Notes under the pieces: generated by a model
What the model was told of the DNA's origin: nothing
The model's input: the letters and a program-made list of their open reading frames with translations, nothing else
Database searches by the model: none
NCBI GenBank assembly: GCA_046329965.1
Contig: JAXLTR010000005.1
Location: 371,385-435,384, forward strand
Reading direction: 5' to 3'
Length of the DNA stretch: 64,000 nt
From: Bacteroidales bacterium
GTDB taxonomy: Bacteria; Bacteroidota; Bacteroidia; Bacteroidales; NBLH01
Shown: piece after piece, positions 1 through 64,000 of the stretch
How positions within the stretch are numbered: the stretch's first letter is position 1
Layout of the letters: each line of letters starts with the position of its first letter
Program-made: the position numbers and the translations under genes

Positions 1-289
1 ATCTGATTTGAAAAACAAAATTAGTCTGGAGAAATTATTAAGCCAGATTACAGTTAACAAATTCATTCCTGTAAGTTTCGGTACCGATACAGTATTTATA
101 ACCAAATCGCTTGTAAAAGAGGCAGATACCTTGTACACTGGTGAGCTTTGCTGGTCATTCCCGGGGAACCAGGGAAAAGGGTATACAAAATATATTTGTA
201 CAAGGCAACCAAAAAATTTTGGTCAGAAACAGTATTTTATCTGGACGGTTAAATTCAGGGAAATAATATGTTTAAATTCAACGCATTAA
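1..289 (+). CDS. edge ORF, hypothetical protein (possibly the 3' part of a gene that starts upstream of the window)
   Basis: Six-frame ORF 8..289 (93 aa), frame open to the window edge. No recognisable motif. Confidence 0.2.
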   Translation, partial: SDLKNKISLEKLLSQITVNKFIPVSFGTDTVFITKSLVKEADTLYTGELCWSFPGNQGKGYTKYICTRQPKNFGQKQYFIWTVKFREIICLNSTH

Positions 290-340
290 CCACGATTTGC
301 GCGATGCGAAAACATGATCTTATTTGTCAGGATTTACTTT

Positions 341-2563
341 TCAGTTTTTTGTACCCCATTTTTTATCAGGCCTCTCTCCCATCACAAGCTCCAGTTTGCC
401 TCCCTGCATAATATCAGTATGTTTGATAAAAGGCACATTTAAATCCTTTCCATTCAGCCTGGCAGATTGTATGTATTTGTTCTTTTTTGAGCAGGTTTTA
501 GCCTTTATAACAAATTTTTTTCCATCGGGCAGGATAATCTCCACTGATTCAAAAATCGGACTTCCAATGGCGTATTCTCCGCTTCCGGGTGTAACCGGAA
601 AAAATCCCATGGCCGAAAAAACGAACCACGAACACAACCCGCCTCCATCTTCATCGCCGGGTATGCCTAAAGGTCTGTCGTCGAACCACATGTCCATTAT
701 TTCGCGAACCCGGCGTTGGGTCTTCCAAGGTTCACAGGCATAATTGTACAGGTAAGGAATGTGCATGGAAGGTTCATTGCCGGCAACAAATTGTCCATTA
801 AGCCCAGTGGCATCAGGAAACTGACCCATAAATTGCCATTTCGAAATCCGTGTTGCTTCATTGAATAAAAGGTCGAGACGGTTTACAAAAACTTCGTTAC
901 CTCCCAGTAAATCAATTAATTCATGAATATTATGGGGTACAAAAAAATTCCAGGTCCAGGCATTGTTTTCAGCATAATACATACGTGCACCCACACCTCC
1001 CGAAAGTTGCGGATCGAAAGGCGTTATAAATTTTCCATTTTCCATTTTAGGCGCAAAAAAGCCATTGTTTGGATTGAAAAGGTTTTTGTAATTCTCTGAT
1101 CTTTTCATGAAATAATTGTAATCGTCTGTTTTACCCAGGGTTTTTGCCAGCTGAGCAAGGCACCAGTCGTCGTAACTGTGCTCAAGGGTTACCGCCACTG
1201 ATTGTCGCTTTTCAAAACCATCCACCATCGAAACAGATTCAACACTGTCGGCAGGAAGCGCGGGGAAATATCCGTTTGCCAGGTAGAAACTGTCGAGCCG
1301 GCACATAGGGCCCGAACGCCAGGGCAGCATGGTGGCATGGAGTGCATTTTTCCTCAATCCTTCGTAAGCCTTTTCAACATTAAAATTTCTGATTCCCTTC
1401 TGGTAGCAGTCCCAGACAAGGGCAGCAGAATGGAATCCAATCATGGCCGGAAAATCGCCGTACACCTGGGGAAAACCCGGCATCCAGCCACTTTGTTCAT
1501 ACATCAGGGTATACGAATTCACCATATCCGATTGTAAATCAGGGTTCAGAATGGTCATTAACGGGTGCAGCGAACGGTAGGTATCCCACAACCAGTCGTC
1601 CACAAAAAAAGCCCTGCCATTGTCGTTGTGTACCTTATCATCGAAACCACTGAAATATTTTCCTTCTTCCGAAATGTTCACCATACGCTCATAACATCGG
1701 TAAAGCGAAGTATAGAAAATTCTTTTTTGCCTTTCGGTTCCCCCTTTTACAATAATTTTTCCAAGCGACTGCTGCCATTCTTTTTGGCTTGCTGATTTTA
1801 TTTTTTCAAATTTTATACCACTGGTTTCGCTGTGCAGGTTTCTGGCAGCCTGTTCTTCGCTGATGTATGATATTCCAATCCTGATTTCAACTGGTTTTTC
1901 AGTTTTACCAAAATTCAGGAACAGGCCAACATGTGTACCTGAAATTTCGCTTCCCTGGTTTATTTTATTTGCGGCAATTGTTCCCGAACTTTGCAACGGC
2001 TGGCTTATTTCGGCATGAAAATATTGTTTTATATTTTCAAATTCTTCCCAACCGTGTACCCTGTCGTTTTCGAGTTTTAAAAAAGCCTTGTCATTAGACC
2101 TGAAAATCAAAGAACACGAATCGGCCTTGTTGTAATCGAACCTGTAAATAACAGCTTTTTCAGTGGTGGTCCAGTCGGCAGTGATATTGTAATCTTCGAG
2201 AAAAACCCTGTGGTACCAGGGATGAACTTCTTCCAAATCATGATCGTAAACCGAAGCAGTTTCATCGCGTGTGGTTTTTAATTTCCCGGTAAGGGGCATT
2301 ATCTCGGTTACTTGACTATTGCGGTAAGCTGGCATATTTAGCGCGAAGCCATAAATTTTATCGCTGAGGTACCTGTCGTTAAGTCCGGGCCGGGTAACCG
2401 GAAAAACCCTCACCATGCTGTTGGGCCTGTGAACCGTGGGTGCTTTGGTGGTAAGCAGTGGTGCAACAGTGCCAATATTGGGATCGACTAATTGGGTTAC
2501 GTCATTGCCGGAACAGGTAAGCAAAAATGCCAAAACCGGTAAGATAAAGTATTTTGTATTCAT
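341..2563 (-). CDS. glycoside hydrolase family 92-like protein (putative alpha-mannosidase), secreted
   Basis: 740-aa ORF with N-terminal signal peptide. Blocks VDPNIGT, YDHDLEEVHPWYHRV and DDWLWDTYRSLHPL resemble conserved GH92 blocks (NPFIGT, Y.H..E.A.PGYY.V, WDTYRA.HPL). Family-level call only. Confidence 0.5.
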   Translation of the reverse strand: MNTKYFILPVLAFLLTCSGNDVTQLVDPNIGTVAPLLTTKAPTVHRPNSMVRVFPVTRPGLNDRYLSDKIYGFALNMPAYRNSQVTEIMPLTGKLKTTRDETASVYDHDLEEVHPWYHRVFLEDYNITADWTTTEKAVIYRFDYNKADSCSLIFRSNDKAFLKLENDRVHGWEEFENIKQYFHAEISQPLQSSGTIAANKINQGSEISGTHVGLFLNFGKTEKPVEIRIGISYISEEQAARNLHSETSGIKFEKIKSASQKEWQQSLGKIIVKGGTERQKRIFYTSLYRCYERMVNISEEGKYFSGFDDKVHNDNGRAFFVDDWLWDTYRSLHPLMTILNPDLQSDMVNSYTLMYEQSGWMPGFPQVYGDFPAMIGFHSAALVWDCYQKGIRNFNVEKAYEGLRKNALHATMLPWRSGPMCRLDSFYLANGYFPALPADSVESVSMVDGFEKRQSVAVTLEHSYDDWCLAQLAKTLGKTDDYNYFMKRSENYKNLFNPNNGFFAPKMENGKFITPFDPQLSGGVGARMYYAENNAWTWNFFVPHNIHELIDLLGGNEVFVNRLDLLFNEATRISKWQFMGQFPDATGLNGQFVAGNEPSMHIPYLYNYACEPWKTQRRVREIMDMWFDDRPLGIPGDEDGGGLCSWFVFSAMGFFPVTPGSGEYAIGSPIFESVEIILPDGKKFVIKAKTCSKKNKYIQSARLNGKDLNVPFIKHTDIMQGGKLELVMGERPDKKWGTKN

Positions 2564-2719
2564 AATTAAAATTTGTAGTTCCTGAAATCCTGCTTAACCT
2601 GGTTATAGACTAAATATTCTGAAGAACAGGATGTAACTACAAATTTAAGCAAAGAATTTGATTTGTTCCGGTTTGGACCAAATTAAAAGATCAAACATTG
2701 CCTGTGAATGCCCAAAGAA

Positions 2720-3679
2720 TTATTCTTCGATAAATACCGGTGATAATTGTGATTTATAAGTGGTGTCGGTTAATTGTTTTTTCTCTTTGGTTTCCCAGTT
2801 CATGAGTGTGATATGGAATTGACTTTCTTTATTGTCGGAACTGTTAAAAACAAGCCATTTCCCATCGGGACTCCAGTCGTGCCAACCTTCTGAATCCGGA
2901 TTATCGATAAGTTTCCATTGTTTTTTGCCGTCGGGGGTTATGGCAAAAATACTGTGCCGGCCATCCTGCATCGAAACATAGGAAATGAAATTTTCTGTAG
3001 GGTGCCAGCGTGCCGAACCCGCCCTGTAACCGTAATCTTTTGCAGACGGGTTATTTTCAGGATAATGTGTAAGTTGGGTAAGTCTGCTGCCGTCTTCGTT
3101 CATCAGGTACAATTCTTCATGAGTGGCCCTGTCTCTCCTTTTTTTCTTGTAACTGAACACAATTTTTTTTCCATCGGGTGAAAAACAGGGATCACGGAAT
3201 AAGGCTGCGGTATCGTTTGTAATTTGCCTGTAATTGCCTGTTTTTGTGTTAATAATAAAAAACTGAAACCGGACTTCTTTTCCTTTTCTTCCGGCAACTA
3301 CTATTTCTTCACCGTTGTTTCTGCAACTCATCCAGCTGTCTTCTAATTGCAATTGGCTGATTTTCTTTACATTGTTCCCATTGGCGTCCGTTTCGTAAAG
3401 GAAAAAACAGCGGTAACAGGTATCGCGATCACTAATAAAGAACAAACGGTTTTTATAAGCAGTATAAGTCCAGGCCACGTCATCGTTATTGAGAATGTTT
3501 TTCTTTCCCGATCCATCAAAGTTCATTTTTATAATTTCCCAATCGTCTTTGGTGGTATCAGGCAAATGAATGTTGTAGGCGATGCTTAATTTTTTCGTAT
3601 TGCTTTTTATTATTATTTGGGCTGTTCCGACTGAATAGAACAGAAAACAAATTGAAAACAAGGCCAGTATTTTCTTCAT
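2720..3679 (-). CDS. PD40/TolB-like WD40 beta-propeller repeat protein, secreted
   Basis: 319 aa with signal peptide. Repeated SPDGKK/SPDGKWLVF-type PD40 motifs. 4-nt ATGA overlap with the downstream gene. Confidence 0.6.
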   Translation of the reverse strand: MKKILALFSICFLFYSVGTAQIIIKSNTKKLSIAYNIHLPDTTKDDWEIIKMNFDGSGKKNILNNDDVAWTYTAYKNRLFFISDRDTCYRCFFLYETDANGNNVKKISQLQLEDSWMSCRNNGEEIVVAGRKGKEVRFQFFIINTKTGNYRQITNDTAALFRDPCFSPDGKKIVFSYKKKRRDRATHEELYLMNEDGSRLTQLTHYPENNPSAKDYGYRAGSARWHPTENFISYVSMQDGRHSIFAITPDGKKQWKLIDNPDSEGWHDWSPDGKWLVFNSSDNKESQFHITLMNWETKEKKQLTDTTYKSQLSPVFIEE

Positions 3680-4251
3680 GATTTATGTGTTCGTTTATAG
3701 GATATGCTTAAAAGTTCCATTGCACTTTCATTCAGCTGATTTGCTTCTTTAATAATAATCATGTGCGAAATGCGCGGCATTGGGCCTGTAAGTTTTGATT
3801 TTTGAATGCTTTCATTAAATTGTAAATCACCTAAATCAAGCCCCAACCTAATTTCGCCGGGTTTTACATTTATGGCCGCAAATTCCCGGATTGCAGTAAA
3901 TGAGAAATACGTTTTTTTAGGAATTAATTGTGTTCCATTAAAGGATGAAATGATTTTTCCGGAAATAAGGTCAAACAACGGGCGCATTTCAGGGCATTTT
4001 GTAAACTGGTTTTCGATCAGGGCATTTGGATTGTTATAAACAGGATTTCCATTGTTAAGGTAGATTCCGGCAATAAATTGAGACTGCATATGGTTTAATT
4101 TGTGTACCTTTTTTAACCATTCAAGAATTTCGTTACTTTTTTGCATTCCTGTTGCCTTAACGAGTAAGAGCCATTCTTGCAAAGAATTACCCGTAACCGA
4201 TTTTGCAGTTTCAATAAATTCTTTTTCCAATTCTGCTGATGTTTTTGCCAT
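3676..4251 (-). CDS. DUF4287/DUF5655 domain protein
   Basis: 191-aa ORF. N-terminal MAKTSAELEKEFIETAKSVTG segment is typical of DUF4287-family proteins. Function unknown. Confidence 0.5.
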   Translation of the reverse strand: MAKTSAELEKEFIETAKSVTGNSLQEWLLLVKATGMQKSNEILEWLKKVHKLNHMQSQFIAGIYLNNGNPVYNNPNALIENQFTKCPEMRPLFDLISGKIISSFNGTQLIPKKTYFSFTAIREFAAINVKPGEIRLGLDLGDLQFNESIQKSKLTGPMPRISHMIIIKEANQLNESAMELLSISYKRTHKS

Positions 4252-4270
4252 GATTTTAATTTTTACAAAT

Positions 4271-4419
4271 CAACGTCGTTTAGTTAGTAAAACATCTTAT
4301 TTCAATTAATAATTGGTGTATCTATCTTGGTGTATTGGGGATTTTGTGGCCCTATATTATGCCACCAAAACACTAAAACACCAAATTTTCACCAAAAATT
4401 TCTTAACTAAACAGCATTG
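4271..4419 (+). mobile_element. MITE-like element copy A (diverged), 149 bp, flanked by perfect 10-bp direct repeat TTTTACAAAT (4261-4270 and 4420-4429)
   Basis: Termini caacgtcgtttag ... ctaaacagcattg are imperfect 13-bp inverted repeats. The internal hairpin GTGGC-N10-GCCAC and CACCAAA(T) direct repeats are shared with copies B and C. Lies 9 bp upstream of the start codon of the 3676..4251 gene. Confidence 0.65.
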
Positions 4420-4431
4420 TTTTACAAATTC

Positions 4432-5316
4432 TTATTTCTGTGGTTTGAATTCTAAAATTTCATCGCGTTTTGGAGATGAAACGTATTGTTTTTTATTTTT
4501 CCCTTTTTTATCCATTATCCAAATATCAGAATTTTCTGCTACCCTTGTATATGCAATATATTTGCCGTCGGGTGTCCAGCGGGGCCATCGGTTATCCAAT
4601 GTATCAGAAGTTAATTGTTTAATATTACTTCCATCCGTATCCATCATATAAATATCAGCTTTCCCATTTAAAAAATAATGACAAACCAACTTTTTACCGT
4701 CGGGTGAAATATCTAAAGCTCCGTCATTTCCAATTCTGTTCGTTATTCTTGTGTGGTAACTTCCTGATGTATCAGTAACAAATATTTCGCTGTTTGTTAT
4801 ATTATTGGCAGTATCTTTATCCATAAAAGAAGAATAAAATATTCTTACTCCATCGGGATGGAAAGTAGCCGACCCGTCTAACCTGTCGTTGTTTGTTATT
4901 CTGGTCGTTTTTTTTGTGGCCAAGTTGGTTAAATAAATTTCATTTTGTTTGTGATCGGCATTTGAAACATATAAAATACATTTTTCATCCGGAGAGAATG
5001 AAGGTCCGTATTGGTTTATCGTGTCATTGGTTAATCTTTCAGTAGATTTGGTATCCGTATTATACAGAAAAAGATCATATTGTTTGTTAATTAGTTTTGC
5101 AAACAGGATAAACTGCCCGTCCGGACTCCATTTGATTCCGTAATCCACAGGTTTATCATTGGTTATATTAACCGATTCGTTATTGACGGATGAAACATAA
5201 ATATCGGAATTTCCGTTTCTATCAGAAAAAAAGGCATATTCGTATTTGATTGTACCGCAGGATACAAAGAATAAAAATCCTATAACGGACAGATATTCAA
5301 TTCGTTTTTTCAACAT
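4432..5316 (-). CDS. PD40/TolB-like beta-propeller repeat protein, secreted
   Basis: 294 aa with signal peptide. Repeated DISPDGKK / WSPDGQ / WTPDGKY PD40 motifs. Confidence 0.6.
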   Translation of the reverse strand: MLKKRIEYLSVIGFLFFVSCGTIKYEYAFFSDRNGNSDIYVSSVNNESVNITNDKPVDYGIKWSPDGQFILFAKLINKQYDLFLYNTDTKSTERLTNDTINQYGPSFSPDEKCILYVSNADHKQNEIYLTNLATKKTTRITNNDRLDGSATFHPDGVRIFYSSFMDKDTANNITNSEIFVTDTSGSYHTRITNRIGNDGALDISPDGKKLVCHYFLNGKADIYMMDTDGSNIKQLTSDTLDNRWPRWTPDGKYIAYTRVAENSDIWIMDKKGKNKKQYVSSPKRDEILEFKPQK

Positions 5317-5331
5317 TTTACTTTAATTAAA

Positions 5332-5742
5332 TTATCGCCAGGCTCCTAATATAAAGCCTATTAATGTAAAATAAACGGTAATATAACCCCCGTTTATTAA
5401 AATATACTTCCACGAGCGTTGCTCAAACAGGGCTACTACAGCAAATATTAAAGCAGAAAATCCAAATCCGGCAAGAAAACCTGCCATTGCACCCCAACTG
5501 GCAGTGGTTTTATCATCACCCAGAAAAAAAGCAAGGTTGTAACTAATTATAAGAGAAAGAATAAAACTAATACCATACGTTTTAGCCAGGTTAAATTTTT
5601 GTTTTACAATTTCTTCTGTCAAGTTGTTTTCTTTCATCCATGCTTTGTAAAAAAGCAAAGGGGAATACCAGATTGCCCCCACTACCAGGTTGGATGCAGC
5701 GCAAACCAGCACTGCCCAATGATTAATGTACATATTTTCCAT
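5332..5742 (-). CDS. DUF1761 family membrane protein
   Basis: 136 aa with 4 predicted TM segments. Begins MENMYINHWAVLV..GAIWYSPLLF, characteristic of DUF1761. Confidence 0.5.
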   Translation of the reverse strand: MENMYINHWAVLVCAASNLVVGAIWYSPLLFYKAWMKENNLTEEIVKQKFNLAKTYGISFILSLIISYNLAFFLGDDKTTASWGAMAGFLAGFGFSALIFAVVALFEQRSWKYILINGGYITVYFTLIGFILGAWR

Positions 5743-5810
5743 GGTTCTATGATTAAATTTATTTTCAAAAATAGCAGTATATGATAAAGAAATATTGGAA
5801 AAAATTTACC

Positions 5811-6629
5811 TCATCCTACAGCAATATAATTGGTAAATTCACTTTGCATTTTAAGGTACTGATTTGGTGTAAATCCCGAAAACGCTTTGAAATCATTAAT
5901 AAAATGGGCCTGGTCATAATATCCGCTTTCAAATGCAATTTCTGTCCAGTCAGCGAATTTTTTGGCTTCAATTTCCCTTATGGCTTTCTGAAAACGGATA
6001 ATTTTCAAAAACGATTTTGGTGTTAAACCAACATTTTCCCTGAATATTTTGATAAAATGTTTTTGCGAATACCCGACTTTACCTGATAAATGGCTGATTG
6101 ATAGCTGATGAGGGTTTTTTAAAATCAGGTTTACCGAGTAGTCTATAAACGGATTTAGAACCAATTTGCCGGCAAAAGATTTTGTAAGATATTTTTCAGC
6201 AAACTGAAACTTTTGCTGAGCTGTTGAACATTCAAGTAAAGTTTCGCGCATGTTCAGAATTTCATTCGACATCACCAGTTCACCGTCCACGACAAAATCA
6301 GTGAGTTCGTTCATGGGCATTTCCACAAAGGGATAAGCTTTGCCTTTTTGAAAATAGATAATGAACATCTCGCTGTCGCGTCCCGAAGGAATAGTAATAT
6401 ATTTTTCACGAATTCCTGAAAACCAGACATTTCTGCACGACTGGATTTCTTTTAAAGAGTTGTTGTCGTAAATGTATTTGGGGTAATCGGTAAGGTCAAA
6501 AACAACATAGGTATATCCGTCAGGCAAAAACCGGTCTACCGAATGTTCGGGGTTATATCCTTTATAATAAACAAAATGCTCAATAAAATGATTAAGAGGT
6601 GGCGCCGGTATGTAATTTTCGAATATCAA
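5811..6629 (-). CDS. AraC family transcriptional regulator
   Basis: 272 aa. C-terminal HTH_AraC signature (HFIKIFRENVGLTPKSFLKIIRFQKAIREIE ... YDQAHFINDFKAFSGFTP). Confidence 0.75.
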   Translation of the reverse strand: MIFENYIPAPPLNHFIEHFVYYKGYNPEHSVDRFLPDGYTYVVFDLTDYPKYIYDNNSLKEIQSCRNVWFSGIREKYITIPSGRDSEMFIIYFQKGKAYPFVEMPMNELTDFVVDGELVMSNEILNMRETLLECSTAQQKFQFAEKYLTKSFAGKLVLNPFIDYSVNLILKNPHQLSISHLSGKVGYSQKHFIKIFRENVGLTPKSFLKIIRFQKAIREIEAKKFADWTEIAFESGYYDQAHFINDFKAFSGFTPNQYLKMQSEFTNYIAVG

Positions 6630-6691
6630 ATATCAGTTAATTGTTTGGTTATAAATTTAAAGATACTAAAAATACTATTAATACTTCCCAT

Positions 6692-8257
6692 TCAAGGCCG
6701 GTTATTCTTCAAACACCTGACAGATAAGAATAATTCTTTTAGGATTGCAGTTAACCCGGCTCCCTTATAATTTAAAGTTTCGGTCGGACGGTAAACATTT
6801 AAATACCAAGCGGTATTTTTAACTACAACATTGTCGTCAGATTCAGTCCAAAAACAGGCAAGAGTATTTAATCCAGATATTATGTCTACTATGACATACC
6901 CTGCAAACCGAACTGAAAATTGAGAGAGCCCCCCTTCATTAAGGACTTCAAATAATTCAGCCTGGTTGGATATCCCACCCAACTGGTCTAATAGTAACTG
7001 AAAATCTGATTTCGCAGGTAATTTCCAGCCTGGTGGACAAACCTGTTGGGCTGTTTCCCAGTTATACCAATACCCATATTTCTTTAAATCATCAGGATTT
7101 TTAGATTTAACCCAGCCATTTGTGCTCTGGTAAGCCAGATTTTCAGCCATCCATACCTGACCACCAATTTTTACCACTTTGTATTGCTTTCCATCCCGAG
7201 GGTCGATTAATTTTTCATTAAGAATTGTCCCTTTCCTGCTTTTGGCCATTAAATTTGTGAACCGGTTTTGAATGATGACAAAATTTTTACGAAATGGTTC
7301 AGAACCCCTTATTTCAAGGATATGTTTCCCCGGAGCCAAATTATTTATGGTCAGTGTCCGTTTTTCATCAGTAACATCCCCATGTTTTATACTGTCAATG
7401 AAAACCTCCCCTGTTATTTCAGATTCAAATTTTAAACCCATGGTTGACTTTTCAGTATTATCATAAATGTTCCCCTGCTGGTTTTCGATTTCATTACTGA
7501 TTACAGAAGCTGATTTTTTAGTGAAGTAAAATTCCCCTGTCAGTTTGGTCCATTCCTGTGGACTTTGGTTTCCCCCACTGGCTTTTTGCACATCCACACG
7601 GGTATTTTTAAAAACTGTTTCAATGGGGATAGGTTTTGAAAGGTGTTTCACCAGTTTTTCGGTGAAAAGCCCGTTGCTCCCTTCGCCATCACTGGCGGTG
7701 GCCCCTTCGCTGGTGGCAAAAGCTATAATAGTGCCACTTCCCGGGTTCATGGCCTTAAATCCCCTTGCCCCACTCCTTGCCCACGAACGGAATGGGTTAT
7801 TCCGGCAGGCATCCAGTATAACGATATTTGTATTTTGAGGATATTCTTCAAATTTTGATACCACTTCATTTACCGAAATAGCCTCAAAACTTACCATGTC
7901 CTGGGTATTCATGGTGGCATCAACCGGTATAAGGTAATTTACCCCGTTTACCTGTACACCGTGCCCTGCATAGAAAAACAAAGCCACATTGTAATTGCCA
8001 AGCTTGGACCAGAAATCGGTAATGGCTTGGGCCATTTGGGTCCGATTGGCATTTATCTTTTTAATTACTGTAAATCCAAGGCCCTGAAGGGTGGAAGCCA
8101 TCAGGTTGGCATCGTTCACCGGATTTTTAAGGGGTGCGTTATTATAGGTGTTGTTTCCAATAATTAAAGCAATGCGTTTTTCAATATTTTGGGAAAAACT
8201 ACTGATAATTATAAAAAAAAATACTGATAAACTAACAAATTTTTTCATTCCACTCAA
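6692..8257 (-). CDS. secreted caspase-family (peptidase C14) protein fused to a C-terminal Fibrobacter-succinogenes-major-paralogous (FISUMP) domain
   Basis: 521 aa with signal peptide. Caspase His/Cys dyad context FFYAGHGVQ ... IVILDACRNNPF. C-terminal KIGGQVWMAENLAY ... YNWETA ... CPPGWKLP motif typical of the TIGR02145-type FISUMP domain. Confidence 0.7.
   Translation of the reverse strand: MSGMKKFVSLSVFFFIIISSFSQNIEKRIALIIGNNTYNNAPLKNPVNDANLMASTLQGLGFTVIKKINANRTQMAQAITDFWSKLGNYNVALFFYAGHGVQVNGVNYLIPVDATMNTQDMVSFEAISVNEVVSKFEEYPQNTNIVILDACRNNPFRSWARSGARGFKAMNPGSGTIIAFATSEGATASDGEGSNGLFTEKLVKHLSKPIPIETVFKNTRVDVQKASGGNQSPQEWTKLTGEFYFTKKSASVISNEIENQQGNIYDNTEKSTMGLKFESEITGEVFIDSIKHGDVTDEKRTLTINNLAPGKHILEIRGSEPFRKNFVIIQNRFTNLMAKSRKGTILNEKLIDPRDGKQYKVVKIGGQVWMAENLAYQSTNGWVKSKNPDDLKKYGYWYNWETAQQVCPPGWKLPAKSDFQLLLDQLGGISNQAELFEVLNEGGLSQFSVRFAGYVIVDIISGLNTLACFWTESDDNVVVKNTAWYLNVYRPTETLNYKGAGLTAILKELFLSVRCLKNNRP
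7530..8257. repeat. duplicated ~730-bp segment (caspase-domain coding region), copy 1 of 2
   Basis: Roughly 90% nucleotide identity to 9030..9756 by direct comparison. Identity drops abruptly upstream of 7530/9030. Confidence 0.8.
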
Positions 8258-8259
8258 TT

Positions 8260-9756
8260 TTATTCAATTTTTATACATCGGACTGATAATCCACAATCGT
8301 TCCTGTTTTTTTCAATTGCCATTTTCAATTTCAGATTGGTAATGCCAAAATAAAAAACGAGCTGATTCTGATCACTAGAGGCAGTCCAATATGCCTCTTC
8401 GTCATTAAGATACATATAAGCCCCGGATAAAGGTATTTTGAAACCAGCAAATGAAGGAGAAAAACTCGCTCCTTTTCCATTGACCAAGGAGTTATATCTT
8501 TCTTCAGAAGTATTGCCTAGATAATTAAATAATTTTTGCACATCTTCCTTCGAGGGAAGTTTCCATCCAGGAGGACATACAGTTTTTGCCGATTCCCAGT
8601 CATATAAGTAGCCATAATTTTCAATATTTTTCGAATCATCATCGTATACCCAACATCCTTTTTCAAGTTTTAGTGCCATGTTTTGGGTCATCCATACCTG
8701 GTCCCCTATTTTTGCATAGGAATAGGTTTTGTTATTTCGTCTGTCATATAAAACTGAATTCAGGTTATCAAATGAAAAATTTGTTGTTTTCCCCTCTGCT
8801 ACATAGATTTCTCCAGTTTTTTTATCTTCTCCTTCAAGGACGATCGAATGTTTGCCAACAGGGATATCCTTAAATATATTTCCTTTTGATTTTGAAGCCA
8901 GGAATCCAATTTTATTTCCATCAATGTAGAGAAAACCTCTCGTTTCACTGTCGATTGAAATGTTGCCGTATTTTGTCATTTCATTATCAGTCGTCTCCGT
9001 ATTCACTTGAATTTTTGATTTTACGAAAAAAAATTCCCCTGTCAGCTTGGTCCATTCCTGCGGACTTTGGTTTCCCCCACTGGCTTTTTGCACATCCACA
9101 CGGGTATTTTTAAAAACCGTTTCAATAGGAATTGGTTTTGAAATATGTTTTACAAGCTTTTCGGTAAATAACCCGTTATTCCCTTCGCCATCACTCGCAG
9201 TAGCCCCTTCGCTGGTTGCAAAGGCTATGATTGTCCCGCTTCCCGGGTTCATGGCCTTAAATCCACTGGCCCCGCCTCTTGCCCACGAGCGGAAAGGGTT
9301 ATTACGGCAGGCATCTAATATAACAATATTTGTATTTTGTGGATATTCTTCGAATTTAGATACTACCTCATTCACCGATATAGCCTCAAAGCTTACCATG
9401 TCCTGGGTATTCATGGTAGCATCAACCGGGATCAGGTAATTTACCCCGTTTACCTGTACTCCATGGCCTGCAAAGAAAAACAAAGCCACGTCGTAATTAC
9501 TCAGCTTGGACCAAAAATCGGCAATGGCCTGGGCCATTTGTACCCTGTTGGCATTCACTTTTTTAATCACTGTAAAACCAAGCCCCTGCAAGGTAGTAGC
9601 CATCAGGTTAGCATCATTCACCGGGTTTTTAAGGGGTGCGTTACTATAGCTGTTGTTTCCTATAATCAGGGCAATACGTTTATCATTGGTTTGGGATATC
9701 ATTGTATTTGCAAAATGTATTATTAATAGGGAACAAATAAACTTCTTCATATTCAA
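8260..9756 (-). CDS. secreted caspase-family (peptidase C14) protein with C-terminal FISUMP domain; tandem paralog of 6692..8257
   Basis: 498 aa with signal peptide. Same caspase block (FFFAGHGVQ, IVILDACRNNPF). C-terminal KIGDQVWMTQNMAL ... YDWESA ... CPPGWKLP. Confidence 0.7.
   Translation of the reverse strand: MNMKKFICSLLIIHFANTMISQTNDKRIALIIGNNSYSNAPLKNPVNDANLMATTLQGLGFTVIKKVNANRVQMAQAIADFWSKLSNYDVALFFFAGHGVQVNGVNYLIPVDATMNTQDMVSFEAISVNEVVSKFEEYPQNTNIVILDACRNNPFRSWARGGASGFKAMNPGSGTIIAFATSEGATASDGEGNNGLFTEKLVKHISKPIPIETVFKNTRVDVQKASGGNQSPQEWTKLTGEFFFVKSKIQVNTETTDNEMTKYGNISIDSETRGFLYIDGNKIGFLASKSKGNIFKDIPVGKHSIVLEGEDKKTGEIYVAEGKTTNFSFDNLNSVLYDRRNNKTYSYAKIGDQVWMTQNMALKLEKGCWVYDDDSKNIENYGYLYDWESAKTVCPPGWKLPSKEDVQKLFNYLGNTSEERYNSLVNGKGASFSPSFAGFKIPLSGAYMYLNDEEAYWTASSDQNQLVFYFGITNLKLKMAIEKNRNDCGLSVRCIKIE
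9030..9756. repeat. duplicated ~730-bp segment (caspase-domain coding region), copy 2 of 2
   Basis: Roughly 90% nucleotide identity to 7530..8257. Confidence 0.8.
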
Positions 9757-10435
9757 AAGAATTTTAAAACCAATTAAAAATAAAAATTTTCCAAAACTAA
9801 AATTGTTATAAAACTTAAAAGTGAATTTTCCATTATGGAAATTAATAAACCAATTAACTTCAAATCATAATCAAAGAGTGAATCTATATATTTATTCTCA
9901 TTATTTTTCTAATGCCAAAATTTAGAATCAATTTAGAAAAAATGTCAGTCTATTAAACCCTTCTTAATATCCAATGTGTACTCCATCTCATAATTATTAA
10001 AGAATCTAATTCACAGAAAGAGGAATCCACATTTTAAGAAATATTGGATTTTACCCGTAAACGCTTTTAGCGTTGTAACTAAAGTTACTATTATTTCTGG
10101 TTTTGTATTGGTATCTTTCGATAAGCTTAAGTTAAATATGGTTGTTTGCCAGGTAAAAAAATTAATTGCCCAACTATTATCAAAAGAAAGAATACCAGCT
10201 TATCCTGAAGATCTTTCGGTTTTGTAATTCGTAAATTTGTTATTTGGAATGGATTTAAATAAACCCGGGTTTGTCTTTAGAAAAATTCTAATGATAATTT
10301 TGGGATAAACGCCGGTAATAGCTCAAAATTCGGTTATAATTTCCATAAACCTGGTAAAAGCCGTTGTTTTTTAGTAAAATGTCCGTATGGCAGGTCAGCT
10401 CGTCAGTCCAGTGCAGCTGGCCAGGGTTACATTCC

Positions 10436-11203
10436 CTACTTTGAAATATCCAGAAAATTATCCTGTATTCTTTCCTTCCATTTTTTGTATTCGCGTTGTA
10501 AAAGCAGTCTGTTAATTTCTCTTCCGTGCGATGGAAGAAATATATTACATTTTGTTTCAAGCAGTTTTCCCCAACTTTCAACCATTAAGGCAACATCATT
10601 CGCAAATGGAGGAAAAACAGAACCGCTAAAAACGCCAAACATGGCATCGCCGACAAGGGCTATTTCATCATCAACAATTAAACTCATCGAACCCGTAGTG
10701 TGGCCTGGGGTGTGGATTAAACAGGCTTTAATTCCAAATTCTTTTAGATCATAAATTTCATCCAGGAGTAAATCCGGAATGCAAGGTTCGTAATTAAATT
10801 TTGGCGAAAGTTTTTTACCTACAAATTTCATCAATGGTTTGGTAAAAAATGTCGTCCCGTTTGGTAAAATATTCTCTCCTGCAGTCAGATAACCGGCTTC
10901 GTTTTTATGGATAATTACAGGAATTTTATATTTCTCTTTTACTTTATTTGCATTGGCTGCATGGTCAAAATGAGCATGGGTTAAAATCAGGCAGTCGATG
11001 TTTTTTAACGAAAGTTTGACAATTTGCTTTTGTAACTTTGCCCAAAGTCGCGAAACTGAGGCATCAACCATTAAATTATTTATTCCGTTTGACACTATAA
11101 AAACATTGCATCTCCCTGATAAAACACGGATTATTTCATAACCATTTTTAGTTTTCCATTTTTTCAATTTAAAACAGGTTTTTATTTTAGGATTCAATGT
11201 CAT
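10436..11203 (-). CDS. MBL-fold metallo-hydrolase
   Basis: 255 aa with HxHxDH motif (LTHAHFDHAAN). The predicted ATG (11201-11203) lies inside the terminal repeat of MITE copy B, so the true start is uncertain. Confidence 0.7.
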   Translation of the reverse strand: MTLNPKIKTCFKLKKWKTKNGYEIIRVLSGRCNVFIVSNGINNLMVDASVSRLWAKLQKQIVKLSLKNIDCLILTHAHFDHAANANKVKEKYKIPVIIHKNEAGYLTAGENILPNGTTFFTKPLMKFVGKKLSPKFNYEPCIPDLLLDEIYDLKEFGIKACLIHTPGHTTGSMSLIVDDEIALVGDAMFGVFSGSVFPPFANDVALMVESWGKLLETKCNIFLPSHGREINRLLLQREYKKWKERIQDNFLDISK

Positions 11204-11348
11204 TTAGATAATGATTTTTTTCGTGGAAGTTGGTGTCTTTGTGTTTTAGTGGCGAAAACACTTTTGCCACCAAATCACCAAATCACAAAATCTCACCAAA
11301 TCTTCAATAAATTGATATTTTATATTTGTCATTAACTAAACAACATTG
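11195..11348 (+). mobile_element. MITE-like element copy B, 154 bp, 13-bp TIRs (caatgtcatttag / ctaaacaacattg), 10-bp flanking direct repeat TTTTAGGATT / TTTTAAGATT (9 of 10)
   Basis: About 93% identical to copy C over the full length. Contains hairpin GTGGC-gaaaacactttt-GCCAC and CACCAAAT direct repeats. Overlaps the first three codons of the MBL hydrolase ORF. Confidence 0.8.
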
Positions 11349-11405
11349 TTTTAAGATTTCAAAATAATTGTTTACAGTTGGTTTTATATAGTTCAACCCT
11401 AGAAA

Positions 11406-12596
11406 CTAACGGCCAAATTCTTTTTCAATCAAATTCACAGTTAGTTCCACGCCGTTTACATTTTTAAGTTTTTGTGCCATTTCAACAGCATTTTTCTTAT
11501 AGGTTTCATTGTTTATACATTCCATAATGGCATTAGAAATGGCCCGGGTACTGATTTTTTTAAAATTGCAGGTTTTGGGGCCAAGGTTTAGTTTCACTAT
11601 CTGGTCACGGTTCATAAACTGGTCGCCCATAAAAGGAAAGGCAGCATGCGGAACACCGGCCCTTGCCACTGCCGACATGGTTCCGGTTCCACCATGGTAC
11701 ACTACTGCCACCAATCGCGGAAAGAGCAGCTCAAAAGGCATGTCGTCAACATATAAAATATTTTCATTATTATTTTCGGGCAAATTGGCCCATCCTTTCG
11801 ATACAATTAAGCGTTGTTGGGTTGTTTGTTGCACTTCTATAAAAATCTGGCCGTATTTTTCGGGACCTGTAATGGGGTTGCTTCCAAATCCAATATAAAC
11901 AGGTGGTTTTCCGGAATTAATGAAATTTTCAACCCCATCAGGCAGCTGGTTTTTCGATGGTAAAATCATGTAGGCCGTCTGTGTAAATGAAAAAGCAACT
12001 TCTTTACGGGCTTCAACAAGTTCCCTGTCACAGGCCATTATAACATTATCGCCCAGCCAATGGTGCCAGGCATCCTTAATGGGAGGAAGCTGGTATTTTG
12101 CCCTGTTTTTATTGATAAATCCCCTTATAAACAGGTTTATCATCTTTCGTCCAAAAGCAAACATCATCCTGTTTTTTAACGGGTCTTCAGGAGTGGTTCC
12201 CAGCAGAATAGGATAAAAAGCCACAAGCCGGTATGGAACTTTTAAAATATCTGCAGCTGTTTGTACCCCCATCACTATGCCTGTTGCCAATACCAGGTCA
12301 ACCGGTTTTATCAGTTCCGGTAAAATATTAATTTGATCCCCTATCAATTTCTTCCCCTGTTTTGGTGAAATTTTTACAGCCACCCCACCTTTCTGCTTTT
12401 GAGGGTTTTCGTTTATCTGTTTTTTAATTTCGGGGCCGAATTTAATAAACCTGCAATTGTTGGTTACTACAAGTTGTTCATTTTCAGGAGGGGCGCAAAT
12501 TACTACATCGTGTCCATTTCCGGTAAGGCCTTTAGCAAGGGCCACCATAGGCTGAACATCGCCGCGTGTGCCGAGAATTACAATGGCTATTTTCAT
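11406..12596 (-). CDS. glycosyltransferase family 1 (MGT/UDP-glucuronosyl-transferase-like)
   Basis: 396 aa. N-terminal MKIAIVILGTRGDVQPMVALAKGL (GT1 N-domain). C-terminal HGGTGT ... donor-binding block. Confidence 0.65.
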   Translation of the reverse strand: MKIAIVILGTRGDVQPMVALAKGLTGNGHDVVICAPPENEQLVVTNNCRFIKFGPEIKKQINENPQKQKGGVAVKISPKQGKKLIGDQINILPELIKPVDLVLATGIVMGVQTAADILKVPYRLVAFYPILLGTTPEDPLKNRMMFAFGRKMINLFIRGFINKNRAKYQLPPIKDAWHHWLGDNVIMACDRELVEARKEVAFSFTQTAYMILPSKNQLPDGVENFINSGKPPVYIGFGSNPITGPEKYGQIFIEVQQTTQQRLIVSKGWANLPENNNENILYVDDMPFELLFPRLVAVVYHGGTGTMSAVARAGVPHAAFPFMGDQFMNRDQIVKLNLGPKTCNFKKISTRAISNAIMECINNETYKKNAVEMAQKLKNVNGVELTVNLIEKEFGR

Positions 12597-12767
12597 AAAA
12601 CTTTTTTAAATTTTACTTTCAGGGATCCACAAGTTTAAAATTGTACCGGACAAGTACTTTCAACAAGTTGTTTAATTATATTTATCTCATATTTAAATAC
12701 ATAGAATAGCCGGCTTCTTCTAAATAAAAATTTATTTTTTATGGAAATAGTTTTAAAACAGGAACCT

Positions 12768-13694
12768 TTAATAAGCCACTTTCCTGTCAAGCCTTCTTTT
12801 TAGTTCATTTGCATAACACTTTCCAATTGTATCCCTGTTTTGTTTCAACCAATCTGTAAGCTTTGTTTTTCCGGCAGGGGGTCCGTCAGAATAAAGCAAA
12901 TCGGCCTTAAGTCCTTTTATTTCCTGGCGGGTTATCAGTTTATCCCCTTTTATCAGGCCCACAATTTTCGAAATCCATAACCCAATTTCATCTGGCAATG
13001 GAAAAACTTTCCGCTCCTTTCCCAACATTATTGCCGACATGGCTTTAATCAGTTCTTTATAGGTAAAAATTTCAGGACCGGTGGCATCAATAACCGCATT
13101 GCTCGATTTAAATCCTTGTTCTACAGCCAGATCGGCAAAATCTTCCACAAAAATGGGCTGGAGCTTATAATTTCCATTTCCAAACATGCCAAACACGGGG
13201 AAATTTCTTATCATCCATGCAATGTTATTGATGAGTATGTCTTCTTTTCCAAAAATAACGCCCGGCCGTAAAATGCTGTACGAAATTCCTGTGGCAGCCA
13301 GTTCTTCTTCAAGAATGCCTTTGCCTGAATAATATTCCAGTGGAGAGTCCTTATCGGGTTTAAGAATGCTGGTATGCACAATCCGGCCAACACCGGCAAT
13401 TTTGGCTGCCTTAAAAAGTTTTATTGTATTTTCTACAGCTTCGGAATGTCTGAATTTTCGGTGGTTAAACCTTACCCAGTAAGTGTTGTACAACACAGAT
13501 ACACCTTGCAGGGATTCGGCGAGTTGCGCGGGTTTATCAAAATAAAAAGGGGAAACCTGTATTTTGTTACCGAAATCATTTTTTCTATCCAGCGAATTGG
13601 TGAGTGTTTTAACATTAAATCCTTTATTTAAGAGCTTTTGGGCTATGTATTTGCCGGTGTATCCGAATGCGCCGGTAACAGCATGGATTTCCAT
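12768..13694 (-). CDS. NAD(P)-binding NmrA-like / atypical SDR family protein
   Basis: 308 aa. N-terminal Rossmann motif VTGAFGYTGKYIAQKLLNKGFNV. Confidence 0.6.
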   Translation of the reverse strand: MEIHAVTGAFGYTGKYIAQKLLNKGFNVKTLTNSLDRKNDFGNKIQVSPFYFDKPAQLAESLQGVSVLYNTYWVRFNHRKFRHSEAVENTIKLFKAAKIAGVGRIVHTSILKPDKDSPLEYYSGKGILEEELAATGISYSILRPGVIFGKEDILINNIAWMIRNFPVFGMFGNGNYKLQPIFVEDFADLAVEQGFKSSNAVIDATGPEIFTYKELIKAMSAIMLGKERKVFPLPDEIGLWISKIVGLIKGDKLITRQEIKGLKADLLYSDGPPAGKTKLTDWLKQNRDTIGKCYANELKRRLDRKVAY

Positions 13695-13734
13695 TTTAGT
13701 TATTTCGTTGTAAAAAAATATTCAATTAATAAAT

Positions 13735-14421
13735 TTACCTAACTGTTTCAGAATTGAAGTTTTCTCGTTGGTTTAAAATATCAATATAATATAATAAATC
13801 TTCAATACTAGCTTCATCTTCGCTATAATTTAGCCTCCCCTTTAGGTCTTCGTATAGATCAATAAGACGCAAAACATAATTCTTAGTCAGTTCAATGGGC
13901 AATCCAGAATTCATATCAAGAATATAATCAACTTTATGAACTTTTCCTTGATAAAAATTAGCACCGCCTGTTCCGTTCGAAAGAGTCGCAATCGACTGTG
14001 CAAACACAACTGCTGATATATATTCTCTTGCATTATCTCTTCTAATTTTCATTGCCCCTAATGTTACTCCTTTAAAGTAGTTGTATTTTTTTAAGGTTTG
14101 AAATTTTATGTACCCTGGTGCCATTCCAAATCTTTCAACATTCAAATAAAAAGTTCCATTGTTGTATATTCCCCAAACAATTTTTTTAATTGTCTTTTCT
14201 GAAATTTTATTATCTAATGGAGTAACTTTATAAAGTTCTGGAATTGACGAAGATTTTATTTCTTCAATTTGAATATTAAGAATATAAAAAGGTGAATTAT
14301 TCTTAAAATCAATGAAATTCCTATAAATACCGTTTTTAACAGAATCAATTTGACTAAAACCTTTTACGAAACTAATTGTCAAAAAAATGATTGACATTAA
14401 TTTTTTTTTTGTGAGGATCAT
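13735..14421 (-). CDS. hypothetical secreted protein in an AT-rich island; a poly-A10 tract lies at codons 4-7
   Basis: 228 aa with signal peptide. GC content is visibly lower than neighbours. 14401-14410 is T10 on + (A10 in the coding strand, encoding KKK). Confidence 0.4.
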   Translation of the reverse strand: MILTKKKLMSIIFLTISFVKGFSQIDSVKNGIYRNFIDFKNNSPFYILNIQIEEIKSSSIPELYKVTPLDNKISEKTIKKIVWGIYNNGTFYLNVERFGMAPGYIKFQTLKKYNYFKGVTLGAMKIRRDNAREYISAVVFAQSIATLSNGTGGANFYQGKVHKVDYILDMNSGLPIELTKNYVLRLIDLYEDLKGRLNYSEDEASIEDLLYYIDILNQRENFNSETVR

Positions 14422-14973
14422 ATTTAAAATTATTTTAATTACTAAAAATATTTTATTTATAAGTATTATAGGCTATTCACGTTAATTTTAAGTATAAGTA
14501 TTAGTGAATTTTAGGCATATTTTTTAATTCAGTTAATTAAAGTCTAAGATAATGAATTGACTCATTTGAGAATCCAAATCATTTCTCTGAACTTTACTTT
14601 AAAAAAATGTTCAAAATGTATTGTCTTATTGCAAAATATTGATTTTAAATCATTGATAGATTGCAAAATAAAATATTGCATTTCTTTCCTATTTGTAACT
14701 AATATTAATAATTATTAAACAAAATCAACTCTCCTGCTCATAATTAATTATAAAATAATACTATAATTTTCTAATCCCCGAAATTATTGATTTTATATAC
14801 AAATTTACCTTTTTTCTCCTTTATATCAAAAAAGTGATTTTTCACTATAAAAAGGCAGCGATTAAAATAGCCACTAACTGCGAATTAAAATGAATATCCT
14901 CCAAAAAAAGGCTTAAAAAATCAGGATTTGTCGACAAATATTTCCTTTCTGTCCATTTTACTCTCTTTTAGGA

Positions 14974-16347
14974 TTGGCCCGGTTTAATTTTGATTTAAAA
15001 TTTGATGCTATGCAAAAGAGGAAATTTATAGAAAAATTAATTGTTTCAATTGTTTGTTCGCTGAATATCACTGTTTACGGGCAAACCCCCGACAGTTTAT
15101 GGACCTTGCCAAAATGCATCGACCAGGCCATGCAAAAAAATATCAGTATCCAGGAAATGTCCCTTTCGAACGAAACCAACCAGATACAGGAATTACAGGC
15201 CAGGGCTGAGCGGTTTCCTTCGCTGAATGCCTCTGTTTCACAAAATTTTCAATGGAGCAGGCCGGTTGATCTGGAAAATAATTATGGGGAATACGAAGCC
15301 AGAAATGGTACAACTTTCGGAATAAATTCATCCGTAGTTTTGTACAACGGTTTCAGGATTAAAAACAGCATCAAACAGGCTGAACTTAGCTACAAAGCTG
15401 GTTCTTATGAAGTTGATGCACTTAAAGAATCTGTCAGTCTCCAGGTATTGTCAGCTTACTTGCAGGTGCTGTATTCCGAAGAACAGGTAAAAAATACGGA
15501 AAAGCAGATAGAATCAACATCGCAGCAGCTAAGTTTATCGGAAGAAAGGCTCAGGCTGGGATCCATTGCCAAATCAGATTATTTACAGGTAAAATCAGAA
15601 CTGGCTACCGAGAATTACACTCTGGCCTCGGCCCAAAATCAATTGGCGGTTAACCAGGTCACTTTAATGCAATTAATGGAAATACCGGTTACCCCGGGGT
15701 TTAAAATACAACGTCCCGATTTTGATATATCCAAAGGCTACCAGTACCCTGTCAGTTCCGATTCCATTTACCTGCTGGCATTGGGCATTAAGCCACAGGT
15801 AAAAAGTTCGGAATTGAACAAACAAATTGCAGAAATTGAGATTTCTATCGCAAAAGCCGGCTATCAACCCAGTCTTTCATTAAGTGCCGGGATTAATTCC
15901 AGCTACCAGTCAGGTGGGGCAAATGCTTATTCAAATCAGTTGATGAACCAGATGATTCCTGCTGTTGGCATAAATTTGTCCATCCCAATATACCAGAACA
16001 GGCAATTAAAATCATCGGTTGCCAGGGCAAAAATTGGAATTTCGGATGCAGGGCTCCAGGATTTGAACACGAAAAACCAGCTTCGTAAAAATATTGAACA
16101 GGCTGCCGTTGATTTCAACTCAGCCATTATTAAATACCAGGCCAGTCTTGATAAATTCAATTCTTCTACAGAAAGTTACGATGTGGCCCAGGAAAAGTTT
16201 AAACAGGGTTTACTGAATTCTGTGGATTTTTTAATTCAGAAAACCAATCTGATAAGTGCTGAAAGTGAGTTACTTCAATCAAAATACAACCTGGTGTTCA
16301 GCAAAAAAATAATAGATTTTTATGCCGGAATTCCACTGACATTTTAA
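14974..16347 (+). CDS. TolC-family outer membrane efflux protein
   Basis: 457 aa. Two OEP repeats with coiled-coil-rich sequence. First gene of an efflux operon. The start may be an internal Met (around 15010). Confidence 0.75.
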   Translation: MARFNFDLKFDAMQKRKFIEKLIVSIVCSLNITVYGQTPDSLWTLPKCIDQAMQKNISIQEMSLSNETNQIQELQARAERFPSLNASVSQNFQWSRPVDLENNYGEYEARNGTTFGINSSVVLYNGFRIKNSIKQAELSYKAGSYEVDALKESVSLQVLSAYLQVLYSEEQVKNTEKQIESTSQQLSLSEERLRLGSIAKSDYLQVKSELATENYTLASAQNQLAVNQVTLMQLMEIPVTPGFKIQRPDFDISKGYQYPVSSDSIYLLALGIKPQVKSSELNKQIAEIEISIAKAGYQPSLSLSAGINSSYQSGGANAYSNQLMNQMIPAVGINLSIPIYQNRQLKSSVARAKIGISDAGLQDLNTKNQLRKNIEQAAVDFNSAIIKYQASLDKFNSSTESYDVAQEKFKQGLLNSVDFLIQKTNLISAESELLQSKYNLVFSKKIIDFYAGIPLTF

Positions 16348-16600
16348 AAGATTAATTGAAATACCAGGGCAATAGAATGCAGCACAATTGTAAGCGAAAA
16401 TGGAAAAAGACCAGCACAATGATATTAAGAACGAAATAACAAATTGAAAAATATGTAAAATGGAACGGGCCTGAACCAAAAGTCTCAAATCAAAGCGGTT
16501 TTAGCCCCAATGAGCTGGCGAATGAGAAAAGTTTTAAGTGTGGTCAGAGACTATAAAACAATTATTTTCTATAAAAGAATTAAAAATCAAATATTTAAAT

Positions 16601-17842
16601 ATGAAAGCAGGAATGAAAAAGAAATTAATAATTGGCGGGGTAGTTTTAATAGTTATCCTCGTGGTATTTGTCAGGTTTAAAATGTCCGGCGAAGCTGAAG
16701 GACAGGTAACCATTGAAACTGCTAAGGTAAAAAAAGGTAACGTCAGCAATACAATTACTGCTACCGGAACTGTTCAGGCAATTAAAACAGTGAGCGTAGG
16801 TTGCCAGGTTTCGGGCATTGTAGATAAATTATATGTGGATTACAATACGCACGTAAAAGCAGGTCAGCTTCTTGCCGAACTCGACAGGCGGACATTAAAA
16901 ACCAGCCTTGAAAATGCGCTGGCAAATCTCGACAATGCAAAGGCAGAAATGACTTACCAAACGGCAAATTTTAACCGTATAAAAGCCTTGTCGGACAAAA
17001 ACCTGGTGGCCCAGAACGATTATGATCAGGCCATTTACAATTACTCCAAAGCACAGGCTTCCTTAAAAACTGCCCAACTTGAATACGACCGGGCATCAAT
17101 TAACCTCAATTATGCTTCCATTCATTCGCCCATTGACGGGGTAATTCTCGAAAGGGCTGTAGATGAAGGTCAAACCGTGGCTGCAAGTTTTAATACGCCC
17201 ACTTTGTTCAGTATTGCAAACGATTTAACACAAATGCAGGTAGAAGCATCAATAGACGAGGCAGATATTGGAAAAGTTAAAATTGACCAGCGGGTAAGCT
17301 TTACCGTGGATGCTTTTACTGATTTGAAATTTGAAGGAAAAATAACCCAGATTCGGTTACAGCCTGTAACAAAATCGAATGTGGTTACTTATACGGTAAT
17401 TGTTAAAGCCCCGAATCCCGATTTAAAACTAATGCCAGGCATGACCGCGAGCATAAGTGTTTTTGTTGAAGAGGCAAACGATGTTCTTGTTATTCCAAGC
17501 AAAGCCATTCACTTTAACCCGGATATGGCACTTTTACAAAAATACCTCGAAAAAATTCCAGGACCCAAAGAAGGTACAACTCCTCAGGGACCACCGGCTA
17601 AAATGGATTCAACCGCGGTGATGGTTTGGGTTAAAAATGGCAACGATATCCACCCCATTCCAGTTAAAACCGGAATTGATGATGATTTGAACGTGGAAAT
17701 ACAATCGGGCTTAAGCGAGGGCGAAGAAGTTGTTTATGCACTAAACTCAAATACACCAGTGGTTTCGGGTACTCAGGCTACCGGAAGTCCTTTTATGCCA
17801 AGGCCACCCTCCAGGAGCAATACAACCAAAACCAAAAATTAA
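16601..17842 (+). CDS. efflux transporter periplasmic adaptor subunit (HlyD/MacA family)
   Basis: Start chosen at MKAGMKKKL (16601) within ORF 16538..17842. Single N-terminal TM, coiled coil, beta-barrel/MPD domains. Confidence 0.75.
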   Translation: MKAGMKKKLIIGGVVLIVILVVFVRFKMSGEAEGQVTIETAKVKKGNVSNTITATGTVQAIKTVSVGCQVSGIVDKLYVDYNTHVKAGQLLAELDRRTLKTSLENALANLDNAKAEMTYQTANFNRIKALSDKNLVAQNDYDQAIYNYSKAQASLKTAQLEYDRASINLNYASIHSPIDGVILERAVDEGQTVAASFNTPTLFSIANDLTQMQVEASIDEADIGKVKIDQRVSFTVDAFTDLKFEGKITQIRLQPVTKSNVVTYTVIVKAPNPDLKLMPGMTASISVFVEEANDVLVIPSKAIHFNPDMALLQKYLEKIPGPKEGTTPQGPPAKMDSTAVMVWVKNGNDIHPIPVKTGIDDDLNVEIQSGLSEGEEVVYALNSNTPVVSGTQATGSPFMPRPPSRSNTTKTKN

Positions 17843-17872
17843 AGACAAAACAAAAAACAAAAGTCTATATAA

Positions 17873-18619
17873 ATGAGAACCATCATAGAAGTTAGAAACC
17901 TTAGAAAAGATTTTTACGTTGGCGAAGTCACTGTTCATGCGTTGCGTGGGGTATCACTCGAAATAGAGGAAGGAGATTTTGTTGCAATAATGGGTACAAG
18001 CGGTTCCGGAAAATCTACCATGCTTAATATTCTAGGTTGCCTCGACAAACCCACTGGTGGTGATTACCTGCTCGATGGGATTTCAATGAAGAGCCTGGAC
18101 AAAAATGAGCTCGCCAGGTTAAGAAACCGTAAACTGGGTTTTGTTTTTCAGTCGTACAATCTGCTGCCGCGGACAACTGCACTCGAAAACGTGGAATTGC
18201 CCTTGTTGTATAATTCTACAATTAATTCAAAAACACGGCGCGAAATGGCTGTAAAAGCGCTGGAATCGGTTGGACTGGTTGACAGAATGCATCATACGCC
18301 CAATCAGTTGTCCGGCGGACAGCAGCAAAGGGTTGCCATTGCCCGCTCGCTGGTAAACGATCCGGTGGTAATTCTGGCTGATGAAGCAACAGGAAACCTT
18401 GATACAAGGACTTCATACGAAATTATGGCCCTTTTTCAGGAATTGAATGCCAGGGGTAAAACCATTGTATTTGTAACGCACGAACCCGATATTGCCCGGT
18501 TTACAAAAAGTAACCTTATTTTCAGAGATGGTCATATCATCAGTAAAACCGTAAACAAGGATATATTTAGTGCAAAAATGTGCCTCGAAGAACTGCCTGT
18601 AGAAAATGGTTTTGAATAA
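17873..18619 (+). CDS. ABC transporter ATP-binding protein (MacB/LolD-type)
   Basis: 248 aa. Walker [10 protein letters not shown], signature [15 protein letters not shown], Walker [12 protein letters not shown]. Confidence 0.85.
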
Positions 18620-18756
18620 AAGCATATACCCCCAGGTATATTTAAATGTTGGATTTTGAAAGGGCAAATGGAAACCGGTGTATCTTTAAACGTGTTTCGG
18701 TATTTCCGGTTTCCTTTACCCACTATAAAATCAAATTTATAAAAAAATACAATCAG

Positions 18757-19977
18757 ATGAATTACTCAAATCTTATAAAAATAGCCATAAATGCACTGAT
18801 GCGTAATAAGTTAAGGGCATTTTTAACCATGCTTGGAATTATCATCGGGGTGGCTTCTGTCATAACCATGTTGGCCATTGGGCAGGGATCGAAAAAAAGC
18901 ATACAGGACCAGGTGTCGGGCATGGGCTCGAACCTGTTGTTTGTTATGCCTGGTTCGCAGGCTATGGGTGGTGTACAGATGGGAAATACGAGCAGTAAAA
19001 GTCTTACTTTGTCGGACGTGGAAGCCATTAAACAACAATCAACAGCCATTAGCAAAGTATCGCCCGAAGTAAGGAGCAATGGCCAGGTTATTTATGGAAA
19101 CGAAAACGCGCCAACCACAATTTATGGGGTAAGCAATGAGTACCTGGATATCAGGAAAGTTACCCTTAAATCGGGAAGGCTATTTACGGCAGTAGAAATA
19201 AAATCGGCGGCCAAAGTATGCCTGGTAGGCAAAACCGTAATTAAAAATGTATTTGGGGATATAACTGATCCAACCGGTTTAACCCTCAGGTTTAATTCAA
19301 TTCCAATTAAAATTGTCGGAATTTTAAGTGAAAAAGGCCAAAATACTTTTGGTCAGGATCAGGACGATTTGATAATTGCCCCTTATACCACGGTTCAAAA
19401 AAGAATTCTTGCCATTTCGCATGTGCAGGGCATTTATGCATCGGCAATAAGCGAAGAAAAATCGCCTTTGGCCAAAACCGAGATGGAAACCATTCTTCGG
19501 AAGCAACACAAGATAAAAGATGGGGATGAAGATGATTTTACGGTGAGATCGCAGGAAGAACTGATTAAAACTTTCACTTCCATCAGCGATATTTTAACCA
19601 CATTATTAGGAGCAATTGCTGGAATTTCGCTGCTTGTAGGGGGGATTGGTATTATGAATATCATGTATGTTTCGGTAACAGAAAGAACGCGCGAAATCGG
19701 GCTCAGAATGTCAATTGGCGGACGAGGCGTGGATATTTTAATGCAGTTTTTAACCGAATCCATCATGATTAGTGTAATTGGCGGTGTTTTAGGCATTCTT
19801 TTGGGACTTATGGCATCTTCGGCAGTGGCTGCAATTATGAAATGGCCGGTTACACTGGTTCCACAGGCACAGGTACTTGCATTTTTCGTATGTACGGTAA
19901 TTGGTGTATTTTTTGGATGGTACCCTGCGCGTAAAGCTGCCAATCTTAACCCCATTGATGCTTTGCGGTACGAATAA
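18757..19977 (+). CDS. ABC transporter permease (FtsX/MacB-type, 4 TM with large periplasmic domain)
   Basis: Start chosen at MNYSNLIKIAINALMRNKLRAFLT within ORF 18646..19977. C-terminal FtsX-like TM bundle. Confidence 0.75.
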   Translation: MNYSNLIKIAINALMRNKLRAFLTMLGIIIGVASVITMLAIGQGSKKSIQDQVSGMGSNLLFVMPGSQAMGGVQMGNTSSKSLTLSDVEAIKQQSTAISKVSPEVRSNGQVIYGNENAPTTIYGVSNEYLDIRKVTLKSGRLFTAVEIKSAAKVCLVGKTVIKNVFGDITDPTGLTLRFNSIPIKIVGILSEKGQNTFGQDQDDLIIAPYTTVQKRILAISHVQGIYASAISEEKSPLAKTEMETILRKQHKIKDGDEDDFTVRSQEELIKTFTSISDILTTLLGAIAGISLLVGGIGIMNIMYVSVTERTREIGLRMSIGGRGVDILMQFLTESIMISVIGGVLGILLGLMASSAVAAIMKWPVTLVPQAQVLAFFVCTVIGVFFGWYPARKAANLNPIDALRYE

Positions 19978-20045
19978 TTCATAAGGACAAAATCCCGAAA
20001 AATTGTTTATTTTTTATAGCTTTGAACAATAAATAACAGAAAATT

Positions 20046-21104
20046 ATGGCATTCTTTACCAGGAAAAAAATACCCGTTCTGCTGCATGTAGCTGCCTGGT
20101 CTGTTTTGCTGTTGCTTCCTACTTATTTTATCGGAATTGAACAGGGCCGCGACCGTTTTTTTGTTCAAATGGTTATTGTAAGGACTTTTATCTACGTGGT
20201 TCTGTTTTATTTGAATTTTTTCTGGTTAATACCTGGCCTTCTTTTTAAAAATAAAAAATGGCAGTATTATATTACGCTGTTATTGTTAATTACCTCATTT
20301 TACGTAGCCAACATCAGTGTAAACAGGTTTTTATTTGAACAGGACGAAAAAAACAACAGGCAGCAAATAGAAAATGTTATAAAAGAACATAATATTCCCA
20401 AACGGGGCTGGCAGTTCGACATCTATAACTACATTTTTACGTCCATACTTATTTCGGGTTTTAGCATAGGATTGAGAATGACAGGCAGGTTCAATGAAAA
20501 CGAACAAAAAAGAAAGGAACTTGAAAAAGAAAAACTGGGCTCCGAACTGGCTTTTTTAAAAAACCAGGTAAGTCCTCATTTTTTCTTTAATACCCTTAAC
20601 AACATTTATTCTTTAACCGAAATAAACGTAGAAGAAGCCCGGAATTCGATTCTTCAGCTTTCGAAACTAATGCGATACCTGCTTTACGAATCAGAAAAAG
20701 GTGATACACGCCTGAGCAGCGAAATTGATTTTATGAAAAATTATATTGAATTGATGAAATTGCGGCTCAGCGATAAAGTAGATTTAAAGTTCTCATTTCC
20801 TGCAGAATATAAAGATTTTACCATCCCTCCGCTTTTGTTTGTTTCGTTTATTGAAAATGCTTTTAAACACGGCATAAGTTACCGCGAACCATCTTTCATT
20901 TATATTAGCCTTAGCATTCACGAAAATGCCATAAATTTTGTTTGTAAAAACAGCATTTTTAAATCTGATGAATCGAAGGATGGCCCTGGTATTGGACTTG
21001 AAAATATTAAAAAAAGGCTTAGCATTCTTTTTCCGGGCAGGCACAGCCTTTCAATTACGCAGGAAGAGAAAGTTTTTTCAGTGATACTGATTATCAATTT
21101 CTAA
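20046..21104 (+). CDS. LytS/YehU-type sensor histidine kinase
   Basis: 352 aa. N-terminal TM helices. His_kinase block FFFNTLNNIYSL. HATPase-like C-terminus (GIGLENIKKRL). Confidence 0.7.
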   Translation: MAFFTRKKIPVLLHVAAWSVLLLLPTYFIGIEQGRDRFFVQMVIVRTFIYVVLFYLNFFWLIPGLLFKNKKWQYYITLLLLITSFYVANISVNRFLFEQDEKNNRQQIENVIKEHNIPKRGWQFDIYNYIFTSILISGFSIGLRMTGRFNENEQKRKELEKEKLGSELAFLKNQVSPHFFFNTLNNIYSLTEINVEEARNSILQLSKLMRYLLYESEKGDTRLSSEIDFMKNYIELMKLRLSDKVDLKFSFPAEYKDFTIPPLLFVSFIENAFKHGISYREPSFIYISLSIHENAINFVCKNSIFKSDESKDGPGIGLENIKKRLSILFPGRHSLSITQEEKVFSVILIINF

Positions 21105-21110
21105 GTTAAG

Positions 21111-21824
21111 ATGTTAAAGGCCATTGCCATAGATGATGAACCCCTGGCGCTGCAACTGGTTTCGGGTTATATCCGTAAAACTCCCTTTCTTGAATTGGTT
21201 GCAACGTTTGATAATCCTTTGAGTGCCATGGAGTTTCTGGAGAACAATTCTGTTGATATTGTTTTTCTTGATATACAAATGCCGGACCTGAAAGGAACTG
21301 AATTTGCCGGCTTAATAAAACAAAACTGTAAAATAATATTTACCACTGCCTACGAAAAATATGCCATTGAAGGTTTCAGGCTTGATGCAACAGATTATCT
21401 TTTAAAACCTTTTGGGTACGAGGATTTTTTGCGGGCTTCGAATAAGGCTAAAAAACTGATTGAACTCGAATCCGGAAAATTCAGGGAAATTGAAGCCAAT
21501 TCTGAGTTTTTATTTCTGAAATCGGAATACAAAATAAGAAGAATAAACCTTGAGGAAATTCTTTATATCGAAGGGCTTAAAGATTACATAAAAATATATC
21601 TTTACAATGAAACAAAACCCGTCCTTTCGATAAATACCATGAAAGCCATTGAAGCCAAATTGCCCGATGATAAATTTATGAGGGTTCACAGGTCATTTAT
21701 AGTTAACCTGAAGCGCATACAGACCATCGATCGCTCACGGATTGTATTTGGCGAAACCTATATCCCGGTAAGTGAGCAATATGCCGAAAAATTCAAAACT
21801 TACCTGAACAGGAGTTTTTTATAA
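21111..21824 (+). CDS. LytTR-family response regulator
   Basis: 237 aa. REC domain (IDDEP ... FLDIQMPDL ... KP) plus C-terminal LytTR DNA-binding domain. Confidence 0.8.
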   Translation: MLKAIAIDDEPLALQLVSGYIRKTPFLELVATFDNPLSAMEFLENNSVDIVFLDIQMPDLKGTEFAGLIKQNCKIIFTTAYEKYAIEGFRLDATDYLLKPFGYEDFLRASNKAKKLIELESGKFREIEANSEFLFLKSEYKIRRINLEEILYIEGLKDYIKIYLYNETKPVLSINTMKAIEAKLPDDKFMRVHRSFIVNLKRIQTIDRSRIVFGETYIPVSEQYAEKFKTYLNRSFL

Positions 21825-21847
21825 TAAAAACAACCTGGTTTGGCTTT

Positions 21848-24800
21848 TTATATTGGATGTGTAAAATAAAAAGCGGTGCCTTCATTTAATTTCGATTCGT
21901 ACCAGATTTTTCCTCCCCAAAGTTCAACAATCCGCTTACTTATGGCAAGTCCCAGGCCCGAGCCCCGGAATAGTTTTTTCTTTTCCTCAACTTTTGTAAA
22001 CCGGTCGAAAACTGCATCACCAATTGAATTTGGAATACCAATGCCAGTATCGCTTACAAAAAATACTATTTCAAAATCGTTCATCGAACTAACTCCAAAC
22101 GATACAGTGCCTGATTCGGTAAATTTAAGTGCATTGCTTACAAGATTTTCTAAAACCTGCTTTATCCTGACTTTTTCCATTTTTAAAATTAATTCCGGAT
22201 TCTCTGCAAATTTAGGTACCAATTCAATTCCTTTTTTTGCAAAATCTTCCTGGAAAAAGCTTAAAATTTCAAGCAATAGAGACTGAACCAAATATTCAGA
22301 AAGGGTCAATTGAATCTGACCGGTTTCCAGCTTTGATAAATCAACTACATTGTTTATCATGTTAAGCAAAGACTGGCTGTTTAGATTAATTATGTCTAAA
22401 AACCTATCCCTGTCAGCAATACTTAAATTTTCTTCGCGTAAAAGTCCGGAAAAACCAATTATGGCATTCATCGGGGTTCGAATTTCGTGACTAATGTTCG
22501 CCAAAAAAGAAGATTTCAGCTTATCTGATTCTTCTGCTTTTAACTTGGCCTCGAGCAATTGTTTTGTCCTTTCTTCCACAAGGCTTTCAAGCTCGTTTCT
22601 ATGCCTGAAAAGTTCATCATTCTGATTTAATATCCGTTCTTTTTGTTCTTCAAGTAGCTGATTGGTTATTTGCAGTTCTTCCTTTTGGTTAATAAGTTCC
22701 TCTTTTTGCTGGCTAATTTCTTCCTGCTGTTCTTCGAGTGAATGATTAAGGTTTAAAAGGGTACGGTTACTTTCTTCAAGTTCAAGGGTACGCTGCTTTA
22801 CCATTTCTTTCAGAATTTTCTGCTGCAGCCTGTGATTTTTTTCGCGGATATAATATGAACCGCCAAACAACGAAACTATAAAAATAAAGGCTGGAATCCT
22901 GAACCACCATGTTTTCCACCAATTAGGCTTTATAATAATATGTACCGATGTGCCTGTCTCGTTCCAAACCCCATCGTTGTTAGATGCTATTACCCTGAAA
23001 GTATACTCTCCCGGATCGAGATTGGTATAACTTGCAAACCTGCGAGTGTAATCGGTATAAATCCAGTCTTCGTTATACTTTTCCAGTTTATAGGCATATT
23101 GGTTGTTTTTTGGTGAAGTAAAATCGGTAGCCGTAAACGCAAAACTAAAATCGTTTTGATTTGCTTTAAGAACAATGCTTTTGCTTTGGCTGATAATCCT
23201 GTATAAACCATCTGAATTCCTGGCCATTACAGGGATATTTGAAATAAAAAAATCAGTGATTACCACTTTGGGAATATTATTATTGTACCTGGAATTTTCG
23301 GGATTGAAATAATTGAGTTGATTTAAAGATCCAAAAAATAATTTTCCTTTCTTTGTTTTAAACAGGGTTTGATAAGAAATTCCGTTATCGGAAATCACTT
23401 CGGCAGTTGAATAATTGATGAATTTATTTTCATCTTTTAATAATTTGCTTATGTTTATTGGTGTAGTAATCCAGATATTGCCTGAATTGTCTTCCTGAAT
23501 GGACATAACCGAATTGTTTACCATCCTGTTATTTATAGAATAATTTCGCAAAAGATTACCTTTTGGGTCAAGCAAGCACAATCCTTTTGACGCAGTACCC
23601 ACCCAGATGTTTCCTTGTTTATCGGTGTACACCGACCTGATTTCCTTTTCGGGAAGATTTTTGTAGGCAACAAAATTACTTTTTATACTATCAAACCGGC
23701 AAAGGCCCGTCGAAGTGCAAATCCACATATTTTTTTTATCGTCTTCGTAAATGTTCCAGATTTTGCCATCCAAAAGCGAATTTTGATTTTGTCCGTTGTA
23801 GCTGAATTTTTTTATTGTACCCTTGTTTTTATCAATAACTAAAATTCCTCCGTTGCTCAATCCCGCCCAGACATTGTTGCGATGATCGACCTTAATGGTA
23901 TATATCCTGTCGGAAATCAGATTTTTATTTTCACCCTCGGTGTACTGTTTAATTATCCTGCCTGTGTTGTATTCATAACATACCAAACCATTGTCCCATG
24001 AATTTATCCACAAGTTCTGATTACTATCAAAATCAATACTTTTAATAATTTTACCCGGAAACTTGTTGCCAAAATTAAATTTTTCAAGATTACCTGTTGT
24101 TGTATCTAAGGTAATGATACCCAGACCATCAGTACCAAACCATATTTTTCCCCTTTTATCTTCACTAAAGGATACCGGAAAACTGTAGATTATCATATCG
24201 GGCCAAAGATCCTGATAATTATAAGGCCTGAACCTGTTTTTAATGGGATTGTAGTATCCTATTCCACCACTATTGCCGGATATATATAGAATTCCTTGTT
24301 TGTCCCTGTAAAAATTCCAGATATTATTTGTACTTACTGATCCTGGTTTGTTTTTATCGTAAATAAAATATTCAAACCGGCCGGTTCTTTTATTCAACCT
24401 GTTTATCCCGCCGTTATCTACAGCAATCAATAAATAGTTCCTGTCTTCTTCAATTACATCAATCACGCCAGGCTGATTCAGCCCCTTACCGTCAGGCAAA
24501 GCTTTAAAAGTCCCTATTGTTTTCAGGTCAGGATTGTACCCCATCAGGCCTTTCATATAAGAATAAATCCAAATTTTATCCTCACTGTCAATGTATATGC
24601 TTTTGTCGCAGTTGCCCAAATCATTTACCCTATTCTTATAATTTAAAAATTCCCCCTTTAAAGGGTTAAACATAAATAAATCAGATGAATAGGCAACTAT
24701 CCATATTCTTCCTTTTGAATCTTCATCAATTAATCTGCTTACCCAAAGCAGATTATTGTTTTGATTATTTGGAATTGCGAACCTGTCGAAATTTCCACTG

Positions 24801-25336
24801 GTTTTGTTCCATTTATGCAGGTATCCGTAATTGGTAATAATCCAAAGATTTTTTTGTGCATCTTCGTAAATATCCAAAACATTGTTGGCTGCTAATGAAT
24901 GGTTGTCAGCGGGCACGTTTCTGTACACAACAAACGAATCCAAATCGCGGTTGTACCTGTTCAGCCCGTCAGCAGTTCCAAACCAAAGGTTATGATCACT
25001 GTCTTCGAGTATTCTGTGAACATTGTCGTTACTAATCGTTCCGGGTTTGTTGCTATCGCTTTTATATTTTTTAATCGAATAGCCATCGTACCTGTCGAGC
25101 CCTATTTCCGAACCTATCCATAAAAAACCTTCGCTGTCGCGGTAAACACAATTGTTTCTATTGCTCGAAAGTCCATGTTCAGTGGTCAGGTATTCAAAAT
25201 TATAATCAATCCCCTTGTTTTGTGCGTAAAAGAAATGGTGGACGGATAAGAAAAATAACAGAATTATATATTTGAATTTTCCCCGGTGCATCGTAACAAT
25301 TTGATATAAAAATAAACTTTTGTAAGACAAACCCAA
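21848..25336 (-). CDS. sensor histidine kinase with periplasmic two-component-regulator propeller repeats and Y_Y_Y domain
   Basis: 1162 aa. Many propeller repeats. Y_Y_Y block (YAYKLEKYNEDWIYTDY...GEYTFRV). TM. HisKA (SFLANISHEIRTPMN). HATPase_c. No REC or AraC domain. Confidence 0.75.
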   Translation of the reverse strand: MGLSYKSLFLYQIVTMHRGKFKYIILLFFLSVHHFFYAQNKGIDYNFEYLTTEHGLSSNRNNCVYRDSEGFLWIGSEIGLDRYDGYSIKKYKSDSNKPGTISNDNVHRILEDSDHNLWFGTADGLNRYNRDLDSFVVYRNVPADNHSLAANNVLDIYEDAQKNLWIITNYGYLHKWNKTSGNFDRFAIPNNQNNNLLWVSRLIDEDSKGRIWIVAYSSDLFMFNPLKGEFLNYKNRVNDLGNCDKSIYIDSEDKIWIYSYMKGLMGYNPDLKTIGTFKALPDGKGLNQPGVIDVIEEDRNYLLIAVDNGGINRLNKRTGRFEYFIYDKNKPGSVSTNNIWNFYRDKQGILYISGNSGGIGYYNPIKNRFRPYNYQDLWPDMIIYSFPVSFSEDKRGKIWFGTDGLGIITLDTTTGNLEKFNFGNKFPGKIIKSIDFDSNQNLWINSWDNGLVCYEYNTGRIIKQYTEGENKNLISDRIYTIKVDHRNNVWAGLSNGGILVIDKNKGTIKKFSYNGQNQNSLLDGKIWNIYEDDKKNMWICTSTGLCRFDSIKSNFVAYKNLPEKEIRSVYTDKQGNIWVGTASKGLCLLDPKGNLLRNYSINNRMVNNSVMSIQEDNSGNIWITTPINISKLLKDENKFINYSTAEVISDNGISYQTLFKTKKGKLFFGSLNQLNYFNPENSRYNNNIPKVVITDFFISNIPVMARNSDGLYRIISQSKSIVLKANQNDFSFAFTATDFTSPKNNQYAYKLEKYNEDWIYTDYTRRFASYTNLDPGEYTFRVIASNNDGVWNETGTSVHIIIKPNWWKTWWFRIPAFIFIVSLFGGSYYIREKNHRLQQKILKEMVKQRTLELEESNRTLLNLNHSLEEQQEEISQQKEELINQKEELQITNQLLEEQKERILNQNDELFRHRNELESLVEERTKQLLEAKLKAEESDKLKSSFLANISHEIRTPMNAIIGFSGLLREENLSIADRDRFLDIINLNSQSLLNMINNVVDLSKLETGQIQLTLSEYLVQSLLLEILSFFQEDFAKKGIELVPKFAENPELILKMEKVRIKQVLENLVSNALKFTESGTVSFGVSSMNDFEIVFFVSDTGIGIPNSIGDAVFDRFTKVEEKKKLFRGSGLGLAISKRIVELWGGKIWYESKLNEGTAFYFTHPI

Positions 25337-25509
25337 ATCAATTTACAAAAAACCACTTAAAATTTATGATTTCTTTTTTGATCCCGCCGCGGGTTACTGT
25401 CAATTTGAAAATTTACTTTTTCCTAAATAATGAATGTTGCAGCAGTAGAACAGGCTGATTTAAGAAATTGTAAGTATTTAAAAATTTTACTACCTTTCAA
25501 ATCAATAAA

Positions 25510-26322
25510 ATGAAATTGCCTGTTAACTTTTATGCAATGAAAACGATATTGGCCCTGTTCTTTGTTATTATGCTTTTTATTGGTTCTGACCACGAAAAGC
25601 TTATCCGTTTTACAGGTAAACCTGAAATTTTCACCACCGATAAATTGGGCAACATTTATATTTATTTTGACAGCCAGGTTGTAAAATACACCCCCGAAGG
25701 CATAAAAACTGCCACCTTCACCAGTTATGAAACCGGGAAACTGTATTTTCTTGATGCCAGCGACCCAATGCAGTTAATGCTTTTTTATAAAGATTTTAAC
25801 CAGGTGCAGTTTCTCGATAACAGGCTCAACCAGCTTGGTAAACCTCTTTTTCCGGATATTATAGATTTTTCAGCAGTCTCGTCCATTTGTAAATCAAGGC
25901 AGTTTGCGGTCTGGATGTGCGATGAATACCAGAACAAGCTGATACATTACGGATTTAACCCTTCAAAAATTTTATGCAGCATTAACCTCGAAAATTCTGA
26001 TATTGCCGCGGCTGAAGTTACTTACATGCTCGAATCTGGCAATGAAGTGTATCTTTATGCTAAAAACAAAGGTATTTGGGTATTTGACTACACCGGCACC
26101 CTGACAAAAAAAATAGATTTGGTGGCAGATAAACATTTCCAGATAAGAAACAACCAGCTCATTTATAGCCACAATGGTAAAATAATCCTTTTTAACCTGC
26201 AAGATGGTAAGTCTGATACTATTATTCCCCCTCATTACAAAAGTTTCGACCTGGCCAGGATTGAAAATGGAAATATTTATGTATTAAATTACGATTCGTT
26301 GAAAATATTCAGCAGTGAATAA
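25510..26322 (+). CDS. hypothetical secreted protein
   Basis: 270-aa ORF with N-terminal hydrophobic segment. No recognisable motif. Confidence 0.35.
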   Translation: MKLPVNFYAMKTILALFFVIMLFIGSDHEKLIRFTGKPEIFTTDKLGNIYIYFDSQVVKYTPEGIKTATFTSYETGKLYFLDASDPMQLMLFYKDFNQVQFLDNRLNQLGKPLFPDIIDFSAVSSICKSRQFAVWMCDEYQNKLIHYGFNPSKILCSINLENSDIAAAEVTYMLESGNEVYLYAKNKGIWVFDYTGTLTKKIDLVADKHFQIRNNQLIYSHNGKIILFNLQDGKSDTIIPPHYKSFDLARIENGNIYVLNYDSLKIFSSE

Positions 26323-26507
26323 TTTTGCACTTGTTTTAAAGTATATTAGAAAGCAGGTTGGTTTGGAAAGAAATTTGTAATGTATTGTTTTAATAACTTT
26401 AAACAGTAGTTATATTTGTGGTAGAGAAGGTTCAACAGCATTATTTTAGGGAAATTCCCGGATAAAAATGCTATCTTTGTAATGGATAAAAACAATATAA
26501 ATATCTT

Positions 26508-28286
26508 ATGATACGGATTTTGACCAACATTTTGGTTTTAACTCTTTTGTGTAACCAGGTATTTGCCCAGCAGAGTGCAGCCGAAATGGAAAAAATGCTG
26601 CAAACTGCACAGGGAAAAGATAAATTCAATTTGCTGTACAAAATTGCAAAGTCGTACCTAGGCAATGACAATAAAAAAAGCATACAATACGGAAAGCAGG
26701 CGCAGGATCTGGCTACAGAGTTAAATGAAAAATCAAAAATTGCAGATGCTTTGAATATAACAGGCAGTGCTTACTTTAACGATAAAAACTACAAAAATGC
26801 TTTAAAATGCTATGAACAGGAACTTGGAATCAGGTCAGGATTGAAACAGGAAAGTTCGCGGGTGAAAACCCTTTTTAATATCGGTTCAGTTTATGAAGCC
26901 TGGGAGAAATATCCGAAAGCTATGGAATACTACAAATTAGCGATAGAATCTGCTAAAAAAATTAAATCAACTCAGGTAGCTTACAAGGCTTACGAATCGC
27001 TAATCAGGATTTATTATATCGAAAAAGACTTTAAAAAAGCTTTTGAAGAACTCAGATCGTATATGAATTATAAATCTGAAACAAAGCTGGCCATTGAAGG
27101 GAAAAAGATTTCGGTGCTCGAGACCCAGTACGAAGAAGAGAAAAAAGCACATGAAAAGAAAATTGAGGAATTAAGGCAAAAGGACAGCACTATTACCCAG
27201 GTAAAAACGGAGAAAGAAATTCTGGTTAAAGATACCATTGTTAAAAACAAAGCCATCCAGGAAAAAGAAAAAACAATTAAAAAAAGCAAGGAAGAAATAA
27301 AACGCCAGCAACAATGGATTACGGCATTTATAGTTTTTTTTGTAGTAATAGCCGTATTTTCAATTTTACTTTACAAATTGTACCGCGACAAGAAAAAAGC
27401 CAACATAAAACTAGCATTCCAAAATGCTGAAATAATTGAGCAAAAGGAAGAAATTATTGCCCAATCGGAACAATTACTTGCATCGAACAAAAAACTGAGC
27501 GAACAACATGCCGAAATTCTGGAACAAAAAATGCAAATTACCGACAGCATAAGGTATGCGAGCCGTATACAGGGAGTAATGCTTCCACAGCAGGATCTGC
27601 TCAATGAAATATTCAAGGAATATATGGTTTTATGGCGGCCGCAGGAAATTGTCAGTGGCGATTTTTATTGGGTAAAACAAATTAAAAATTTTGTCATTTT
27701 TGCAGCTGCCGACTGCACCGGACATGGAGTACCAGGAGCTTTTATGAGCATGCTCGGAATTTCGTTCCTTAATGAAATTATTTCGAAAAGCAGGTTCGAC
27801 AAATCGAACGAAATACTGAATATCTTACGTAAAAGGGTGAAAAAAGCTTTAAACCAGACCGGTAAGATAAACGAAGCTACTGATGGAATGGACATTGCCA
27901 TGTGCATTCTCGATACCGAAAACAATATTTTACAATATTCCGGGGCTTATAATCCGCTTTACCTTATCAGGGACAACCAATTGCAGATTTTTAAAGCAGA
28001 TAAACAACCCATTGCCATTTACCCGCGCGAAAAAGACTTCACCTACAATGAAATTGAAGTTCATACCGGCGACGTACTCTACATATTTTCCGACGGGTAC
28101 ATCGACCAGTTTGGCGGTGAACATAACGAAAAACTTAAGGGCTACAGGTTCAGGCAATTGCTGCTTGATATCCACCAAAAGCCAATGAAAGAGCAAAAAA
28201 TAGCTTTGAACACTTACATCGAAAACTGGATTGGCAAAAACAACAGCCAAACCGATGATATAATGGTTTTTGGGATAAGGATTTAG
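26508..28286 (+). CDS. TPR-repeat / transmembrane / PP2C-type (SpoIIE-like) serine phosphatase
   Basis: 592 aa. Signal peptide, TPR repeats, coiled coil, one TM, then SpoIIE/PP2C block (GDFYWV...FAAADCTGHGVPGAFMSMLG ... SDGYIDQ). Confidence 0.7.
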   Translation: MIRILTNILVLTLLCNQVFAQQSAAEMEKMLQTAQGKDKFNLLYKIAKSYLGNDNKKSIQYGKQAQDLATELNEKSKIADALNITGSAYFNDKNYKNALKCYEQELGIRSGLKQESSRVKTLFNIGSVYEAWEKYPKAMEYYKLAIESAKKIKSTQVAYKAYESLIRIYYIEKDFKKAFEELRSYMNYKSETKLAIEGKKISVLETQYEEEKKAHEKKIEELRQKDSTITQVKTEKEILVKDTIVKNKAIQEKEKTIKKSKEEIKRQQQWITAFIVFFVVIAVFSILLYKLYRDKKKANIKLAFQNAEIIEQKEEIIAQSEQLLASNKKLSEQHAEILEQKMQITDSIRYASRIQGVMLPQQDLLNEIFKEYMVLWRPQEIVSGDFYWVKQIKNFVIFAAADCTGHGVPGAFMSMLGISFLNEIISKSRFDKSNEILNILRKRVKKALNQTGKINEATDGMDIAMCILDTENNILQYSGAYNPLYLIRDNQLQIFKADKQPIAIYPREKDFTYNEIEVHTGDVLYIFSDGYIDQFGGEHNEKLKGYRFRQLLLDIHQKPMKEQKIALNTYIENWIGKNNSQTDDIMVFGIRI

Positions 28287-28380
28287 CTGAATTTAAAAAT
28301 TCCTGAGCTTATAAACTTTGTTTGCATGGTATATTGGAAACAAAAATCTAATTTTGTTTAAAAGGTATTAATTTTCAATT

Positions 28381-29145
28381 ATGGAACCCTATCTATTATC
28401 GAATACGAACTGGAAAAATGTGAAAGACCAGCACTACGAACTGGCCATTTTGCCCTGGGGCGCCACCGAAGCCCACAACTATCATTTACCCTATGGATCC
28501 GATAATATTGAAAATGAGCATATTGCCAAGGAATCGGCCCGGCTTGCCTGGGAGAAAGGCGCACGGTTTGTTGTTTTGCCCGGAATTCCTTTCGGGGTGA
28601 ATACCGGACAGCACGATATTAAACTCGATATTAACCTGAACCCTTCCACGCAAATGGCCATTCTTGTTGATATACTTACAGTGCTTAACAGGCAGGGCAT
28701 TTATAAATTCATGATTTTAAACGGGCATGGCGGAAACGATTTTAAACAAATGTTACGCGAACTCGGGCTCAGGTTTCCTAAAATGTTTCTTTGTACCTGC
28801 AACTGGTACCAATCTGTAAATAAAGCCCTGTATTTCGACAACGATGGCGACCATGCCGACGAAATGGAAACCTCCATGCTTATGTACCTTGTTCCGAAAC
28901 TGGTTTTACCACTTTCCGAAGCCGGTAATGGAAAAGCACGAAAGGTAAAAATTGCCTCTTTAAACGAAAAATGGGCCTGGGCCGAACGTCGGTGGTCATC
29001 CGTAACAAAAGATACAGGCATCGGCGATCCTTCCCTGTCTAATCCCGAAAAGGGAGAAAAATATTTCAATGCAGTTTGCGGCAAGGTATCCACATTAATT
29101 GTTGAACTCTGCCAGGCAAATATTGAAAGTCTTTACGAAGATTGA
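28381..29145 (+). CDS. creatininase (creatinine amidohydrolase) family protein
   Basis: 254 aa. LPWGATEAHNYHLPYGSD ... ILNGHGGN motifs typical of the creatininase family. Confidence 0.65.
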   Translation: MEPYLLSNTNWKNVKDQHYELAILPWGATEAHNYHLPYGSDNIENEHIAKESARLAWEKGARFVVLPGIPFGVNTGQHDIKLDINLNPSTQMAILVDILTVLNRQGIYKFMILNGHGGNDFKQMLRELGLRFPKMFLCTCNWYQSVNKALYFDNDGDHADEMETSMLMYLVPKLVLPLSEAGNGKARKVKIASLNEKWAWAERRWSSVTKDTGIGDPSLSNPEKGEKYFNAVCGKVSTLIVELCQANIESLYED

Positions 29146-29211
29146 AAGTACTTGAATTTCATTTAAATACAGGATAATTTCATATCGGGAAAAATATTAA
29201 TCACCTTTCAT

Positions 29212-29664
29212 ATGAAAACCAATGTTGTAATTTTAGTTTTGATTTCCATATTTGCTTTTTCTTGTAAAAAAGAGAATCAAAACCCTGGCCTGCTTCCTGA
29301 GTATGAATCAATAATTGGTGATTGGGAACCATTAACTTTAAGCTACGATAGTATGGGGGTAAGAGTAGAAAAATCAATCCCTTATCAAAAACTGGAAATT
29401 GATAATACGTTGTCATATAAAATCTATTTAGATACCAACAATCCGGCTATAGAAAACGGTTCTATAAAACTTATTTCGCAAATCAATAATAAACCTGAAA
29501 TTTATTTTAATGCTGTTTATCCCATTTTCAGTTCATTTGCTGGTTCACATATATTTGATTTTTCAAATGTAATTATTGATTCAATCAGCAACAATCAAAT
29601 GGTTTTGATTAGAGTAGATCAAATCTTTTATGAAAATGCCGAATATAGTTTTAAAAGAAGGTGA
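29212..29664 (+). CDS. hypothetical lipoprotein
   Basis: 150 aa. Lipobox-like FAFSC after the signal peptide. Confidence 0.35.
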   Translation: MKTNVVILVLISIFAFSCKKENQNPGLLPEYESIIGDWEPLTLSYDSMGVRVEKSIPYQKLEIDNTLSYKIYLDTNNPAIENGSIKLISQINNKPEIYFNAVYPIFSSFAGSHIFDFSNVIIDSISNNQMVLIRVDQIFYENAEYSFKRR

Positions 29665-29771
29665 AAATAATTTTACTTTGTGGTTTAGTATTTCACCATT
29701 TCGACTAATCAATTATATAACGGGTGATTACATTTTTAAATAGTCAATTGTTCATTTCAAATTCTAACCTT

Positions 29772-31025
29772 ATGAAGAAAATTAGTGTAGCTTTTTATCT
29801 GGCATTTTTCTTAAATATTTTTTGTTCCGCACAAAACATTAGCGAGTGGCGCGAAGAAAACCGTACAGGAATTTCGGCCGAAACCGGTCTTTTAAAATCA
29901 TGGCCTGCCGATGGGCCCAAATTGTTATGGACAAATCTTGAACTTCATAAAGGCAATTCATCAGTTTCGTTTGGAAATAACTCAATTTATATAACCGGGA
30001 CAAAGGATTCGCTTGATTTTCTTTTTGCCCTTGATATGAATGGAAAAATTCTCTGGCAGGTTCCGATGGGCAGGGCATGGAACGAATCTTTCCCTGAAAG
30101 CAGGGCAACGCCAACTGTTGAAGGCAACAGGGTGTATACCTGCAGTGGACTTGGCGATTTGGCCTGTTTTGATGCTGTTTCGGGTAAAAACATCTGGACC
30201 TGCAAAGCCAGTGAAATGAACAAAGGTACTTTCGGCAGATGGGGAATAGCAGAGTCTCTTTTAATTGATGGCGATAAAATTTACTTTTCGCCGGGCGGAC
30301 CCGAAACCATGACCATAGCCTTAAATAAAACCAACGGTGAAATTATCTGGAAATCGGCTTCAATAAACGATAAACCTGGTTATGTATCGCCAATCCTGGC
30401 CAGCTATGGCGGTAAAAAAATGCTCATCAACGTGTCAATGAACAATGTATTTGCAGTTGATGTCTCAAATGGAGAAATACTCTGGAAAGTGCCCCACAAA
30501 GTTCCTGCTAATTTTAATCCAAGATGGGAATTCATTAAATGTGTAACACCGGTTTTTGACAATGGCAAAGTTTATACTACAGGCGGTTACGATACCGGTG
30601 GTATGATGCTAAAAATTGCCGATGATGCAAAAAATGCCGAAGTACTGTGGACCGACAGTGTTTTGGATGTTCACCATGGAGGCGTGGTACTCCTCAATGG
30701 TTATATTTATGGTTCGAACTGGTTAAATAACGCAAACGGAAATTGGTGTTGTATTGATTGGAACACAGGGAAAAAAATGTGGGAAGAAAGCTGGAATTGC
30801 AAAGGTTCAATTATTTCGGCCGAAGGAAAACTTTATATTTACGACGAAAAAAAAGGTTTTGTAGGGTTGTTGAATGCAAATCCGGAAAAATTCGACCTTA
30901 TAAGCAGTTTTCAGGTTAAACAGGGCGATGCAGGGCCTTTTTGGGCACACCCTGTTATCCATAACGGGATACTTTACTTAAGGCACCAGAATGCTTTAAT
31001 GGCGTACGATATTAAGGAAAAGTAA
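29772..31025 (+). CDS. PQQ-like (BamB-type) beta-propeller repeat protein, secreted
   Basis: Start at MKKISVAFYLAFF within ORF 29724..31025. Repeated G.IY...DG.L.A.D...G..LW motifs. Confidence 0.55.
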   Translation: MKKISVAFYLAFFLNIFCSAQNISEWREENRTGISAETGLLKSWPADGPKLLWTNLELHKGNSSVSFGNNSIYITGTKDSLDFLFALDMNGKILWQVPMGRAWNESFPESRATPTVEGNRVYTCSGLGDLACFDAVSGKNIWTCKASEMNKGTFGRWGIAESLLIDGDKIYFSPGGPETMTIALNKTNGEIIWKSASINDKPGYVSPILASYGGKKMLINVSMNNVFAVDVSNGEILWKVPHKVPANFNPRWEFIKCVTPVFDNGKVYTTGGYDTGGMMLKIADDAKNAEVLWTDSVLDVHHGGVVLLNGYIYGSNWLNNANGNWCCIDWNTGKKMWEESWNCKGSIISAEGKLYIYDEKKGFVGLLNANPEKFDLISSFQVKQGDAGPFWAHPVIHNGILYLRHQNALMAYDIKEK

Positions 31026-31036
31026 GCTTAAACTGC

Positions 31037-32593
31037 TTAACTGTACCAGTTGCGTTGCCGAACTAGTTTTCCGTTTAAAATGGAATTTGCAATGTTTACA
31101 TTGTTAACAACTTGAAAATCAAACATTCCAACGCAAATAAAATCGGCACCATTTTCAAAGGCAAATTTAAAGCCTTCTTCCGGTTTTATGGCCCCGGCAG
31201 CAAGGACTTTAAAAGCAAACCAGGGTTTGTTCACTGTTTTCATAAATGCCGCGGTCTGGTCAGGGAATAAATCAAAAATATTGTCGTGAAATAGCTGATG
31301 ATCGTCAGAGTTTCCCGAATCGACTGAAAATTCCTTCCTTGTAGCCAGGGGTTGTGCCGACCAGTACTTGTCGTGGTGGAAAGTTTTCACATAAAAATCA
31401 GGGTTAAAGCCTTCTTTTTCGCACATCATGGTTACCTGAAGGGAATGTGAGCCCACGCCGGCAGGAAATCCTTGTTTTTTAATGTATTCAATCACTTTTC
31501 CCACCTGATCAATCCTTCCTTCTTTAACCATGGTATCACCCACCCCACCCTGGATATAAATGGCATCGGCGCCGTTTTTTATAGCCAGATCAATGTTGGA
31601 GTATAAATCTTTTTCTTCGGGATAAGCCTGGCAAATGGAAAACATTTTACTGTCGTATTCTTTTTTATAACGATTCAGCAATGGATAAAAATGGTGGGTC
31701 ATAAATGTGGCATTAATACCTGCTTTTTCAGCAAGATGAAGGGTTTCAAACACTTTCTGGTTGGTATTGTAGGCTTTAAAAAGCGGCGAAACATAAAGTA
31801 AATCGCGAGAATGAGACCACCCTCCTATAAGATTGCATCCTATGATGAGTCTGCTTAGTTCGAGGTTTTTTAGTTTACCTTTCGGCAATTCACCTTTCAA
31901 ATCTTTAAGATCTACTTCATTTGTTTTTATGGTTGCCCCTGAAAATGAATCAATGCTTAAATCTTTAATGTTACGGAGCGAAGTAAAGGCAAATGCACCG
32001 AAAATTGGCACTGTTCCGAAAGCTTTCAACAATTCACGCCTTTTGTTTACACCTTGTTCAGGAATTTCTTCAAGAATTGGAGCAGCTTTTTCTATCACTT
32101 TAACGGGTCGCAATACTGAATAAATTTTCCCAATTCCAAAAATCCGTCCGGTCGGATAAAGACCCAGCATTACCAGCATCAACAATTCAATGAGATTTTT
32201 ACTTACGATGTAATAGCTTCCTTCGTTATGGCTAAAACTCATGCCTCCAAACGGGGGATTGGCAGTATAATAAAGCAGTAAGAGAAATGCACCGCCAAAT
32301 GCAGCCCACCGGTCGAAAACACCCAAAATAAGTGCAGCTCCGCCCAGGAACAATCCCCAGACATTCAAAAAATCTGTAACCTTTAACAATTCAGGAGAAG
32401 AAGCAAGGTATTTAAAAATCCCTGAGAATACTCCTTCGGCTGAATCGAGGAAGCTTGCAGATGTCCAACCGGGGGTATATAGTTTCACCAGCCCTTCGTA
32501 ACAAAAATGCCATCCAATGGCCAGCCGGATGACAATGAGAACTAAAACCAGGATTCCGGCATTTGAAATTTTAATTTTAGACGATGATTGCAT
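31037..32593 (-). CDS. DoxX-family membrane domain fused to a large C-terminal domain of unknown function
   Basis: 518 aa. N-terminal ~160 aa hydrophobic, DoxX-like (GILVLVLIVIRLAIGWHFCYEGLVKL). The remaining ~350 aa are soluble and unassigned. Confidence 0.45.
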   Translation of the reverse strand: MQSSSKIKISNAGILVLVLIVIRLAIGWHFCYEGLVKLYTPGWTSASFLDSAEGVFSGIFKYLASSPELLKVTDFLNVWGLFLGGAALILGVFDRWAAFGGAFLLLLYYTANPPFGGMSFSHNEGSYYIVSKNLIELLMLVMLGLYPTGRIFGIGKIYSVLRPVKVIEKAAPILEEIPEQGVNKRRELLKAFGTVPIFGAFAFTSLRNIKDLSIDSFSGATIKTNEVDLKDLKGELPKGKLKNLELSRLIIGCNLIGGWSHSRDLLYVSPLFKAYNTNQKVFETLHLAEKAGINATFMTHHFYPLLNRYKKEYDSKMFSICQAYPEEKDLYSNIDLAIKNGADAIYIQGGVGDTMVKEGRIDQVGKVIEYIKKQGFPAGVGSHSLQVTMMCEKEGFNPDFYVKTFHHDKYWSAQPLATRKEFSVDSGNSDDHQLFHDNIFDLFPDQTAAFMKTVNKPWFAFKVLAAGAIKPEEGFKFAFENGADFICVGMFDFQVVNNVNIANSILNGKLVRQRNWYS

Positions 32594-32768
32594 TGCAGTA
32601 TTTGATTAAAATTAGGATGAATACAAATTTAGGTTAAATAAAAGAAATATTTAAAACTACCTGAAGCCGTTGTTGTCTCTTTAGATTCTGAATGGCAGCA
32701 TTTTTTCTATTTTGTATAATGCGATAAATAAGCATAAAAAAAGCCGGAAAAGTTATCCGGCCATTTTA

Positions 32769-34340
32769 TTATTTTATTTCTGAAATATTTTCATTGTTCA
32801 GGCTGTTCTGCAGTTTACTTTTCCTGCGACCATAAAAGAAGTAAATTAAAAGTCCCAGCCCGAACCAGATAATAAGCCTTAACCATGTATCAAAAGGCAG
32901 GGAAGCCATTTGGGCCAGGCAAATGAGAGCTCCTAAAATAGGTAATACAGGTACCCAGGGTGTGCGGAAAGGTCTTTCAATATCCGGGCGTGTTTTACGC
33001 AATACTATGATTCCAATGCAGACAATTACAAAAGCAAGCAGCGTACCAATTGAAACAAGTTCACCCAGAATACTGATGGGTAAAATTCCGGCAAAAATCA
33101 TGGCAACAGAACCAGTAATAATTGTACTTACATAAGGAGTTCTGAATTTTGGGTGTACTTTTGAAAAAACGGCAGGTAATAATCCGTCTTTCGACATGGT
33201 ATGGAAAATCCGGGGCTGTCCAAGGAGCATCACCAGTATAACGGAACTCAGTCCGGCAAGGGCAGCGATTTTAATTATTATTCTTAACCAGTTGTATTCG
33301 CTTCCCATGGCATCAACAGCAAGCGCTATAGGAGCGGGTACATTCAGAAATTTATAACTTACAACCCCTGTTAAAACTATCGCTACCAATATGTAAAGTA
33401 TTGTCGAAATACTGAGTGACCCCATAATTCCAATCGGCATATCACGTTGGGGATTTTTTGCTTCCTGTGCTGCCGTTGAAACCGCATCAAACCCAATGTA
33501 GGCGAAGAAAATTACCGCTGCTGCCCGCATTATTCCTCCCCAGCCAAAGTGCCCCCAGGCTCCTTCCTGTTCAGGTATGAAAGGATGCAGATTGGCGGAT
33601 TTAATATAGGCAAAACCCAGCGCAATAAATAGTATAATAACCGACACTTTTATAATTACCATGATATTGTTAAAATTGGCACTTTCTTTTATACCGACTA
33701 TAAGTAAAAGACTAATAACAGCAATAATAAACATGGCCGGAAGGTTAATAACTGAAGTTACAGTAGGCAGTGTATGCCAGTCGATTCCATTATTTGTGAG
33801 GAATTCTATTATTTGACTGGTTTTCGGAAACCAGCCGGCATCAATTCCGGGAAGGTTCGCTGGAATTTCCAACAGTATCTGTCCGCGGGCAGCTGTAAAT
33901 TCAGGTGGAATATTTATCCCTATCTGCGAAAGCAAACTTACCATGTAACCCGACCAACCAACAGAGACCGTCGAAGCCGCAAAAAGATATTCAAGAATTA
34001 AATCCCAGCCTATTATCCATGCCAGGAACTCGCCCAGTGTAGCATAAGCATAGGTATATGCACTGCCCGAAATCGGGATCATCGAGGCAAATTCAGCATA
34101 ACACAGCCCGGCAAAAGCACAGGCAAGCCCTGATACCACAAACGATAAAACAATGGCAGGGCCAGCATATTGAGCGGCTGCTTGTCCGGTTAAAACAAAA
34201 ATACCTGCTCCTATAATTGCGCCAATTCCAAGGGTGGTCAGGTTTGTGGCGGTTAAGGTTTTTTTAAATCCCTGCGTCGATTCCTGCGATTCCGAAAGAA
34301 TCTGGCTCACGGATTTGGTTTTAAATAGGTTATATTTCAT
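32769..34340 (-). CDS. amino acid permease (APC superfamily)
   Basis: 523 aa, about 12 TM. N-terminal GIGAIIGAGIFVLTG motif of AA_permease_2. Confidence 0.8.
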   Translation of the reverse strand: MKYNLFKTKSVSQILSESQESTQGFKKTLTATNLTTLGIGAIIGAGIFVLTGQAAAQYAGPAIVLSFVVSGLACAFAGLCYAEFASMIPISGSAYTYAYATLGEFLAWIIGWDLILEYLFAASTVSVGWSGYMVSLLSQIGINIPPEFTAARGQILLEIPANLPGIDAGWFPKTSQIIEFLTNNGIDWHTLPTVTSVINLPAMFIIAVISLLLIVGIKESANFNNIMVIIKVSVIILFIALGFAYIKSANLHPFIPEQEGAWGHFGWGGIMRAAAVIFFAYIGFDAVSTAAQEAKNPQRDMPIGIMGSLSISTILYILVAIVLTGVVSYKFLNVPAPIALAVDAMGSEYNWLRIIIKIAALAGLSSVILVMLLGQPRIFHTMSKDGLLPAVFSKVHPKFRTPYVSTIITGSVAMIFAGILPISILGELVSIGTLLAFVIVCIGIIVLRKTRPDIERPFRTPWVPVLPILGALICLAQMASLPFDTWLRLIIWFGLGLLIYFFYGRRKSKLQNSLNNENISEIK

Positions 34341-34484
34341 TGCAAAATTTTATAAGATTAGTTGGTTCATGCCTTAATTTATCATGCTAAAGATGAATAT
34401 TATTTTCAAGTTCAACAAAAAAAATAAATGCTTTATAATCCTGAATTTGTATTCTTTATCTTCATTGAAAAATTTTATCTGGTA

Positions 34485-35762
34485 CTATTCTTTCACAAAA
34501 ATTTCCCTGAATTTTTTACCTTGCTGGTTTAGCACAATAAAGTACAAACCAGGCTTGAACCCTGCAATTTCAAGGGTATAGTTTTGTCCGTTAATGTTTT
34601 CAATTTGTGCCACCAATTCGTTTTTATAATTATAAACCAAAGCCCTGGCATTTTTAAAATCCGTATCTTCAAGGCTGATTATTAAATAATTGTGAGCCGG
34701 GTTTGGAAAAACTTTCAGGTTTAAATACTTATTTGATTTCATTTTCTCCACCGAGTTTGGATCGCAATTGCCATCGGAAGTAAATGGATCAAACCACCTG
34801 ATACAATCTTTTAACTCTTCGGATGGCGCTGCATTATCCACATCACGGCACAGCCATACACTTACATTGCTATTATTGCTGCATTTGGGGGTAATGGCAA
34901 ATCCTTCTATATTGGCGTTGGAGGAGGGATTTGAAATATAATATTCGTTTAGCTTCACAAATTTCCGGTCCGAAACATTTACGGAAGTGGTATTTAAATC
35001 GGTTACTTCCAGGAAATTATTATCGGGGTTACTCTTCCACATATTATGCAGAATGTATAAAAGTCCCGTTGAACGGTCGAATTCAAGATCACAGCTTTCA
35101 CTTTTATTTGTAAAATATTTACCAACAAAGGCAAAATCATCATTTACTTCCGGGTTAAGATCAAATACCCAGATAAGTCCGAAATCCTGGCTGGCTACAA
35201 ACATTAACCCACCCATTCCTTTTGCTGATACATATAAATTTCCGGTTTGTTCGCTTATAAATCCAATTGCAGTAAGAAATTCATCCGGAACAAATGCTAT
35301 TCCTTCGGGCCCTGAATTACCAGTATTCGCCATGGTTGACGGGGGATTTAGCAAATTCCAGCTGTTCACCTCCGAAACTGATGAAAAGTCGGCATTATAG
35401 ACGTATTTTCCAATCTGGTAATTGTTTTCGTCCACCACAAAAAATTCCTGCTTCGAAAAGTCAGCCTGCGTTATATCTTCAGGCCCACCATTAATATCCG
35501 CGTTGGCAATTTGATAAAATGAATTATTCCCTGTATTAAGCTCAAGTACTCTGAGTTTTCCATTGTCCTGTACCATAAAAAGCCTGTTTAACAGCGAATT
35601 CCAGTGCATTCCGCTTAAATCATTAAGTCCGTTCTGATTCATCACCAGTGTCAGGTTAGTAGCCTGCTCCCAGTTTTCTGACGGCCATGCGGACTGTGAC
35701 CTGGAATTACTATAAAAGAAAAAAGAAGGAATTAAAAGGACAACTAATTTCAATCTTGTCAT
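34485..35762 (-). CDS. secreted protein with T9SS type-A C-terminal sorting domain
   Basis: 425 aa. Signal peptide. C-terminal ~80 aa (KVFPNPAHNYLIISL ... GLYFIVLNQQGK ... KE) matches the Por/T9SS CTD pattern. Confidence 0.6.
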   Translation of the reverse strand: MTRLKLVVLLIPSFFFYSNSRSQSAWPSENWEQATNLTLVMNQNGLNDLSGMHWNSLLNRLFMVQDNGKLRVLELNTGNNSFYQIANADINGGPEDITQADFSKQEFFVVDENNYQIGKYVYNADFSSVSEVNSWNLLNPPSTMANTGNSGPEGIAFVPDEFLTAIGFISEQTGNLYVSAKGMGGLMFVASQDFGLIWVFDLNPEVNDDFAFVGKYFTNKSESCDLEFDRSTGLLYILHNMWKSNPDNNFLEVTDLNTTSVNVSDRKFVKLNEYYISNPSSNANIEGFAITPKCSNNSNVSVWLCRDVDNAAPSEELKDCIRWFDPFTSDGNCDPNSVEKMKSNKYLNLKVFPNPAHNYLIISLEDTDFKNARALVYNYKNELVAQIENINGQNYTLEIAGFKPGLYFIVLNQQGKKFREIFVKE

Positions 35763-36002
35763 TAGCGTGAAAATTAATCAGTTCTACTATTTTCAGGATA
35801 TTTTTAAGTACCCTGTCAGGTCCGAAAGATAAATCTTATTTATTTTCAGTCCTAATCCAATTAAACTATTTAATTTTCAGTTAGTATAAAATCGAAGAAA
35901 CTTAATCTTTTTTGGGATAAAATCTGAATAGCAATCGTTGCTTATTTTAAATTAATCCGTAATTTTAGTTTGCTGATTCTAACTTTAAAATAAAAATTTA
36001 TT

Positions 36003-36512
36003 ATGAAAAGTGCACTGGTTAAATGTATAATGGTTGTGATTGTTTTTGGATTTGCCTGTAACAGGTCAACAGAAAATAATAATGTCAATAATTCGGATTC
36101 TTTAAATTTAACAAATTCAAATACTGAAAGTTACGATTCAATTTTGGCAAAAAAATATGGAGCCGATCAATACGGGATGAAAAAATACATTTTCGCCTAC
36201 CTTAAAAGTGGTCCGAATCGCTCACAGGATTCAGCGGAAGCTGTAGCGATTCAAAAAGGGCATATGACTAATATTCAAAGGCTTGCAAATGAGGGCAAAC
36301 TTATTCTTGCCGGTCCGTTTTTAGATGATACAGAAATCAGGGGAATTTTTATATTCGATGTTGAAAGTATTGATGAAGCAAGAGATTTAATCAATACTGA
36401 TCCTGCAGTTAAATCGGGCAGACTTATAATGGAACTTCATCCATGGTATGGCTCAGCCGGTTTGATGGAATTAAACAAAATTCATAAAAAAATAAGCAGG
36501 GATAAGTTTTAG
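36003..36512 (+). CDS. YciI-like (Dabb-fold) lipoprotein
   Basis: 169 aa. Lipobox (FGFAC). C-terminal YciI-like block (GHMTNIQRLANEGKLILAGPF ... GIFIFDVESIDEARDLINTDPAVKSG). Confidence 0.5.
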   Translation: MKSALVKCIMVVIVFGFACNRSTENNNVNNSDSLNLTNSNTESYDSILAKKYGADQYGMKKYIFAYLKSGPNRSQDSAEAVAIQKGHMTNIQRLANEGKLILAGPFLDDTEIRGIFIFDVESIDEARDLINTDPAVKSGRLIMELHPWYGSAGLMELNKIHKKISRDKF

Positions 36513-36529
36513 CTAAAGTTCCAAACCTT

Positions 36530-37237
36530 TTAAAATAAATCTGACACTAGCAGGTAACCTAAAATACAGGTTAAAAGTGCTGCCCCGGCGAGTAAAATGG
36601 CCCTGAGCCGGTATTGGTCAAGCAACTCGTGTTCAGCTTTATCAGAAATAAAAAGTGGAAATCTTGAATTCCTGAAAACAGGTTTTCCGTTTTCTCTTCC
36701 GGTAACTTCGCCAATTACATAAATTTCATCGCCGGTTTCAAGAAATTTTTCCGTATATCGCAGACTTTTTTCAAACAGGAAACCTTTACTTTTTTGCTGG
36801 TATTTCTCCAAAACCGATTTTTGGTTTTCATCGGCTGGATTAAAAATCCCTGAAGAAACTTTTCTGTCGGTTTTTAGTAAAATTTCAGCATTGCTAATAT
36901 CCAGCAGGGCAATACCACTTCCGTCATCAACCCCAAAAATTGTATGTTTTTTATCATTTATAATTGAAACATAGGACGAGCCATGTCCGTGACTTTTTTT
37001 CTGCTCAACCAAAAATTGGTAGTATACACAATCTTTACCCGAAAAAGGGCTTTTAAGCTGATCTCCCAGGGCAACCACCCTGCCTTTTATTTCGTTTAAG
37101 CCTTCATTTAGAAAAGCAATGGCTGAAGTTTCTGTTTTAAGAATAAGTTGGTAGCGTTTAACATTAATATAAATGAAATAGCCAATTATTGACAGTACCA
37201 CAATTAAAATAACCAGAATGATGTATAAACCTTGCAT
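36530..37237 (-). CDS. hypothetical membrane protein with N- and C-terminal TM helices (possibly GIDE-like)
   Basis: 235 aa. TM at both ends flanking a beta-rich soluble domain. Assignment is tentative. Confidence 0.35.
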   Translation of the reverse strand: MQGLYIILVILIVVLSIIGYFIYINVKRYQLILKTETSAIAFLNEGLNEIKGRVVALGDQLKSPFSGKDCVYYQFLVEQKKSHGHGSSYVSIINDKKHTIFGVDDGSGIALLDISNAEILLKTDRKVSSGIFNPADENQKSVLEKYQQKSKGFLFEKSLRYTEKFLETGDEIYVIGEVTGRENGKPVFRNSRFPLFISDKAEHELLDQYRLRAILLAGAALLTCILGYLLVSDLF

Positions 37238-37771
37238 ATCTGTTTTGATTTAGTTAAAATTTGAATCGAAATAACGAAGTTAATAAAAAAAACATTCTGT
37301 TGTTGGGGCTAAATGTTTTTTTATAAAATGGAATATTTTTTATTAAAAAAGAGATAAATCAAAATTTGTAAATTAACGCAAATTCAAAATGGGTTCTAAA
37401 TTAAAATTTAGAAGTAATGAGCGGCTCCTTAAAAAAAATGTTCAATAACACAAATTTTTTTTTTGAACATATTAGTTTTTTTCATTTATAATACTTACAT
37501 TTGATCTGGTTAAAAAATGCAAAACATTTATAATCAGTTTTTCATGCTTTAACCTTAATTAATTTAACAAATTTTCAGGGTGCAGCCTTAAAACCAATTT
37601 GGTTTTATCAGGGTATAGTATTATATTTGTGCGAACAAATTAAGGTTATTGTTTGAAAATTTGTCCCATTTTCCTCATAAATACCTGCTTAACAGATGAT
37701 TGTCGGGAAGTCAAATTTTAAAAAAGGATTGAATTTTACAAACAAGTATTTAACCTGTTAAATTCAATCGG

Positions 37772-38236
37772 ATGAGAAACCTGAAAGACAAATTATTGAT
37801 TGAGCAACTCGACCGGAAATTCGAAAAGCTTTCGCGAATAGAAGAAGTGCTTATCCCTACCGAAGGGTGGGTTTACTCGGTACGTACTGCTTTAAAGATG
37901 ACATTGCGTCAACTTGGGGCAAAAATGGGTATTACAGCCCAAAGTGTGAAAGAAATTGAAATGAGGGAAAAAGTCGGTTCGATTTCTATCAATACCTTAA
38001 AAGAAGTGGGAAATGCACTTGAAATGAAGCTTGTATATGGTTTTATTCCACGCGATAAAACACTTGAGATGATGATTGAGAGAAGAGCTTATGAAATTGC
38101 CGAAAAAATAGTTATGCGCACTTCGGCCACCATGGTACTCGAAGATCAGCAGAATACCAAGGAAAGAATAACAAATGCAATATTAGACAGGGCCAGGGAA
38201 ATTAAAAACGAAATGCCAAAATACCTATGGGATTAG
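37772..38236 (+). CDS. mobile mystery protein A (HTH/XRE-like partner of a Fic protein)
   Basis: 154 aa. 10-nt overlap with the downstream Fic-domain gene. Operon arrangement typical of the TIGR02612/TIGR02613 pair. Confidence 0.55.
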   Translation: MRNLKDKLLIEQLDRKFEKLSRIEEVLIPTEGWVYSVRTALKMTLRQLGAKMGITAQSVKEIEMREKVGSISINTLKEVGNALEMKLVYGFIPRDKTLEMMIERRAYEIAEKIVMRTSATMVLEDQQNTKERITNAILDRAREIKNEMPKYLWD

Positions 38237-38823
38237 TCTTTGAAAACACAGCCTCACAAACCGCCTTAGACGAAGACGAAAAAGAGGGTTTATTGGTCAA
38301 GTCCATTACCACAAGGTATGAACTTGACGAATTTGAGCAACAAAACATTGAACATGCCATTAAATGGTCGATGCACAAACTATTTAAGGTGAATAAAATC
38401 CTAACGGAGAAATTTGTATGCCGTTTGCATAAAAAAATGTTTGATCAAACCTGGAAATGGGCAGGTGAATTCCGCAAGACAAATAAAAACATTGGGGTTG
38501 ATAAATACCGGATAGGTATTGAACTTAACCAGCTTTTAAGCGATTGCAGGTATTGGGTTGCAAATAATACTTATAACGCAGATGAAATAGCCATACGATT
38601 AAAACACAGAATAGTAAAGATTCATCCTTTTCCAAACGGAAATGGGCGTCATTCCAGATTACTTGCCGATATTTTGGTTGAACATGGTTTTGGTAAACCT
38701 CCATTTAGTTGGGGTAGTCACCATATGGCATGTTCAAAAACCGTTAGAAAAGAATATCTCGATGCGCTTTTCCAGGCCGACCGCGAAAATTACGAACCAT
38801 TGATTAAATTTGCCCGAAAATAA
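38227..38823 (+). CDS. mobile mystery protein B, Fic/Doc-family (putative AMPylating toxin-like protein)
   Basis: 198 aa. Fic active-site motif HPFPNGNGRHSR (HxFx[D/E]GNGRxxR with N at the acidic position). Confidence 0.75.
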   Translation: MGLVFENTASQTALDEDEKEGLLVKSITTRYELDEFEQQNIEHAIKWSMHKLFKVNKILTEKFVCRLHKKMFDQTWKWAGEFRKTNKNIGVDKYRIGIELNQLLSDCRYWVANNTYNADEIAIRLKHRIVKIHPFPNGNGRHSRLLADILVEHGFGKPPFSWGSHHMACSKTVRKEYLDALFQADRENYEPLIKFARK

Positions 38824-38856
38824 GAGGTTTTGAAAATATTACCAAGGCAAAATAAA

Positions 38857-40121
38857 TTAGTTGAATTGGATTTCTATTGTATGGATCTCGCCAGAACAAA
38901 GATATCTGACCTTATAACCATAATAATCACAGATTTTTTTTACAAGTGATAGCCCTATTCCTAAAGAATCGTTGTTGGAAGAAGCTTTGGAAAACCTTTC
39001 AAAAAGCAGTTCAGGATCAAAGTTTAGTTTTTGACCTGTATTACGGATTAAGAAAGAACCTGGTTTCATTTCAATTAACAGTTGGCCATTTTCAATATTA
39101 TGCCTGACTGCATTTTTTACCAGGTTGGTAAAAAGTATGTCTGCAAGTTCAGGATTCATTTTAACAACGGGCTCACCAGAGATTTCAAGATTTACATTTA
39201 TCGATTTGGCTTCAATAAAATCTTCAAAAAGCTCAAGTTTTTCATGGGTCAACTTTTTTAAATCGATATTTTGCTTTGCAGGAAATTGGTTGTGTTCAAG
39301 CTTTGTAAACAGGGTAAGGGCTTTTATTACTTTCGAAAGCCTGATGGTTTCGTTTTTTATTTCGCCCGCAAGTTTCATCTGGTTTTCGTTCGACGCAATA
39401 TCCTGCAGAACCAGGTCAGCTTTTGTACGGATTATTGCAAGGGGAGTTTGCATTTCGTGTGTGAGATTGCCTGTGAAATCTTTTAAACCCTGGAAATCGG
39501 AACTTATTTTGTTTATCATTTTATTCAGCACTTCGTTGAGCTGGTTGAATTCGATAATCATTGATTCCGTAAAATCAAGCTTTTCGGGAGATGAAATATC
39601 AAAATGATGGATTTTATCAATGGTTGAAAAAAATCGGACCATATCCTGCCAAAAAAATACCTGTAAAGAAAATAAACGGCCAGCAGGAAAACAATAACAA
39701 TAAGGGTTATAGTGATAGCAATCTGTTCAATAAGGTAATCGGATTGTATGGTGGACTTATAAATTGAAATTTTAAAAACATGTTGGTTGTATTCGTGGAA
39801 AAAACTAATGCATTTGTAAGGGGTATATTTTTTTTCCGGGTTATCGAATACAAGGGTATCAGAAAACTGAATTTTTCTTACGTCATTTGGTTTTGCCAGT
39901 TCAATTTTCACCAATCCCCCGGTAACAAAAACCGCCCTTTCGAAATTTTCGCCCAGGTGCAGTAAATCATGCGAAATACGATACATTTGGTCAGTAAGCT
40001 CATTTTTAACATTATTTTCTTCGAGCCTCTTTACCAACTGGTAAATAACCACGCCACTTATAAAAAATGTAAATAAGGAAACCGTGATATAATAGAGGGT
40101 GGTTTTTGTCAACAATTTCAT
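38857..40121 (-). pseudogene. sensor histidine kinase disrupted by a frameshift (or sequencing error) at an A7/T7 homopolymer (around 39627-39633)
   Basis: ORF 39558..40121 encodes the TM/sensor N-terminus. ORF 38857..39642 encodes HisKA (HEMQTPLAIIR) plus HATPase_c in the +1 frame. One extra T in the T7 run would restore a single roughly 430-aa kinase. Confidence 0.6.
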
Positions 40122-40160
40122 TTAAATCAGGATTTTAAGAGGTGAATAACGGGTATAATA

Positions 40161-40841
40161 TCAATCGGTGATTTGGAATTTATAACCAATCCCGTAAATT
40201 GTCTGTATATATTCCTGTAAACCATGCTCCTGAAGTTTTTTGCGGAGGTTTTTAATATGCGCATATACAAAGTCGTAAGAATCAGCCATATCTATGCTAT
40301 CGCCCCATAAATGCTCGGCTATGGTTTCTTTGTCAATTACCCTGTTGCTGTTTGAAATAAAAAACAACAACAAATTGAATTCTTTTTTTGTAAGATCAAG
40401 ATATTCTTCATTGGCTTTTATTTTAAATTCATCGGGATAAATGGTAAGATTGCCTGCTTCAATTATGTTGTTTCCACCAAAATTCATTCTTCTTATCAGC
40501 GATTTAATCCTTGCATTTAGTTCAGCCAGGTCGAACGGTTTTACCAGGTAATCATCTGCCCCGAGGTTTAGTCCGGCAATACGATCGTCAATGGTATCGC
40601 GGGCTGAAATGATGATAATTCCTGTTTGGGCATTTTCTTTTTTTATAAGTTTTATAATGTCGAAGCCTGATCCATCAGGAAGGTTAATATCTACCAAAGC
40701 ACAGTTGTACTTGTAAACGGATACTTTTTCTATGGCATCTTTATAATTATTTGCAGTTTCACAAACAAATCCATTCAACCTGCAATAGGATGCAATGGAA
40801 TCAGCCAGGCTTAATTCATCTTCAACCAGTAATATTTTCAT
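40161..40841 (-). CDS. OmpR-family response regulator (REC plus winged-helix)
   Basis: 226 aa. MKILLVEDE ... DINLPDGSGFD ... KP. C-terminal trans_reg_C (YGIGYKF). Confidence 0.8.
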   Translation of the reverse strand: MKILLVEDELSLADSIASYCRLNGFVCETANNYKDAIEKVSVYKYNCALVDINLPDGSGFDIIKLIKKENAQTGIIIISARDTIDDRIAGLNLGADDYLVKPFDLAELNARIKSLIRRMNFGGNNIIEAGNLTIYPDEFKIKANEEYLDLTKKEFNLLLFFISNSNRVIDKETIAEHLWGDSIDMADSYDFVYAHIKNLRKKLQEHGLQEYIQTIYGIGYKFQITD

Positions 40842-41194
40842 TGAAATATTTTAATAATTAAAATATCATACGAAGATAAGCTTTCTGGATAATAAATCTG
40901 AAAGATTATAATACCATGTGTTTGGCACGAAACCAATTTAAATTTTAGATTATTGCATTTGAACAATAATTTATGAGGTTTATGCAGAAGTTTTATAAAG
41001 CATTTTTGCAATTTTAATTTAAAAAATTACATTTACCGCGAATTTGTTTTCACCGTTCACATTAGCGGTTAATCCTGAAAAGAAATTAAACTGTCATTCA
41101 AAATAACTGGTAGAAATAAAATTTTCTGATTATTATTTGGCAATTTGTAAAAATTAATACATTTATCGAAAAAAAAAATCTTAATAATTGACTT

Positions 41195-41542
41195 ATGAAA
41201 ACCAATAAACCAAAGGTAATCAAGGACTTTGAAAAACTTGAACCTGAAATACAGGAGCAAATAAAATTGCTATATCCCGATGGTTTTTACAACCACCTGG
41301 TGTATTACACCAATAAAGAAGGATTAAGCGTATCAGCCCTGCCCTTTGAAACAGATGACAGATACTACCTTGTACGGATGACGGTAAACCAGGCCAAAGC
41401 AATTATCGAAGAGGAAGAGGAAGAATACGATTTGGATGGCAATTTAAAAGATGAAGCGAAGGATAAGTACGATGAAAAGTTTTCGGATATGGATTACCTG
41501 TCTGAACAAATTTCTGACCAGGATGTGGAAGATGAAGAGTAG
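41195..41542 (+). CDS. hypothetical acidic protein
   Basis: 115 aa with a highly acidic C-terminus (EEEEEEYDLD ... DVEDEE). Preceded by an A10 tract. Confidence 0.4.
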   Translation: MKTNKPKVIKDFEKLEPEIQEQIKLLYPDGFYNHLVYYTNKEGLSVSALPFETDDRYYLVRMTVNQAKAIIEEEEEEYDLDGNLKDEAKDKYDEKFSDMDYLSEQISDQDVEDEE

Positions 41543-41751
41543 TTTCCCTGGTTATTGAAATAATTCATTGGCTGTAACATAATAATTTTCAGAATGTAAT
41601 GTAAATCAAACCAACCCAAATATTTTATTCTTTCCTATTAAGAATTAGCAATTTACCCTATACCATACCCAAATGCATTTCCGGATTCAATCCGGATTTT
41701 TTTTTCCTTAGCTTAAAGGACTTTAAAAACTTTAAAAAAAATCACCTCGCG

Positions 41752-41781
41752 TTGCAGAAACCTTATCTGGACGCGAGGTGA
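41752..41781. terminator. bidirectional rho-independent terminator-like hairpin
   Basis: Perfect 10-bp stem TCACCTCGCG / CGCGAGGTGA with a 10-nt loop. Flanked by A8 on the left and a T-rich run on the right. Sits between convergent genes 41195..41542 (+) and 41817..43859 (-). Confidence 0.6.
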
Positions 41782-41816
41782 AAGTTTTTATCAAATTTAC
41801 CAATACAGTGCTGGAA

Positions 41817-43859
41817 TTATGAAAAATCTGGATTTAACTTATTGCCCTCCGTTTTATCTTTCGCAATTGCATTAGTTAGATAAGCTGAAAGCAGGCTGCT
41901 GAAATTCTCACCCCCTTGAACCAAAAAATCCGGCGTAACTTTTACATTGCCCAAAGCTATTTGCTTTGCAATTTCAATGGCGGTTACCCCCTGCTGGCCT
42001 ACTGCTTTATTCTGAAGTTCGTAGGCTTTAGCGGTAGCTTCTCCCATTGCAAGTATTTTAGTCCCTTCTGCTTCGCCTTTGGCTTTTATCCCTTTGGCTT
42101 CCCCTTCGGCTTTCAATCGGATGCTTTCGGCCTCGGCTTCAGCAAACTTAATGGTTTTCTGCTTGTTTTGTTCGGCAATTTTCACTCCAATTTCAGCCTC
42201 CACAAGGTTTTTTTGCTGGTCGGCTTCGGCCCTTGTTTTTTCCATGGCAATGCGGGTTTGTTCGGCGCGTTGCTGGTCTTCGTACATGGTTTGTTGTTGC
42301 TGGGCGATAATTTTTTTAGTTTGAATGTCCATTAAATCCTGTGGAAGATTTATCTGGCAAATTAAAACAGAAACGCATTCTACATGGTATTTTTCCAGTT
42401 CTTCTTTTGCCCTGAATTCTGCTTTTCTCTGTTCCTCCTGCCTGTCCTGCATAAAATTCATGGCCGAGGTGGATGAAGCCTGGTTCCGGAAACTCGAATC
42501 AATCATCGGGTGAATAACATGAATTACAAGGTTTTCGACCGATCCGATTTTAGCAACCATATAGGGCGCCTGGTCGGGCCTGATGCGTATGACTACTTTT
42601 ACCGAAACATTAATTGAAAAACCATCTCTTGAGATAACCTTTAATGGATCAAAACGGGTTTCTTTTGAATCGTCCCAATCGATTGTGATGTTTGTTGTAT
42701 CAACAATATAGGCCATATAAGCCCTGCGGTTAAGGTAATAAAAACCCGGCCCTGCCACTTCCTGTTGTATCCCTCTAAAACCTTTTGGAACAACATATCT
42801 TTCAATTCCCAGATCCAATCGTTTTTCCAAATCTTTCACTTTCGAAGAAAGATCAGCTGAAGTAGTCTCATCTACAGCTTTTTTAACATGAACGGGTTCT
42901 TCACCCACATTGGATACAACCACGGCAACCTGTCCACGCTCCACAACAGCCACGTCGTCGAGTTCAATTTTAAAAATCATGGGGTTGATATAGTAAGTTC
43001 CAGGCTTAAGTACATCGAACTGAGGACCACGCTGGCCGCCTGTACTCAGAAATTTGGATGCATCCTGGTAATCATTATGTCCAACCACCGACTTGGCCAC
43101 ATATTCGTTTTCAGGTAAGGGTTCACCATCCAGAGCTGTAATAAGGCCCACTTTTCGTGGAGGAATAACAGAAGCCTCCCTTATTTCAATTTTAAAAAGA
43201 TCAAGGTTAATTCTGTAAGTACCAGGCAAAAGGATTTCAATCTGCGGCCCTTTTTGTCCGCCATTATTTAGAAAAATCTGCCCGTCTTCAAAATTGGCAT
43301 GCCCGATTACTTTTTTAGCGAGAAGTCTGCCTGGAGGGATAGGTTCACCGTCCATTGAAGTAATTATGCCAATATTTCCTTTATCGATCAGGACTGCCGG
43401 TACATTTTTAATTTTAAACAGTACTGGGTTAATTCTGTAAGTTCCGGGAGGGAGAATTTGGATCTGGGGCCCTTTCTGACCGCCATTCAAAAGAAATTTT
43501 TCCCCATCCTGAAATGCGTTATGGCCTTCTACCACTTTTGCAAAGATTTTACCAGGAGGAACCGGGTCGCCATCGATGGATTCGATGACACCCACTTCGT
43601 TTTCACCGATAACTGTAAACCTGTATTTTTTAACTGCATATAAAAAGGGGATTAACAAATGTAAACCGGGCCCAAGTGTCCGGGCCTGTATCCCAATTTC
43701 ATTTTTCTGTGCAATAACCCTTCCCTGGGGCATTTTCCTCCCAAAATACCTGCGCTCGAGCACTGCTAGTTCAACTCCACCAACCAGTACCAATGACTGG
43801 TATAAAATAATGAGTACAGCCACGGTACCAATAGCTATTGTAATAAGTGGTAAGTCCAT
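41817..43859 (-). CDS. flotillin-family (SPFH/band-7) protein with three N-terminal tandem ~95-aa repeats
   Basis: 680 aa. N-terminal TM. Triple repeat (G[DE]P[VIL]PPG...GH..F.DG..FL..GGQ[KR]GPQ...L.PGTY.IN). SPFH domain. C-terminal Ala/Glu-rich flotillin coiled coil (AEAEAESIRLKAEGEAKG). Confidence 0.7.
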   Translation of the reverse strand: MDLPLITIAIGTVAVLIILYQSLVLVGGVELAVLERRYFGRKMPQGRVIAQKNEIGIQARTLGPGLHLLIPFLYAVKKYRFTVIGENEVGVIESIDGDPVPPGKIFAKVVEGHNAFQDGEKFLLNGGQKGPQIQILPPGTYRINPVLFKIKNVPAVLIDKGNIGIITSMDGEPIPPGRLLAKKVIGHANFEDGQIFLNNGGQKGPQIEILLPGTYRINLDLFKIEIREASVIPPRKVGLITALDGEPLPENEYVAKSVVGHNDYQDASKFLSTGGQRGPQFDVLKPGTYYINPMIFKIELDDVAVVERGQVAVVVSNVGEEPVHVKKAVDETTSADLSSKVKDLEKRLDLGIERYVVPKGFRGIQQEVAGPGFYYLNRRAYMAYIVDTTNITIDWDDSKETRFDPLKVISRDGFSINVSVKVVIRIRPDQAPYMVAKIGSVENLVIHVIHPMIDSSFRNQASSTSAMNFMQDRQEEQRKAEFRAKEELEKYHVECVSVLICQINLPQDLMDIQTKKIIAQQQQTMYEDQQRAEQTRIAMEKTRAEADQQKNLVEAEIGVKIAEQNKQKTIKFAEAEAESIRLKAEGEAKGIKAKGEAEGTKILAMGEATAKAYELQNKAVGQQGVTAIEIAKQIALGNVKVTPDFLVQGGENFSSLLSAYLTNAIAKDKTEGNKLNPDFS

Positions 43860-43888
43860 AACAATATATATTAAAAAAAACCTAAAAA

Positions 43889-44572
43889 TTAATTATAAAG
43901 AGTTATTTCCCAGTTTCCAGGTTGTTTGATAACAATTTCAAACTCGCAGGATATTGATGCTGAATTTAGTGCATTAAGTGTTCGATAATTGATTTTACAT
44001 GTAAGTGGAAATTCAACATTTTCGTAACCGGTTTTGTTTCCTACGCTATAATTTGTTCCGCTGGAGGAGAAAAAAAACAGTCCAGAGATATTTGGATTAT
44101 TGCCCCCGGCCTGCTTAAACTCTACCAAAACCCTCTCAGGTAAATTACCATTCTTTTTTACAGTATATCTTATTATACTTGAATTTCTATATACAGTATA
44201 AGGATCAGGAATTATTTCCCTAATATAAATGTCGTCTTTCCACATGCCATTTGAAACACTATCGCGGCCAAGAACTTTTATTGTATATTTTCCTTCGCCG
44301 TTTCTTTTGCCTTCTTTCCATTCACCATCATAAATTTCGCCGGTTGACCAGGTATAAATCCCTTGTCCACTCGGCAATCCTTTTTTAAAATTGCCTGTGT
44401 ATTTATCTTTGCCTTCGGCAACCCCTTTACCATGTGCAAGTCCATTTTTGCATTCGCCGGTATATTTATCAGCAATTTCCGTTTTAAGTACCTTGCATGT
44501 TTCCTGGCCTGCAGTATTAAGCCAAAACAACGTACCTATCAGGGTGATTAAAACTTCCAGTTTCTTTTTCAT
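43889..44572 (-). CDS. MORN-repeat protein, secreted
   Basis: 227 aa with signal peptide. MORN repeats (YTGNFKKGLPSGQGIYTWSTGEIYDGEWKEGKRNGEGKYT). Confidence 0.6.
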   Translation of the reverse strand: MKKKLEVLITLIGTLFWLNTAGQETCKVLKTEIADKYTGECKNGLAHGKGVAEGKDKYTGNFKKGLPSGQGIYTWSTGEIYDGEWKEGKRNGEGKYTIKVLGRDSVSNGMWKDDIYIREIIPDPYTVYRNSSIIRYTVKKNGNLPERVLVEFKQAGGNNPNISGLFFFSSSGTNYSVGNKTGYENVEFPLTCKINYRTLNALNSASISCEFEIVIKQPGNWEITLYN

Positions 44573-44751
44573 TCGTCTGTTTTTTTGGATTTAAACTTTG
44601 TTGAGGATTCGTTAACATTAAACTGTTGTCGTATGTTTGAATAGACCCCCTGAAATGTAAATCCGGAATATTTGGAATAAATCCCAGGGGGAATTCATCA
44701 TTGATTATTTGCGCTAATTCACTGTAATAGAAATTAGGGATCCTTTTTTCA

Positions 44752-46821
44752 TCACATCCCCAGCTGGTTAAACAAAAATTCAAAAATAAACAGTGAATTG
44801 TCAATCCGTTGTTTGGTGCTTTGTCCGCTTCCGTGGCCACTGTCGTAATCCATATGAAGAATTACGGGATTTATTTGGCCCGGATTATTCTGGGCAGCAG
44901 CCACAAATTTCTTGGCATTCATCGGATCGACGCGGCTGTCGTTTGCCCCAGAAGTAACAAGCATGGTGGGCAAATTCACACCTAACCTGATATTATGATA
45001 AGGCGAATAGCGAAGTAACCACCTGAAATCTGCTTCATTTTCAGATGAACCATATTCAGGTATCCAATACCTTGCAATCAGGAATTTGTGGTACCTGAGC
45101 ATATCCAACAATGGCACGGCACAGATAATAGCTTTATATAAATCCGGACGCTGGGTTGAAACAGCCCCCATTAGTAAACCCCCATTGCTTCCACCTTCGG
45201 CAACTATTTTCGAAGGTTTTGTATAATTTTCCTTAATGAGCCATTCGGCACAGGAATTAAAATCATCAAAACAGTTTTGTTTATTGGCAAGCATTCCGCC
45301 TTCGTGCCATTTTTCGCCATATTCATCGCCACCTCTTATTCCAGGCTCCACCACCACTCCACCACGGTTGATGAAAGGGGCATAGTAACCAAAAAAACCT
45401 GGTGAAATTCCAATGTTAAATCCACCATAAGCTGTCAACAAAACAGGGTTATTTCCGTCCAGCTTCATATCTTTTCGATGAACAATAAATACTGGTACTT
45501 TGGTACCGTCTTTGGAGTTGTAAAATTTAATTTCACCAACAATATTGCTCATGTCCACAGGTAAGGTGCGCTGGAAATAAAGCCTCCATTTAAAATCGGA
45601 AGGAGAAGCAACATAGGTTTTTGGGGTTGAAGTAAAGGTAGACAAGGTAATGTATACCGAATCTTCTTCCCTGTCGTATGAAACGCCGTCAACATTCCCG
45701 ATATCGGGTAATTCGATTTGTTTAATTTTGTTTCCGCTTAAATCATACAAGGTAAGCCTGCTCAGAATGTCTTTTTTATCCTGGATAATTAAGTTCGATT
45801 TGGTGACAACATAGTTTTGCATCACTGTTTCACTTTCAGGGATGAGCACTTTCCAGTTTTCATGTTCAGGTTTACTTTTATCAGCCACCATCAATTTAAA
45901 ATTTGGTGCATTTTCATTGGTCATGATATAAAAAACATTACCAATGGCTTCGGGATAAGCCCTGAATTTGTCGCTCTTATAAATCAGTTTGCCTTCTTCG
46001 CCTGAGCCCGTGGTTTTCATTTTGCAGCTGTTTGAATAAAAATCAGCTTCCCCGAAAAAAGTAACATCGCTGTAGCGGTTATCGTAAATGTAAAAAGAGT
46101 TTTTTGCATCGGCTGTGGAACCTACAAAAACTGCTTTTTCAAACGGATCGCCTATTTTAAGCAAATAGGTTTTAAGCGGGCTTTGTGCTTTTATGTCTTC
46201 GGGTGTGCGAATGGTGATGTAGGCATGCTGCTGGTCTTTTGTCCAGTCAAAACCAAATGTATTCATGATTGGCTTATAAAGTATTTTGCCGGTTTTGGTT
46301 TCGATTATATACGTAGTAGTCACTTCAGCACCGCTTTTCTGAACGCTGACAGCAGCTCTTTCCCCATCGTAGGTATATTGAACTCCACTGGTAGAAGTAC
46401 TTCCTGTGGTATCAAGTTTTACCGGATCCCAAATTAATACTTTTTTACCTTTCAGGATGGTGTATAACTTCCCCTGTTTTTCGCCCTTACGCTTTATATT
46501 TTGAAATACGCGTTTTCCTACTTTGGTAAGCGGGCCTTCATAATCAAGGTCGAGGTAGGCGGCAATTTCATCACGTAGTCCCGGATGACTTTTTTGGGTC
46601 GCTTTAAGGTATTCAATTCCATAATTGTGCTGGGCCAGTGTCCAGTCAATAACCTTTTGATCAGACTTATCCTCTAACCAGCGGTAATTGTCCTGAAGCA
46701 GCATTCCATGAAGCGTGTCGACCACTGGAACGCTTTGCGTAGCGGGAGGTGCAAATTTTGTTTGCGATAACCCAAATACATGGATAAGTAAAATTGAGAT
46801 AATGATTCCTGTCTTTTTCAT
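44752..46821 (-). CDS. prolyl oligopeptidase family S9A serine peptidase
   Basis: 689 aa with signal peptide. N-terminal propeller. C-terminal alpha/beta hydrolase with nucleophile GGSNGGLLMGA and an Asp/His region. Confidence 0.8.
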   Translation of the reverse strand: MKKTGIIISILLIHVFGLSQTKFAPPATQSVPVVDTLHGMLLQDNYRWLEDKSDQKVIDWTLAQHNYGIEYLKATQKSHPGLRDEIAAYLDLDYEGPLTKVGKRVFQNIKRKGEKQGKLYTILKGKKVLIWDPVKLDTTGSTSTSGVQYTYDGERAAVSVQKSGAEVTTTYIIETKTGKILYKPIMNTFGFDWTKDQQHAYITIRTPEDIKAQSPLKTYLLKIGDPFEKAVFVGSTADAKNSFYIYDNRYSDVTFFGEADFYSNSCKMKTTGSGEEGKLIYKSDKFRAYPEAIGNVFYIMTNENAPNFKLMVADKSKPEHENWKVLIPESETVMQNYVVTKSNLIIQDKKDILSRLTLYDLSGNKIKQIELPDIGNVDGVSYDREEDSVYITLSTFTSTPKTYVASPSDFKWRLYFQRTLPVDMSNIVGEIKFYNSKDGTKVPVFIVHRKDMKLDGNNPVLLTAYGGFNIGISPGFFGYYAPFINRGGVVVEPGIRGGDEYGEKWHEGGMLANKQNCFDDFNSCAEWLIKENYTKPSKIVAEGGSNGGLLMGAVSTQRPDLYKAIICAVPLLDMLRYHKFLIARYWIPEYGSSENEADFRWLLRYSPYHNIRLGVNLPTMLVTSGANDSRVDPMNAKKFVAAAQNNPGQINPVILHMDYDSGHGSGQSTKQRIDNSLFIFEFLFNQLGM

Positions 46822-47035
46822 AAAGTTTGTTTTTATTTAATTCAAAAATAATATAATTAAAATCAATAACCGTGGGAATTAATCATGATTTTTACAGATA
46901 CCCGTAAGATTTTAAAAATCTGTATTATCCTGGTTTTAAAAATCTTCATTTTCGGCCATTGCAAATCTTATATTTTAAACAACAGGTTTAAACAACAAAA
47001 AAAGACTTTACTTTTGTAGCCTTTGAAAAAAGAAA

Positions 47036-48001
47036 ATGAACAACAGGACCAGGGCACTAAATTTTACGGAAATCCAGATAAGAAGGGTACTTTCGTGTAT
47101 CCAGGACGCCATTAAACCTGCACTTAAAACGCTAGGCTGGTTATTCAGATGGATGATCCCGGTATCGCTTTTTGTTACACTGCTTGATTATTCGGGAGTA
47201 TTGGTCGTTATCTCCGATTTGCTCAATCCCGTTTTCAACCTGGTGGGATTATCCGGACAATGTTCGCTGGTGTTTATCACCGCAATATTGTTACATCTCT
47301 ATTCAGCCATTGCAGTAATTGGAAGCCTGTCATTAAACATGCGCGAAATTACCATACTTGCCATTATGTGCCTGATTGCCCATAATTTGATTATTGAAAC
47401 CATGGTGCAGAAAAAAACGGGATCGTCGGCTATCAGGATGCTTGTTTTGCGGATTGGGGCTGCTTTTTTTGCCGCCTGGGTTTTTAACCTGCTCCTGCCA
47501 AATCAGCTTCAGGAAAAGGTTTACCATTTAACCGCCCCGGTTAACAATCTTGGTTTTACACAAATGCTGGCCGTCTGGGGATTAAATACTTTTCAACTGG
47601 TACTTAAAGTTACTGCCTTTGTTTTTTCAATTATAATTATTCAGCGGGTTTTGGTTGAATTCGGGGTATTAAAATGGCTTTCGGTAGTTTTTACGCCCTT
47701 TATGAAAATTTTAGGGCTTTCGGAGAAATCTTCGTTTTTATGGATTGTTGCCAATGTAATTGGGCTTATGTACGGTGCAGCTATTATGTTTGATGAACTG
47801 AACAAGGGGAAAATTTCAAGGAAGGATTGTGATTTATTAAACCACCATGTGGCCATTTCGCACAGCCTGCTCGAGGACACTTTATTGTTTGTGGCCCTTG
47901 GGGTAAGCGGCTGGTGGATTATTGTTCCAAGAATTTTACTGGCCATCCCTGTGGTTTGGGTGACAAAAACTGTAAACGAAAAGTCGTTAAAACCTGCCTG
48001 A
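47036..48001 (+). CDS. nucleoside-recognition (Gate) domain membrane protein
   Basis: 321 aa. Multi-TM. Two Gate-like halves. Family call is tentative. Confidence 0.45.
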   Translation: MNNRTRALNFTEIQIRRVLSCIQDAIKPALKTLGWLFRWMIPVSLFVTLLDYSGVLVVISDLLNPVFNLVGLSGQCSLVFITAILLHLYSAIAVIGSLSLNMREITILAIMCLIAHNLIIETMVQKKTGSSAIRMLVLRIGAAFFAAWVFNLLLPNQLQEKVYHLTAPVNNLGFTQMLAVWGLNTFQLVLKVTAFVFSIIIIQRVLVEFGVLKWLSVVFTPFMKILGLSEKSSFLWIVANVIGLMYGAAIMFDELNKGKISRKDCDLLNHHVAISHSLLEDTLLFVALGVSGWWIIVPRILLAIPVVWVTKTVNEKSLKPA

Positions 48002-48012
48002 TTCCGGCTTGT

Positions 48013-51000
48013 TTATTGAATAAGGATAAAAGCTGCCCACAAATAAGGGTTTTCCCTGTATTTTTCCATCAGTTTGTTTTGTGATTTGAAAAAGGCTTCT
48101 CTCACTGAATTTCCTGAAAGCATTAGTTTATAAAATTCCTGCATTAGTTCAGAGGTTTGTTCATCGGGCACCTGCCACAATGATATCACCAGGTAATTTA
48201 CCCCCGCCATTTTAAATGCCCTTTGTAGACCGAAAACACCTTCGCTGCCCCTGATATCGCCAAGTCCGGTTTCGCAAGCCGAAAGAACCACCAGTTTAGT
48301 GGCTGGAAGGTACATATCAGAAATTTCGAGTGCGGTTAAAATACCATCGTCGACCCCCTGGGGCAGATTTTTATTTTTCCAGACAGCATTGCCTCCCGAA
48401 AACAACAAACCGGATCGCACCAGCGGGTTTTCCGATACCATAAACTGCACCTGGAAAGGCTGTTGCTCAAACTCCGATTTTTCGTCCATTTCTGGAAAAA
48501 AGAAGCCATGTGTAGCCACATGTACTATTTCCGGTGAATTTTTGCCATTAAGTGATTTAAAACTCTCTTCACTTGCATCCTGACCTTGCAAGAAAGTAAC
48601 ATCAGCCCCTGAATTTGACAATATTTCTGCAATCCCGCTTGCTTCTTCTTTGGTGCCGGGCAGGTACGACCAGTTGTAACCTCTTTTGGAAACCTCTGAT
48701 GATAAAACGGATTGGGGTAGGTTGACTGAACCACCTGGCACCAGGTATTTTTCAGCCTGAAGTTTCATTTTATCCGGTGAAGTATTGTAATCAATTCCTC
48801 CATAAATCATTACTTTACCATTCAAACCGGTTTTCAGGTGGTCGGACCTGCTAATGAGTAAAGCTGTTGAACTAACTCTGTTAATATTGAAAAGCTCGGA
48901 AAGGTATTTGCCCGAAGGCGATGCAATGGCATTAAAAGATAGCCTGTGAAGTAATCCGGACGGAGCCACAAATACTGTTTTTGTTGATTTAAGCAATTCT
49001 TCAAGGGGTTTCCAGATTAGTTTATAGATATAATAATCCTTTTTCTCTTCTCCGGCAACGGTCCCGTTAAGGGCATAAAAATTGTCTATGGAGGAGGGGT
49101 TTTCAGTAGTAAAAAAGATACAGTCAACTAGTTGCCTTTCTTCGCAAAGGTATACCAGTTTTGGAGACTTATCCCCGGGCCGTAAAACAAGGGCACAGTA
49201 ATATATACTGTCGGTCCAGCGATTCAATTCGCGGTAGTAAAAGCTAATGTATTCGATAGCTGCTTCGCCCGGTTCGAGATGTTTCTGAATGTCTTTCCAG
49301 GTAAGACTTTTTCCAATAACTGGTTCTGAAATTCCGGTTTTTTTGAGTTCACTGATAATTTTTTTCTCAAAATCATCAGAAATGTTTTCCAGGCTGTCTG
49401 TATTGACCGTTCTTTTGTCTATGGTAATTGTTTTTTGCTGCGCTATAATTTTCCTGGTGTTTAAAAGTTCGCGGTATAAATCCATAACATCCTGATTACC
49501 GGAATTTTCTATCTGATGCTGAAGTTTGAGGGAACTGTTTAGTATTATACCTTTATGAGCCAGTTCGTTATTGTATTCAAAACCTGCAATATCCGGTTTC
49601 TGCCTGTTGTATCTCAATGCAAAAGAATGGTAGATGTTGAAATTATAATCGGCCATTTTTAAGAATAATTCTTTTTCATTTTCATTCATGAAATTGAAAT
49701 TTCTGGAAATCTGCAGGTTAAGATTACTGCTGGCTTCTTTAAATAAAGGTTCTGCGAGGTTCATTTTCCCTGTTGTTTCATAAAAGGAGGCAAGAATGGC
49801 CAATGCATTGTTATAATCGGGATGTTCAGTGCCATATACTTTTTTAAAAATAGAAATTGCCTGTATATAAAGCAGTTCTGCTTTCTGATATTTTTTTTGC
49901 AACAGGTACAGGTCTGCCTGTTTTAAAATAGATATGGCATAATCGGGGTGCCATTCTCCCAAACTTTTTTTGTAAAATGCCGAAGTTTTCGATAAAATGG
50001 AGTCGGCCTTTTCAAATCTGCCTGTCAAAGTGTAAAGGCTCGCAAGGTTATCAGCAGACATGATATAGTCTACGTTTTCGCTGCCATTTATTGTTTTTTT
50101 TATAGAAAGGGCTTTCCTGTAAAATTCTTCAGCTTTAGTATAATCGTCCTTTGCTTCGTAAATGCTTCCCAGGTTATTCATCGATTGTGCATATGCCTGG
50201 CTGTTTTCACTGTAATAATCCTTAAATACCAGTGAAGATTCAAGGTATAGTTTTTCAGCCTTTTCATAGTTGCCGTTTTTCTGATATAAAACAGCCATCT
50301 CGTTCAGGGTATTTGCATAATCAGATACATTATTGCCTTGCTGGCCTTTGAGTATACCTATTGCTTCGGTAAGCAATGCTTCTGCTACGCCCAACCTGTT
50401 AATGATAACATATAACGAGGCCAGTTCTTTCAGTGAACGGGCATAATCTACACTATATTTTTCCTTGTTTTTTTTAAGGATATCAATGGCATTTAGGTAT
50501 AGTTTTTCTGCTTTGAAATAATTGGCTGTTTTTTTATAAACAAAAGCTGTTGAACCCAGAGATACAGCATATTGTGGACTGTCTTCGCCAAAATTAATCC
50601 GATCAATTTCAAGTGCTTTTTCATACATTGATATCGCCATTTCGTACTCACTCAGTGTATAATAAATACTTGCCAAATCGTAAAGTGCGAGTGCGTATTC
50701 ATCACTTTCGCTTCCTGCTGTCTCTTTCTTATTTTCCGCGATTAGGGTATAAAATGGGAGGGCAAGGTCGTAATAGTCAGCTTTATAAAACAGGGCGGCA
50801 ACATTTTCCAAAAACGACTGGTAATCTTTGTTTTTGTGCCCCCTGATTTCCCTGTACACCTCAAGAGCTTGCTTGTAAACCGCGGCTGCCAGTGTATAAT
50901 TGCCTGTATTGACATAGACATAAGCCAGGTTACTGAGTGCTGTCGTGTAATCGGTATTGGACTTATCATAACGTGTCTTTTCAATTTCAACAATCTCTAA

Positions 51001-51396
51001 ATCAAGCGGTTTTTCCTTGTCATATTTCTTTTCGAGGTAATAAATGGCTGAGAGCCTTTTGTAAAAGTAAAGCAGTTTGTCCTTATCCAAAGGATTTTTC
51101 CCTTTCTCAAGGTCAATTAGTTGTTCCCAGGCATTTTCCGATTTTCCGTAATCTTTGGTTTTTTCATACAAAATGGCCAGCTTTTTCAGCGATAAGGCAT
51201 AGTTATTGTGATTTTTGCCATATTCTTTTTCGGCAAGTGCCAGCGCTTTTGTTGTAATTTCAATTGCTTTTCCGTATTCACCCTGGTAGTTAAGCTGGAT
51301 TTCCTGCTTATTAAGCGATTCCCAAGTTTCGTTTTGAGAATATAGTTTTGTCTGAAATAGCAGGATTGACAAAACAAGGATAAAATTTTTAATCAT
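48013..51396 (-). CDS. secreted TPR-repeat protein with C-terminal CHAT (caspase-like) peptidase domain
   Basis: 1127 aa. Signal peptide. About 12 TPR units. C-terminal CHAT block with His (IVHVATHGFF) and Cys (VVLSACETGLG) dyad. Confidence 0.75.
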   Translation of the reverse strand: MIKNFILVLSILLFQTKLYSQNETWESLNKQEIQLNYQGEYGKAIEITTKALALAEKEYGKNHNNYALSLKKLAILYEKTKDYGKSENAWEQLIDLEKGKNPLDKDKLLYFYKRLSAIYYLEKKYDKEKPLDLEIVEIEKTRYDKSNTDYTTALSNLAYVYVNTGNYTLAAAVYKQALEVYREIRGHKNKDYQSFLENVAALFYKADYYDLALPFYTLIAENKKETAGSESDEYALALYDLASIYYTLSEYEMAISMYEKALEIDRINFGEDSPQYAVSLGSTAFVYKKTANYFKAEKLYLNAIDILKKNKEKYSVDYARSLKELASLYVIINRLGVAEALLTEAIGILKGQQGNNVSDYANTLNEMAVLYQKNGNYEKAEKLYLESSLVFKDYYSENSQAYAQSMNNLGSIYEAKDDYTKAEEFYRKALSIKKTINGSENVDYIMSADNLASLYTLTGRFEKADSILSKTSAFYKKSLGEWHPDYAISILKQADLYLLQKKYQKAELLYIQAISIFKKVYGTEHPDYNNALAILASFYETTGKMNLAEPLFKEASSNLNLQISRNFNFMNENEKELFLKMADYNFNIYHSFALRYNRQKPDIAGFEYNNELAHKGIILNSSLKLQHQIENSGNQDVMDLYRELLNTRKIIAQQKTITIDKRTVNTDSLENISDDFEKKIISELKKTGISEPVIGKSLTWKDIQKHLEPGEAAIEYISFYYRELNRWTDSIYYCALVLRPGDKSPKLVYLCEERQLVDCIFFTTENPSSIDNFYALNGTVAGEEKKDYYIYKLIWKPLEELLKSTKTVFVAPSGLLHRLSFNAIASPSGKYLSELFNINRVSSTALLISRSDHLKTGLNGKVMIYGGIDYNTSPDKMKLQAEKYLVPGGSVNLPQSVLSSEVSKRGYNWSYLPGTKEEASGIAEILSNSGADVTFLQGQDASEESFKSLNGKNSPEIVHVATHGFFFPEMDEKSEFEQQPFQVQFMVSENPLVRSGLLFSGGNAVWKNKNLPQGVDDGILTALEISDMYLPATKLVVLSACETGLGDIRGSEGVFGLQRAFKMAGVNYLVISLWQVPDEQTSELMQEFYKLMLSGNSVREAFFKSQNKLMEKYRENPYLWAAFILIQ

Positions 51397-51473
51397 AGGG
51401 TTTGATTTTATGTGATTAAGGTTAACCTGTAATGTTTACAATTTACACATAATTCACGAAAAAAGAACAGAAA

Positions 51474-52235
51474 TTACCATAATCTGTCAAAATGGTAACC
51501 TTTGATTTTCAGGTTCCTGATCAATTCATCGAGGTAAAAGTATAGTTTATCGGTTCTTGCCGCATCGCAGCCGAAATGAATTAAAAGATGAAAACCATTC
51601 AGGCCATTGGGTTGGTTTAATTCATAATCGTAAATCTTTTGCAGTATGGTTTTGCTGTCCTGGTAATTGGCCATTTCAGGTGTAGTGTAATCGGCATTGG
51701 AGGAAGTACCGGGGGTAAAATTAACCACTGTAAAACCCTTCGATTCAATAAGTTTGACAACATGCCGGTTATACCATTCATACGGAGGCATAAAGTATAC
51801 TGCATCTTTTTTCTTTATTCCAAACTTTCTCATTTCATGATAGTTGGCCCTCAGATCTTTAATTATTTCTTCATCACTCACCAGCATCGAATCGCGATGG
51901 ATCCAGTCGCAGTAAAGCAGGTGTTTATTTGAATGAGCGCCCAGGTAATGGCCATTTGCCTTAAGCCGGGCAATAATGTCGGGAAAATGCCTGTAGAAAT
52001 CGCCCGTAAAAAAGAAGGATGCTTTAACCTTGTTTCTTTCCAGGATAGGGATAATGGAATCTTTTCCATCGGCAAAATCGTGGGCGGTAAACATAAGGTA
52101 AATAACTTTGCTATTGGTATCGGCCCTGAAAATAGCGCCGCATTCGTCTTTTAAACCTGCGTTGTGGGCAATATACTGCGCCTGACCATGAAGTAGGTTT
52201 AAACAAGCCAAAAATATGCAAAAAGGTATTTTCAT
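51474..52235 (-). CDS. polysaccharide deacetylase (NodB/CE4-like) family protein, secreted
   Basis: 253 aa with signal peptide. NodB-like segments (VIYLMFTAHDF ... ASFFFTGDF ... GAHSNKH). Confidence 0.5.
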   Translation of the reverse strand: MKIPFCIFLACLNLLHGQAQYIAHNAGLKDECGAIFRADTNSKVIYLMFTAHDFADGKDSIIPILERNKVKASFFFTGDFYRHFPDIIARLKANGHYLGAHSNKHLLYCDWIHRDSMLVSDEEIIKDLRANYHEMRKFGIKKKDAVYFMPPYEWYNRHVVKLIESKGFTVVNFTPGTSSNADYTTPEMANYQDSKTILQKIYDYELNQPNGLNGFHLLIHFGCDAARTDKLYFYLDELIRNLKIKGYHFDRLW

Positions 52236-52294
52236 GATGCCCGGTTAAAATCAAATAATTTAGAGATACATAAAACGCAATGCGTTAAATCATA

Positions 52295-53707
52295 TTAAAA
52301 AAGCCACCATTCGGCCTTTACGCCAATATAATAACCCCATCGCTTTTCACCCACATAGCTAAGATATGGCGAGTAAAGGGTTTTCATGGCCTGATCGTTA
52401 TAACGCCCAATGGAAGTAACAAATCTAAGATGGGGCCTTGCCCATTGGTCCTTTCCACCTGTTGGTACAAGCGTTGGCGCAAGCGAAAATTTGAGGAGAG
52501 AAGCTTTGTCCTGCGTACCATCTGTGCGCGCCGCATAATGCACTTCGGCCAGCAGGTGAAAAAAACGGCTCAGGTAAAAAGTACTTCTGGTTCCCAGGGT
52601 AAAATCCTTTTTTCTGTTGTATACTTCCTGGCCAAAGTAGGTTGCAGACAAATTATCACTCTCAGCAGCGCCATGGCTCAGGGTATAAATCAGGTATGCA
52701 TTTAGCGTATACAGTTTGCTGAGATTTAACAAAATTTCATCCACCATTGAAAATGACCAGGCCGATTTGAATTTACCGGTTTCGAGGTTCGGGGCTCCAA
52801 AAGTAAGCCAGGTACGCGACATGCCACCATCACCTCCATTGGCAATTCGTCCGCCATAGCGCAAAGCAAACTGGTTATAGGAACCTTCGGTGAATTTTGG
52901 CAGTTTACGGGTATGCCTTACGCCAAAAACATAACCAAAATCGGAAGGGTAATTTAATGGACTGCCAATTGTGTCAGCATCAGCATTTGCATTGGCCAGC
53001 CGATGAAATTCACCAAGAAAAGTAAGGCTGCAATCATCGCACATTTGTACATCTTGTTCAAGAACAAGCACCACCCTTTGTCTGAGGGCCAGGTTTGGGG
53101 TTCCTGTTTTAATATTGAGATAAAAATAAGGGGGAACGGTGGCGTTGGTATCTGTGGAAGAGATGAAAAGAGTGGCAAAACGGGTGGATTTATATTCAAT
53201 GCCAAAACCCTGACCGGAATGATCGTTAAAATAAAAATGATCGGCAATATGAATATCAGGTCCGCGGTACAATCTGGCTCCAATCCAGATATTTAAGTCT
53301 TTGCCGGCAATGTGGCGGGCTTCGGCAAATAATTCAGGCACAGCCAGGGTAAGCCCTCCCGCCGAAGAAGTTGAGGAATTTCCAAAAAGACTGAGGCTTT
53401 GCGAGTAAAGGGCAAACCGCATCTGCACGTTAACAATGGTACTGTCGCCTTTGGCAGGATTAAATTGGAGTGCCGGGGCAAGTTCAAGGTAATCCTGTTC
53501 TTCCATGCGGCCACCGATGCTTCCCATATTGTTCAGGTTAAGCCTTCGGCCTATTGATCCGCCATTTTCGAACGACCAGTCTACACCCACACGCCCATAC
53601 GAACCCAGGCTGAATTTTTTGTTTTCCACTTTCTGATAAGCATTCTGGGCAGGAGTGTAAAACACAGATAAACAAATAATTAAGAACGATAAAAGAAGAT
53701 TTTTCAT
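52295..53707 (-). CDS. putative outer-membrane beta-barrel porin
   Basis: 470 aa. Signal peptide. Alternating amphipathic beta-strands. C-terminal aromatic residue (ends WWLF). Confidence 0.4.
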   Translation of the reverse strand: MKNLLLSFLIICLSVFYTPAQNAYQKVENKKFSLGSYGRVGVDWSFENGGSIGRRLNLNNMGSIGGRMEEQDYLELAPALQFNPAKGDSTIVNVQMRFALYSQSLSLFGNSSTSSAGGLTLAVPELFAEARHIAGKDLNIWIGARLYRGPDIHIADHFYFNDHSGQGFGIEYKSTRFATLFISSTDTNATVPPYFYLNIKTGTPNLALRQRVVLVLEQDVQMCDDCSLTFLGEFHRLANANADADTIGSPLNYPSDFGYVFGVRHTRKLPKFTEGSYNQFALRYGGRIANGGDGGMSRTWLTFGAPNLETGKFKSAWSFSMVDEILLNLSKLYTLNAYLIYTLSHGAAESDNLSATYFGQEVYNRKKDFTLGTRSTFYLSRFFHLLAEVHYAARTDGTQDKASLLKFSLAPTLVPTGGKDQWARPHLRFVTSIGRYNDQAMKTLYSPYLSYVGEKRWGYYIGVKAEWWLF

Positions 53708-53755
53708 CGGGTTAATTTTTTGGTTTAATGGTTCTGGTTGTTAATAGTTACAATT

Positions 53756-54304
53756 TTATTCTTCTTTTCGTTTTAAATACTTTGCCGGAACATGGTCGGT
53801 AAGCCAGACCCCGTTTTCGGATAAATAGAATTTAAAATTGTCCCCGAACATTGATTTGGCCATGACTATAAAAACAAAAGGTTTTCCATGCCTTTTCCCA
53901 ACGTTTGTTGCCGTTTCAATATCGCTGCTGAGATGAACATGGTGCCTTTTGCGCTTTTCGAGCCCTGATTTTAAAATAGATGAAACTGATTTTTCACTGG
54001 TTCCGTGGAACAGAAATTCAGGCGGCTGCTTGCTTTCGTAGCCCAGTTCAACCGATACCGAATGTCCCTGGTTGGCGCGTATCCTGCTGAAAGATTCGTC
54101 TATGGCAAATCTCTTCTTAGGATTTGTTTCAACTATATGTTTTAAAAGTGCTTTTGTGAGTTTTATTCCTTGTTCGTTTGATTTTTCAATTAATGTATCA
54201 ATATCAGTCCATCCATTACTGTCGAGCTGAATTCCAATGATTTCAGGTTTATGCCTTAAAACCAGGCTTAGAAATTTACTTATATTTATATCATTTTTAT
54301 CCAT
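53756..54304 (-). CDS. kptA: RNA 2'-phosphotransferase (KptA/Tpt1 family)
   Basis: 182 aa. N-terminal ISKFLSLVLRHKPE...GIQLDSNGWTDID and central LFHGTS ... RHHVHLS match Tpt1 conserved blocks (LRH, HGT, catalytic R/H). Confidence 0.7.
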   Translation of the reverse strand: MDKNDINISKFLSLVLRHKPEIIGIQLDSNGWTDIDTLIEKSNEQGIKLTKALLKHIVETNPKKRFAIDESFSRIRANQGHSVSVELGYESKQPPEFLFHGTSEKSVSSILKSGLEKRKRHHVHLSSDIETATNVGKRHGKPFVFIVMAKSMFGDNFKFYLSENGVWLTDHVPAKYLKRKEE

Positions 54305-54409
54305 ATTGAGTTATGATTAACAATCCCCAAATCAAAATTGGATGAATAAGTGCGATTAAAAAAACGGTTTTCAAAAAATTAATTAACCAATCCTATTTCG
54401 TATATGAAA

Positions 54410-57400
54410 TTATTCCATCTCCAACCTTATTGATTTCACTTCAAAAGGTTTAAACAATAACTTTGTAATACCCTGGTTTATAATTTCTTCATGTGCATTT
54501 ACCTCGCTAATACTTTTTAGTTTGTTTTCAGCAATTATTGATGATAAATCCAGCTCAGTCTGTTTGCCGGACAATTCGCGAAGGTTCAGTACCACTGCTT
54601 TTTTATTCAGCGAAGGTTTGGCAATGGTAAGCAGGATTCCGGGCGCATCAATTTTAAGGAAGGATTTGGTAACAGTCGGATTCTTATCGTTTGATGCCGG
54701 TAAAACCCTTGTAAGTAAAGGAATACGGCTATTCCAGCCAAACCTTCCGGCATTTTCTTCCAGGTTATTAGATTGTGAGCTGATTTGGTATTTCCATTTG
54801 AGTTCTCCTTCCTGGTAGGCACGGAAATTGGTTGTCCAGTAATTGTTTAATACCCACGAGTAAATAACCGGTTTATCGTGTTTTGCAATGCGTTCAAATT
54901 TTCCGAGGTTAATTTCACTCAGTTGTACCAAAGGAATTTCGGGGCTTGTAAACAGGATTTGGTTTTTTTTGCCCTGCAGTGCAATGTACGATTGAAAAGC
55001 ATTCCAGTCGGACGAGGTACCTTCAAGTTGTTCCTTGCCGGGGATAATGCTGCCGCCCGGAACTTCGAACCTGATGTTGCCGCTGTTTTCAGCAAAAGGG
55101 AAAGCAACATAAACCCCTTCGGGCTGGGTAACTGCCAGTTTTTTCATCGACCACAGGAGTTCAAGCAGTTTTTGATTTTTATACAGCCTTATTTCGCAGG
55201 TAATAGGTTCATTGCCGGCACATTCAACCGATTTTCCTGAAATGAAAACAGATTTCCACAAAGGGCCTTCCTCACAGCGAAGAATTTTAATATTTGACCA
55301 TGCTTTTCGGGTGAATTCCACAAGTTTGTACTGCGACAACTGCTGACGGTTGTTGCCCAGGCGTTCGTATATAAACTGCCCCATTTTCCATTCACCGTTG
55401 TTTCCGGCCAATTCCATGTTCAATTCCTTGTCGAAAAGACTTGAAATGGAGCCATTTACAGTATCCACCTTTAAATCGTACCAGGGATTGCTCAAAGTAC
55501 CATCAAAATTCAAACTTTTAACATAGCTGGTCAACTTGTCCTTCACTTCAATCCTAAAGGTTTTATAACCAAAGGCTGGCATTTTGTCAATATAAAAAGC
55601 CCAGTAAACCCCTTCTTCGCGACTTCGCACAGGTTGTGCCAAAACCTGGTTTCCCTGGTCGTCGGTAATTATAAACTCAGCCCCTTTCGGGATAATTTCA
55701 CGATCGATATATACTTCGCAATAGCCGGAACGCTCCCAGCCCATAGTATTAAAAACCACCAGAGAAGGGACATCTGTGCGTTTAAGGTAAGGCTGGAACA
55801 AACCCATGGCTTCTTCGCGGAGCATGCGGTTACGCTTAACGGCATCCCAGGCGTATGCTGATTTTTCGCCCCATTGTACCATGCTGTTTTCAACATAGGG
55901 ATCGGAAATACTTTCGGCAGCCCCAAAGGTATGTTCGTTGTAAAATGCCAAATCATCAATTATTGCCTGTATCCTGTCCTGTGTAGCTTTGGATGTCATT
56001 GATCCCGAAAGGCACGACATGGAAAGCAAACCGCGTGTAGCTGTAAAATCGGCCTGTGTAAGCCTGCTCTGACCGGTTTCGAGGCAGGCAGTACCAAAAC
56101 CATCGGTCCACCAGTCGGGCCAGGCAGCTTTGTAAACAGGAATACCAGCTGGATTAAGTTCTTTTATTTTATCCATAAATTCAGAAAAAACTGAAAGCCT
56201 GATTTTGGGCCATTCGTATTTTTCGTTCCATTGTTTCACCAAATCACAGGCAAGGGTCGAAGGAGGCGAATTATCGGTATGGTAGCCACTGAACTGGATG
56301 GAGTAATAATCAAACGGATAGCCTTTCTGGTAAATATCGTTAAGATGCTTAAAAAGGCCATTTTCGAGTGTTGATACATTCTGGCTTAAAATGCCGACAA
56401 AATTACCTGTCATATAATGTTCAGCACGGAAGGCCAGAATTTTATTGCCCGATTTTGATTCCCACCAGAAAATCGTAGGATTATCGAAAGGTTTCAATGC
56501 ACGGTCGGTGTTTTCACCCATGCTCACATACTGAATTCCGCATTGTGTAAGGTTGTCAATAAGGCTCCAGCCCAGGCCGTTTACATCGTTCTGCATGGCA
56601 GTTTTAACAGGAATGCCCATTTCTTTGAACATCTTAACAGGAAGCAGGATATCCATAAGCGAAACTTCGTCGAACAGTTCCGACATGTTAAAGAACAAGC
56701 CGGCAACTTCTATGCGTCCTTCCTTAATACGCCTGATAAGCCTGTCAACCTGCTGTTTCGGGCGGGTATTGATGTATTCGCGCACCGCCCAGCTACTTTC
56801 ACAGGTCCAGCGGAATTTTGCATCATCGGGGTAATTATCGGTCTGATCGCAATAATCGAGCGCAAAATCAATATAGCGGACATGTTCGGGTAAAATTTCT
56901 GTCTGGGGCTTGGTATAGCCGATATCCGTATGGGCGTGCTGGGCAAAGAAAATGGTACGGTGCTTCACGGGATTTAGCGTAAAAGGCAGCTCCACCGGCT
57001 TGTTTTTACCGATTGAAACAATTGCCTTAAAGTTTGTTGGCGCCGATACTTCTGGTAAAAGCAGGTCAACCTGGTTGTAACCGGTTTTGAGTGTAAATTT
57101 TTTCGACACCTGGCCCGGAATTTCTATTTTTCCGGCAGATTCGCCCAGGTGGTTTATTTTAACAATTACAGGCTGAAATCTTTTTCCGTTTTGTTTCAGA
57201 AGCGCTTCCTGCTGCACGAGTTCAACGCTTTCCTTTACTTCGGTTTTAAAGGTCATGTACCACGAATTGCTTTGTTCGTCGACGCTTTTAACGGAAATAA
57301 GCTGGCTTTGCCCTTTGTTTACCCATTGAGCGGGAACAGTTAAAATCATATACCCCATCGGGTCGCCAAAACGATCGAGTATGGAGGGCGAAAGGGTAAG

Positions 57401-57790
57401 CACAGCCCCGTTTTCGCCGGGTATGTCGCGCGTATTTTTTGAGGAAGTGAGTGGGTTTTTAAAGACCACGCATTTTTTATCGTTAAGGTAAAGGGTAAAG
57501 GGATGAGAATCGGGGGTGGCATCCATTCCAAAAACCCAGATAAAGCGGATGGTTTTATCATTGAAACTGGCCGGAACCACAGCGGTTTGCCACGAAATTT
57601 CGTCTACATTGCTGTTGGCCCTGATGAGCAGTGAAGTGTTCACATCGGGAAAAGGCGAATGATAGCTAAAATCGCCGCCTTTTACAGAATTAAGGTAGCC
57701 ATTGACTAAATTTCCCGAAAGGGTGTTTTGTGCCCTTGAAATATTGAAAATCAAGGTACCCAGGATACATAGGAAAAAGATTTTATTCAT
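54410..57790 (-). CDS. glycoside hydrolase family 38-like protein (putative alpha-mannosidase), secreted
   Basis: 1126 aa with signal peptide. FFAQHAHTDIGY resembles the GH38 N-terminal H.H.D.GW metal-binding motif. Family-level call only. Confidence 0.45.
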   Translation of the reverse strand: MNKIFFLCILGTLIFNISRAQNTLSGNLVNGYLNSVKGGDFSYHSPFPDVNTSLLIRANSNVDEISWQTAVVPASFNDKTIRFIWVFGMDATPDSHPFTLYLNDKKCVVFKNPLTSSKNTRDIPGENGAVLTLSPSILDRFGDPMGYMILTVPAQWVNKGQSQLISVKSVDEQSNSWYMTFKTEVKESVELVQQEALLKQNGKRFQPVIVKINHLGESAGKIEIPGQVSKKFTLKTGYNQVDLLLPEVSAPTNFKAIVSIGKNKPVELPFTLNPVKHRTIFFAQHAHTDIGYTKPQTEILPEHVRYIDFALDYCDQTDNYPDDAKFRWTCESSWAVREYINTRPKQQVDRLIRRIKEGRIEVAGLFFNMSELFDEVSLMDILLPVKMFKEMGIPVKTAMQNDVNGLGWSLIDNLTQCGIQYVSMGENTDRALKPFDNPTIFWWESKSGNKILAFRAEHYMTGNFVGILSQNVSTLENGLFKHLNDIYQKGYPFDYYSIQFSGYHTDNSPPSTLACDLVKQWNEKYEWPKIRLSVFSEFMDKIKELNPAGIPVYKAAWPDWWTDGFGTACLETGQSRLTQADFTATRGLLSMSCLSGSMTSKATQDRIQAIIDDLAFYNEHTFGAAESISDPYVENSMVQWGEKSAYAWDAVKRNRMLREEAMGLFQPYLKRTDVPSLVVFNTMGWERSGYCEVYIDREIIPKGAEFIITDDQGNQVLAQPVRSREEGVYWAFYIDKMPAFGYKTFRIEVKDKLTSYVKSLNFDGTLSNPWYDLKVDTVNGSISSLFDKELNMELAGNNGEWKMGQFIYERLGNNRQQLSQYKLVEFTRKAWSNIKILRCEEGPLWKSVFISGKSVECAGNEPITCEIRLYKNQKLLELLWSMKKLAVTQPEGVYVAFPFAENSGNIRFEVPGGSIIPGKEQLEGTSSDWNAFQSYIALQGKKNQILFTSPEIPLVQLSEINLGKFERIAKHDKPVIYSWVLNNYWTTNFRAYQEGELKWKYQISSQSNNLEENAGRFGWNSRIPLLTRVLPASNDKNPTVTKSFLKIDAPGILLTIAKPSLNKKAVVLNLRELSGKQTELDLSSIIAENKLKSISEVNAHEEIINQGITKLLFKPFEVKSIRLEME

Positions 57791-58032
57791 GTAAATGGTT
57801 TATTATTCAATTAAATTCGAATTAAAATAATGACAAGCAATTTACAAAAAAGGAGATACATCCAAAAAAAGCAAAGATTAATTCAATTATCAAATAAAAA
57901 GTACTTTTAAAAATAGAGTTATTTTAAAAATCAGGTTACATAGGAATGTATAGAACTATAATAACAAAACAGGGCGGATTTGAAGATTTTGTGGAGTGCC
58001 GAATTTGTCTTAAACTGATGATAAAGCTTACT

Positions 58033-58899
58033 TTAGAATTTTAGGTTTTCAATATCATCTCTGGTCAATCCGGTTAATTTAATAATTAAGTCTGATGGCA
58101 AGCCTTCTTTTAATCCTGTCCTTGCAATTTCAATCTTTTCCTCAATTTTTCCTTCCATCTTCCCTTCTTCTCTAGCCGTTTCCAAAGAATTTTTAATATC
58201 CCTGTAGTATTTTAAGCTATCTTCATATTCCTGGTATTCTGTTTGGCTGAATTTAGCAATTTCAGCAGTTTCAAACAGTTTCAGGAAAATGTTTTCTTTA
58301 AGTTTTTCAGGAATCCTATCAAGCTTATGAAGGTTTTTTAAAATGAACAACCATTTATCAAATTTTGTTTCAAGCTCTTCTGCCGATTTATTGAACTTAG
58401 GCATTTCTAAATAAATAAAAGTCAGCTTATCGTAAAATATCTTTTTTGTCTGGATGTCAGAGAGTTTAACATCATATCTCAGTTTTTCGGGCTGGTTCTC
58501 ATCTTCGTCGAAAATAAAGTCAAGTATTGCAATAGTGTAAACTTTTTTCAGTTCAAAATTCCATTCACTGCCAATTACAGCCTGTTCTCTGATTGGAAAT
58601 GTTGAGTAGTATACAGTTCTGTCCTTAAAGAATTTCTGCTTTGTTTTTTGTAATTCAACTATAAATTTTTCGCCCCGTTCGTTTGTGCAATAAAGATCAA
58701 AAATGGCTTTCCTATTCAATTCTGTGGTGGAAAGGTTTTCGTTTTTTAAATAAGTTAATTCAGTTATTTCACCTTGTTCCTGTCTGAGCAATTCATTCAG
58801 AAAGTCAAGCAGAAGGTCTTTGTTTGGCTCTTCACCAAATAGCCGCTTAAATCCGTAGTCAGTAAAAGGGTTTATAAATTTTTCCCTGAATTCGTACAT
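58033..58899 (-). CDS. PD-(D/E)XK nuclease family (Rpn/YhgA-like) putative transposase
   Basis: 288 aa. N-terminal PFTDYGFKRLFGEEPNKDLLLDFLNELL typical of the Rpn/PDDEXK_7 family that is abundant in Bacteroidota. Confidence 0.7.
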   Translation of the reverse strand: MYEFREKFINPFTDYGFKRLFGEEPNKDLLLDFLNELLRQEQGEITELTYLKNENLSTTELNRKAIFDLYCTNERGEKFIVELQKTKQKFFKDRTVYYSTFPIREQAVIGSEWNFELKKVYTIAILDFIFDEDENQPEKLRYDVKLSDIQTKKIFYDKLTFIYLEMPKFNKSAEELETKFDKWLFILKNLHKLDRIPEKLKENIFLKLFETAEIAKFSQTEYQEYEDSLKYYRDIKNSLETAREEGKMEGKIEEKIEIARTGLKEGLPSDLIIKLTGLTRDDIENLKF

Positions 58900-59040
58900 A
58901 AATTCCCGATTTTGAACAAAGGTACAAATTTATTCCATAGCTCCGATTATTTGGTAAGTTTGTCATTTTTAGAAATTAAATCTTAAACATTCAATTTATT
59001 TTAATCCGGATTTGGCCATGATGATATTGTTTTACTAAAA

Positions 59041-59583
59041 CTACTGGTATCTGAAATGAATTCCGATTATCCAAAGGGCCTTTATTTTTAATAAAAACAG
59101 GAATAAAACAATAAAAACAGTGCCTGCGAGTGCCAGGAAGTTTAAAAATTTCTGTGCCCTGTAACCATTGCGAAAAGCTTTTTCAATACCCATGTATACC
59201 AATAATCCAATTAAACCGCCAGCCGTATTGTTAATAATATCGGTTATATCAGCGGCCCCAACGCTTAAAATAAACTGGATAATTTCTATTGACAAACTGG
59301 TTAAAAAAAACAGGGGAATTTTTTTCCAAATAGTCCATTTTTTAAATAAAATTCCTGCATATACGCCCAGAGGTATAAAAATCAATGCATTTAAAACCAT
59401 TTCCATACTATTTGGTTTACCATTTTGATCGGTAGATTCGGCAAACGGAATAAGGTTTATCATTCTTTTGTCCATATACGAAAAGTGGACATCGAGTTTT
59501 AATATCAGTACCCAAACCAATACCAACAAATAAATGACGAATAATACGTTGGTTAATCTGTTTGCCTTATCATTTTCTTTCAT
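59041..59583 (-). CDS. VanZ-family membrane protein
   Basis: 180 aa. 4-5 TM. VanZ-like pattern (LNALIFIPLGVY ... ADITDIINNTAGGLIG). Confidence 0.6.
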   Translation of the reverse strand: MKENDKANRLTNVLFVIYLLVLVWVLILKLDVHFSYMDKRMINLIPFAESTDQNGKPNSMEMVLNALIFIPLGVYAGILFKKWTIWKKIPLFFLTSLSIEIIQFILSVGAADITDIINNTAGGLIGLLVYMGIEKAFRNGYRAQKFLNFLALAGTVFIVLFLFLLKIKALWIIGIHFRYQ

Positions 59584-59635
59584 AGCGTTACGCTGGAATT
59601 GTAATATTTTTCGGTGAAAATAGAAAATTAAATGG

Positions 59636-59789
59636 TAATGTCGTTTAGATAAGGATTTTTTTCGTGCAAGTTGGTGTCTTTGTGTTTTAGTGGCAGTAAC
59701 ACTTTTGCCACCAAATCACCAAATCACAAAATCTCACCAAATCTTCTATAAATTGATATTTTATATTTGTCATTAACTAAACGACATTT
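59636..59789 (+). mobile_element. MITE-like element copy C, 154 bp, 13-bp TIRs (taatgtcgtttag / ctaaacgacattt; inner 12 bp perfect), perfect 10-bp target-site duplication AATTAAATGG (59626-59635 and 59790-59799)
   Basis: Coordinates derived directly from the sequence. About 93% identical to copy B. Internal hairpin GTGGC-agtaacactttt-GCCAC. CACCAAAT direct repeats. TATATTTG motif near the right end. Confidence 0.85.
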
Positions 59790-59933
59790 AATTAAATGGC
59801 ATTTTGTATTTTCAAAAAGTGAAATCTCAGGATTATTTAAAAGAAGGCTACTCTTGTATGAAAAAAACATTATATCTTTATTTGAATCAGGATTTAAATC
59901 ATTTTTTAAAATTTTATTACCTATTGGGTTTAC

Positions 59934-60431
59934 ATGTTGAAAGAGGATTTTATATCATTTCCAAATGCAGAGGGTTTTCCTGCAGGGCCTTACGACCTGG
60001 ATGGCATATCTTTCGTAACAAGTGAGGATAACGCATTTGAAATACTTGTTCAGCTGGGATTTGTGTATGACATTTACCTGTTGCGGATTATATCTGCAGA
60101 TACGACATCCTGGGAGCTCTGGCACAAAGATTCTGCTGTAGTTTTTGTAGATGAGAAAAAGGTTGCAGACAATCCTGTTTTTAATTACAGTAATTTTACA
60201 TTAAGCTGCGATTTCCAGCTACGGGTAAACCTTTCTGATAGGGCGATAGAAGGGAGGGCAATCAATGTAACCTTTCTTCAGGCAATCCCCGAAATTTCGT
60301 TTATGATTGAATTTAAGCTGGAATCAGGAATTAAAGTTGGTCTTTGCGGCCAGGGCTGGAGAGAGATAAATTATACGACATCAGATGATTCCTGGCCTTC
60401 GGAGGAGTGGAAGGATTGGAATACCATGTAA
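59934..60431 (+). CDS. hypothetical protein
   Basis: 165-aa ORF with no recognisable motif. Lies between the VanZ gene / MITE and the Zn-ribbon gene. Confidence 0.3.
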   Translation: MLKEDFISFPNAEGFPAGPYDLDGISFVTSEDNAFEILVQLGFVYDIYLLRIISADTTSWELWHKDSAVVFVDEKKVADNPVFNYSNFTLSCDFQLRVNLSDRAIEGRAINVTFLQAIPEISFMIEFKLESGIKVGLCGQGWREINYTTSDDSWPSEEWKDWNTM

Positions 60432-60490
60432 TTAGGGGGACTTATTTTCCGATCTGTAAAAGGCAATTAAAATCTTTGCCATCCAGGTTT

Positions 60491-60841
60491 TTAGGATTTT
60501 CTTACAATCAGTACTTCATCGTCAGAAAATTCCATCCACGCAAAATCGTATACATAAAAATAGGTTTTTCCCTGTGAATTTACGTGTACATGGGTGTGGT
60601 ATTTAAAGTTGAACTTTTTTTTATCGAGGGTTATCCTGGGTATTTTCATCTGCACCTTGTTCTTTCCCATAATTTCGAGGAGAATTGAGCGATTGCGGTG
60701 AAGCACAATATCGATTTGTTTAACAGCAATGGCGGTAACCCGCCGCAGGTTGGTATGGTAATAGTTTTTGCACCTTACCGAGCAGAACTTTTTATCGCTG
60801 CGGCCTATAATTTCCTTGCTGCATATTTTACATTTTTTCAT
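60491..60841 (-). CDS. hypothetical Zn-ribbon protein
   Basis: 116 aa. N-terminal CxxC ... CxxC (KKCKICSKEIIGRSDKKFCSVRCKNYYH). Divergently oriented to the integrase. Confidence 0.4.
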   Translation of the reverse strand: MKKCKICSKEIIGRSDKKFCSVRCKNYYHTNLRRVTAIAVKQIDIVLHRNRSILLEIMGKNKVQMKIPRITLDKKKFNFKYHTHVHVNSQGKTYFYVYDFAWMEFSDDEVLIVRKS

Positions 60842-60961
60842 AAACTTTTCTTTTCTGACATGGTTTATCGTTTATTCGTTTTTAACGGTTAAGATACGAT
60901 TATTTTTGGTTTGATGAAATATGGATTTGTTTTTTTCATAGTTTTATAAAATAAATCCCTG

Positions 60962-62752
60962 ATGATGTTTTACCCTTTAATTGAATCTGTTCCGGAATTT
61001 AAAGCCCGGCTGCTGATGGATAGCAATCATCTCTACCGGAAGCCCTTGTTTATGGAAATGATTATTGATAAAACTGAAAAGCGTATTTATCTAAAACAAT
61101 CTTATAACAAACTTATTTGGACCGAATTGCATGGAATAACCAAATCGTGGTGGCAAAAAGAGAAGAGACAATGGGTATTTGCCGGGAACAATGAGAATTA
61201 CCTGGCAATAAAAGCCATTGCAAAAAAATATGGATGTGTTTTAAACCAGGAATTTGCAAAAACAGTTGACGAAAGGGAATCAAATCCAAGGGTTAAAAGG
61301 TATATTGAAACAATGCAGATAAGAAAGTACAGCATCAATACCATTGAAGCCTATCTGCCATATTTCAGACAATTCGTCAGTCATTTTAAAGATACTGATA
61401 TTGATGATCTTGGCTATAGGGAAATTTCGCGTTACATTGAAAGCGAACAAAGGTTTTGTGAAAGTGATACAGGCATGCGTCACATGATTTGTGCCATTAA
61501 ATACTACTACGAAAATATCCTCGGAAGAGATCGGATGGTATTTAAGCTGCGCGAAACAAGAAATATAAAAAATACCGGCATGGTATTGCCTGTTGATAAG
61601 CTGATGTTACTTTTAAACAAAATAATAAACCCGGAGCATAAAATATTGCTTTTTCTTAAATTCAGCCAGGGGATGAGCGAAAATGAAATTGCAGGCATTA
61701 CGCTTCTGAAAATAAAAGAATGGCTTACCGAAAAAGTGTTTAAACAGTATCCCAACGAAAAAGCCCGGATTATTTCTATGGTAAAGAAATATTATGAGCA
61801 TTGCCGCCCGGCAGTATATCTTTTTGAGAAAACAGGATCGACCATGTATTTGCCCGAAGAAATTGGAGACAAGTTAAATGAAGCAATCAGGGAAAATGAT
61901 TTTTCAGAACCTTATAAAATCAGTTTACAGGAACTTTTATCCGGTGCCGGATTTAAATTAAAAACGATAAATTGTTATTGCAATTCACTCATTCAGTTTA
62001 TAAAAGCCTTTAATTTTAAGAATTTAGAAGATATCAGTAACGAGGAAATCCGCATGTTTTTGCATCGTTTGAGCAAGAACAACAGCATTTCGACGAGTAC
62101 GATTAATCAGTACATTAATGTGCTTAAGTTTTATTATATAGATGTATTAAAGCGCGACATCCCATTTCATTATATTTTCAGGCCAAAATCGCCGATCAGG
62201 TTACCAAAGGTTCTGAATCCCGATCAGATAGGAGCGATTATCAACAGCATCGGCAATATAAAGCATAAATGCATTATTGCAATTGAGTATTCGGCAGGAC
62301 TGAGGATAAGTGAAGTACTTGATTTGAAAGTAGATCAGATAGACTATAAAAAAGGTGAAATTTTCATATTTGCCAGGAAAGGAAAAAAAGAAAGAATTAG
62401 TTTGCTGGCAGACAACCTGAAAGAGTGGCTGGCAGAATATATAGAAGAGTACAGGCCGCGTGATTATTTGTTTGAAGGAGCCACAGGAGGGCGTTATAGT
62501 GAGACAAGTGTGGGCAATATATTGAAAAGGGCCATGAAACTAGCCGGGATTACTAAAAAGGCCACCAACCATTGGCTCAGGCACTCGTTTGCAACCGACT
62601 TACTGGAGCACGGAACCGACATAAGGTATATACAGGATTTGCTGGGCCACAAGGACATAAAAACAACACTTCGGTATGCCCATGTTTCAGATAATAAGCG
62701 GCGTACAATAAAGAGCCCATTAGACAGGATAAAAATTATGAAGAAAAATTAA
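60962..62752 (+). CDS. tyrosine-type site-specific recombinase/integrase with two tandem N-terminal SAM-like core-binding domains
   Basis: 596 aa. Catalytic domain with R (LRISEVLDL), HxLRH (HWLRHSFAT) and Y (LRYAHV). Two separate core-binding-like segments (NTIEAYLPYFRQFVSHF... and INCYCNSLIQFIKAF...). Confidence 0.8.
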   Translation: MMFYPLIESVPEFKARLLMDSNHLYRKPLFMEMIIDKTEKRIYLKQSYNKLIWTELHGITKSWWQKEKRQWVFAGNNENYLAIKAIAKKYGCVLNQEFAKTVDERESNPRVKRYIETMQIRKYSINTIEAYLPYFRQFVSHFKDTDIDDLGYREISRYIESEQRFCESDTGMRHMICAIKYYYENILGRDRMVFKLRETRNIKNTGMVLPVDKLMLLLNKIINPEHKILLFLKFSQGMSENEIAGITLLKIKEWLTEKVFKQYPNEKARIISMVKKYYEHCRPAVYLFEKTGSTMYLPEEIGDKLNEAIRENDFSEPYKISLQELLSGAGFKLKTINCYCNSLIQFIKAFNFKNLEDISNEEIRMFLHRLSKNNSISTSTINQYINVLKFYYIDVLKRDIPFHYIFRPKSPIRLPKVLNPDQIGAIINSIGNIKHKCIIAIEYSAGLRISEVLDLKVDQIDYKKGEIFIFARKGKKERISLLADNLKEWLAEYIEEYRPRDYLFEGATGGRYSETSVGNILKRAMKLAGITKKATNHWLRHSFATDLLEHGTDIRYIQDLLGHKDIKTTLRYAHVSDNKRRTIKSPLDRIKIMKKN

Positions 62753-62760
62753 CCCGAATT

Positions 62761-62792
62761 ATTCATACAAAAACGGAATGAATTGTATGAAT
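62761..62792. other. 10-bp perfect inverted repeat (attcatacaa / ttgtatgaat) immediately 3' of the integrase stop
   Basis: 62761-62770 and 62783-62792 are exact reverse complements separated by 12 nt. No T-run follows on +. Confidence 0.5.
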
Positions 62793-64000
62793 GTGCCATG
62801 GTGAGCGGATTATCATTCGGGAGACCCCGATTTAGAAATACCCAATTCTGGGCTAATGAAATGTGACCAAAAGTTAGGTATTTCTTCATCATCAGAAAAA
62901 TTGATAAATTTTTCGGGTTAATTTCAAATCAGTTGTTGGCTTATGCATTCCATATGCTGCCTGCGGATAAGAAAATTAGCCGGGAATGAAAGAAAATATT
63001 TTTGGTAACTCAGATAAAAAGATGTAATTTCGGATTAGGAAAGATTGATTAACGGTTAAAGAAGAGGATTAGGAGAGATTAACAAAACGGAGTAGCGGCA
63101 GAAAGGTTAATTTAAGGCATGAAAGCAAATAAAAGAGACCTATCAAAAAATAGATAATGAAACGCATAACAAAAAATATTCTACCTATATTATTAATTAT
63201 CAAATTATTAAAAAAAGTGTTATGGTGGATATAATAGAAAATAGTCGCCATGGCGACTATTGAAACGTTATGTGCAATTTTCGATTGAAAAGGCATTATT
63301 TTTAGCAATATTTATTTGATTCAAATACAGGTTTTAATCATTCATCAAAGTAATGAGCGAAAAAACAAAAAAAGGATTGATTTTATGAAAAAAAATCGAT
63401 AACTTTCCAAAGCTTTTAAGCAAGCTTATAAGAGCTACCTCTTAGCTTTTAAATAAGATTGAAAAGAAAGCTTTGGAACAGGAAACGAGCGGATTTTTCA
63501 TCCGAGAGTTGACCTGTTTTTTTGTTTTGAAGCGATTGCCAAAAATGAATGATTGTTTAAAAGCCGAATCAAATAAACCATAATGAACAACAGACACATA
63601 CACGGGTGTGTATAAGCAATTGTCCATTATTTAATGCTAAAAATAATATGGATAAAATTTGCTGTCCTTTTTAAATTTTGACAGCGTTCAATCGAAAACT
63701 GGGACTTTTATTGTAACAGCGTGACGACGAAATAAAAAATTACAATAAAAGCACATAACACTGTATATGCGATAATTGCCTCCTATCGTCGGCAACTACG
63801 CATATACTTAACGTTATGCTGCATTTGAAGAAAGGCTAAAGCGAGAAAATAAAGAAAATAAAACCAGTGCAGATTGAACGGGCGTGAACCGCATCCGGGA
63901 AATTGCGTGAAGAAATCGTGAAGTGAAGGGCGTTAAAAAAAATTGGCCATTGCCCGTACTGATTTTATTGCGGGAAAGAATAAATAAAAACATATAGACT

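Follow-up and report, generated by a model that had tools for sequence, protein, structure and literature searches.

Three copies of a MITE with IS4-subgroup-type ends and a palindromic core in a Bacteroidales genome, and its relatives across Bacteroidota

The window, i.e. the whole 64-kb stretch of DNA that was analysed, contains three copies of a MITE, 149–154 bp in size. Very probably the three copies represent an ordinary selfish, non-autonomous MITE, and their position before genes is as chance predicts. The initial annotation of this DNA had reported three MITE copies with target-site duplications (TSDs), and this was borne out by the search for paired ends and by the 10-bp TSDs described below; the interval 4261–4429, to which that annotation referred, is copy 1 together with both of its TSDs.

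Three copies of the element in the window

All three copies are bounded by terminal inverted repeats (TIRs) of ∼18 bp (cAATGTCGTTTAGTTAAG). The coordinates of the copies, their ends and the neighbouring features are listed in Table 1. The TSDs are 10 bp in length in all three copies; two of them are perfect and one has one mismatch. The TIR-to-TIR pattern AATGYYGTTTAG-N110–140-CTAAAYGACRTT has exactly three matches in the window, with 0 expected from shuffled sequences. In global alignment, copies 2 and 3 are identical at 144 of 154 positions, and copy 1 is far more diverged.

The element is non-coding; it has no internal ORF, and the ORFs that touch the copies are mechanical extensions. Short (below ∼300 bp) and non-coding, with TIRs, a TSD of fixed length and multiple dispersed copies, it shows features by which a MITE is recognised. 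Contigs assembled from short reads of the same organism end within the element, 138 nt upstream of the DUF4287 gene, as expected of a multi-copy repeat. For annotation, elements of this kind matter in two ways: they break short-read assemblies, and they create false N-terminal extensions, such as that of the MBL-fold hydrolase ORF described below.

Table 1. Positions of the three MITE copies, their internal features and the adjacent genes and promoter-like boxes in the window
Feature	Position	Strand	Remarks
DUF4287/DUF5655 gene	3676–4251	-	ATG at 4251
Copy 1, left TSD	4261–4270	.	TTTTACAAAT
MITE copy 1	4271–4419	-	149 bp; inverted relative to copies 2 and 3
Copy 1, TIRs	4271–4288; 4402–4419		CAACGTCGTTTAGTTAGT; CTTAACTAAACAGCATTG
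Copy 1, palindromic core	4313–4397	.	
Copy 1, left arm of core	4313–4318; 4327–4332; 4335–4340; 4343–4348		TTGGTG; TTGGTG; TTGGGG; TTTGTG
Copy 1, hairpin	4346–4350; 4351–4360; 4361–4365		stem GTGGC; loop; stem GCCAC
Copy 1, right arm of core	4363–4370; 4371–4378; 4379–4386; 4390–4397		CACCAAAA; CACTAAAA; CACCAAAT; CACCAAAA
Copy 1, right TSD	4420–4429	.	TTTTACAAAT; 2 nt from the stop codon (4432–4434) of the PD40-repeat gene
MBL-fold hydrolase start codon	11165–11167	-	TTG; 17 nt beyond the copy 2 TSD
Copy 2, left TSD	11185–11194	.	TTTTAGGATT
MITE copy 2	11195–11348	+	154 bp
Copy 2, TIRs	11195–11212; 11331–11348		
Copy 2, stems	11249–11253; 11266–11270		GTGGC; GCCAC
Copy 2, repeats	11268–11301		CACCAAAT/CACAAAAT
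Copy 2, -7-type box	11321–11328	+	TATATTTG, same box as in copy 3
Copy 2, right TSD	11349–11358	.	TTTTAAGATT; one mismatch to the left TSD
Near-consensus -7 box	11360–11367	-	TTATTTTG; 5/6 specified positions; putative native promoter element
VanZ-like gene	59041–59583	-	ATG at 59583
Copy 3, left TSD	59626–59635	.	AATTAAATGG
MITE copy 3	59636–59789	+	154 bp
Copy 3, TIRs	59636–59653; 59772–59789		
Copy 3, hairpin	59690–59711		
Copy 3, repeats	59709–59742		
Copy 3, -7-type box	59762–59769	+	TATATTTG; exact; in the long arm
Copy 3, right TSD	59790–59799	.	AATTAAATGG, identical to the left TSD

IS4-type ends and search for an autonomous partner

The IS4 subgroup has the end consensus -AATR--------WTW---- and direct repeats of 10–13 bp (Table 1 of PMC2266710). 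With AATG at positions 2–5 and TTA at positions 14–16, cAATGTCGTTTAGTTAAG fits this consensus. We also compared the MITE end cAATGTCGTTTAGTTAAGGA with the end of E. coli K-12 IS4, TAATGCCGATCAGTTAAGGA, and found that 15 of the 19 bases match; the E. coli K-12 IS4 copy, when read directly, has a 12-bp TSD. From its ends and TSD length alone, the element would probably be classed as an IS4-subgroup-type MITE.

A search for an autonomous IS with matching ends gave none in the window, in the 115 listed genome loci, in 10 metagenome loci or in 121 viral loci. A search of the 115 listed genome loci for lone or distant TIR pairs returned MITE-sized pairs alone, and tblastn of E. coli InsG against all loci and 120 viral loci gave nothing. 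When viral sequences were scanned with a 14-mer of the TIR, 120 matches were obtained, and neither a TIR pair nor an IS4-like gene was present at any of them; with a 17-mer of the TIR, one lone end was found, which adjoins a phage-repressor-like gene and is uninformative. An IS3-family element that lies beside a lone end (locus L128) is not the partner.

Relatives of the element across Bacteroidota

We scanned 185,579 species genomes with the TIR-to-TIR pattern and obtained at least 115 loci, with 118 elements among the matches listed. The listed loci are nearly all of Bacteroidota, including Draconibacterium, Chitinophagaceae, Bacteroidales, Saprospiraceae, Cytophagales and Salinivirgaceae. 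Beyond the 12 bases that are enforced by the pattern, the ends cAATGTCGTTTAGTTAAG / CTTAACTAAACGACATTg are almost invariant in the 118 listed elements. Nearly invariant ends extend across Bacteroidales, Marinilabiliales, Chitinophagales, Cytophagales and Saprospiraceae, whereas the cores are entirely different; among the listed elements they fall into 63 unrelated groups, including the two groups to which the window copies belong.

Enough flanking sequence was available for 119 elements (listed elements and window copies together). Perfect 10-bp TSDs flank 55 of them, and 80 have TSDs with at most one mismatch; the TSD always lies exactly 1 nt outside AATG...CATT. These duplications bear on the idea that the element is a REP/BIME-like or recombination-site repeat whose 10-bp flanking repeats are coincidental. 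Such a repeat would agree with the lack of a transposase partner among the loci searched, but the duplications around the 80 elements are unrelated to each other in sequence, and the ends fit the IS4-subgroup consensus. A reading without a transposon is effectively refuted by the TSD statistics and is, in our opinion, hardly credible.

Relatives that share the core of the window copies were found in one Paludibacter MAG, one Tangfeifania MAG, one lake Bacteroidia MAG and several metagenome contigs. The metagenome scan gave 10 loci, about 5 of which are true relatives; a scan of a plasmid collection for the subfamily gave no match.

Hairpin, repeats and palindromic core

A GTGGC...GCCAC stem with a loop of 10–12 nt is present in all three window copies. 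The initial annotation had noticed this conserved hairpin, and it holds not only for the three copies but also for nine aligned members of the subfamily. The direct repeats of CACCAAAT that it had listed are real as well; CACCAAAT occurs 13 times in the window, compared to 5.1 expected, and 7 of the 13 occurrences are within the three copies, where the repeats are spaced by 8, 8 and 10–11 nt. What had been missed is the complementary arm: the opposite side of the stem carries the reverse-complement repeats TTGGTG/TTTGTG/TTAGTG. The hairpin and the CACCAAAT repeats are parts of one imperfect palindrome, they do not form a one-sided array.

The nine aligned members come from the window and from other organisms. 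Their core is composed of CTTNGTG units, GTGGC, a variable loop, GCCAC and CACNAAG units. Five stem pairs are invariant in the alignment and one adjacent pair covaries, being T-A in four members, C-G in four and T-G in one; the N positions of CTTNGTG are mostly mismatched. The covariation gives weak support for a maintained hairpin, and the split into T-A and C-G could be a single event. Conservation of the core in the nine members could reflect some function beyond transposition.

For the window copies, either strand gives a long stem-loop, with energies of -33 to -40 kcal/mol and z scores of -3.8 to -5.4. The gene-sense RNA reaches -37 to -40 kcal/mol, which is 3–6 kcal/mol better than the antisense strand. 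We rejected this asymmetry as evidence for a sense-strand RNA; it is weak, and G.U pairing favours any G/T-rich strand by 3–6 kcal/mol.

Palindromic cores prevail throughout this MITE superfamily. With the TIRs removed, 46 of the 63 cores fold with z below -2, the median being -3.3; the palindromic core is a trait of the superfamily, whatever its sequence. Palindromy regardless of sequence argues against TTTGGTGA as a conserved protein site, and favours either a structure used in transposition or mere tolerance.

Orientation of the copies and of their relatives

The hairpin is located off-centre. Measured from the outer TIR end to the stem, the arms are 79 and 58 nt in copy 1; in copies 2 and 3 they are 58 and 82 nt. 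Copy 1 therefore has its long arm (79 nt) on the low-coordinate side, facing the start of the DUF4287 gene, while copies 2 and 3 have the short arm (58 nt) on the low-coordinate side and the long arm (82 nt) on the high-coordinate side; the arm next to the downstream minus-strand gene is the long one in copy 1 and the short one in the other two copies.

Alignments gave the same picture. In BLAST, copy 1 matches copy 3 end to end solely on the opposite strand (q2-148/s153-2, 69% over 153 nt, E 4e-17); on the same strand, the match extends over 72 nt of the palindromic core alone (E 1e-10). In the global alignment of copy 1, identical columns number 113 of 159 when it is inverted, compared to 103 of 176 when it is direct. 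Copy 1 has the opposite orientation to copies 2 and 3. BLAST, global alignment and arm lengths thus contradict the view that all three copies have the same orientation; the near-symmetry of the palindromic core accounts for the earlier miscall. Relative to the downstream gene, the window copies are split 1:2, which is a chance outcome at n = 3 for this genome.

The asymmetry of a short and a long arm is common to those same-core relatives in which both ends are present and intact; in the subfamily, the short arm is 57–59 nt and the long arm is 71–82 nt in length. The gene context of the relatives was assigned among the listed loci by a simple longest-ORF heuristic. Eighty-six related elements could be classified: 57 lie between co-directional, 16 between divergent and 13 between convergent genes, and one lies inside an ORF. 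Among the co-directional elements, 34 are nearer to the upstream stop and 23 are nearer to the downstream start, the medians being 62 and 84 nt.

Enrichment of one orientation upstream of genes had been proposed as a test of the element's role. Run on the listed relatives, this comparison detected no bias; the two orientations are split 3:7 in the largest subfamily (p 0.34), and 1:3, 1:2 and 2:1 in others. Within the hairpin subfamily, the long arm points toward the nearest start in copy 1, L066 and L103 (798 nt), and the short arm does so in copy 2. Both gene context and orientation of the relatives look random, with no departure from chance at what is low statistical power.

Insertion sites and neighbouring genes

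By a simple longest-ORF call, the window contains 49 ORFs, 30 on the minus strand and 19 on the plus strand. Copies 1 and 2 sit within an unbroken run of 12 minus-strand genes (341–14421). That the copies lie upstream of minus-strand genes, as the initial annotation stated, is correct as far as the positions go; for copies 1 and 2 it is automatic, since any intergenic insertion in the 12-gene run would do so. The distances given for two of the copies are also right: 9 nt separate the left TSD of copy 1 from the ATG of the DUF4287 gene, and copy 3 is 42 nt plus the TSD away from the ATG of the VanZ-like gene.

At copy 1, the two genes are now 180 nt apart; the element and one TSD account for 159 nt of this distance. 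Before insertion, the spacer between the PD40 stop and the DUF4287 start was 21 nt, which is too short for a typical promoter, so displacement of a native promoter is unlikely here. Copy 1 splits this intercistronic spacer and is probably co-transcribed as a long stem-loop.

The -7 box of Bacteroidetes promoters has the consensus TAnnTTTG. In the window, exact TAnnTTTG boxes are located 17–41 nt before the start in about 10 of the 49 called ORFs; judged by these positions, the box is clearly in use in this genome.

Copy 2 had been described as overlapping the start of the MBL-fold hydrolase gene, which is an artefact of the longest-ORF call. The ATG at 11201–11203 lies inside the TIR of copy 2 and extends the frame by 12 codons; it owes its presence at 11203 to a G-to-A departure from the TIR consensus. 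As deposited, the protein (MFN8256327.1, 243 aa, MKKWKTKNGYE...) starts at the TTG at 11167, and homologues of 231–243 aa, with M[EK][KR]W[KN]TKSGYE..., match this start, which is the real one. Before insertion, the spacer at copy 2 was 74 nt in length, and the TTATTTTG box was 28 nt upstream of the MBL start, within the 17–41-nt range of the window. Copy 2 now lies 1 nt plus the TSD downstream of this box; rather than pushing the promoter away, the insertion has probably given the MBL gene a longer 5′ leader. The divergent, putative promoter region that contains copy 3 measured 186 nt prior to insertion. An effect on the leader of an insertion 19–60 nt before a start is trivially true, and is no evidence of a selected function.

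Terminator, RNA-family and promoter tests

In the three copy regions, a terminator scan found 0 terminator-like sites, and no U-tract follows any stem. Rfam gave 0 matches in the window at the gathering score; the scores of copy 2 are at chance level (13–19 bits, compared to thresholds of 50–195). Folding and covariation had been suggested as a check on the hairpin; both strands fold well (z -3.8 to -5.4), and just 1 of 16 predicted pairs covaries.

These results can be set against a role at the RNA level, in which the co-transcribed stem-loop would attenuate or terminate transcription, serve as a processing site or stabilise the mRNA. RNA-level effects of such stem-loops have been described for Correia and ERIC elements. 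Copy 1 fills the former 21-nt spacer of an apparent operon and would, if this were true, uncouple DUF4287 from the upstream PD40 gene; the better folding of the gene-sense strand is in line with such a role. However, the empty terminator scan, the missing U-tracts and the absence of an Rfam match all speak against it, both strands fold well, as those of any palindrome do, and the single covarying pair could stem from one event. The effect would, moreover, be a by-product of insertion with no designed role, and we consider a dedicated RNA-level element unlikely.

As to promoters, none of the three copies contains an exact TAnnTTTG box on the gene-sense strand, and a sigma-70 promoter scan of the three copy regions gave none above shuffled sequences. 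The one exact box, TATATTTG, is present in copies 2 and 3; it points outward, away from the minus-strand genes, and in copy 3 it points toward the plus-strand ORF 59934–60431. Neither copy 1 nor the relatives elsewhere have it, and ∼0.2 exact boxes per element are expected by chance. The initial annotation had reasoned that displaced native promoters imply a promoter, 5′UTR or silencing role of the element. With an orientation that is not shared, a spacer of 21 nt at copy 1 and no gene-sense box, this reasoning is left unsupported.

The same data weigh on a broader proposal, namely that the element is an exapted regulatory cassette that supplies the downstream gene with an orientation-dependent promoter, a leader or a protein-binding array (TTTGGTGA). 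All three copies are located 19–62 nt from a start codon, the core motif is kept in relatives from other taxa, and the TTTG of the repeat resembles the -33 element of Bacteroidetes promoters. A precedent exists in the BrickBuilt MITE of Porphyromonas gingivalis, an exclusively intergenic element with bidirectional promoter activity in lacZ fusions, whose possible regulation of adjacent genes has been discussed (PMC4596501). Against the cassette, the copies have no common orientation, and the sole exact box faces away from the genes. The variable N in CTTNGTG and the different motifs of the sister subfamilies oppose one conserved binding protein, and 13 of the 86 listed relatives lie between convergent genes. 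Beyond the proximity to start codons, nothing supports the regulatory inference, and we judge a cassette of this type to be very unlikely.

Transposition and position of the copies

An ordinary selfish MITE, the reading that we prefer, would be mobilised in trans, presumably by a DDE transposase of the IS4 family (IS4 subgroup). The enzyme would recognise the ∼18-bp ends cAATGTCGTTTAGTTAAG, make cuts staggered by 10 bp, and insert the element into AT-rich targets of the type AATnnnnAtT. Between the ends, the core consists of about four TTNGTG units, GTGGC, the loop, GCCAC and about four CACNAAA units; most likely, this palindrome aids transposition in that it brings both ends of a very short DNA close to each other, or is merely tolerated. 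The copies lie before genes because AT-rich intergenic DNA is the preferred target and the sole place in which insertions survive, and also because two of the three are within a long gene run on one strand. Local effects on the neighbouring genes would then be by-products of insertion.

We also asked whether the distance between insertion site and -7 box is constant. There was no peak at the 88 reconstructed empty sites, where 21 boxes point toward the site and 13 point away from it, and a fixed distance was rejected.

Comparison with known elements

Correia elements of Neisseria are imperfect-palindrome MITEs of ∼100–155 bp, which are often located next to genes, are co-transcribed and can affect expression. 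Their TIRs are 26 bp in length and their target duplication is TA; they have been shown to contain outward promoters and IHF sites and to be processed by RNase III. Like them, the window MITE is an imperfect palindrome next to genes; different from them are the length of its TIRs and its TSD.

MIC231 cassettes are mobilised in trans by their cognate transposase. Like the window MITE, MIC231 of the Bacillus cereus group (cited in PMC2266710) is non-autonomous and has IS4-family ends; different from it, MIC231 is kilobase-sized, carries passenger genes, has ends of the IS231 subgroup (CAT...), lacks a palindromic repeat core and belongs to Firmicutes. The window MITE resembles E. coli IS4 and the IS4 subgroup in the end consensus, in 15 of the 19 bases of the inverted repeat and in its 10-bp TSD, which is within the range of 10–13 bp (PMC2266710). 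However, an IS of this subgroup is 1.4–1.65 kb in size and has a transposase gene, whereas the MITE is 150 bp in size, has none, and resides in Bacteroidota.

Two MITEs of Bacteroidota were also compared. BrickBuilt/MITEPgRS of P. gingivalis is likewise intergenic and contains short internal direct repeats, but it has IS5-type 12-nt TIRs (GAGACCTTTGCA), its TSDs are variable or absent, and it is restricted to the species; its tandem repeats are 23 nt in length, compared to the 8-nt palindromic array of the window MITE (PMC4596501). MITECca01 of Cardinium is also mostly intergenic; being derived from IS982 (ISCca4), about 240 bp in size and lineage-specific, it was rejected as a relative (PMC9769881). 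A census of prokaryotic MITEs catalogues those of Bacteroidota, with end sequences and IS family not discussed in the portion consulted (PMC11602168). A search of the literature for the TIR string found no paper that contains it, and the MITE family appears to be previously undescribed.

Target preference and heptanucleotide arrays

The reconstructed empty sites have the consensus AATnnnnAtT, and AAT recurs at 7-nt intervals in their flanks. Of 115 empty sites, 20 (17%) are located in tandem heptanucleotide arrays, and almost none are in arrays of other periods. In random intergenic windows from the same loci, heptamer arrays were found in 43 of 1500 (2.9%; Fisher OR 7.1, p 2e-9). The three copies in the window itself are located outside heptamer arrays.

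At two loci, L001 and L005, the host array is itself a palindrome, built from heptamer arrays and lacking TIRs, and the motif of the L005 host array is the same as that in the core of the L005 MITE. Although they do not prove it, the sequences at these loci suggest that cores may be captured target arrays. In a general form, the IS4-type end pair would be a phylum-wide carrier that repeatedly captures lineage-specific palindromic arrays from the tandem-heptamer hot spots in which it prefers to insert; we regard this as distinctly unlikely. The route of capture would be two insertions that flank an array, followed by mobilisation from their inner ends. If this were true, the CACCAAAT/TTGGTG core would be a captured, target-like array, and new MITE families would arise via target capture and not via internal deletion of an IS; in a stronger version, the arrays would be functional DNA or RNA modules that are spread by the element. 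Such a preference for heptanucleotide arrays may be unprecedented among IS4-type elements.

Ends, cores and target sites of the MITEs

Among the matches listed (L001–L115, genome loci with the same TIR pair), the same ends of ∼18 bp bound at least 63 unrelated cores in many Bacteroidota orders. Strong palindromes make up the majority of these cores, and several cores carry a widespread GTCACCCTGAGCG.AGTCGAAGGGTG-type repeat. In the same set, the target sites have the consensus AATnnnnAtT, and tandem heptanucleotide arrays are a preferred insertion target of these IS4-like MITEs; 20 of the 115 empty sites lie within such arrays, whereas the rate for random intergenic windows is 2.9% (OR 7.1, p 2e-9). 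The host array in L001 and L005 is itself a palindrome without TIR, similar in architecture to a MITE core.

Locus L056 contains a local cluster of four Draconibacterium-subfamily copies within 1.2 kb. The Bacteroidota-type MITE is also present on L067 (QFQQ01000050.1) and L001 (WYBG01000366.1), contigs labelled as Citrobacter freundii and Deltaproteobacteria MAGs, respectively, which may reflect mis-binning or horizontal transfer. A lone MITE-type end in L128 (oriented minus) adjoins one IS3-family element with orfA/orfB-like ORFs; probably, an IS inserted into a MITE.

Window copies and neighbouring genes

Copies 2 and 3 each carry TATATTTG, an exact, outward-facing Bacteroidetes-type −7 box, in the long arm. 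One unannotated ORF begins 164 nt downstream of the box of copy 3; its Pfam search gave no match. At copy 2, the start codon of the MBL gene in the source genome is TTG. A G-to-A change in the neighbouring TIR creates an in-frame ATG, which extends the mechanical ORF by 12 codons and is a pitfall for gene callers.

The MITE repeat also disrupts assemblies: two short-read Logan contigs of the same organism, L116 (SRR26348422) and L117 (SRR26348420), terminate inside copy 1; the break is 138 nt from the DUF4287 gene, on its upstream side.

A 'transposase' gene of the PD-(D/E)XK nuclease family (PF12784, E 4e-77) is located ∼700 bp from copy 3; nothing ties it to the MITE. One 300-nt direct repeat (88% identity) falls within two neighbouring ORFs, probably a tandem gene duplication.

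Coordinates of the features in the window and in related loci
Feature	Sequence	Position	Strand
−7 box, copy 2	window	11321-11328	+
−7 box, copy 3	window	59762-59769	+
Unannotated ORF	window	59934-60431	+
MBL start, TTG	window	11165-11167	−
TIR-derived ATG	window	11201-11203	−
'Transposase' gene	window	58033-58899	−
Direct repeat	window	7523-7822; 9025-9324	
ORFs with repeat	window	6692-8248; 8260-9750	−
MITE cluster	L056	6050-7255	
Cluster members	L056	6050-6192; 6624-6765; 6839-6980; 7114-7255	
Heptamer-array insertion, example	L023	566-709	
Same	L036	3804-3955	
Same	L035	243-376	
Same, further example	L005	3487-3627	
Same	L001	2913-3065	
Same	L105	3571-3710	
IS3-family element	L128	31-1461

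Follow-up and report, generated by a model that had tools for sequence, protein, structure and literature searches.

The products of the tandem genes g1 and g2 of a Bacteroidales contig are probably variants of a single cysteine protease that is exported and directed to a target. Each protein joins a signal peptide to a paracaspase-like C14 domain, a PEGA-like beta-sandwich and a C-terminal FISUMP domain of C-type-lectin fold. The protease halves of the two paralogs have been kept similar and their binding modules split long ago, a mosaic evolution. P0021, a homolog of the same architecture, is a genuine target of a diversity-generating retroelement (DGR), verified at its own locus.

The gene pair

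The first-pass annotation of the window (the whole 64-kb stretch of DNA that was analysed) reported two adjacent minus-strand genes between 6692 and 9756, and both ORFs were confirmed at these positions.

6692..8257, minus strand: g1 ORF, 521 aa counted from TTG
8260..9756, minus strand: g2 ORF, 498 aa counted from TTG
6692..8248, minus strand: g1, exported C14-PEGA-like-FISUMP protein, 518 aa, likely start at ATG 8248
8260..9750, minus strand: g2, paralog of g1, 496 aa, likely start at ATG 9750

The NCBI start models lie 3 codons inside the g1 ORF (P0001) and 2 codons inside the g2 ORF (P0006). The g1 protein is identical to P0001, an NCBI 'caspase family protein' from a Bacteroidales MAG, and g2 is P0006. 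Since the g2 stop codon lies 11 nt ahead of the g1 ATG, the two genes are probably co-transcribed. Scans of positions 5700-10500 for sigma-70 promoters and terminators gave counts no higher than those in shuffled sequence and so carry no information; the promoter consensus in Bacteroidota differs from the sigma-70 consensus scanned. No RNA family was detected by an Rfam scan of the whole window. By eye, the g2 ATG is preceded at a distance of ~45 nt by a TAnnTTTG-like element, TAGTTTTG, but its surroundings are AT-rich.

The caspase-like domain

7517..8179, minus strand: g1 paracaspase-like C14 domain, aa 24-244 (Pfam, alignment, model)
7961-7963 and 7805-7807, minus strand: g1 catalytic dyad, His96 and Cys148, respectively
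within the g1 C14 domain, minus strand: g1 S1 acidic residues Asp46, Asp146 and Asp187
9022..9684, minus strand: g2 paracaspase-like C14 domain, aa 23-243, catalytic and S1 residues numbered as in g1

The earlier claim of an intact caspase-fold domain with a His/Cys dyad is borne out, since the motifs AGHGVQ and LDACRNNPF are present and the Pfam Peptidase_C14 profile is matched over its full length in both proteins (E 7.9e-40 and 2.9e-40; 137.4 and 138.8 bits), far above its cut-off of 21.4 bits. His96 stands in a G-H-G and Cys148 in a D-x-C-R context in both paralogs. The two residues are invariant in an alignment of 48 homologs, as are the Gly residues that flank them and the S1 acidic residues D46, D146 and D187. 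In the AlphaFold model, residues 25-244 adopt the caspase/haemoglobinase alpha-beta fold with a pLDDT mostly >90. The Arg-rich loop that follows the catalytic Cys (residues 150-172) is modelled with low confidence; its Arg158 is invariant.

Among solved structures the MALT1 paracaspase is the closest relative, whether sequences (E 4e-14) or folds are compared (E 2.6e-16 in Foldseek, with a TM of 0.78 against the isolated caspase domain, 3v4o). Further Foldseek matches are caspases-6/7/8/9/11 and CED-3. MALT1 residues H415, C464, D365, D462 and E500 align with H96, C148, D46, D146 and D187, respectively, and the acidic S1 residues of MALT1 have a role in Arg recognition (PMC4357240). As the S1 pocket, judged at the level of sequence, is acidic like that of MALT1, the P1 specificity of g1 and g2 should be for Arg/Lys (C14B-like). 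The conserved catalytic residues predict that both proteins are proteolytically active.

The middle region and the FISUMP domain

7448..7516, minus strand: g1 disordered linker, aa 245-267 (pLDDT <50 at residues 246-267)
7235..7447, minus strand: g1 PEGA/transthyretin-like beta-sandwich, aa 268-338
8761..8964, minus strand: g2 PEGA-like beta-sandwich, aa 263-330, which aligns with the g1 module
6701..7228, minus strand: g1 FISUMP domain, aa 341-516, C-type-lectin fold, conserved Cys404 and Cys512
8269..8751, minus strand: g2 FISUMP domain, aa 334-494 (Pfam, NCBIfam)

Structure prediction resolves what had been described as a divergent middle region into a disordered linker (residues 245-267) and a folded beta-sandwich (residues 268-338). 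A fold comparison was needed here because the C-terminal half gave a single marginal, PEGA-like match (E = 1) when searched by sequence against the PDB. Compared as a structure, the g1 sandwich matches transthyretin-like and PEGA domains. By profile, PEGA (PF08308) scores 18.3 bits in g2, just below the Pfam cut-off of 20.8, and does not match g1; at the equivalent position of the homologs P0012 and P0068 it scores 27-28 bits. The arrangement of the domains relative to one another is uncertain in the model, with a pTM of 0.50.

The C-terminal FISUMP domain proposed for each protein is well supported by profile searches: Fib_succ_major (PF09603) scores 73.6 bits (E ~3e-20) in both against a cut-off of 33.9, and TIGR02145 of NCBIfam scores 112.1 and 107.6 bits (E ~1e-31) against 41.65. 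The motif quoted for it, KIG.QVWM...CPPGWKLP, is present, although the spacing given as 'A..C' was one residue short (A-x-x-x-C). [quoted passage not shown] Cys404 is nearly invariant and Cys512 invariant in the 48 homologs; an extracytoplasmic disulfide has been suggested for FISUMP domains (PMC5758913). The fold of the model and the DGR variable region of P0021, which occupies its last ~65 residues (see below), support the view that FISUMP is the targeting or recognition module of g1 and g2, as had been presumed.

Export

8192..8248, minus strand: g1 signal peptide, aa 1-19, predicted cleavage before Gln20, helix at residues 2-18 in the model
9694..9750, minus strand: g2 signal peptide, aa 1-19, followed by Gln20

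Each protein begins with a signal of n-h-c layout that is typical for signal peptidase I (MKKFVSLSVFFFIIISSFS|Q and MKKFICSLLIIHFANTMIS|Q), which upholds the assignment of a signal peptide to both. Gln20 is nearly invariant among the 48 aligned homologs, and a Gln after the signal-peptidase-I cut is the Q-rule of Bacteroidetes (PMC5837995). The cleavage region of either signal peptide carries no lipobox Cys. Neither protein has a Pfam match to the type IX secretion C-terminal domain (Por_Secre_tail, PF18962), the C-terminus being the FISUMP domain itself. Because both sorting signals are absent, the periplasm is likelier than the surface, and mature g1 and g2 most likely reside in the periplasm or cell envelope, to judge solely by the lack of any known signal for sorting to the surface. 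Of the earlier suggestion that the proteins are periplasmic or surface exposed, the export signal thus stands and surface exposure becomes the less likely part. PF18962 is present in some stand-alone FISUMP proteins.

A DGR acts on a homolog

At locus L090 the gene for P0021 is followed by Avd (bAvd), TR and RT. The TR/VR pair spans 194 nt and has 28 mismatches, 27 of which fall at template adenines. The variable region of P0021 is the last ~65 residues of its FISUMP domain, and its equivalent in g1 is the predicted ligand-binding surface:

6701..6895, minus strand: g1 equivalent of the P0021 DGR variable region, aa 452-516

Positions that vary through the DGR have an entropy of 3.15 bits across the family, whereas values of 1.61 (p 4e-9) and 1.73 (p 3e-13) are found elsewhere. 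Of 30 such positions, g1 and g2 agree at 4, compared with 41-44% in the remaining FISUMP domain. Variability is therefore concentrated, in the family and between the paralogs, at the positions that the DGR mutates, which marks them as the predicted binding surface. This link of g1 and g2 to DGRs is by homology to one locus among ~15 inspected contexts.

The window was searched for a DGR of its own, and this possibility was rejected. Of the hallmarks of a DGR target, g1 and g2 have the CLec-fold C-terminal domain; the 64-kb window holds no second copy of either 3' half that could be a TR, no adenine-biased repeat and, among its ORFs, no homolog of the RT or Avd of L090. The sole window ORF bearing YxDD (11406-12596) encodes a GT1 glycosyltransferase. 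Past the g1 stop codon there is no GC-rich hairpin like the one at the L090 variable region. Another locus, L092, was considered on account of an Avd-like phmmer match and set aside, having neither an RT nor an adenine-biased repeat; the large repeat found there stems from the duplication of an fn3-FISUMP gene.

Mosaic evolution

The caspase domains of g1 and g2 share 94% amino acid and 87% nucleotide identity, and they are separated by a dS of 0.75 and a dN of 0.035 (dS 1.3-1.4 and dN 0.09 to P0004). The resulting dN/dS of ~0.05 between the paralogs indicates strong purifying selection. Over the C-terminal halves, where dS has reached saturation, dN between g1 and g2 is 0.70 versus 0.60-0.62 to P0004; the two 3' halves have no detectable DNA similarity. 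Two tandem pairs are known, and within each of them the caspase domains are each other's best match, whereas the FISUMP domains are not.

Distribution and gene neighbourhood

Among uncultured Bacteroidales the fusion is common: of the 120 best clusters, 80 have both domains. Public databases give the proteins generic names such as 'caspase family protein' or 'TIGR02145 family', and a literature search on Fib_succ_major, TIGR02145, FISUMP and PF09603 found no paper that deals with caspases. On these two grounds the C14-FISUMP architecture appears uncharacterised, in agreement with the first-pass annotation, which had not recognised it. Caspase and lectin-fold fusions as such are already known, namely metacaspase-FGE-sulfatase proteins (PMC3501461) and cyanobacterial orthocaspase-CLec DGR targets (PMC7517822), of which the FISUMP version is an uncharacterised variant.

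There are relatives of the same caspase subtype that carry PF03781, the FGE-sulfatase domain. Among the matches listed from genomes and metagenome contigs, this subtype is spread over many phyla. In the scan of species-representative genomes the matches listed cover mainly the caspase domain, and the full fusion is seen mainly in metagenomic Bacteroidales. Since the matches listed from both scans are mostly caspase-only relatives, they tell how widely the caspase subtype is spread and not how often the fusion occurs. A search with the C-terminal half alone found at least 27 proteins.

An AraC regulator had been noted immediately downstream on the same strand, and it does lie there:

5811..6629, minus strand: AraC-family gene (DUF6597 + HTH_18), 62 nt downstream of g1

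As a dedicated regulator it is not supported, being adjacent in this window alone and within 3-5 kb in one other lineage. Indeed, genomic neighbourhoods differ among homologs and the AraC adjacency is not conserved, so that context yields no partner or substrate. A serpin gene near that of P0015 was likewise set aside as a source of a cognate inhibitor: it was seen at L002 alone, and a transposase gene (DDE_Tnp_1) separates the two. The contigs of L003 and L004 end too soon after the P0015 gene for a serpin there to be visible.

Proposed mode of action and alternatives

In the reading that we favour, the precursor would be exported via Sec and cut by signal peptidase I ahead of the Gln, and the mature protein would stay in the periplasm or cell envelope. 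The last ~65 residues of FISUMP would form the ligand-binding surface. By binding a protein or glycoconjugate ligand, the lectin-fold module would bring the protease to its substrate, which the C14 module would cut after Arg or Lys. Ligand binding may activate the protease through proximity-induced dimerisation, as in MALT1 and caspases; autoprocessing within the Arg-rich loop past the catalytic Cys is an alternative. The two tandem genes of the window would be a hard-wired form of this design, their protease halves homogenised by gene conversion or recent recombination. Because the modules diverged, most of all at the binding surface, the pair would combine one protease chemistry with two target specificities. 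A bolder and distinctly speculative extension, to which we give rather little credence, is an extracytoplasmic 'recognise-and-cut' system, in which a lectin-fold antigen binder aims an Arg-specific caspase-like protease at variable foreign molecules. The binder would be diversified in some genomes by DGR hypermutation and in others, as here, in the germ line by tandem paralogs with gene-converted protease halves. The targets, met in the periplasm or on the surface of the cell, may be proteins of phages, competitors or the host; if so, the system would be the bacterial counterpart of an antibody fused to a protease.

Among the alternatives, g1 and g2 might be housekeeping proteases of envelope maturation that cut the cell's own exported proteins, such as type V pilins or lipoproteins, after Arg, like the Arg-gingipains in Porphyromonas. 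The predicted Arg/Lys specificity and extracytoplasmic location are compatible with this, type V pilus assembly in Bacteroidales requires cleavage at a conserved Arg (PMC11601372), and FISUMP domains are found on pilus-associated DGR targets (PMC4159848). Gene context varies, however, with no pilus genes among the neighbours examined; the binding surfaces are highly divergent, one being DGR-mutated, which fits variable targets and not a single conserved substrate; and the mainly caspase-only matches listed from species-representative genomes, set against a fusion found mainly in metagenomic Bacteroidales, add to making this role unlikely. It is more doubtful still that one or both genes are active 'remote' DGR targets, with 3' ends that are rewritten from a distant RT/Avd/TR cassette of the same genome and thus hypervariable, not hard-wired. 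The verified case of P0021, the existence of such distant targets (PMC7517822, PMC7159879) and the fact that the window covers 64 kb of a 435-kb source contig speak for it. Against it stand the window, with no RT-like ORF, Avd homolog or second copy of either 3' end, and the missing hairpin past the g1 stop; moreover, as the two 3' halves have no detectable similarity at the DNA level, no single template could serve both genes.

Two further readings seem very improbable. Intracellular cell-death or anti-phage effectors, with a caspase of the type found in NTPase/EACC1/VMAP conflict systems, are brought to mind by weak matches to the NCBIfam 'caspase, EACC1-associated type' model (NF047832; 59.0 and 59.7 bits) and by a domain-level match to the generic PADLOC 'caspase' model (52 bits), and CLec sensors do occur with peptidase effectors in those systems (PMC7159879, PMC10907252). 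The NF047832 scores fall far under the cut-off of 140, the signal peptides with their conserved +1 Gln and the Cys pair indicate an extracytoplasmic location, and the neighbours examined, in the window and at homolog loci, include no NTPase, vWA, MoxR or adaptor-domain genes. We think it just as improbable that the proteins are non-catalytic adhesins or scaffolds whose caspase fold is no longer proteolytic. Bacterial pseudo-orthocaspases exist (PMC6426788), and the protease activity of this family is a prediction; yet His96, Cys148, the flanking Gly and the three S1 acidic residues are invariant in the 48 homologs and the domain is under strong purifying selection.

Comparison with known systems

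On its own the window reveals a widespread uncharacterised gene family and no new principle. If activity and targeting hold, exported paracaspase-like enzymes would be a functional class in Bacteroidota and a natural case of target-programmable proteolysis. Two paralogs with one protease and different binders would then be a tractable system for recognition by FISUMP, itself a very large domain family.

The gingipains RgpA and Kgp of Porphyromonas are exported clan CD cysteine proteases of family C25 that are Arg- or Lys-specific. By analogy in design they resemble g1 and g2, having a catalytic domain, a beta-sandwich and adhesin or binding domains. They differ from these C14 proteins in their prodomain at the N-terminus, in their C-terminal domain for type IX secretion and in being attached to the surface; clan relationships are given in PMC4357240.

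MALT1 (MEROPS C14B) has the His/Cys dyad in common with g1 and g2, and likewise the three acidic residues of the S1 pocket that give Arg specificity (PMC4357240). The strand order of the model fits the six-stranded caspase/paracaspase sheet, the only topology against which it was set, and a beta-sandwich follows the catalytic domain in both cases (Ig3 in MALT1, PEGA-like in g1 and g2). In contrast, identity is ~17-23%, and MALT1 is a cytosolic protein with death and Ig domains that is activated in the CBM complex, whereas g1 and g2 have a signal peptide and a lectin-fold C-terminus, and would be activated by dimerisation only by inference. Metacaspase- or orthocaspase-FGE-sulfatase proteins likewise place a caspase homolog N-terminally and a CLec fold C-terminally (PMC3501461, PMC7517822), and the cyanobacterial fusions, like the g1/g2 family, include some DGR targets and other, non-diversified paralogs. 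The differences lie in the lectin subtype (FISUMP/TIGR02145), the PEGA-like spacer, the Bacteroidales host and the Sec signal that obeys the Q-rule, the cyanobacterial fusions being mostly predicted as cytosolic. The caspase effectors of NTPase/EACC1/VMAP systems have the caspase fold, often with a hypervariable CLec 'sensor' (PMC7159879, PMC10907252); g1 and g2 differ from them in the NF047832 score (59 vs 140 bits), in having no NTPase, vWA or MoxR partners and in their export signal.

TvpA, Mtd, TaqVP, Legionella LdtA and the C-terminal domain of Legionella Lcl (DUF1566) are pure binders that serve as phage fibres, surface lipoproteins or adhesins, whereas in g1 and g2 binder and protease are part of one covalent chain and the window genes have no DGR. 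Discussion of bacterial caspase homologs centres mostly on intracellular effectors of cell death or defence, and that of DGR targets mostly on passive binding proteins (phage fibres, adhesins, sensors). The g1/g2 family unites the two outside the cytoplasm, as a probable Arg/Lys protease with a DGR-reprogrammable binding domain.

The tandem genes and their surroundings

The first-pass annotation described two adjacent minus-strand genes, here g1 and g2, each fusing a caspase-fold Peptidase_C14 domain (C14) to a C-terminal FISUMP (Fib_succ_major) domain. This is confirmed, since both genes match the whole Peptidase_C14 profile (E = 7.9e-40 and 2.9e-40 for g1 and g2), Fib_succ_major (E about 3e-20 in each) and TIGR02145 (112 and 108 bits; cut-off 41.65) far above chance, and the quoted motifs are present. 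The HMM searches with Peptidase_C14 and TIGR02145 that had been suggested as a check thus support both domains in both genes. The start codons are taken from public gene models of the proteins identical to g1 and g2, P0001 and P0006 respectively, both named 'MAG: caspase family protein [Bacteroidales bacterium]' and both encoded on a 435-kb contig.

Genes at the tandem locus (window coordinates)
5811-6629, minus: AraC-family gene (DUF6597 and HTH_18), 62 nt downstream of g1
6692-8257, minus: g1 ORF, likely ATG 8248, 518 residues, identical to P0001
8260-9756, minus: g2 ORF, likely ATG 9750, 496 residues, identical to P0006

Only 11 nt separate the g2 stop codon from the g1 ATG, so that the two genes are probably co-transcribed. 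The AraC regulator reported immediately downstream on the same strand is indeed there. The remaining neighbours are unrelated (GH92, two PD40 propellers, DUF5655, DUF1761, a metallo-beta-lactamase-fold protein, a GT1 glycosyltransferase, NmrA-like and DUF6563). All of these, with the DUF5655 gene also carrying DUF4287, belong together with the AraC gene, g1 and g2 to a run of 13 successive minus-strand ORFs (341-14421) whose functional coherence is not evident; a plus-strand TolC/HlyD/ABC efflux set follows (15010-18619). The window also holds a 159-nt intergenic repeat in two copies, 93% identical (11196-11354 and 59637-59795), whose core, TTTTGCCACCAAATCACCAAATCAC, occurs exactly twice where chance would predict none. 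Imperfect internal repeats of ~220 nt (~60% identity) are found at 42963-43597, within a 680-aa minus-strand ORF (41817-43859).

A paracaspase-like protease module

The nearest solved relative of the C14 module is the MALT1 paracaspase, whether sequence (E = 4e-14) or fold is compared (Foldseek E = 2.6e-16; TM 0.78 against the isolated MALT1 caspase domain). Caspases-6, -7, -8, -9 and -11 and CED-3 come next by fold. MALT1 numbering was carried to g1 and g2 through a HMMER alignment.

Equivalent residues (MALT1; g1/g2; role)
H415; H96; catalytic
C464; C148; catalytic
D365; D46; S1 pocket
D462; D146; S1 pocket
E500; D187; S1 pocket

The S1 pocket of MALT1, which holds the P1 arginine, is built from the three acidic residues listed (PMC4357240). 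Aligned across 48 full-length homologs, all five g1/g2 residues show no variation, and from this conservation g1 and g2 are predicted to be active enzymes cleaving after Arg or Lys. The loop past the catalytic Cys (residues 150-172) is modelled with low confidence and is Arg-rich, with an invariant Arg158. Other C14 enzymes suggest that it may serve regulation or autoprocessing, in the latter case perhaps with cleavage after Arg158.

Middle region, FISUMP fold and export

Structure prediction of the middle region, also suggested beforehand, yields a disordered linker and then a folded module. In the full-length model (pLDDT 85.5) the linker covers residues 246-267 and two folded modules follow; the C-terminal half modelled by itself reaches pLDDT 92.3. 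At the position equivalent to the first of these modules, Pfam PEGA scores above its cut-off in the homologs P0012 and P0068 and slightly below it in g2, and is undetected in g1. Fib_succ_major and DUF1566 have been classed together as lectin-fold target domains of diversity-generating retroelements (DGRs) (PMC5758913, PMC4159848). Sulphated glycosaminoglycans are bound by Lcl-CTD (PMC11162425).

The proposed signal peptides are borne out: at both N-termini a basic n-region leads into a hydrophobic core, and Gln stands right behind a cleavage motif of small residues (SFS|Q in one, MIS|Q in the other). This Gln20 is nearly invariant among homologs, and Gln directly past the cleavage site fits the 'Q-rule' described for substrates of signal peptidase I in Bacteroidetes (PMC5837995). 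The Cys404/Cys512 pair of the FISUMP domain is likewise conserved in homologs; for this domain family, an extracytoplasmic disulfide has been suggested (PMC5758913). On the basis of the signal peptide, the Q-rule Gln and the Cys pair, both proteins are predicted to cross the inner membrane. Neither a lipobox cysteine nor a type IX secretion C-terminal domain was found in g1 or g2; from this absence of known surface-sorting signals alone, the periplasm or envelope is argued to be their most likely location.

A homolog diversified by a retroelement

P0021, a homolog of the same architecture and 45% identical to g1, is encoded in a Bacteroidales-type MAG (locus L090; GCA_025361565.1, contig JANYKN010000104.1), where its gene is followed by those for bAvd and a 438-aa reverse transcriptase (RT).

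The DGR of L090
1296-5104: complete cassette; target P0021 (C14-PEGA-FISUMP), bAvd, template repeat (TR), RT
2666-2859: variable region (VR), last 65 codons of the P0021 gene
3508-3701: TR, in the Avd-RT spacer

TR and VR form a 194-nt direct repeat with 28 mismatches, 27 of which hit template adenines. Because such adenine-specific mismatches are the diagnostic signature, the DGR is genuine. Its template codes for runs of Asn (AAC) codons. By this signature, the last ~65 FISUMP residues are a surface under programmed variation and the predicted ligand-binding site. The DGR-variable positions were defined as the 30 whose template codons have adenine at position 1 or 2. Column entropy in the 48-sequence alignment is 3.15 bits at these positions; it is 1.61 bits over the remainder of the VR (Mann-Whitney p = 4e-9) and 1.73 bits over the domain outside the VR (p = 3e-13). 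g1 and g2 agree at 4 of the 30, versus 13/32 and 45/102 elsewhere.

Separate histories of the two halves

The g1 and g2 caspase domains share 94% protein identity and 87% DNA identity across 667 nt, and the similarity breaks off sharply at either edge of the domain. P0004 (locus L001) is a C14-FISUMP homolog used for comparison.

Divergence of the two halves
g1 vs g2, caspase domain: dS 0.75, dN 0.035
g1 or g2 vs P0004, caspase domain: dS 1.3-1.4, dN 0.09
g1 vs g2, C-terminal half: dS saturated, dN 0.70
g1 or g2 vs P0004, C-terminal half: dS saturated, dN 0.60-0.62

Since these patterns differ, the protease and C-terminal halves have different histories, caused either by gene conversion homogenising the protease half or by recombination exchanging the binding modules. 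Compared as proteins, a second tandem pair, P0059/P0063 (L088, L089), repeats this pattern (84% vs 31%). Within each of the two pairs, the partners' caspase domains are each other's best match, which does not hold for their FISUMP domains. Module mosaicism is also found elsewhere among C14-FISUMP homologs. Upstream of the P0004 gene, by ~380 nt, lies a 176-nt tandem repeat of 4.3 copies (96% matches; L001:3568-4328) with a terminator-like hairpin in every unit.

Spread of the architecture

The architecture had been thought uncharacterised. This stands insofar as a literature search found no paper discussing the fusion, but the fusion is not rare: PF00656 and PF09603 occur together in 80 of the 120 best protein clusters, nearly all from metagenomes or Bacteroidales/Bacteroidota MAGs and generically named. 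In a 50%-identity representative library, 64,886 clusters match at E ≤ 1e-3, of which 15,498 do so at E ≤ 1e-30. Among the matches listed in scans of genome and metagenome contigs, the caspase subtype (motif ILDACRNNP) spans many phyla. It is placed at either end of many architectures, being C-terminal in many unrelated ones, and is fused elsewhere to other C-terminal modules (FGE-sulfatase, Lcl_C/DUF1566, PF09136, F5/8 type C, GUN4, SH3). Proteins of 1000-1650 aa, including P0147-P0153, P0168 and P0169, carry 5-10 tandem FISUMP domains.

Genes that encode FISUMP domains often lie near one another.

Genes adjoining C14-FISUMP genes
L092:2563-5007: fn3-FISUMP, 814 aa
L173:2770-4887: Peptidase_C92 (weak)/PKD-FISUMP, 705 aa
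L174:7696-8544: stand-alone FISUMP, 282 aa

A type I restriction-modification system also adjoins the L173 gene pair. In one sub-lineage (52-57% protein identity), C14-FISUMP is directly preceded by two genes, one for a lipoprotein with a PKD domain and one for a small outer-membrane beta-barrel (L002:1866-5785, L003, L004 and L091:4078-7563; orthologs P0015 and P0067). This set may be a lineage-specific operon; the neighbourhood is absent from the window. In L002, a serpin gene (7562-8740) is the second gene downstream of the P0015 gene, with a transposase gene between. It is seen in this locus only, the L003 and L004 sequences stopping too close behind the P0015 gene to reach the corresponding position.

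Interpretation and relation to known systems

The best-supported reading is that g1 and g2 are exported, target-directed proteases. The lectin-fold module would bind a ligand and the tethered paracaspase-like module would then cleave after Arg or Lys, possibly triggered by proximity-induced dimerisation, as in MALT1 and caspases. The window pair would thus combine a single protease chemistry with two fixed specificities, while P0021 gains variability through its DGR.

That g1 and g2 are remote DGR targets, as the P0021 cassette might suggest, is less likely; no RT, Avd homolog, template copy or adenine-biased repeat was found in the window, and L090 held the only DGR among about 15 distinct contexts inspected. 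An intracellular conflict-system effector is also a less probable identity: the NCBIfam model of the EACC1-associated conflict-system caspase gives 59 bits in g1 and g2, below its 140-bit cut-off, and both carry signal peptides. With the catalytic dyad invariant, a pseudo-protease is the weaker reading as well. A housekeeping Arg-specific maturation protease, for example for type V pilins, would share the predicted specificity, yet it too is less likely than a target-directed protease.

Fusions of caspase homologs to lectin folds have been surveyed before, as in metacaspase-FGE-sulfatase proteins (PMC3501461), and cyanobacterial fusions of this kind include DGR targets as well as paralogs of these (PMC7517822). 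In conflict systems, hypervariable C-type-lectin-fold sensors are proposed to work with peptidase effectors (PMC7159879, PMC10907252). Directed extracytoplasmic proteolysis, if demonstrated, would raise the significance of the g1/g2 family. Compared with the known caspase-lectin-fold fusions, this family is set apart by a lectin fold of the FISUMP subtype, a PEGA-like spacer, a paracaspase-like S1 pocket and predicted Sec/Q-rule export in Bacteroidales, and g1 and g2 themselves by a tandem arrangement that may be maintained by conversion.

Follow-up and report, generated by a model that had tools for sequence, protein, structure and literature searches.

An MBL-fold hydrolase gene of a Bacteroidales bacterium is very likely still translated from the TTG codon at 11167-11165, as it was before a MITE, here called copy B, was inserted upstream of it; the MITE is intergenic, and the open reading frame has become longer by accident. 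The ATG that copy B seems to donate to the gene is very probably a by-product of a longest-ORF reading, in which the gene occupies 10436..11203 on the minus strand and encodes 255 amino acids. The features discussed below, all of them in the 64,000-nucleotide stretch of DNA that was analysed (the window), are collected in Table 1.

The hydrolase gives a full-length match to Pfam PF00753 (78.7 bits against a cutoff of 22.7, residues 31-226), and its HxHxDH motif is present as THAHFDH. In an NCBIfam scan all 22 matches, beta-lactamase models included, scored far below their cutoffs, and the best of them, subclass B3, reached 43.1 bits where class B assignment would take 240. Given these scores, we consider the protein a generic MBL-fold hydrolase and not a recognisable beta-lactamase.

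Table 1. Positions of the hydrolase gene, the MITE copies and associated features in the window
Feature	Position	Strand	Details
MBL-fold hydrolase gene, from the native TTG	10436..11167	-	243 aa + stop; PF00753
In-frame 12-codon extension MTLNPKIKTCFK	11168..11203	-	3 codons TIR, 3.3 codons TSD, remainder native leader
Proximal target copy of copy B, TTTTAGGATT; gene strand AATCCTAAAA	11185..11194		Fits family consensus AWTTnnAAWT
MITE copy B	11195-11348		154 bp, non-coding; TIRs and 10-bp TSD; 144/154 identical to copy C
Gene-proximal (left) TIR of copy B, CAATGTCATTTAGATAA	11195..11211	+	CAT at 11201-11203 = gene-strand ATG
Gene-distal (right) TIR of copy B, reverse complement CAATGTTGTTTAGTTAA	11332..11348	-	
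Distal target copy of copy B, TTTTAAGATT	11349..11358		9/10 identical to proximal copy
Candidate Bacteroidetes -7 box TTATTTTG	11360..11367	-	5/6 specified positions of TAnnTTTG
GT1-type UDP-glycosyltransferase gene, upstream neighbour	11406..12596	-	Stop TAG 11408-11406
MITE copy A	4271..4419		149 bp, much diverged subfamily; perfect TSD TTTTACAAAT at 4261-4270 and 4420-4429
MITE copy C	59636..59789		154 bp; perfect TSD AATTAAATGG at 59626-59635 and 59790-59799

A MITE and its terminal ATG upstream of the hydrolase gene

Copy B is a genuine MITE, that is, a non-autonomous transposon. It shares with copies A and C the possession of TIRs (13-17 nt at both ends in all three), a target duplication of fixed length, a small and dispersed form and the lack of a transposase ORF. 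The 13-mer CAATGTCATTTAG, which at 11195-11207 on the plus strand spans the ATG and the next two codons, has its inverted repeat at 11336-11348 and forms further inverted pairs at 4271/4407 and 59636/59777; it has seven matches against 1.8 expected, a number that no shuffle reached. Copy B sits between the stop of the glycosyltransferase gene and the start of the hydrolase gene, in a spacer that was 74 nt long before the insertion and now measures 238 nt. Its interior (11226-11303) is an imperfect palindrome of units of about 8 nt (CACCAAAT CACCAAAT CACAAAAT) that face GGTG-type units.

The first-pass annotation had placed an ATG for the hydrolase inside the gene-proximal TIR, directly behind an in-frame TAA, had attributed it to a CG to CA change and had read the target duplication as codons for NPK(I). 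These statements about the sequence all hold. The gene-strand sequence of the proximal TIR is CTAA-ATG-ACA-TTG, with TAA at 11206-11204 and ATG at 11203-11201, and the 5' end as a whole is ...ATCATTATC TAA ATG ACA TTG AAT CCT AAA ATA AAA ACC TGT TTT AAA TTG AAA AAA TGG AAA ACT AAA... Position 8 of the TIR is G in five of the six TIRs of the window and A only in the left TIR of copy B, and because the sister copy C has G at both ends, this A is a private change. The description of the ATG as the only one available is literally true for the first 44 codons, but the TTG at 11167 is itself a canonical start.

The reconstructed empty site reads, on the gene strand, ...TTT TGA AAT CYT AAA ATA AAA ACC TGT TTT AAA TTG AAA AAA TGG, which in the frame of the gene translates as ...KQLF*NLKIKTCFK-L-KKWKTK. 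As had been proposed, an in-frame TGA immediately precedes the target in the reconstruction, which lacks an ATG; nor does it contain a GTG or another TTG ahead of 11167-11165, the only canonical start after the TGA. A CpG transition in an ageing TIR would have created the ATG, which would happen to be in frame with the hydrolase, and the end of the TIR, the target duplication and 17 nt of native leader, with no stop among them, would then have lengthened the ORF by 12 codons. For an insertion this far from the gene, we estimate the chance of such a stop-free, in-frame link between the TIR ATG and the gene at about 1 in 6 (one third for the frame, times about 0.5 for nine AT-rich codons). The 12-codon extension has no counterpart in the conserved N-terminus of the orthologs.

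The distal TIR of copy B carries a private change of its own, C>T at position 7, in the same CpG as the proximal change. Together with the single mismatch between the target copies, the CpG changes of the two TIRs make up three private changes (11201, 11342 and 11190/11354), all G>A on the plus strand and hence C>T on the sense strand of the flanking genes. With n=3, they are compatible with cytosine deamination on the non-template strand.

Translation start of the hydrolase

The NCBI protein of the same genome (P0001, 'MAG: Bacteroidales bacterium'), found in a search of 5.8 billion proteins, is 243 aa long, 100% identical and starts MKKWKTKNGYEII, corresponding to TTG 11167, with the N-terminus MKKWKTK. 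P0001 aside, the best 120 homologs are 52-66% identical to the hydrolase. In 89 of these 120 the protein begins exactly 16 residues from a conserved SGRxNV anchor, at the position of the TTG, and about 10 more that the regular expression missed match the same position by eye, for a total of about 100. The closest homolog from another genome is only about 65% identical, and the 90%-identity cluster of P0001 consists of one sequence from one contig. Homologs with longer gene calls mostly have an internal Met at the TTG-equivalent site (alignment A3).

The codon at this site varies among orthologs. The two closest that were checked have ATG there, as seen in their DNA (L001 and L002), and for two JGI orthologs (P0048 and P0067) the annotated start is at this residue and is a codon other than ATG. 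In a further ortholog, P0093 (L131), the conserved codon is TTA and the start lies six codons upstream, so start-codon turnover and short extensions do occur in the hydrolase family.

In Bacteroidetes, A at -3, -12 and -13 promotes initiation (Baez et al. 2019, PMC6847099), and TTG 11167 has an A at each of these positions. Because the target duplication regenerates the native sequence beside the gene, positions -27 to -1 are unchanged by the insertion. The native start has been kept, at the conserved first residue and behind an intact -27 to -1 region, and the ATG of the element is not required. The orthologs, the NCBI annotation and the logic of the empty site agree on TTG 11167, as in the second of two alternatives offered by the first-pass annotation, in which the real start was the TTG of the KKWKTK region. 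That annotation had also held that a native start at a conserved position downstream would make the TIR ATG irrelevant, and the alignment of ortholog N-termini puts it there. Since the native start is TTG 11167, the MITE lies in the 74-nt spacer and not in the coding region.

In the other alternative, the gene lost its original 5' end to the insertion and was saved by a chance mutation in the TIR that supplied a new start codon. The TIR ATG is indeed the sole in-frame ATG and was made by a point mutation in the TIR, but about 100 of the best 120 homologs begin at a conserved residue whose position in this gene is 27 nt downstream of where the element went in, the in-frame TGA of the reconstructed empty site stands immediately upstream of the target, and the MBL domain is complete. 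From the position of the insertion, upstream of the first residue and downstream of this TGA, it follows that no coding sequence was lost, and we regard a rescue of this kind as almost certainly not what happened.

The TIR ATG could also be used alone or together with the TTG, yielding a 255-aa hydrolase whose first 12 residues come from the TIR, the target duplication and the former leader. The ATG is in frame, with no stop in between and only 36 nt upstream of the TTG; AUG inherently initiates translation better than UUG; short N-terminal extensions are seen in some orthologs; and this genome has TTG where the closest orthologs have ATG. The upstream context of the TIR AUG has A at -6, -12 and -13. 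Against these points, there is no A at -3, pairing of the AUG is predicted with p about 0.99 for a transcript that covers the whole element, translation must have begun at the TTG before the insertion, and the NCBI annotation picked the TTG. We consider use of the TIR ATG unlikely. The 255-aa isoform would probably be functional, as the family tolerates short N-terminal extensions (P0093).

Leader, RNA folding and promoter

Translation from the TTG is also consistent with the predicted structure of the leader. The candidate -7 box TTATTTTG ends 2 nt upstream of the distal target copy, and its distance from the TTG was 28 nt before the insertion and is 192 nt now. Its sequence suggests a near-consensus Bacteroidetes -7 box; for comparison, an exact -7 box, TAGTTTTG, is found at 9799-9792, 41 nt upstream of the ATG (9750) of the next gene. 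Transcription may start from the candidate -7 box or proceed by read-through from the glycosyltransferase gene, and either way the whole element would be part of the leader. A scan for terminators found no terminator-like site, and Rfam searches had no match at E<=1 in 10900-11700 and none at gathering score across the whole window.

The RNA from 11365 to 11160 (206 nt) folds with an MFE of -46.1 kcal/mol (z = -3.9), and the TIRs pair into a long hairpin. By partition function, the paired probability is 0.99-1.0 for the AUG and 0.05-0.34 for the UUG, and the pairing of the UUG is essentially equal in the reconstructed empty-site version. The hairpin argument is valid only with transcription starting upstream of the distal TIR. 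If transcribed, the element would add a stable hairpin to the leader, with the AUG buried in the TIR stem and the UUG single-stranded, and the insertion would push upstream signals, possibly including the -7 box, 164 nt further from the gene. We infer that the element is transcribed, that the hairpin forms and that initiation is kept at the UUG.

The proposal that the element had remodelled both the start and the promoter of the gene survives in part: the start codon and positions -27 to -1 are untouched, and the spacing of leader and promoter has changed by 164 nt. Judged from the sequence, remodelling of the leader or promoter by copy B is plausible.

Insertion sequences are a source of promoters for Bacteroides genes such as cfiA. 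An outward promoter or other regulatory signal of the MITE could likewise control the hydrolase, in which case transcripts would begin inside the element and the hairpin would not form. Each of the three copies in the window has a gene start 19-52 nt downstream, and copy B contains one weak -7-like match, AAGATTTG, at 11304-11297. There is, on the other hand, no exact TAnnTTTG inside copy B; a sigma-70-type scan, a model that is wrong for Bacteroidota, gave 5 hits against 3.0 +/- 1.9 expected and so did not exceed shuffles; and MITE interiors are not conserved across the family. Among the matches listed, moreover, a larger number of the family's ends point towards gene 3' ends than towards 5' ends (94 vs 69), and they do so at shorter distances (median 73 vs 117 nt). 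Control of the hydrolase by such a signal is, on balance, quite improbable.

A further proposal, that the TIR AUG is used at least when the hairpin of the leader opens or transcripts begin within the element, and that the A-variant TIR is a portable stop-then-start module for downstream genes, is in our view more doubtful still. Initiation at the AUG in any form, with a transposon-encoded N-terminal peptide as its product, has a small chance of being correct. If it were, the hydrolase would carry a 12-residue N-terminal peptide derived from a transposon end, a target duplication and a former leader.

A superfamily of MITEs with related ends

The other two copies in the window also lie close to genes. 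Copy A, which shares its ends and the style of its interior with copies B and C, is 19 nt upstream of the ATG (4251) of a DUF4287/DUF5655 gene and 12 nt past the stop (4432) of a PD40 beta-propeller gene. The spacer between these two same-strand neighbours, now 4252-4431, was originally about 21 nt, and copy A is evidently tolerated inside an apparent operon. Copy C is in a divergent intergenic region, 52 nt from the start of a VanZ-like gene.

The TIR pair CAATGTCGTTTAGTTAA...TTAACTAAACGACATTG defines a large MITE superfamily. A metagenome scan for TIR cores 110-140 nt apart identified at least 120 loci (L011-L130), with elements of 134-164 bp and a TIR consensus of CAATGTCGTTTAGTTAAG. Members share only the terminal 20-26 nt, and their interiors are lineage-specific. 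Statistics on TIRs and target duplications were taken from the 109 elements with both flanks among the matches listed. TIR position 8 in these is G at both ends in 81, A at both ends in 25 and mixed in 3, a co-variation that suggests two lineages, perhaps with different transposases. A perfect 10-bp target duplication flanks 45 of the 81 G-variant elements listed, and in 57 of the 81 the two target copies differ at no more than one position. The target itself follows the palindromic consensus AWTTnnAAWT, with an A+T content of 76% (matches listed).

Among the AT-rich metagenome loci listed, none of 107 elements is inside a long ORF, and 12 of 69 5'-facing ends are within 50 nt of the first ATG. 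As ends near gene starts recur both in the metagenome loci and in the copies of the window, landing just upstream of a start codon is normal for this family, probably because its AT-rich palindromic target is similar to Bacteroidota leader sequence.

Outward ORFs of at least 60 codons occur in the ATG frame at 12 of 228 ends, compared with 3 and 5 in the other two frames, which are biased as controls (matches listed); we do not find this enrichment of long ORFs outward from the TIR convincing. The best candidate for a long outward ATG ORF, in L084, was rejected as a spurious ORF in GC-rich DNA.

The A-variant TIR, which reads CTAA-ATG-ACATTG, is present at both ends in 25 of the 109 relatives listed. 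Several A-variant elements are in GC-rich contigs (e.g. L084 5753-5914) or have inverted, not direct, flanks (L011, L017, L022, L033), and may for this reason be parts of longer palindromic elements. Flanking ORFs of at least 120 aa read into the element at six ends in the metagenome loci and terminate at the TAA of GTTAA, 17 nt into the TIR. Because the inward TIR has stops in two of three frames (TAG, TAA), insertions in the extreme 3' end of a gene would be capped at once.

A parallel to copy B is found in L113 (7768-7911), where a 364-aa ORF (7910-9004) formally starts at the terminal TTG of the TIR (MVEKYRYMKIEILGTGCKRC...). Judged by eye only, its real start is likely the Met seven codons further in (MKIEILGTGC...).

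A scan of a genome collection with the interior 21-mer yielded mostly unrelated inverted CACCAAAT octamer arrays in other phyla and one plausible relative, L005. Exact copies of this 21-mer, GCCACCAAATCACCAAATCAC, are present in Saprospiraceae, Roseivirgaceae and Lewinella MAGs (L003, L007, L008, L010), where they belong to inverted arrays of tandem CACCAAAT or CACCAAGT octamers that differ from the MITE.

Relation to known mobile elements

The ends of the superfamily are of the IS4 type. The IS4 subgroup is characterised by -AATR--------WTW ends and by direct repeats of 10-13 bp (De Palmenaer et al. 2008, PMC2266710 Table 1), and the present elements have CAATG at positions 1-5, TTA or ATA at 14-16 and a 10-bp target duplication. 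In these ends, in a duplication within 10-13 bp and in being small, non-coding and multi-copy, they resemble IS4-family-derived MITEs; they differ in their host, a Bacteroidales MAG, and in a palindromic interior of CACCAAAT-type units of about 8 nt. The relationship between MIC231 and IS231 in the Bacillus cereus group is an analogous case of an IS4-family MITE. We looked for an autonomous partner in the 120 loci listed and found no TIR pair 0.6-4 kb apart that encloses a transposase, the enclosed genes being ordinary. Two solitary matches to the exact 17-mer TIR were found in viral contigs, with no transposase. The TIR sequence was not found in any paper of the collection searched, and this MITE superfamily with IS4-type ends appears to be undescribed in print.

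Correia elements of Neisseria are MITEs of about 100-160 bp that are intergenic near gene starts, are co-transcribed, form TIR hairpins and can alter the expression of neighbouring genes. They duplicate a TA target, have demonstrated promoters and undergo RNase III processing. Copy B is like them in size and in its intergenic site near a gene start, but its TIRs are different, its target duplication is 10 bp instead of TA, and its hairpin is a predicted one.

In Bacteroides fragilis, full-length insertion sequences with documented outward promoters are found upstream of cfiA, a true class B carbapenemase gene, which they activate, as they do other genes. As in that system, an MBL-fold gene of a Bacteroidales bacterium has a mobile element directly upstream; copy B differs in being a MITE with no recognisable promoter, and the hydrolase in reaching 43 bits against 240 for subclass B3. 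BrickBuilt (PMC4596501) is a MITE of Porphyromonas gingivalis with a 23-nt tandem minisatellite. It resembles the present MITE as a Bacteroidales element with an interior of short repeated units, whereas the latter has inverted arrays of units of about 8 nt and other ends.

Implications for annotation and other observations in the window

A MITE in a 5' leader, and the ambiguity in start-codon annotation that comes with it, is a known and ordinary phenomenon. For annotation, the case illustrates that longest-ORF or ATG-preferring gene calling stretches the hydrolase 12 codons into a transposon end, which ortholog-aware calling does not do. Such errors are easily made in Bacteroidota because there is no Shine-Dalgarno signal to arbitrate. 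In biological terms, copy B is another MITE in an AT-rich leader or intercistronic spacer that has done no damage to a gene. The only mildly new point is the apparently undescribed MITE superfamily with IS4-type ends, which is common in environmental and gut metagenomes.

Two further regions of the window were noted. The interval of about 680 nt between the stop of the hydrolase gene and the next gene on the same strand (9757-10435) wholly contains one ORF of at least 40 aa and has no Rfam match; a plus-strand ORF of 42 aa (10387-10515) extends past this gap. A 300-nt direct repeat occupies 7523-7822 and 9025-9324, 1.5 kb apart, at 88% identity. Its second copy is inside a 498-aa ORF (8260-9756), and the two copies could belong to tandem paralogues.

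Follow-up and report, generated by a model that had tools for sequence, protein, structure and literature searches.

The MIC231 elements of Bacillus cereus are non-autonomous cassettes that carry the ends of IS231 and are moved in trans by the IS231A transposase. REP/RAYT elements, the RAYT being a Y1 transposase, are short palindromes (about 20-40 bp) that have a conserved GTAG head, often occur in clusters and are not known to produce a target duplication. In Porphyromonas gingivalis, the elements BrickBuilt, MITE239, MITE464 and MITE700 have IS5-type TIRs, GAGACC(T/A)TTGCA or ACGTCAGTTCGA, which are common to ISPg1, ISPg3 and ISPg4 (PMC4596501), and MITECca01 of Cardinium derives from the IS982-family element ISCca4 (PMC9769881). 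A large automated survey counted 81,380 unique MITEs in Bacteroidota, the families of which were left uncharacterised. Members of the IS4 family make duplications of about 10 bp (PMC2266710; De Palmenaer, Siguier & Mahillon 2008), and for the IS4 subgroup an end signature of -AATR--------WTW----, direct repeats of 10-13 bp and lengths of 1400-1650 bp are given (Table 1, PMC2266710). Here, we describe three short repeats, copies A, B and C, found in a 64-kb stretch of DNA from a Bacteroidales bacterium (the whole of the sequence analysed, referred to as the window), and their relatives in other genomes. These repeats are, with high probability, non-autonomous MITEs with IS4-family ends, predicted to be mobilised in trans by an IS4-family transposase. 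A full-text literature search for their TIR strings retrieved no paper, and copies of the present family may well already sit in automated MITE catalogues.

Searches of the window revealed these three copies and no others, all of them intergenic and 19-52 bp upstream of minus-strand genes. Their features are as follows:

4261-4270 (left) and 4420-4429 (right): target-site duplications of copy A, TTTTACAAAT, 10/10
4271-4419: copy A, a diverged MITE of the same superfamily, 149 bp, start CAACGTCGTTTAG, end CTAAACAGCATTG, between a DUF5655/DUF4287 gene (3676-4251, minus strand) and a PD40 beta-propeller gene (4432-5316, minus strand)
11185-11194 (left) and 11349-11358 (right): target-site duplications of copy B, TTTTAGGATT and TTTTAAGATT, respectively, 9/10
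11195-11348, plus strand: copy B, a MITE of 154 bp, start CAATGTCATTTAG, end CTAAACAACATTG, between an MBL-fold hydrolase gene (10436-~11176/11203, minus strand) and a glycosyltransferase gene (11406-12596, minus strand)
59626-59635 (left) and 59790-59799 (right): target-site duplications of copy C, AATTAAATGG, 10/10 identical
59636-59789, plus strand: copy C, a MITE of 154 bp, start TAATGTCGTTTAG, end CTAAACGACATTT, intergenic between a VanZ gene (59041-59583, minus strand) and a hypothetical gene (59934-60431, plus strand)
59636-59655, plus strand: left TIR of copy C, TAATGTCGTTTAGATAAGGA, 21/21 identical to the end of a full-length IS (L230)
59770-59789, minus strand: right TIR of copy C, reverse complement AAATGTCGTTTAGTTAATGA

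Re-reading of the three regions bore out all coordinates and sequence strings that a preliminary description of this DNA had given for copies A, B and C, together with the 10-bp direct repeats that it had placed on either side of each copy (10/10, 9/10 and 10/10 for A, B and C, respectively). The same description had set the length of the TIRs at 13 bp; inverted repeats are indeed present in all three copies and near-perfect over 12-13 bp, but they reach about 18-20 bp, and 16-17 of 20 positions form pairs in each copy. Copies B and C, for which an identity of about 93% over 154 bp had been claimed, are 93% identical in an ungapped alignment (159 nt) and 94.7% identical by BLAST (152 nt), and the statement that they were recently mobilised holds in a relative sense only, as about 5% of positions differ. 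Copy A was rightly called diverged: its identity to B/C is about 75% over 70-95 nt, and it aligns with them in both orientations, its orientation relative to B/C being ambiguous because the element is a long imperfect palindrome. Each copy forms a stable hairpin when folded (z = -3.8 to -5.4 compared with shuffled sequences), that of copy B being long and imperfect (z = -4.8 to -5.4).

In the window, the neighbouring genes are mutually unrelated, a finding that speaks against a dedicated cis-regulatory RNA, and a riboswitch or leader reading of copies A, B and C was rejected on the ground that the genes downstream of them are unrelated. An Rfam scan of the whole window at the gathering threshold matched no family, and visual inspection of copies B and C revealed no perfect -7 box of a Bacteroidetes-type promoter (TTTG / TAnnTTTG). 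As stated in the preliminary description, no transposase is encoded inside the elements and no autonomous partner is present elsewhere in the 64-kb window; copies A, B and C are therefore dormant or else supplied with transposase from another part of the genome. The window proteins that were tested were each singletons in clustering at 90% identity, and thus there is no orthologous empty site for copies A, B and C. A short-read Logan contig from the same organism breaks off inside copy C, which is typical behaviour for a repeat.

Elements with the same pair of ends are widespread. A scan of one genome per species for both ends separated by a gap of 110-140 nt returned at least 115 loci, nearly all of them in Bacteroidota (Bacteroidales, Chitinophagaceae, Cytophagales, Saprospiraceae, Draconibacterium and others). 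Among the matches listed, the short non-coding elements measure 136-166 bp, a length range that is partly set by this search pattern. The consensus over 121 elements is CAATGTCGTTTAGTT...AACTAAACGACATTG, and the consensus ends CAATGTCGTTTAGTTAAG...CTTAACTAAACGACATTG apply to the short elements and to full-length ISs alike. Elements of different lineages have unrelated interiors and resemble each other in no more than the terminal 20-30 bp. The interior has no cross-lineage conserved sequence and shows no more than a tendency to fold into a long hairpin; it would therefore seem to serve as cargo or spacer and not as a functional module.

The further copies also allowed the target-site duplication (TSD) to be tested on a larger sample. 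In the 119 elements with enough flank, the flanking 10-mers are identical at 10/10 positions in 55 and at 9/10 in another 25, so that 80/119 reach at least 9/10, as against a mode of 3/10 in a control comparison offset by 10 bp. This pattern is far beyond chance, and it is specific in length: when perfect abutting repeats of 7-13 bp were sought, their length was exactly 10 in 55/56 cases. Precise insertion is shown by a pair of sites in a Marinoscillum MAG (locus L064), where the element lies inside one unit of a ~197-bp tandem repeat. The neighbouring empty unit reads ...gatttaata GTTTGGGTAT tattagc..., with a single 10-mer, and in the occupied unit the sequence is ...gatttaata TTTTGGGTAA-[element]-GTTTGGGTAT tattagc...; the two form a paralogous empty site and show insertion with a 10-bp duplication. 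Amplification within genomes was likewise observed, the largest example being an 18-copy cluster in one Draconibacterium MAG (85-100% identity, with its own TSD for each copy), and further clusters of 7, 5 and 5 copies were found in other genomes. Thus, the interpretation as MITEs that had been offered for copies A, B and C is upheld by elements that are short and non-coding, have TIRs and 10-bp TSDs, occupy unrelated dispersed sites and are amplified within genomes.

The ends of these elements also connect them with a described family of ISs. The IS4-subgroup signature is found in CAATGTCGTTTAGTTAAG, with AATG at positions 2-5 and TTA at positions 14-16; because these ends agree with the looser IS4Sa signature, CA------T, as well, the signature alone leaves the subgroup unfixed. 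In comparisons with reference TIRs, the MITE consensus matches E. coli IS4 at 14/18 positions and the ISs of Ralstonia and of an E. coli plasmid at 15/18 each, and a variant end, TAATGCCGTTTAGTTAA, present at three loci (L007, L035 and L069), matches the Ralstonia IS at 17/18, with one position different. The references comprise the E. coli K-12 IS4 copy at 4502090-4503515, with ends TAATGCCGATCAGTTAAG and TAATGCCAGTCAGTTAAG and a 12-bp duplication; the Ralstonia IS (end TAATGCCGTTCAGTTAAG; no duplication identified); the E. coli plasmid IS (end CAATGCCGATCAGTTAAG; 11-bp duplication); an IS of Chondrinema litorale, itself a member of the Bacteroidota (end CAATGCTATTAAGTTAAG; 10-bp duplication); and ISPa1635 (end CAATGTCATCAAC..; no duplication identified). 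The preliminary description had called a 10-bp TSD unusual, which is not the case: about 10 bp is the norm for the IS4 family, with 10-13 bp in the IS4 subgroup (PMC2266710), and a 10-bp duplication is thus to be expected for these MITEs.

No transposase was found beside the MITEs in the at least 115 genome loci, orphan ends included; one such orphan end (L067) adjoins an MBL-fold gene. Viral contigs scanned with a 17-mer of the end yielded one orphan end on a phage contig and no IS. Autonomous partners were found in metagenome contigs, which were scanned with a pattern built on two properties of IS4-type references, namely that their stop codon lies 9-13 bp from the right end, inside the right TIR, and that the R-W-x-I-E part of their YREK motif is found at a distance of 405-412 bp from the end. 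The pattern (the end, a gap of 350-410 and the reverse complement of R-W-x-I/V-E) had been validated beforehand on the Ralstonia IS and the E. coli plasmid IS, and it returned at least 120 loci. In 93 of the loci listed, both ends (CAATGTCGTTTAGTTAAG...CTTAACTAAACGACATTG) are present, 1.34-1.49 kb apart. ISs with the same TIR, a search for which had been proposed for the genome of the window, are thus present in metagenome contigs. Flanks were available for 75 partner ISs: in 16 of these the 10-bp duplication is perfect, in a further 10 it matches at 8-9/10, and in several the duplication is 11-12 bp long. An identical 1479-bp IS is present at two loci of one assembly, with duplications of 10/10 and 8/10, which points to an active multi-copy element.

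When intact, the partner ORFs encode about 370-450 amino acids; they lie mostly in low-GC DNA (0.31-0.45), stop 13-22 bp from the right end and have a common C-terminus, ...MNYKxL. All of the long ORFs (40/40) match InsG, most with 23-27% identity and E values of about 1e-13 to 1e-16. Three representative transposases match the Pfam model DDE_Tnp_1 (PF01609) and the NCBIfam model NF033592, 'IS4 family transposase', the latter with 142-161 bits at a cut-off of 115; E. coli InsG and its relatives match the same NCBIfam model. The conserved motifs are D (VDGS), D (DRGY) and Y-2-R-3-E-6-K (YHMRWGIEEAYKLLK). The protein family has 2194 homologues at E ≤ 1e-10, and relatives in Saprospiraceae MAGs and in Belliella carry the NCBI name 'IS4 family transposase'. 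Searches started from InsG gave only close enterobacterial relatives among the homologues listed and, with tblastn against plasmids, no Bacteroidota among the matches listed. No match to Pfam Nterm_IS4 (PF13006), which InsG relatives carry, was obtained in the partner transposases, which match PF01609 only.

Judged by their sequence, then, the ends of this Bacteroidota-wide MITE superfamily are the TIRs (about 18 bp) of one clade of IS4-family ISs. IS4 had been listed first among the possible partner classes, and that choice is supported by the end signature, by the match to IS4-type TIRs and by full-length ISs that combine identical ends with IS4-family transposases. The partner is placed less firmly in the IS4 subgroup than in the IS4 family, because of the missing Nterm_IS4 match and the identity of only 23-27% to InsG. 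Among the ISs sampled, the similarity between MITE and IS is confined to the terminal 20-30 bp (maximum 58), and the short elements are therefore 'ends-only' MITEs.

The short elements might instead be in-situ deletion remnants of full-length IS4-family ISs that never moved as short units. We regard this as very improbable. It would agree with ends that are identical to those of full-length ISs, with TSDs that would then come from the original IS insertion, and with the lack of a partner nearby. Against it, the non-IS interior of copies B and C is about 95% identical at two loci with different TSDs, and up to 18 near-identical short copies occupy different sites in other genomes; the recurrence of the same interior and the same length at different sites argues against independent deletions, and the interiors have no similarity to transposase genes.

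Still less credible is a mobilising enzyme from outside the IS4 family, for which an Rpn-family PD-(D/E)XK nuclease encoded near copy C or a REP/RAYT-type system could be considered. A PDDEXK_2 / Rpn-family gene ('putative transposase') does lie at 58033-58899, 700 bp from copy C, and the elements are palindromic, as are REP sequences. No Rpn gene lies close to copy A or copy B, though, and full-length elements bounded by precisely these ends code for IS4-family DDE transposases alone; in addition, 14-17/18 bases of the ends agree with the TIRs of classical IS4 relatives. Membership in the REP/BIME class is further contradicted by a length of 150 bp, a fixed 10-bp duplication and 18-bp TIRs that are common to DDE ISs.

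Least likely of all, to the point of being negligible, is that copies A, B and C are a conserved and immobile regulatory element of the host (a promoter, a leader or a terminator/riboswitch-type RNA), since their intergenic position 19-52 bp upstream of minus-strand genes and their stable hairpins (z = -3.8 to -5.4), which would suit such a role, are set against downstream genes that are unrelated (DUF5655, MBL-fold hydrolase and VanZ), no Rfam match at the gathering threshold, interiors that vary between lineages in contrast to the conserved ends and 10-bp flanking duplications, transposase-encoding ISs that are bounded by the same ends and the paralogous empty site at L064; the alternative named in the preliminary description, a conserved ordinary promoter with no mobility signature, is likewise contradicted by the TSD statistics, the non-conserved interiors and the empty site.

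For the preferred reading, in which the three repeats are MITEs served by an IS4-family enzyme, the established biochemistry of the IS4 family (Tn5 and IS10) suggests how movement may proceed. A transposase dimer, supplied in trans, would bind both 18-bp ends, and the element would be excised by a cut-and-paste reaction through hairpin intermediates. The 3' ends would then be joined to target phosphates with a 10-bp stagger, preferably at a symmetric AWT-N4-AWT site, and repair of the gaps would produce the 10-bp duplication.

The insertion sites themselves have a recognizable sequence. Reconstruction of 80 sites gave the target logo A(0.76) W T(0.82) - N4 - A(0.72) W T(0.70), which is symmetric, as are its outliers at T(-4) and A(+15); this is to be expected of a dimeric DDE enzyme.

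As a separate observation, the insertion sites show a strong 7-bp periodicity, with a lag-7 identity of 0.404, compared with 0.265 at random positions of the same loci, and a lag-14 identity of 0.398. Near-perfect heptamer tandem tracts, for example (ATTCTTA)n, (ATTGTTA)n and (AATTATC)n, were found at 9/80 sites and in 1/1600 control windows. The simplest reading of this enrichment is that AWT at 7-bp spacing offers many overlapping preferred targets. In a more far-reaching model, a phylum-wide 'TIR-only' MITE superfamily consists of short elements repeatedly born from unrelated hairpin-forming filler (~140-160 bp), the IS4-family transposase has an unusual preference for intergenic heptamer tandem-repeat tracts (AWT, 7-bp spacing), and the elements land systematically beside gene starts, where they could act as lineage-specific regulatory hairpins; we consider this model rather unlikely and mention it tentatively.

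What is well supported is a MITE family that is new and of a known kind, that is, solid but ordinary mobile DNA, and our understanding of transposition is unchanged by it. In practical terms, the ends CAATGTCGTTTAGTTAAG together with a 10-bp duplication provide an annotation rule for an abundant, unannotated repeat of Bacteroidota genomes and MAGs, one that disrupts short-read assemblies (as seen in the Logan contig ending in copy C) and is tied to an identifiable IS4-family partner. The conservation of an IS4-type terminal sequence from E. coli IS4 to elements of the Bacteroidota is of modest interest for its breadth, and the symmetric target preference and the heptamer-tract enrichment are both biochemically testable.

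Compared with the systems described so far, the family shares with the MITEs of Porphyromonas and Cardinium that the elements are short, non-coding, bounded by TIRs, multi-copy and mostly intergenic, and that only their ends are common to resident ISs. In contrast to the present family, the duplications of those MITEs are 2-9 bp long or absent, and their ends are unrelated in sequence to the ones described here.

With IS4 and the IS4 subgroup, the likeness extends to the end signature, to 14-17/18 terminal bases and to a duplication that falls within 10-13 bp. The partner ISs, at 1.34-1.49 kb, are close to the 1400-1650 bp of the subgroup, their stop codon lies 13-22 bp from the right end compared with 9-13 bp in IS4-type references, and their transposases have the DDE and YREK motifs and match the same NF033592 model. 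The elements of the window differ from IS4 and its subgroup in having no transposase, and the partner transposases differ from that of E. coli IS4 in their sequence (23-27% identity to InsG) and in the lack of an Nterm_IS4 match. In addition, IS4 itself makes duplications of 11-13 bp, whereas those of the family described here are predominantly of exactly 10 bp.

Within the plasmid collection, the annotated transposases most closely related to those of the partner ISs (30-39% amino-acid identity) belong to ISPa1635 of Pseudomonas and to ISs of Skermanella and Chondrinema litorale, ISPa1635 being the closest named IS (about 36% identity). These have related ends (CAATGTCATCAAC.., CAATGTTATCAAGTTAG and CAATGCTATTAAGTTAAG, respectively), but differ from the present elements at terminal positions 6-13 and in being autonomous, with a length of 1.5-1.6 kb. 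We found no MITE partner described for any of them in the accessible literature.

In principle, MIC231 and IS231 are comparable, in that ends of the IS4 family occur in elements lacking a transposase, movement takes place in trans and the duplications measure about 10-12 bp. MIC231 cassettes are larger than the elements described here, often carry passenger genes and belong to another host phylum. At the level of sequence, the IS231 signature CAT-------AA--TAA--- (Table 1, PMC2266710) is not found in the present ends, which have A at position 3 and TA at positions 11-12. By analogy, IS231 and MIC231 would nevertheless seem to be the closest conceptual precedent for this family.

Heptamer tandem-repeat tracts are over-represented where the MITEs, and one IS copy, have inserted, as judged from the reconstructed targets. 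They include (ATTCTTA)n, (ATTGTTA)n and (AATCAnn)n, among others, and occur at the reconstructed sites of L023, L105, L001, L035, L036, L087, L110, L245 and other loci outside the window. Identity at 7-bp spacing is 0.404 at insertion sites versus 0.265 at random positions, and it reaches at least 0.7 at 9 of the 80 insertion sites, compared with 1 of 1600 controls. Short tandem repeats of 7–8 bp are also frequent within the MITEs themselves, with inverted copies on the opposite arm, as seen in the interiors inspected (copies B and C, plus L001, L005, L010 and L036). In copies B and C the repeat is CACCAAAT (11259–11304 and 59700–59745, respectively), MITE interiors of other genomes carry repeats of the GGTCATT or TTCACAA type, and some interiors have GC-rich palindromes instead (GCTCAGGGTGAC..GTCAGGCTGAGC type).

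In a Draconibacterium MAG (JADIYN01; L056, 6049–7256), four MITE copies with 95–99% identity lie inside 1.2 kb and lack individual target duplications; the three downstream copies have the right flank TGAATGGGAA in common, and the left flanks are near-identical in three of the four. The cluster gives the impression of a MITE-containing unit that was duplicated segmentally or in tandem. A Marinoscillum MAG (L064, 5669–6659) has a tandem array of units of ~197 bp with one MITE insertion, and it is from this array that the paralogous empty site came.

In several short metagenome contigs with a full-length IS (listed as L129, L180, L195, L200, L207 and L243), the 12-bp flanks of the IS are reverse complements of each other, not direct repeats. 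The targets could have been palindromic, or the pattern could be an assembly artefact at a repeat. A perfect match to the 18-bp end, CAATGTCGTTTAGTTAAG, occurs once on an IMG/VR viral contig (UViG_3300050121_000298; L119, 10958–10975); neither a partner end nor a transposase was found in the contig DNA examined around this orphan end, which is carried by a phage or prophage.

Genes around copies B and C in the window:

58033–58899, minus strand, Rpn-family PD-(D/E)XK 'recombination-promoting nuclease/putative transposase' gene
60962–62752, plus strand, tyrosine recombinase gene, 596 aa
10436–11203, minus strand, ORF of the MBL-fold gene as extended to the ATG in the left TIR of copy B (11195–11207)

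The first two flank the region of copy C, one on each side; the boundary of a different mobile element may lie here. Elsewhere, a direct repeat of 300 nt (7523–7822 and 9025–9324, 88% identity) was observed, the units of which fall within two neighbouring minus-strand ORFs, 6692–8257 and 8260–9756, apparently tandem paralogous genes.

An ATG (CTAAATGACATTG, minus strand) within copy B's left TIR shares the reading frame of the MBL-fold gene downstream and, when taken as the start, makes the ORF ~9 codons longer. In the pre-insertion sequence a TGA stop lies immediately upstream, which makes the TTG near 11176 the probable native start.
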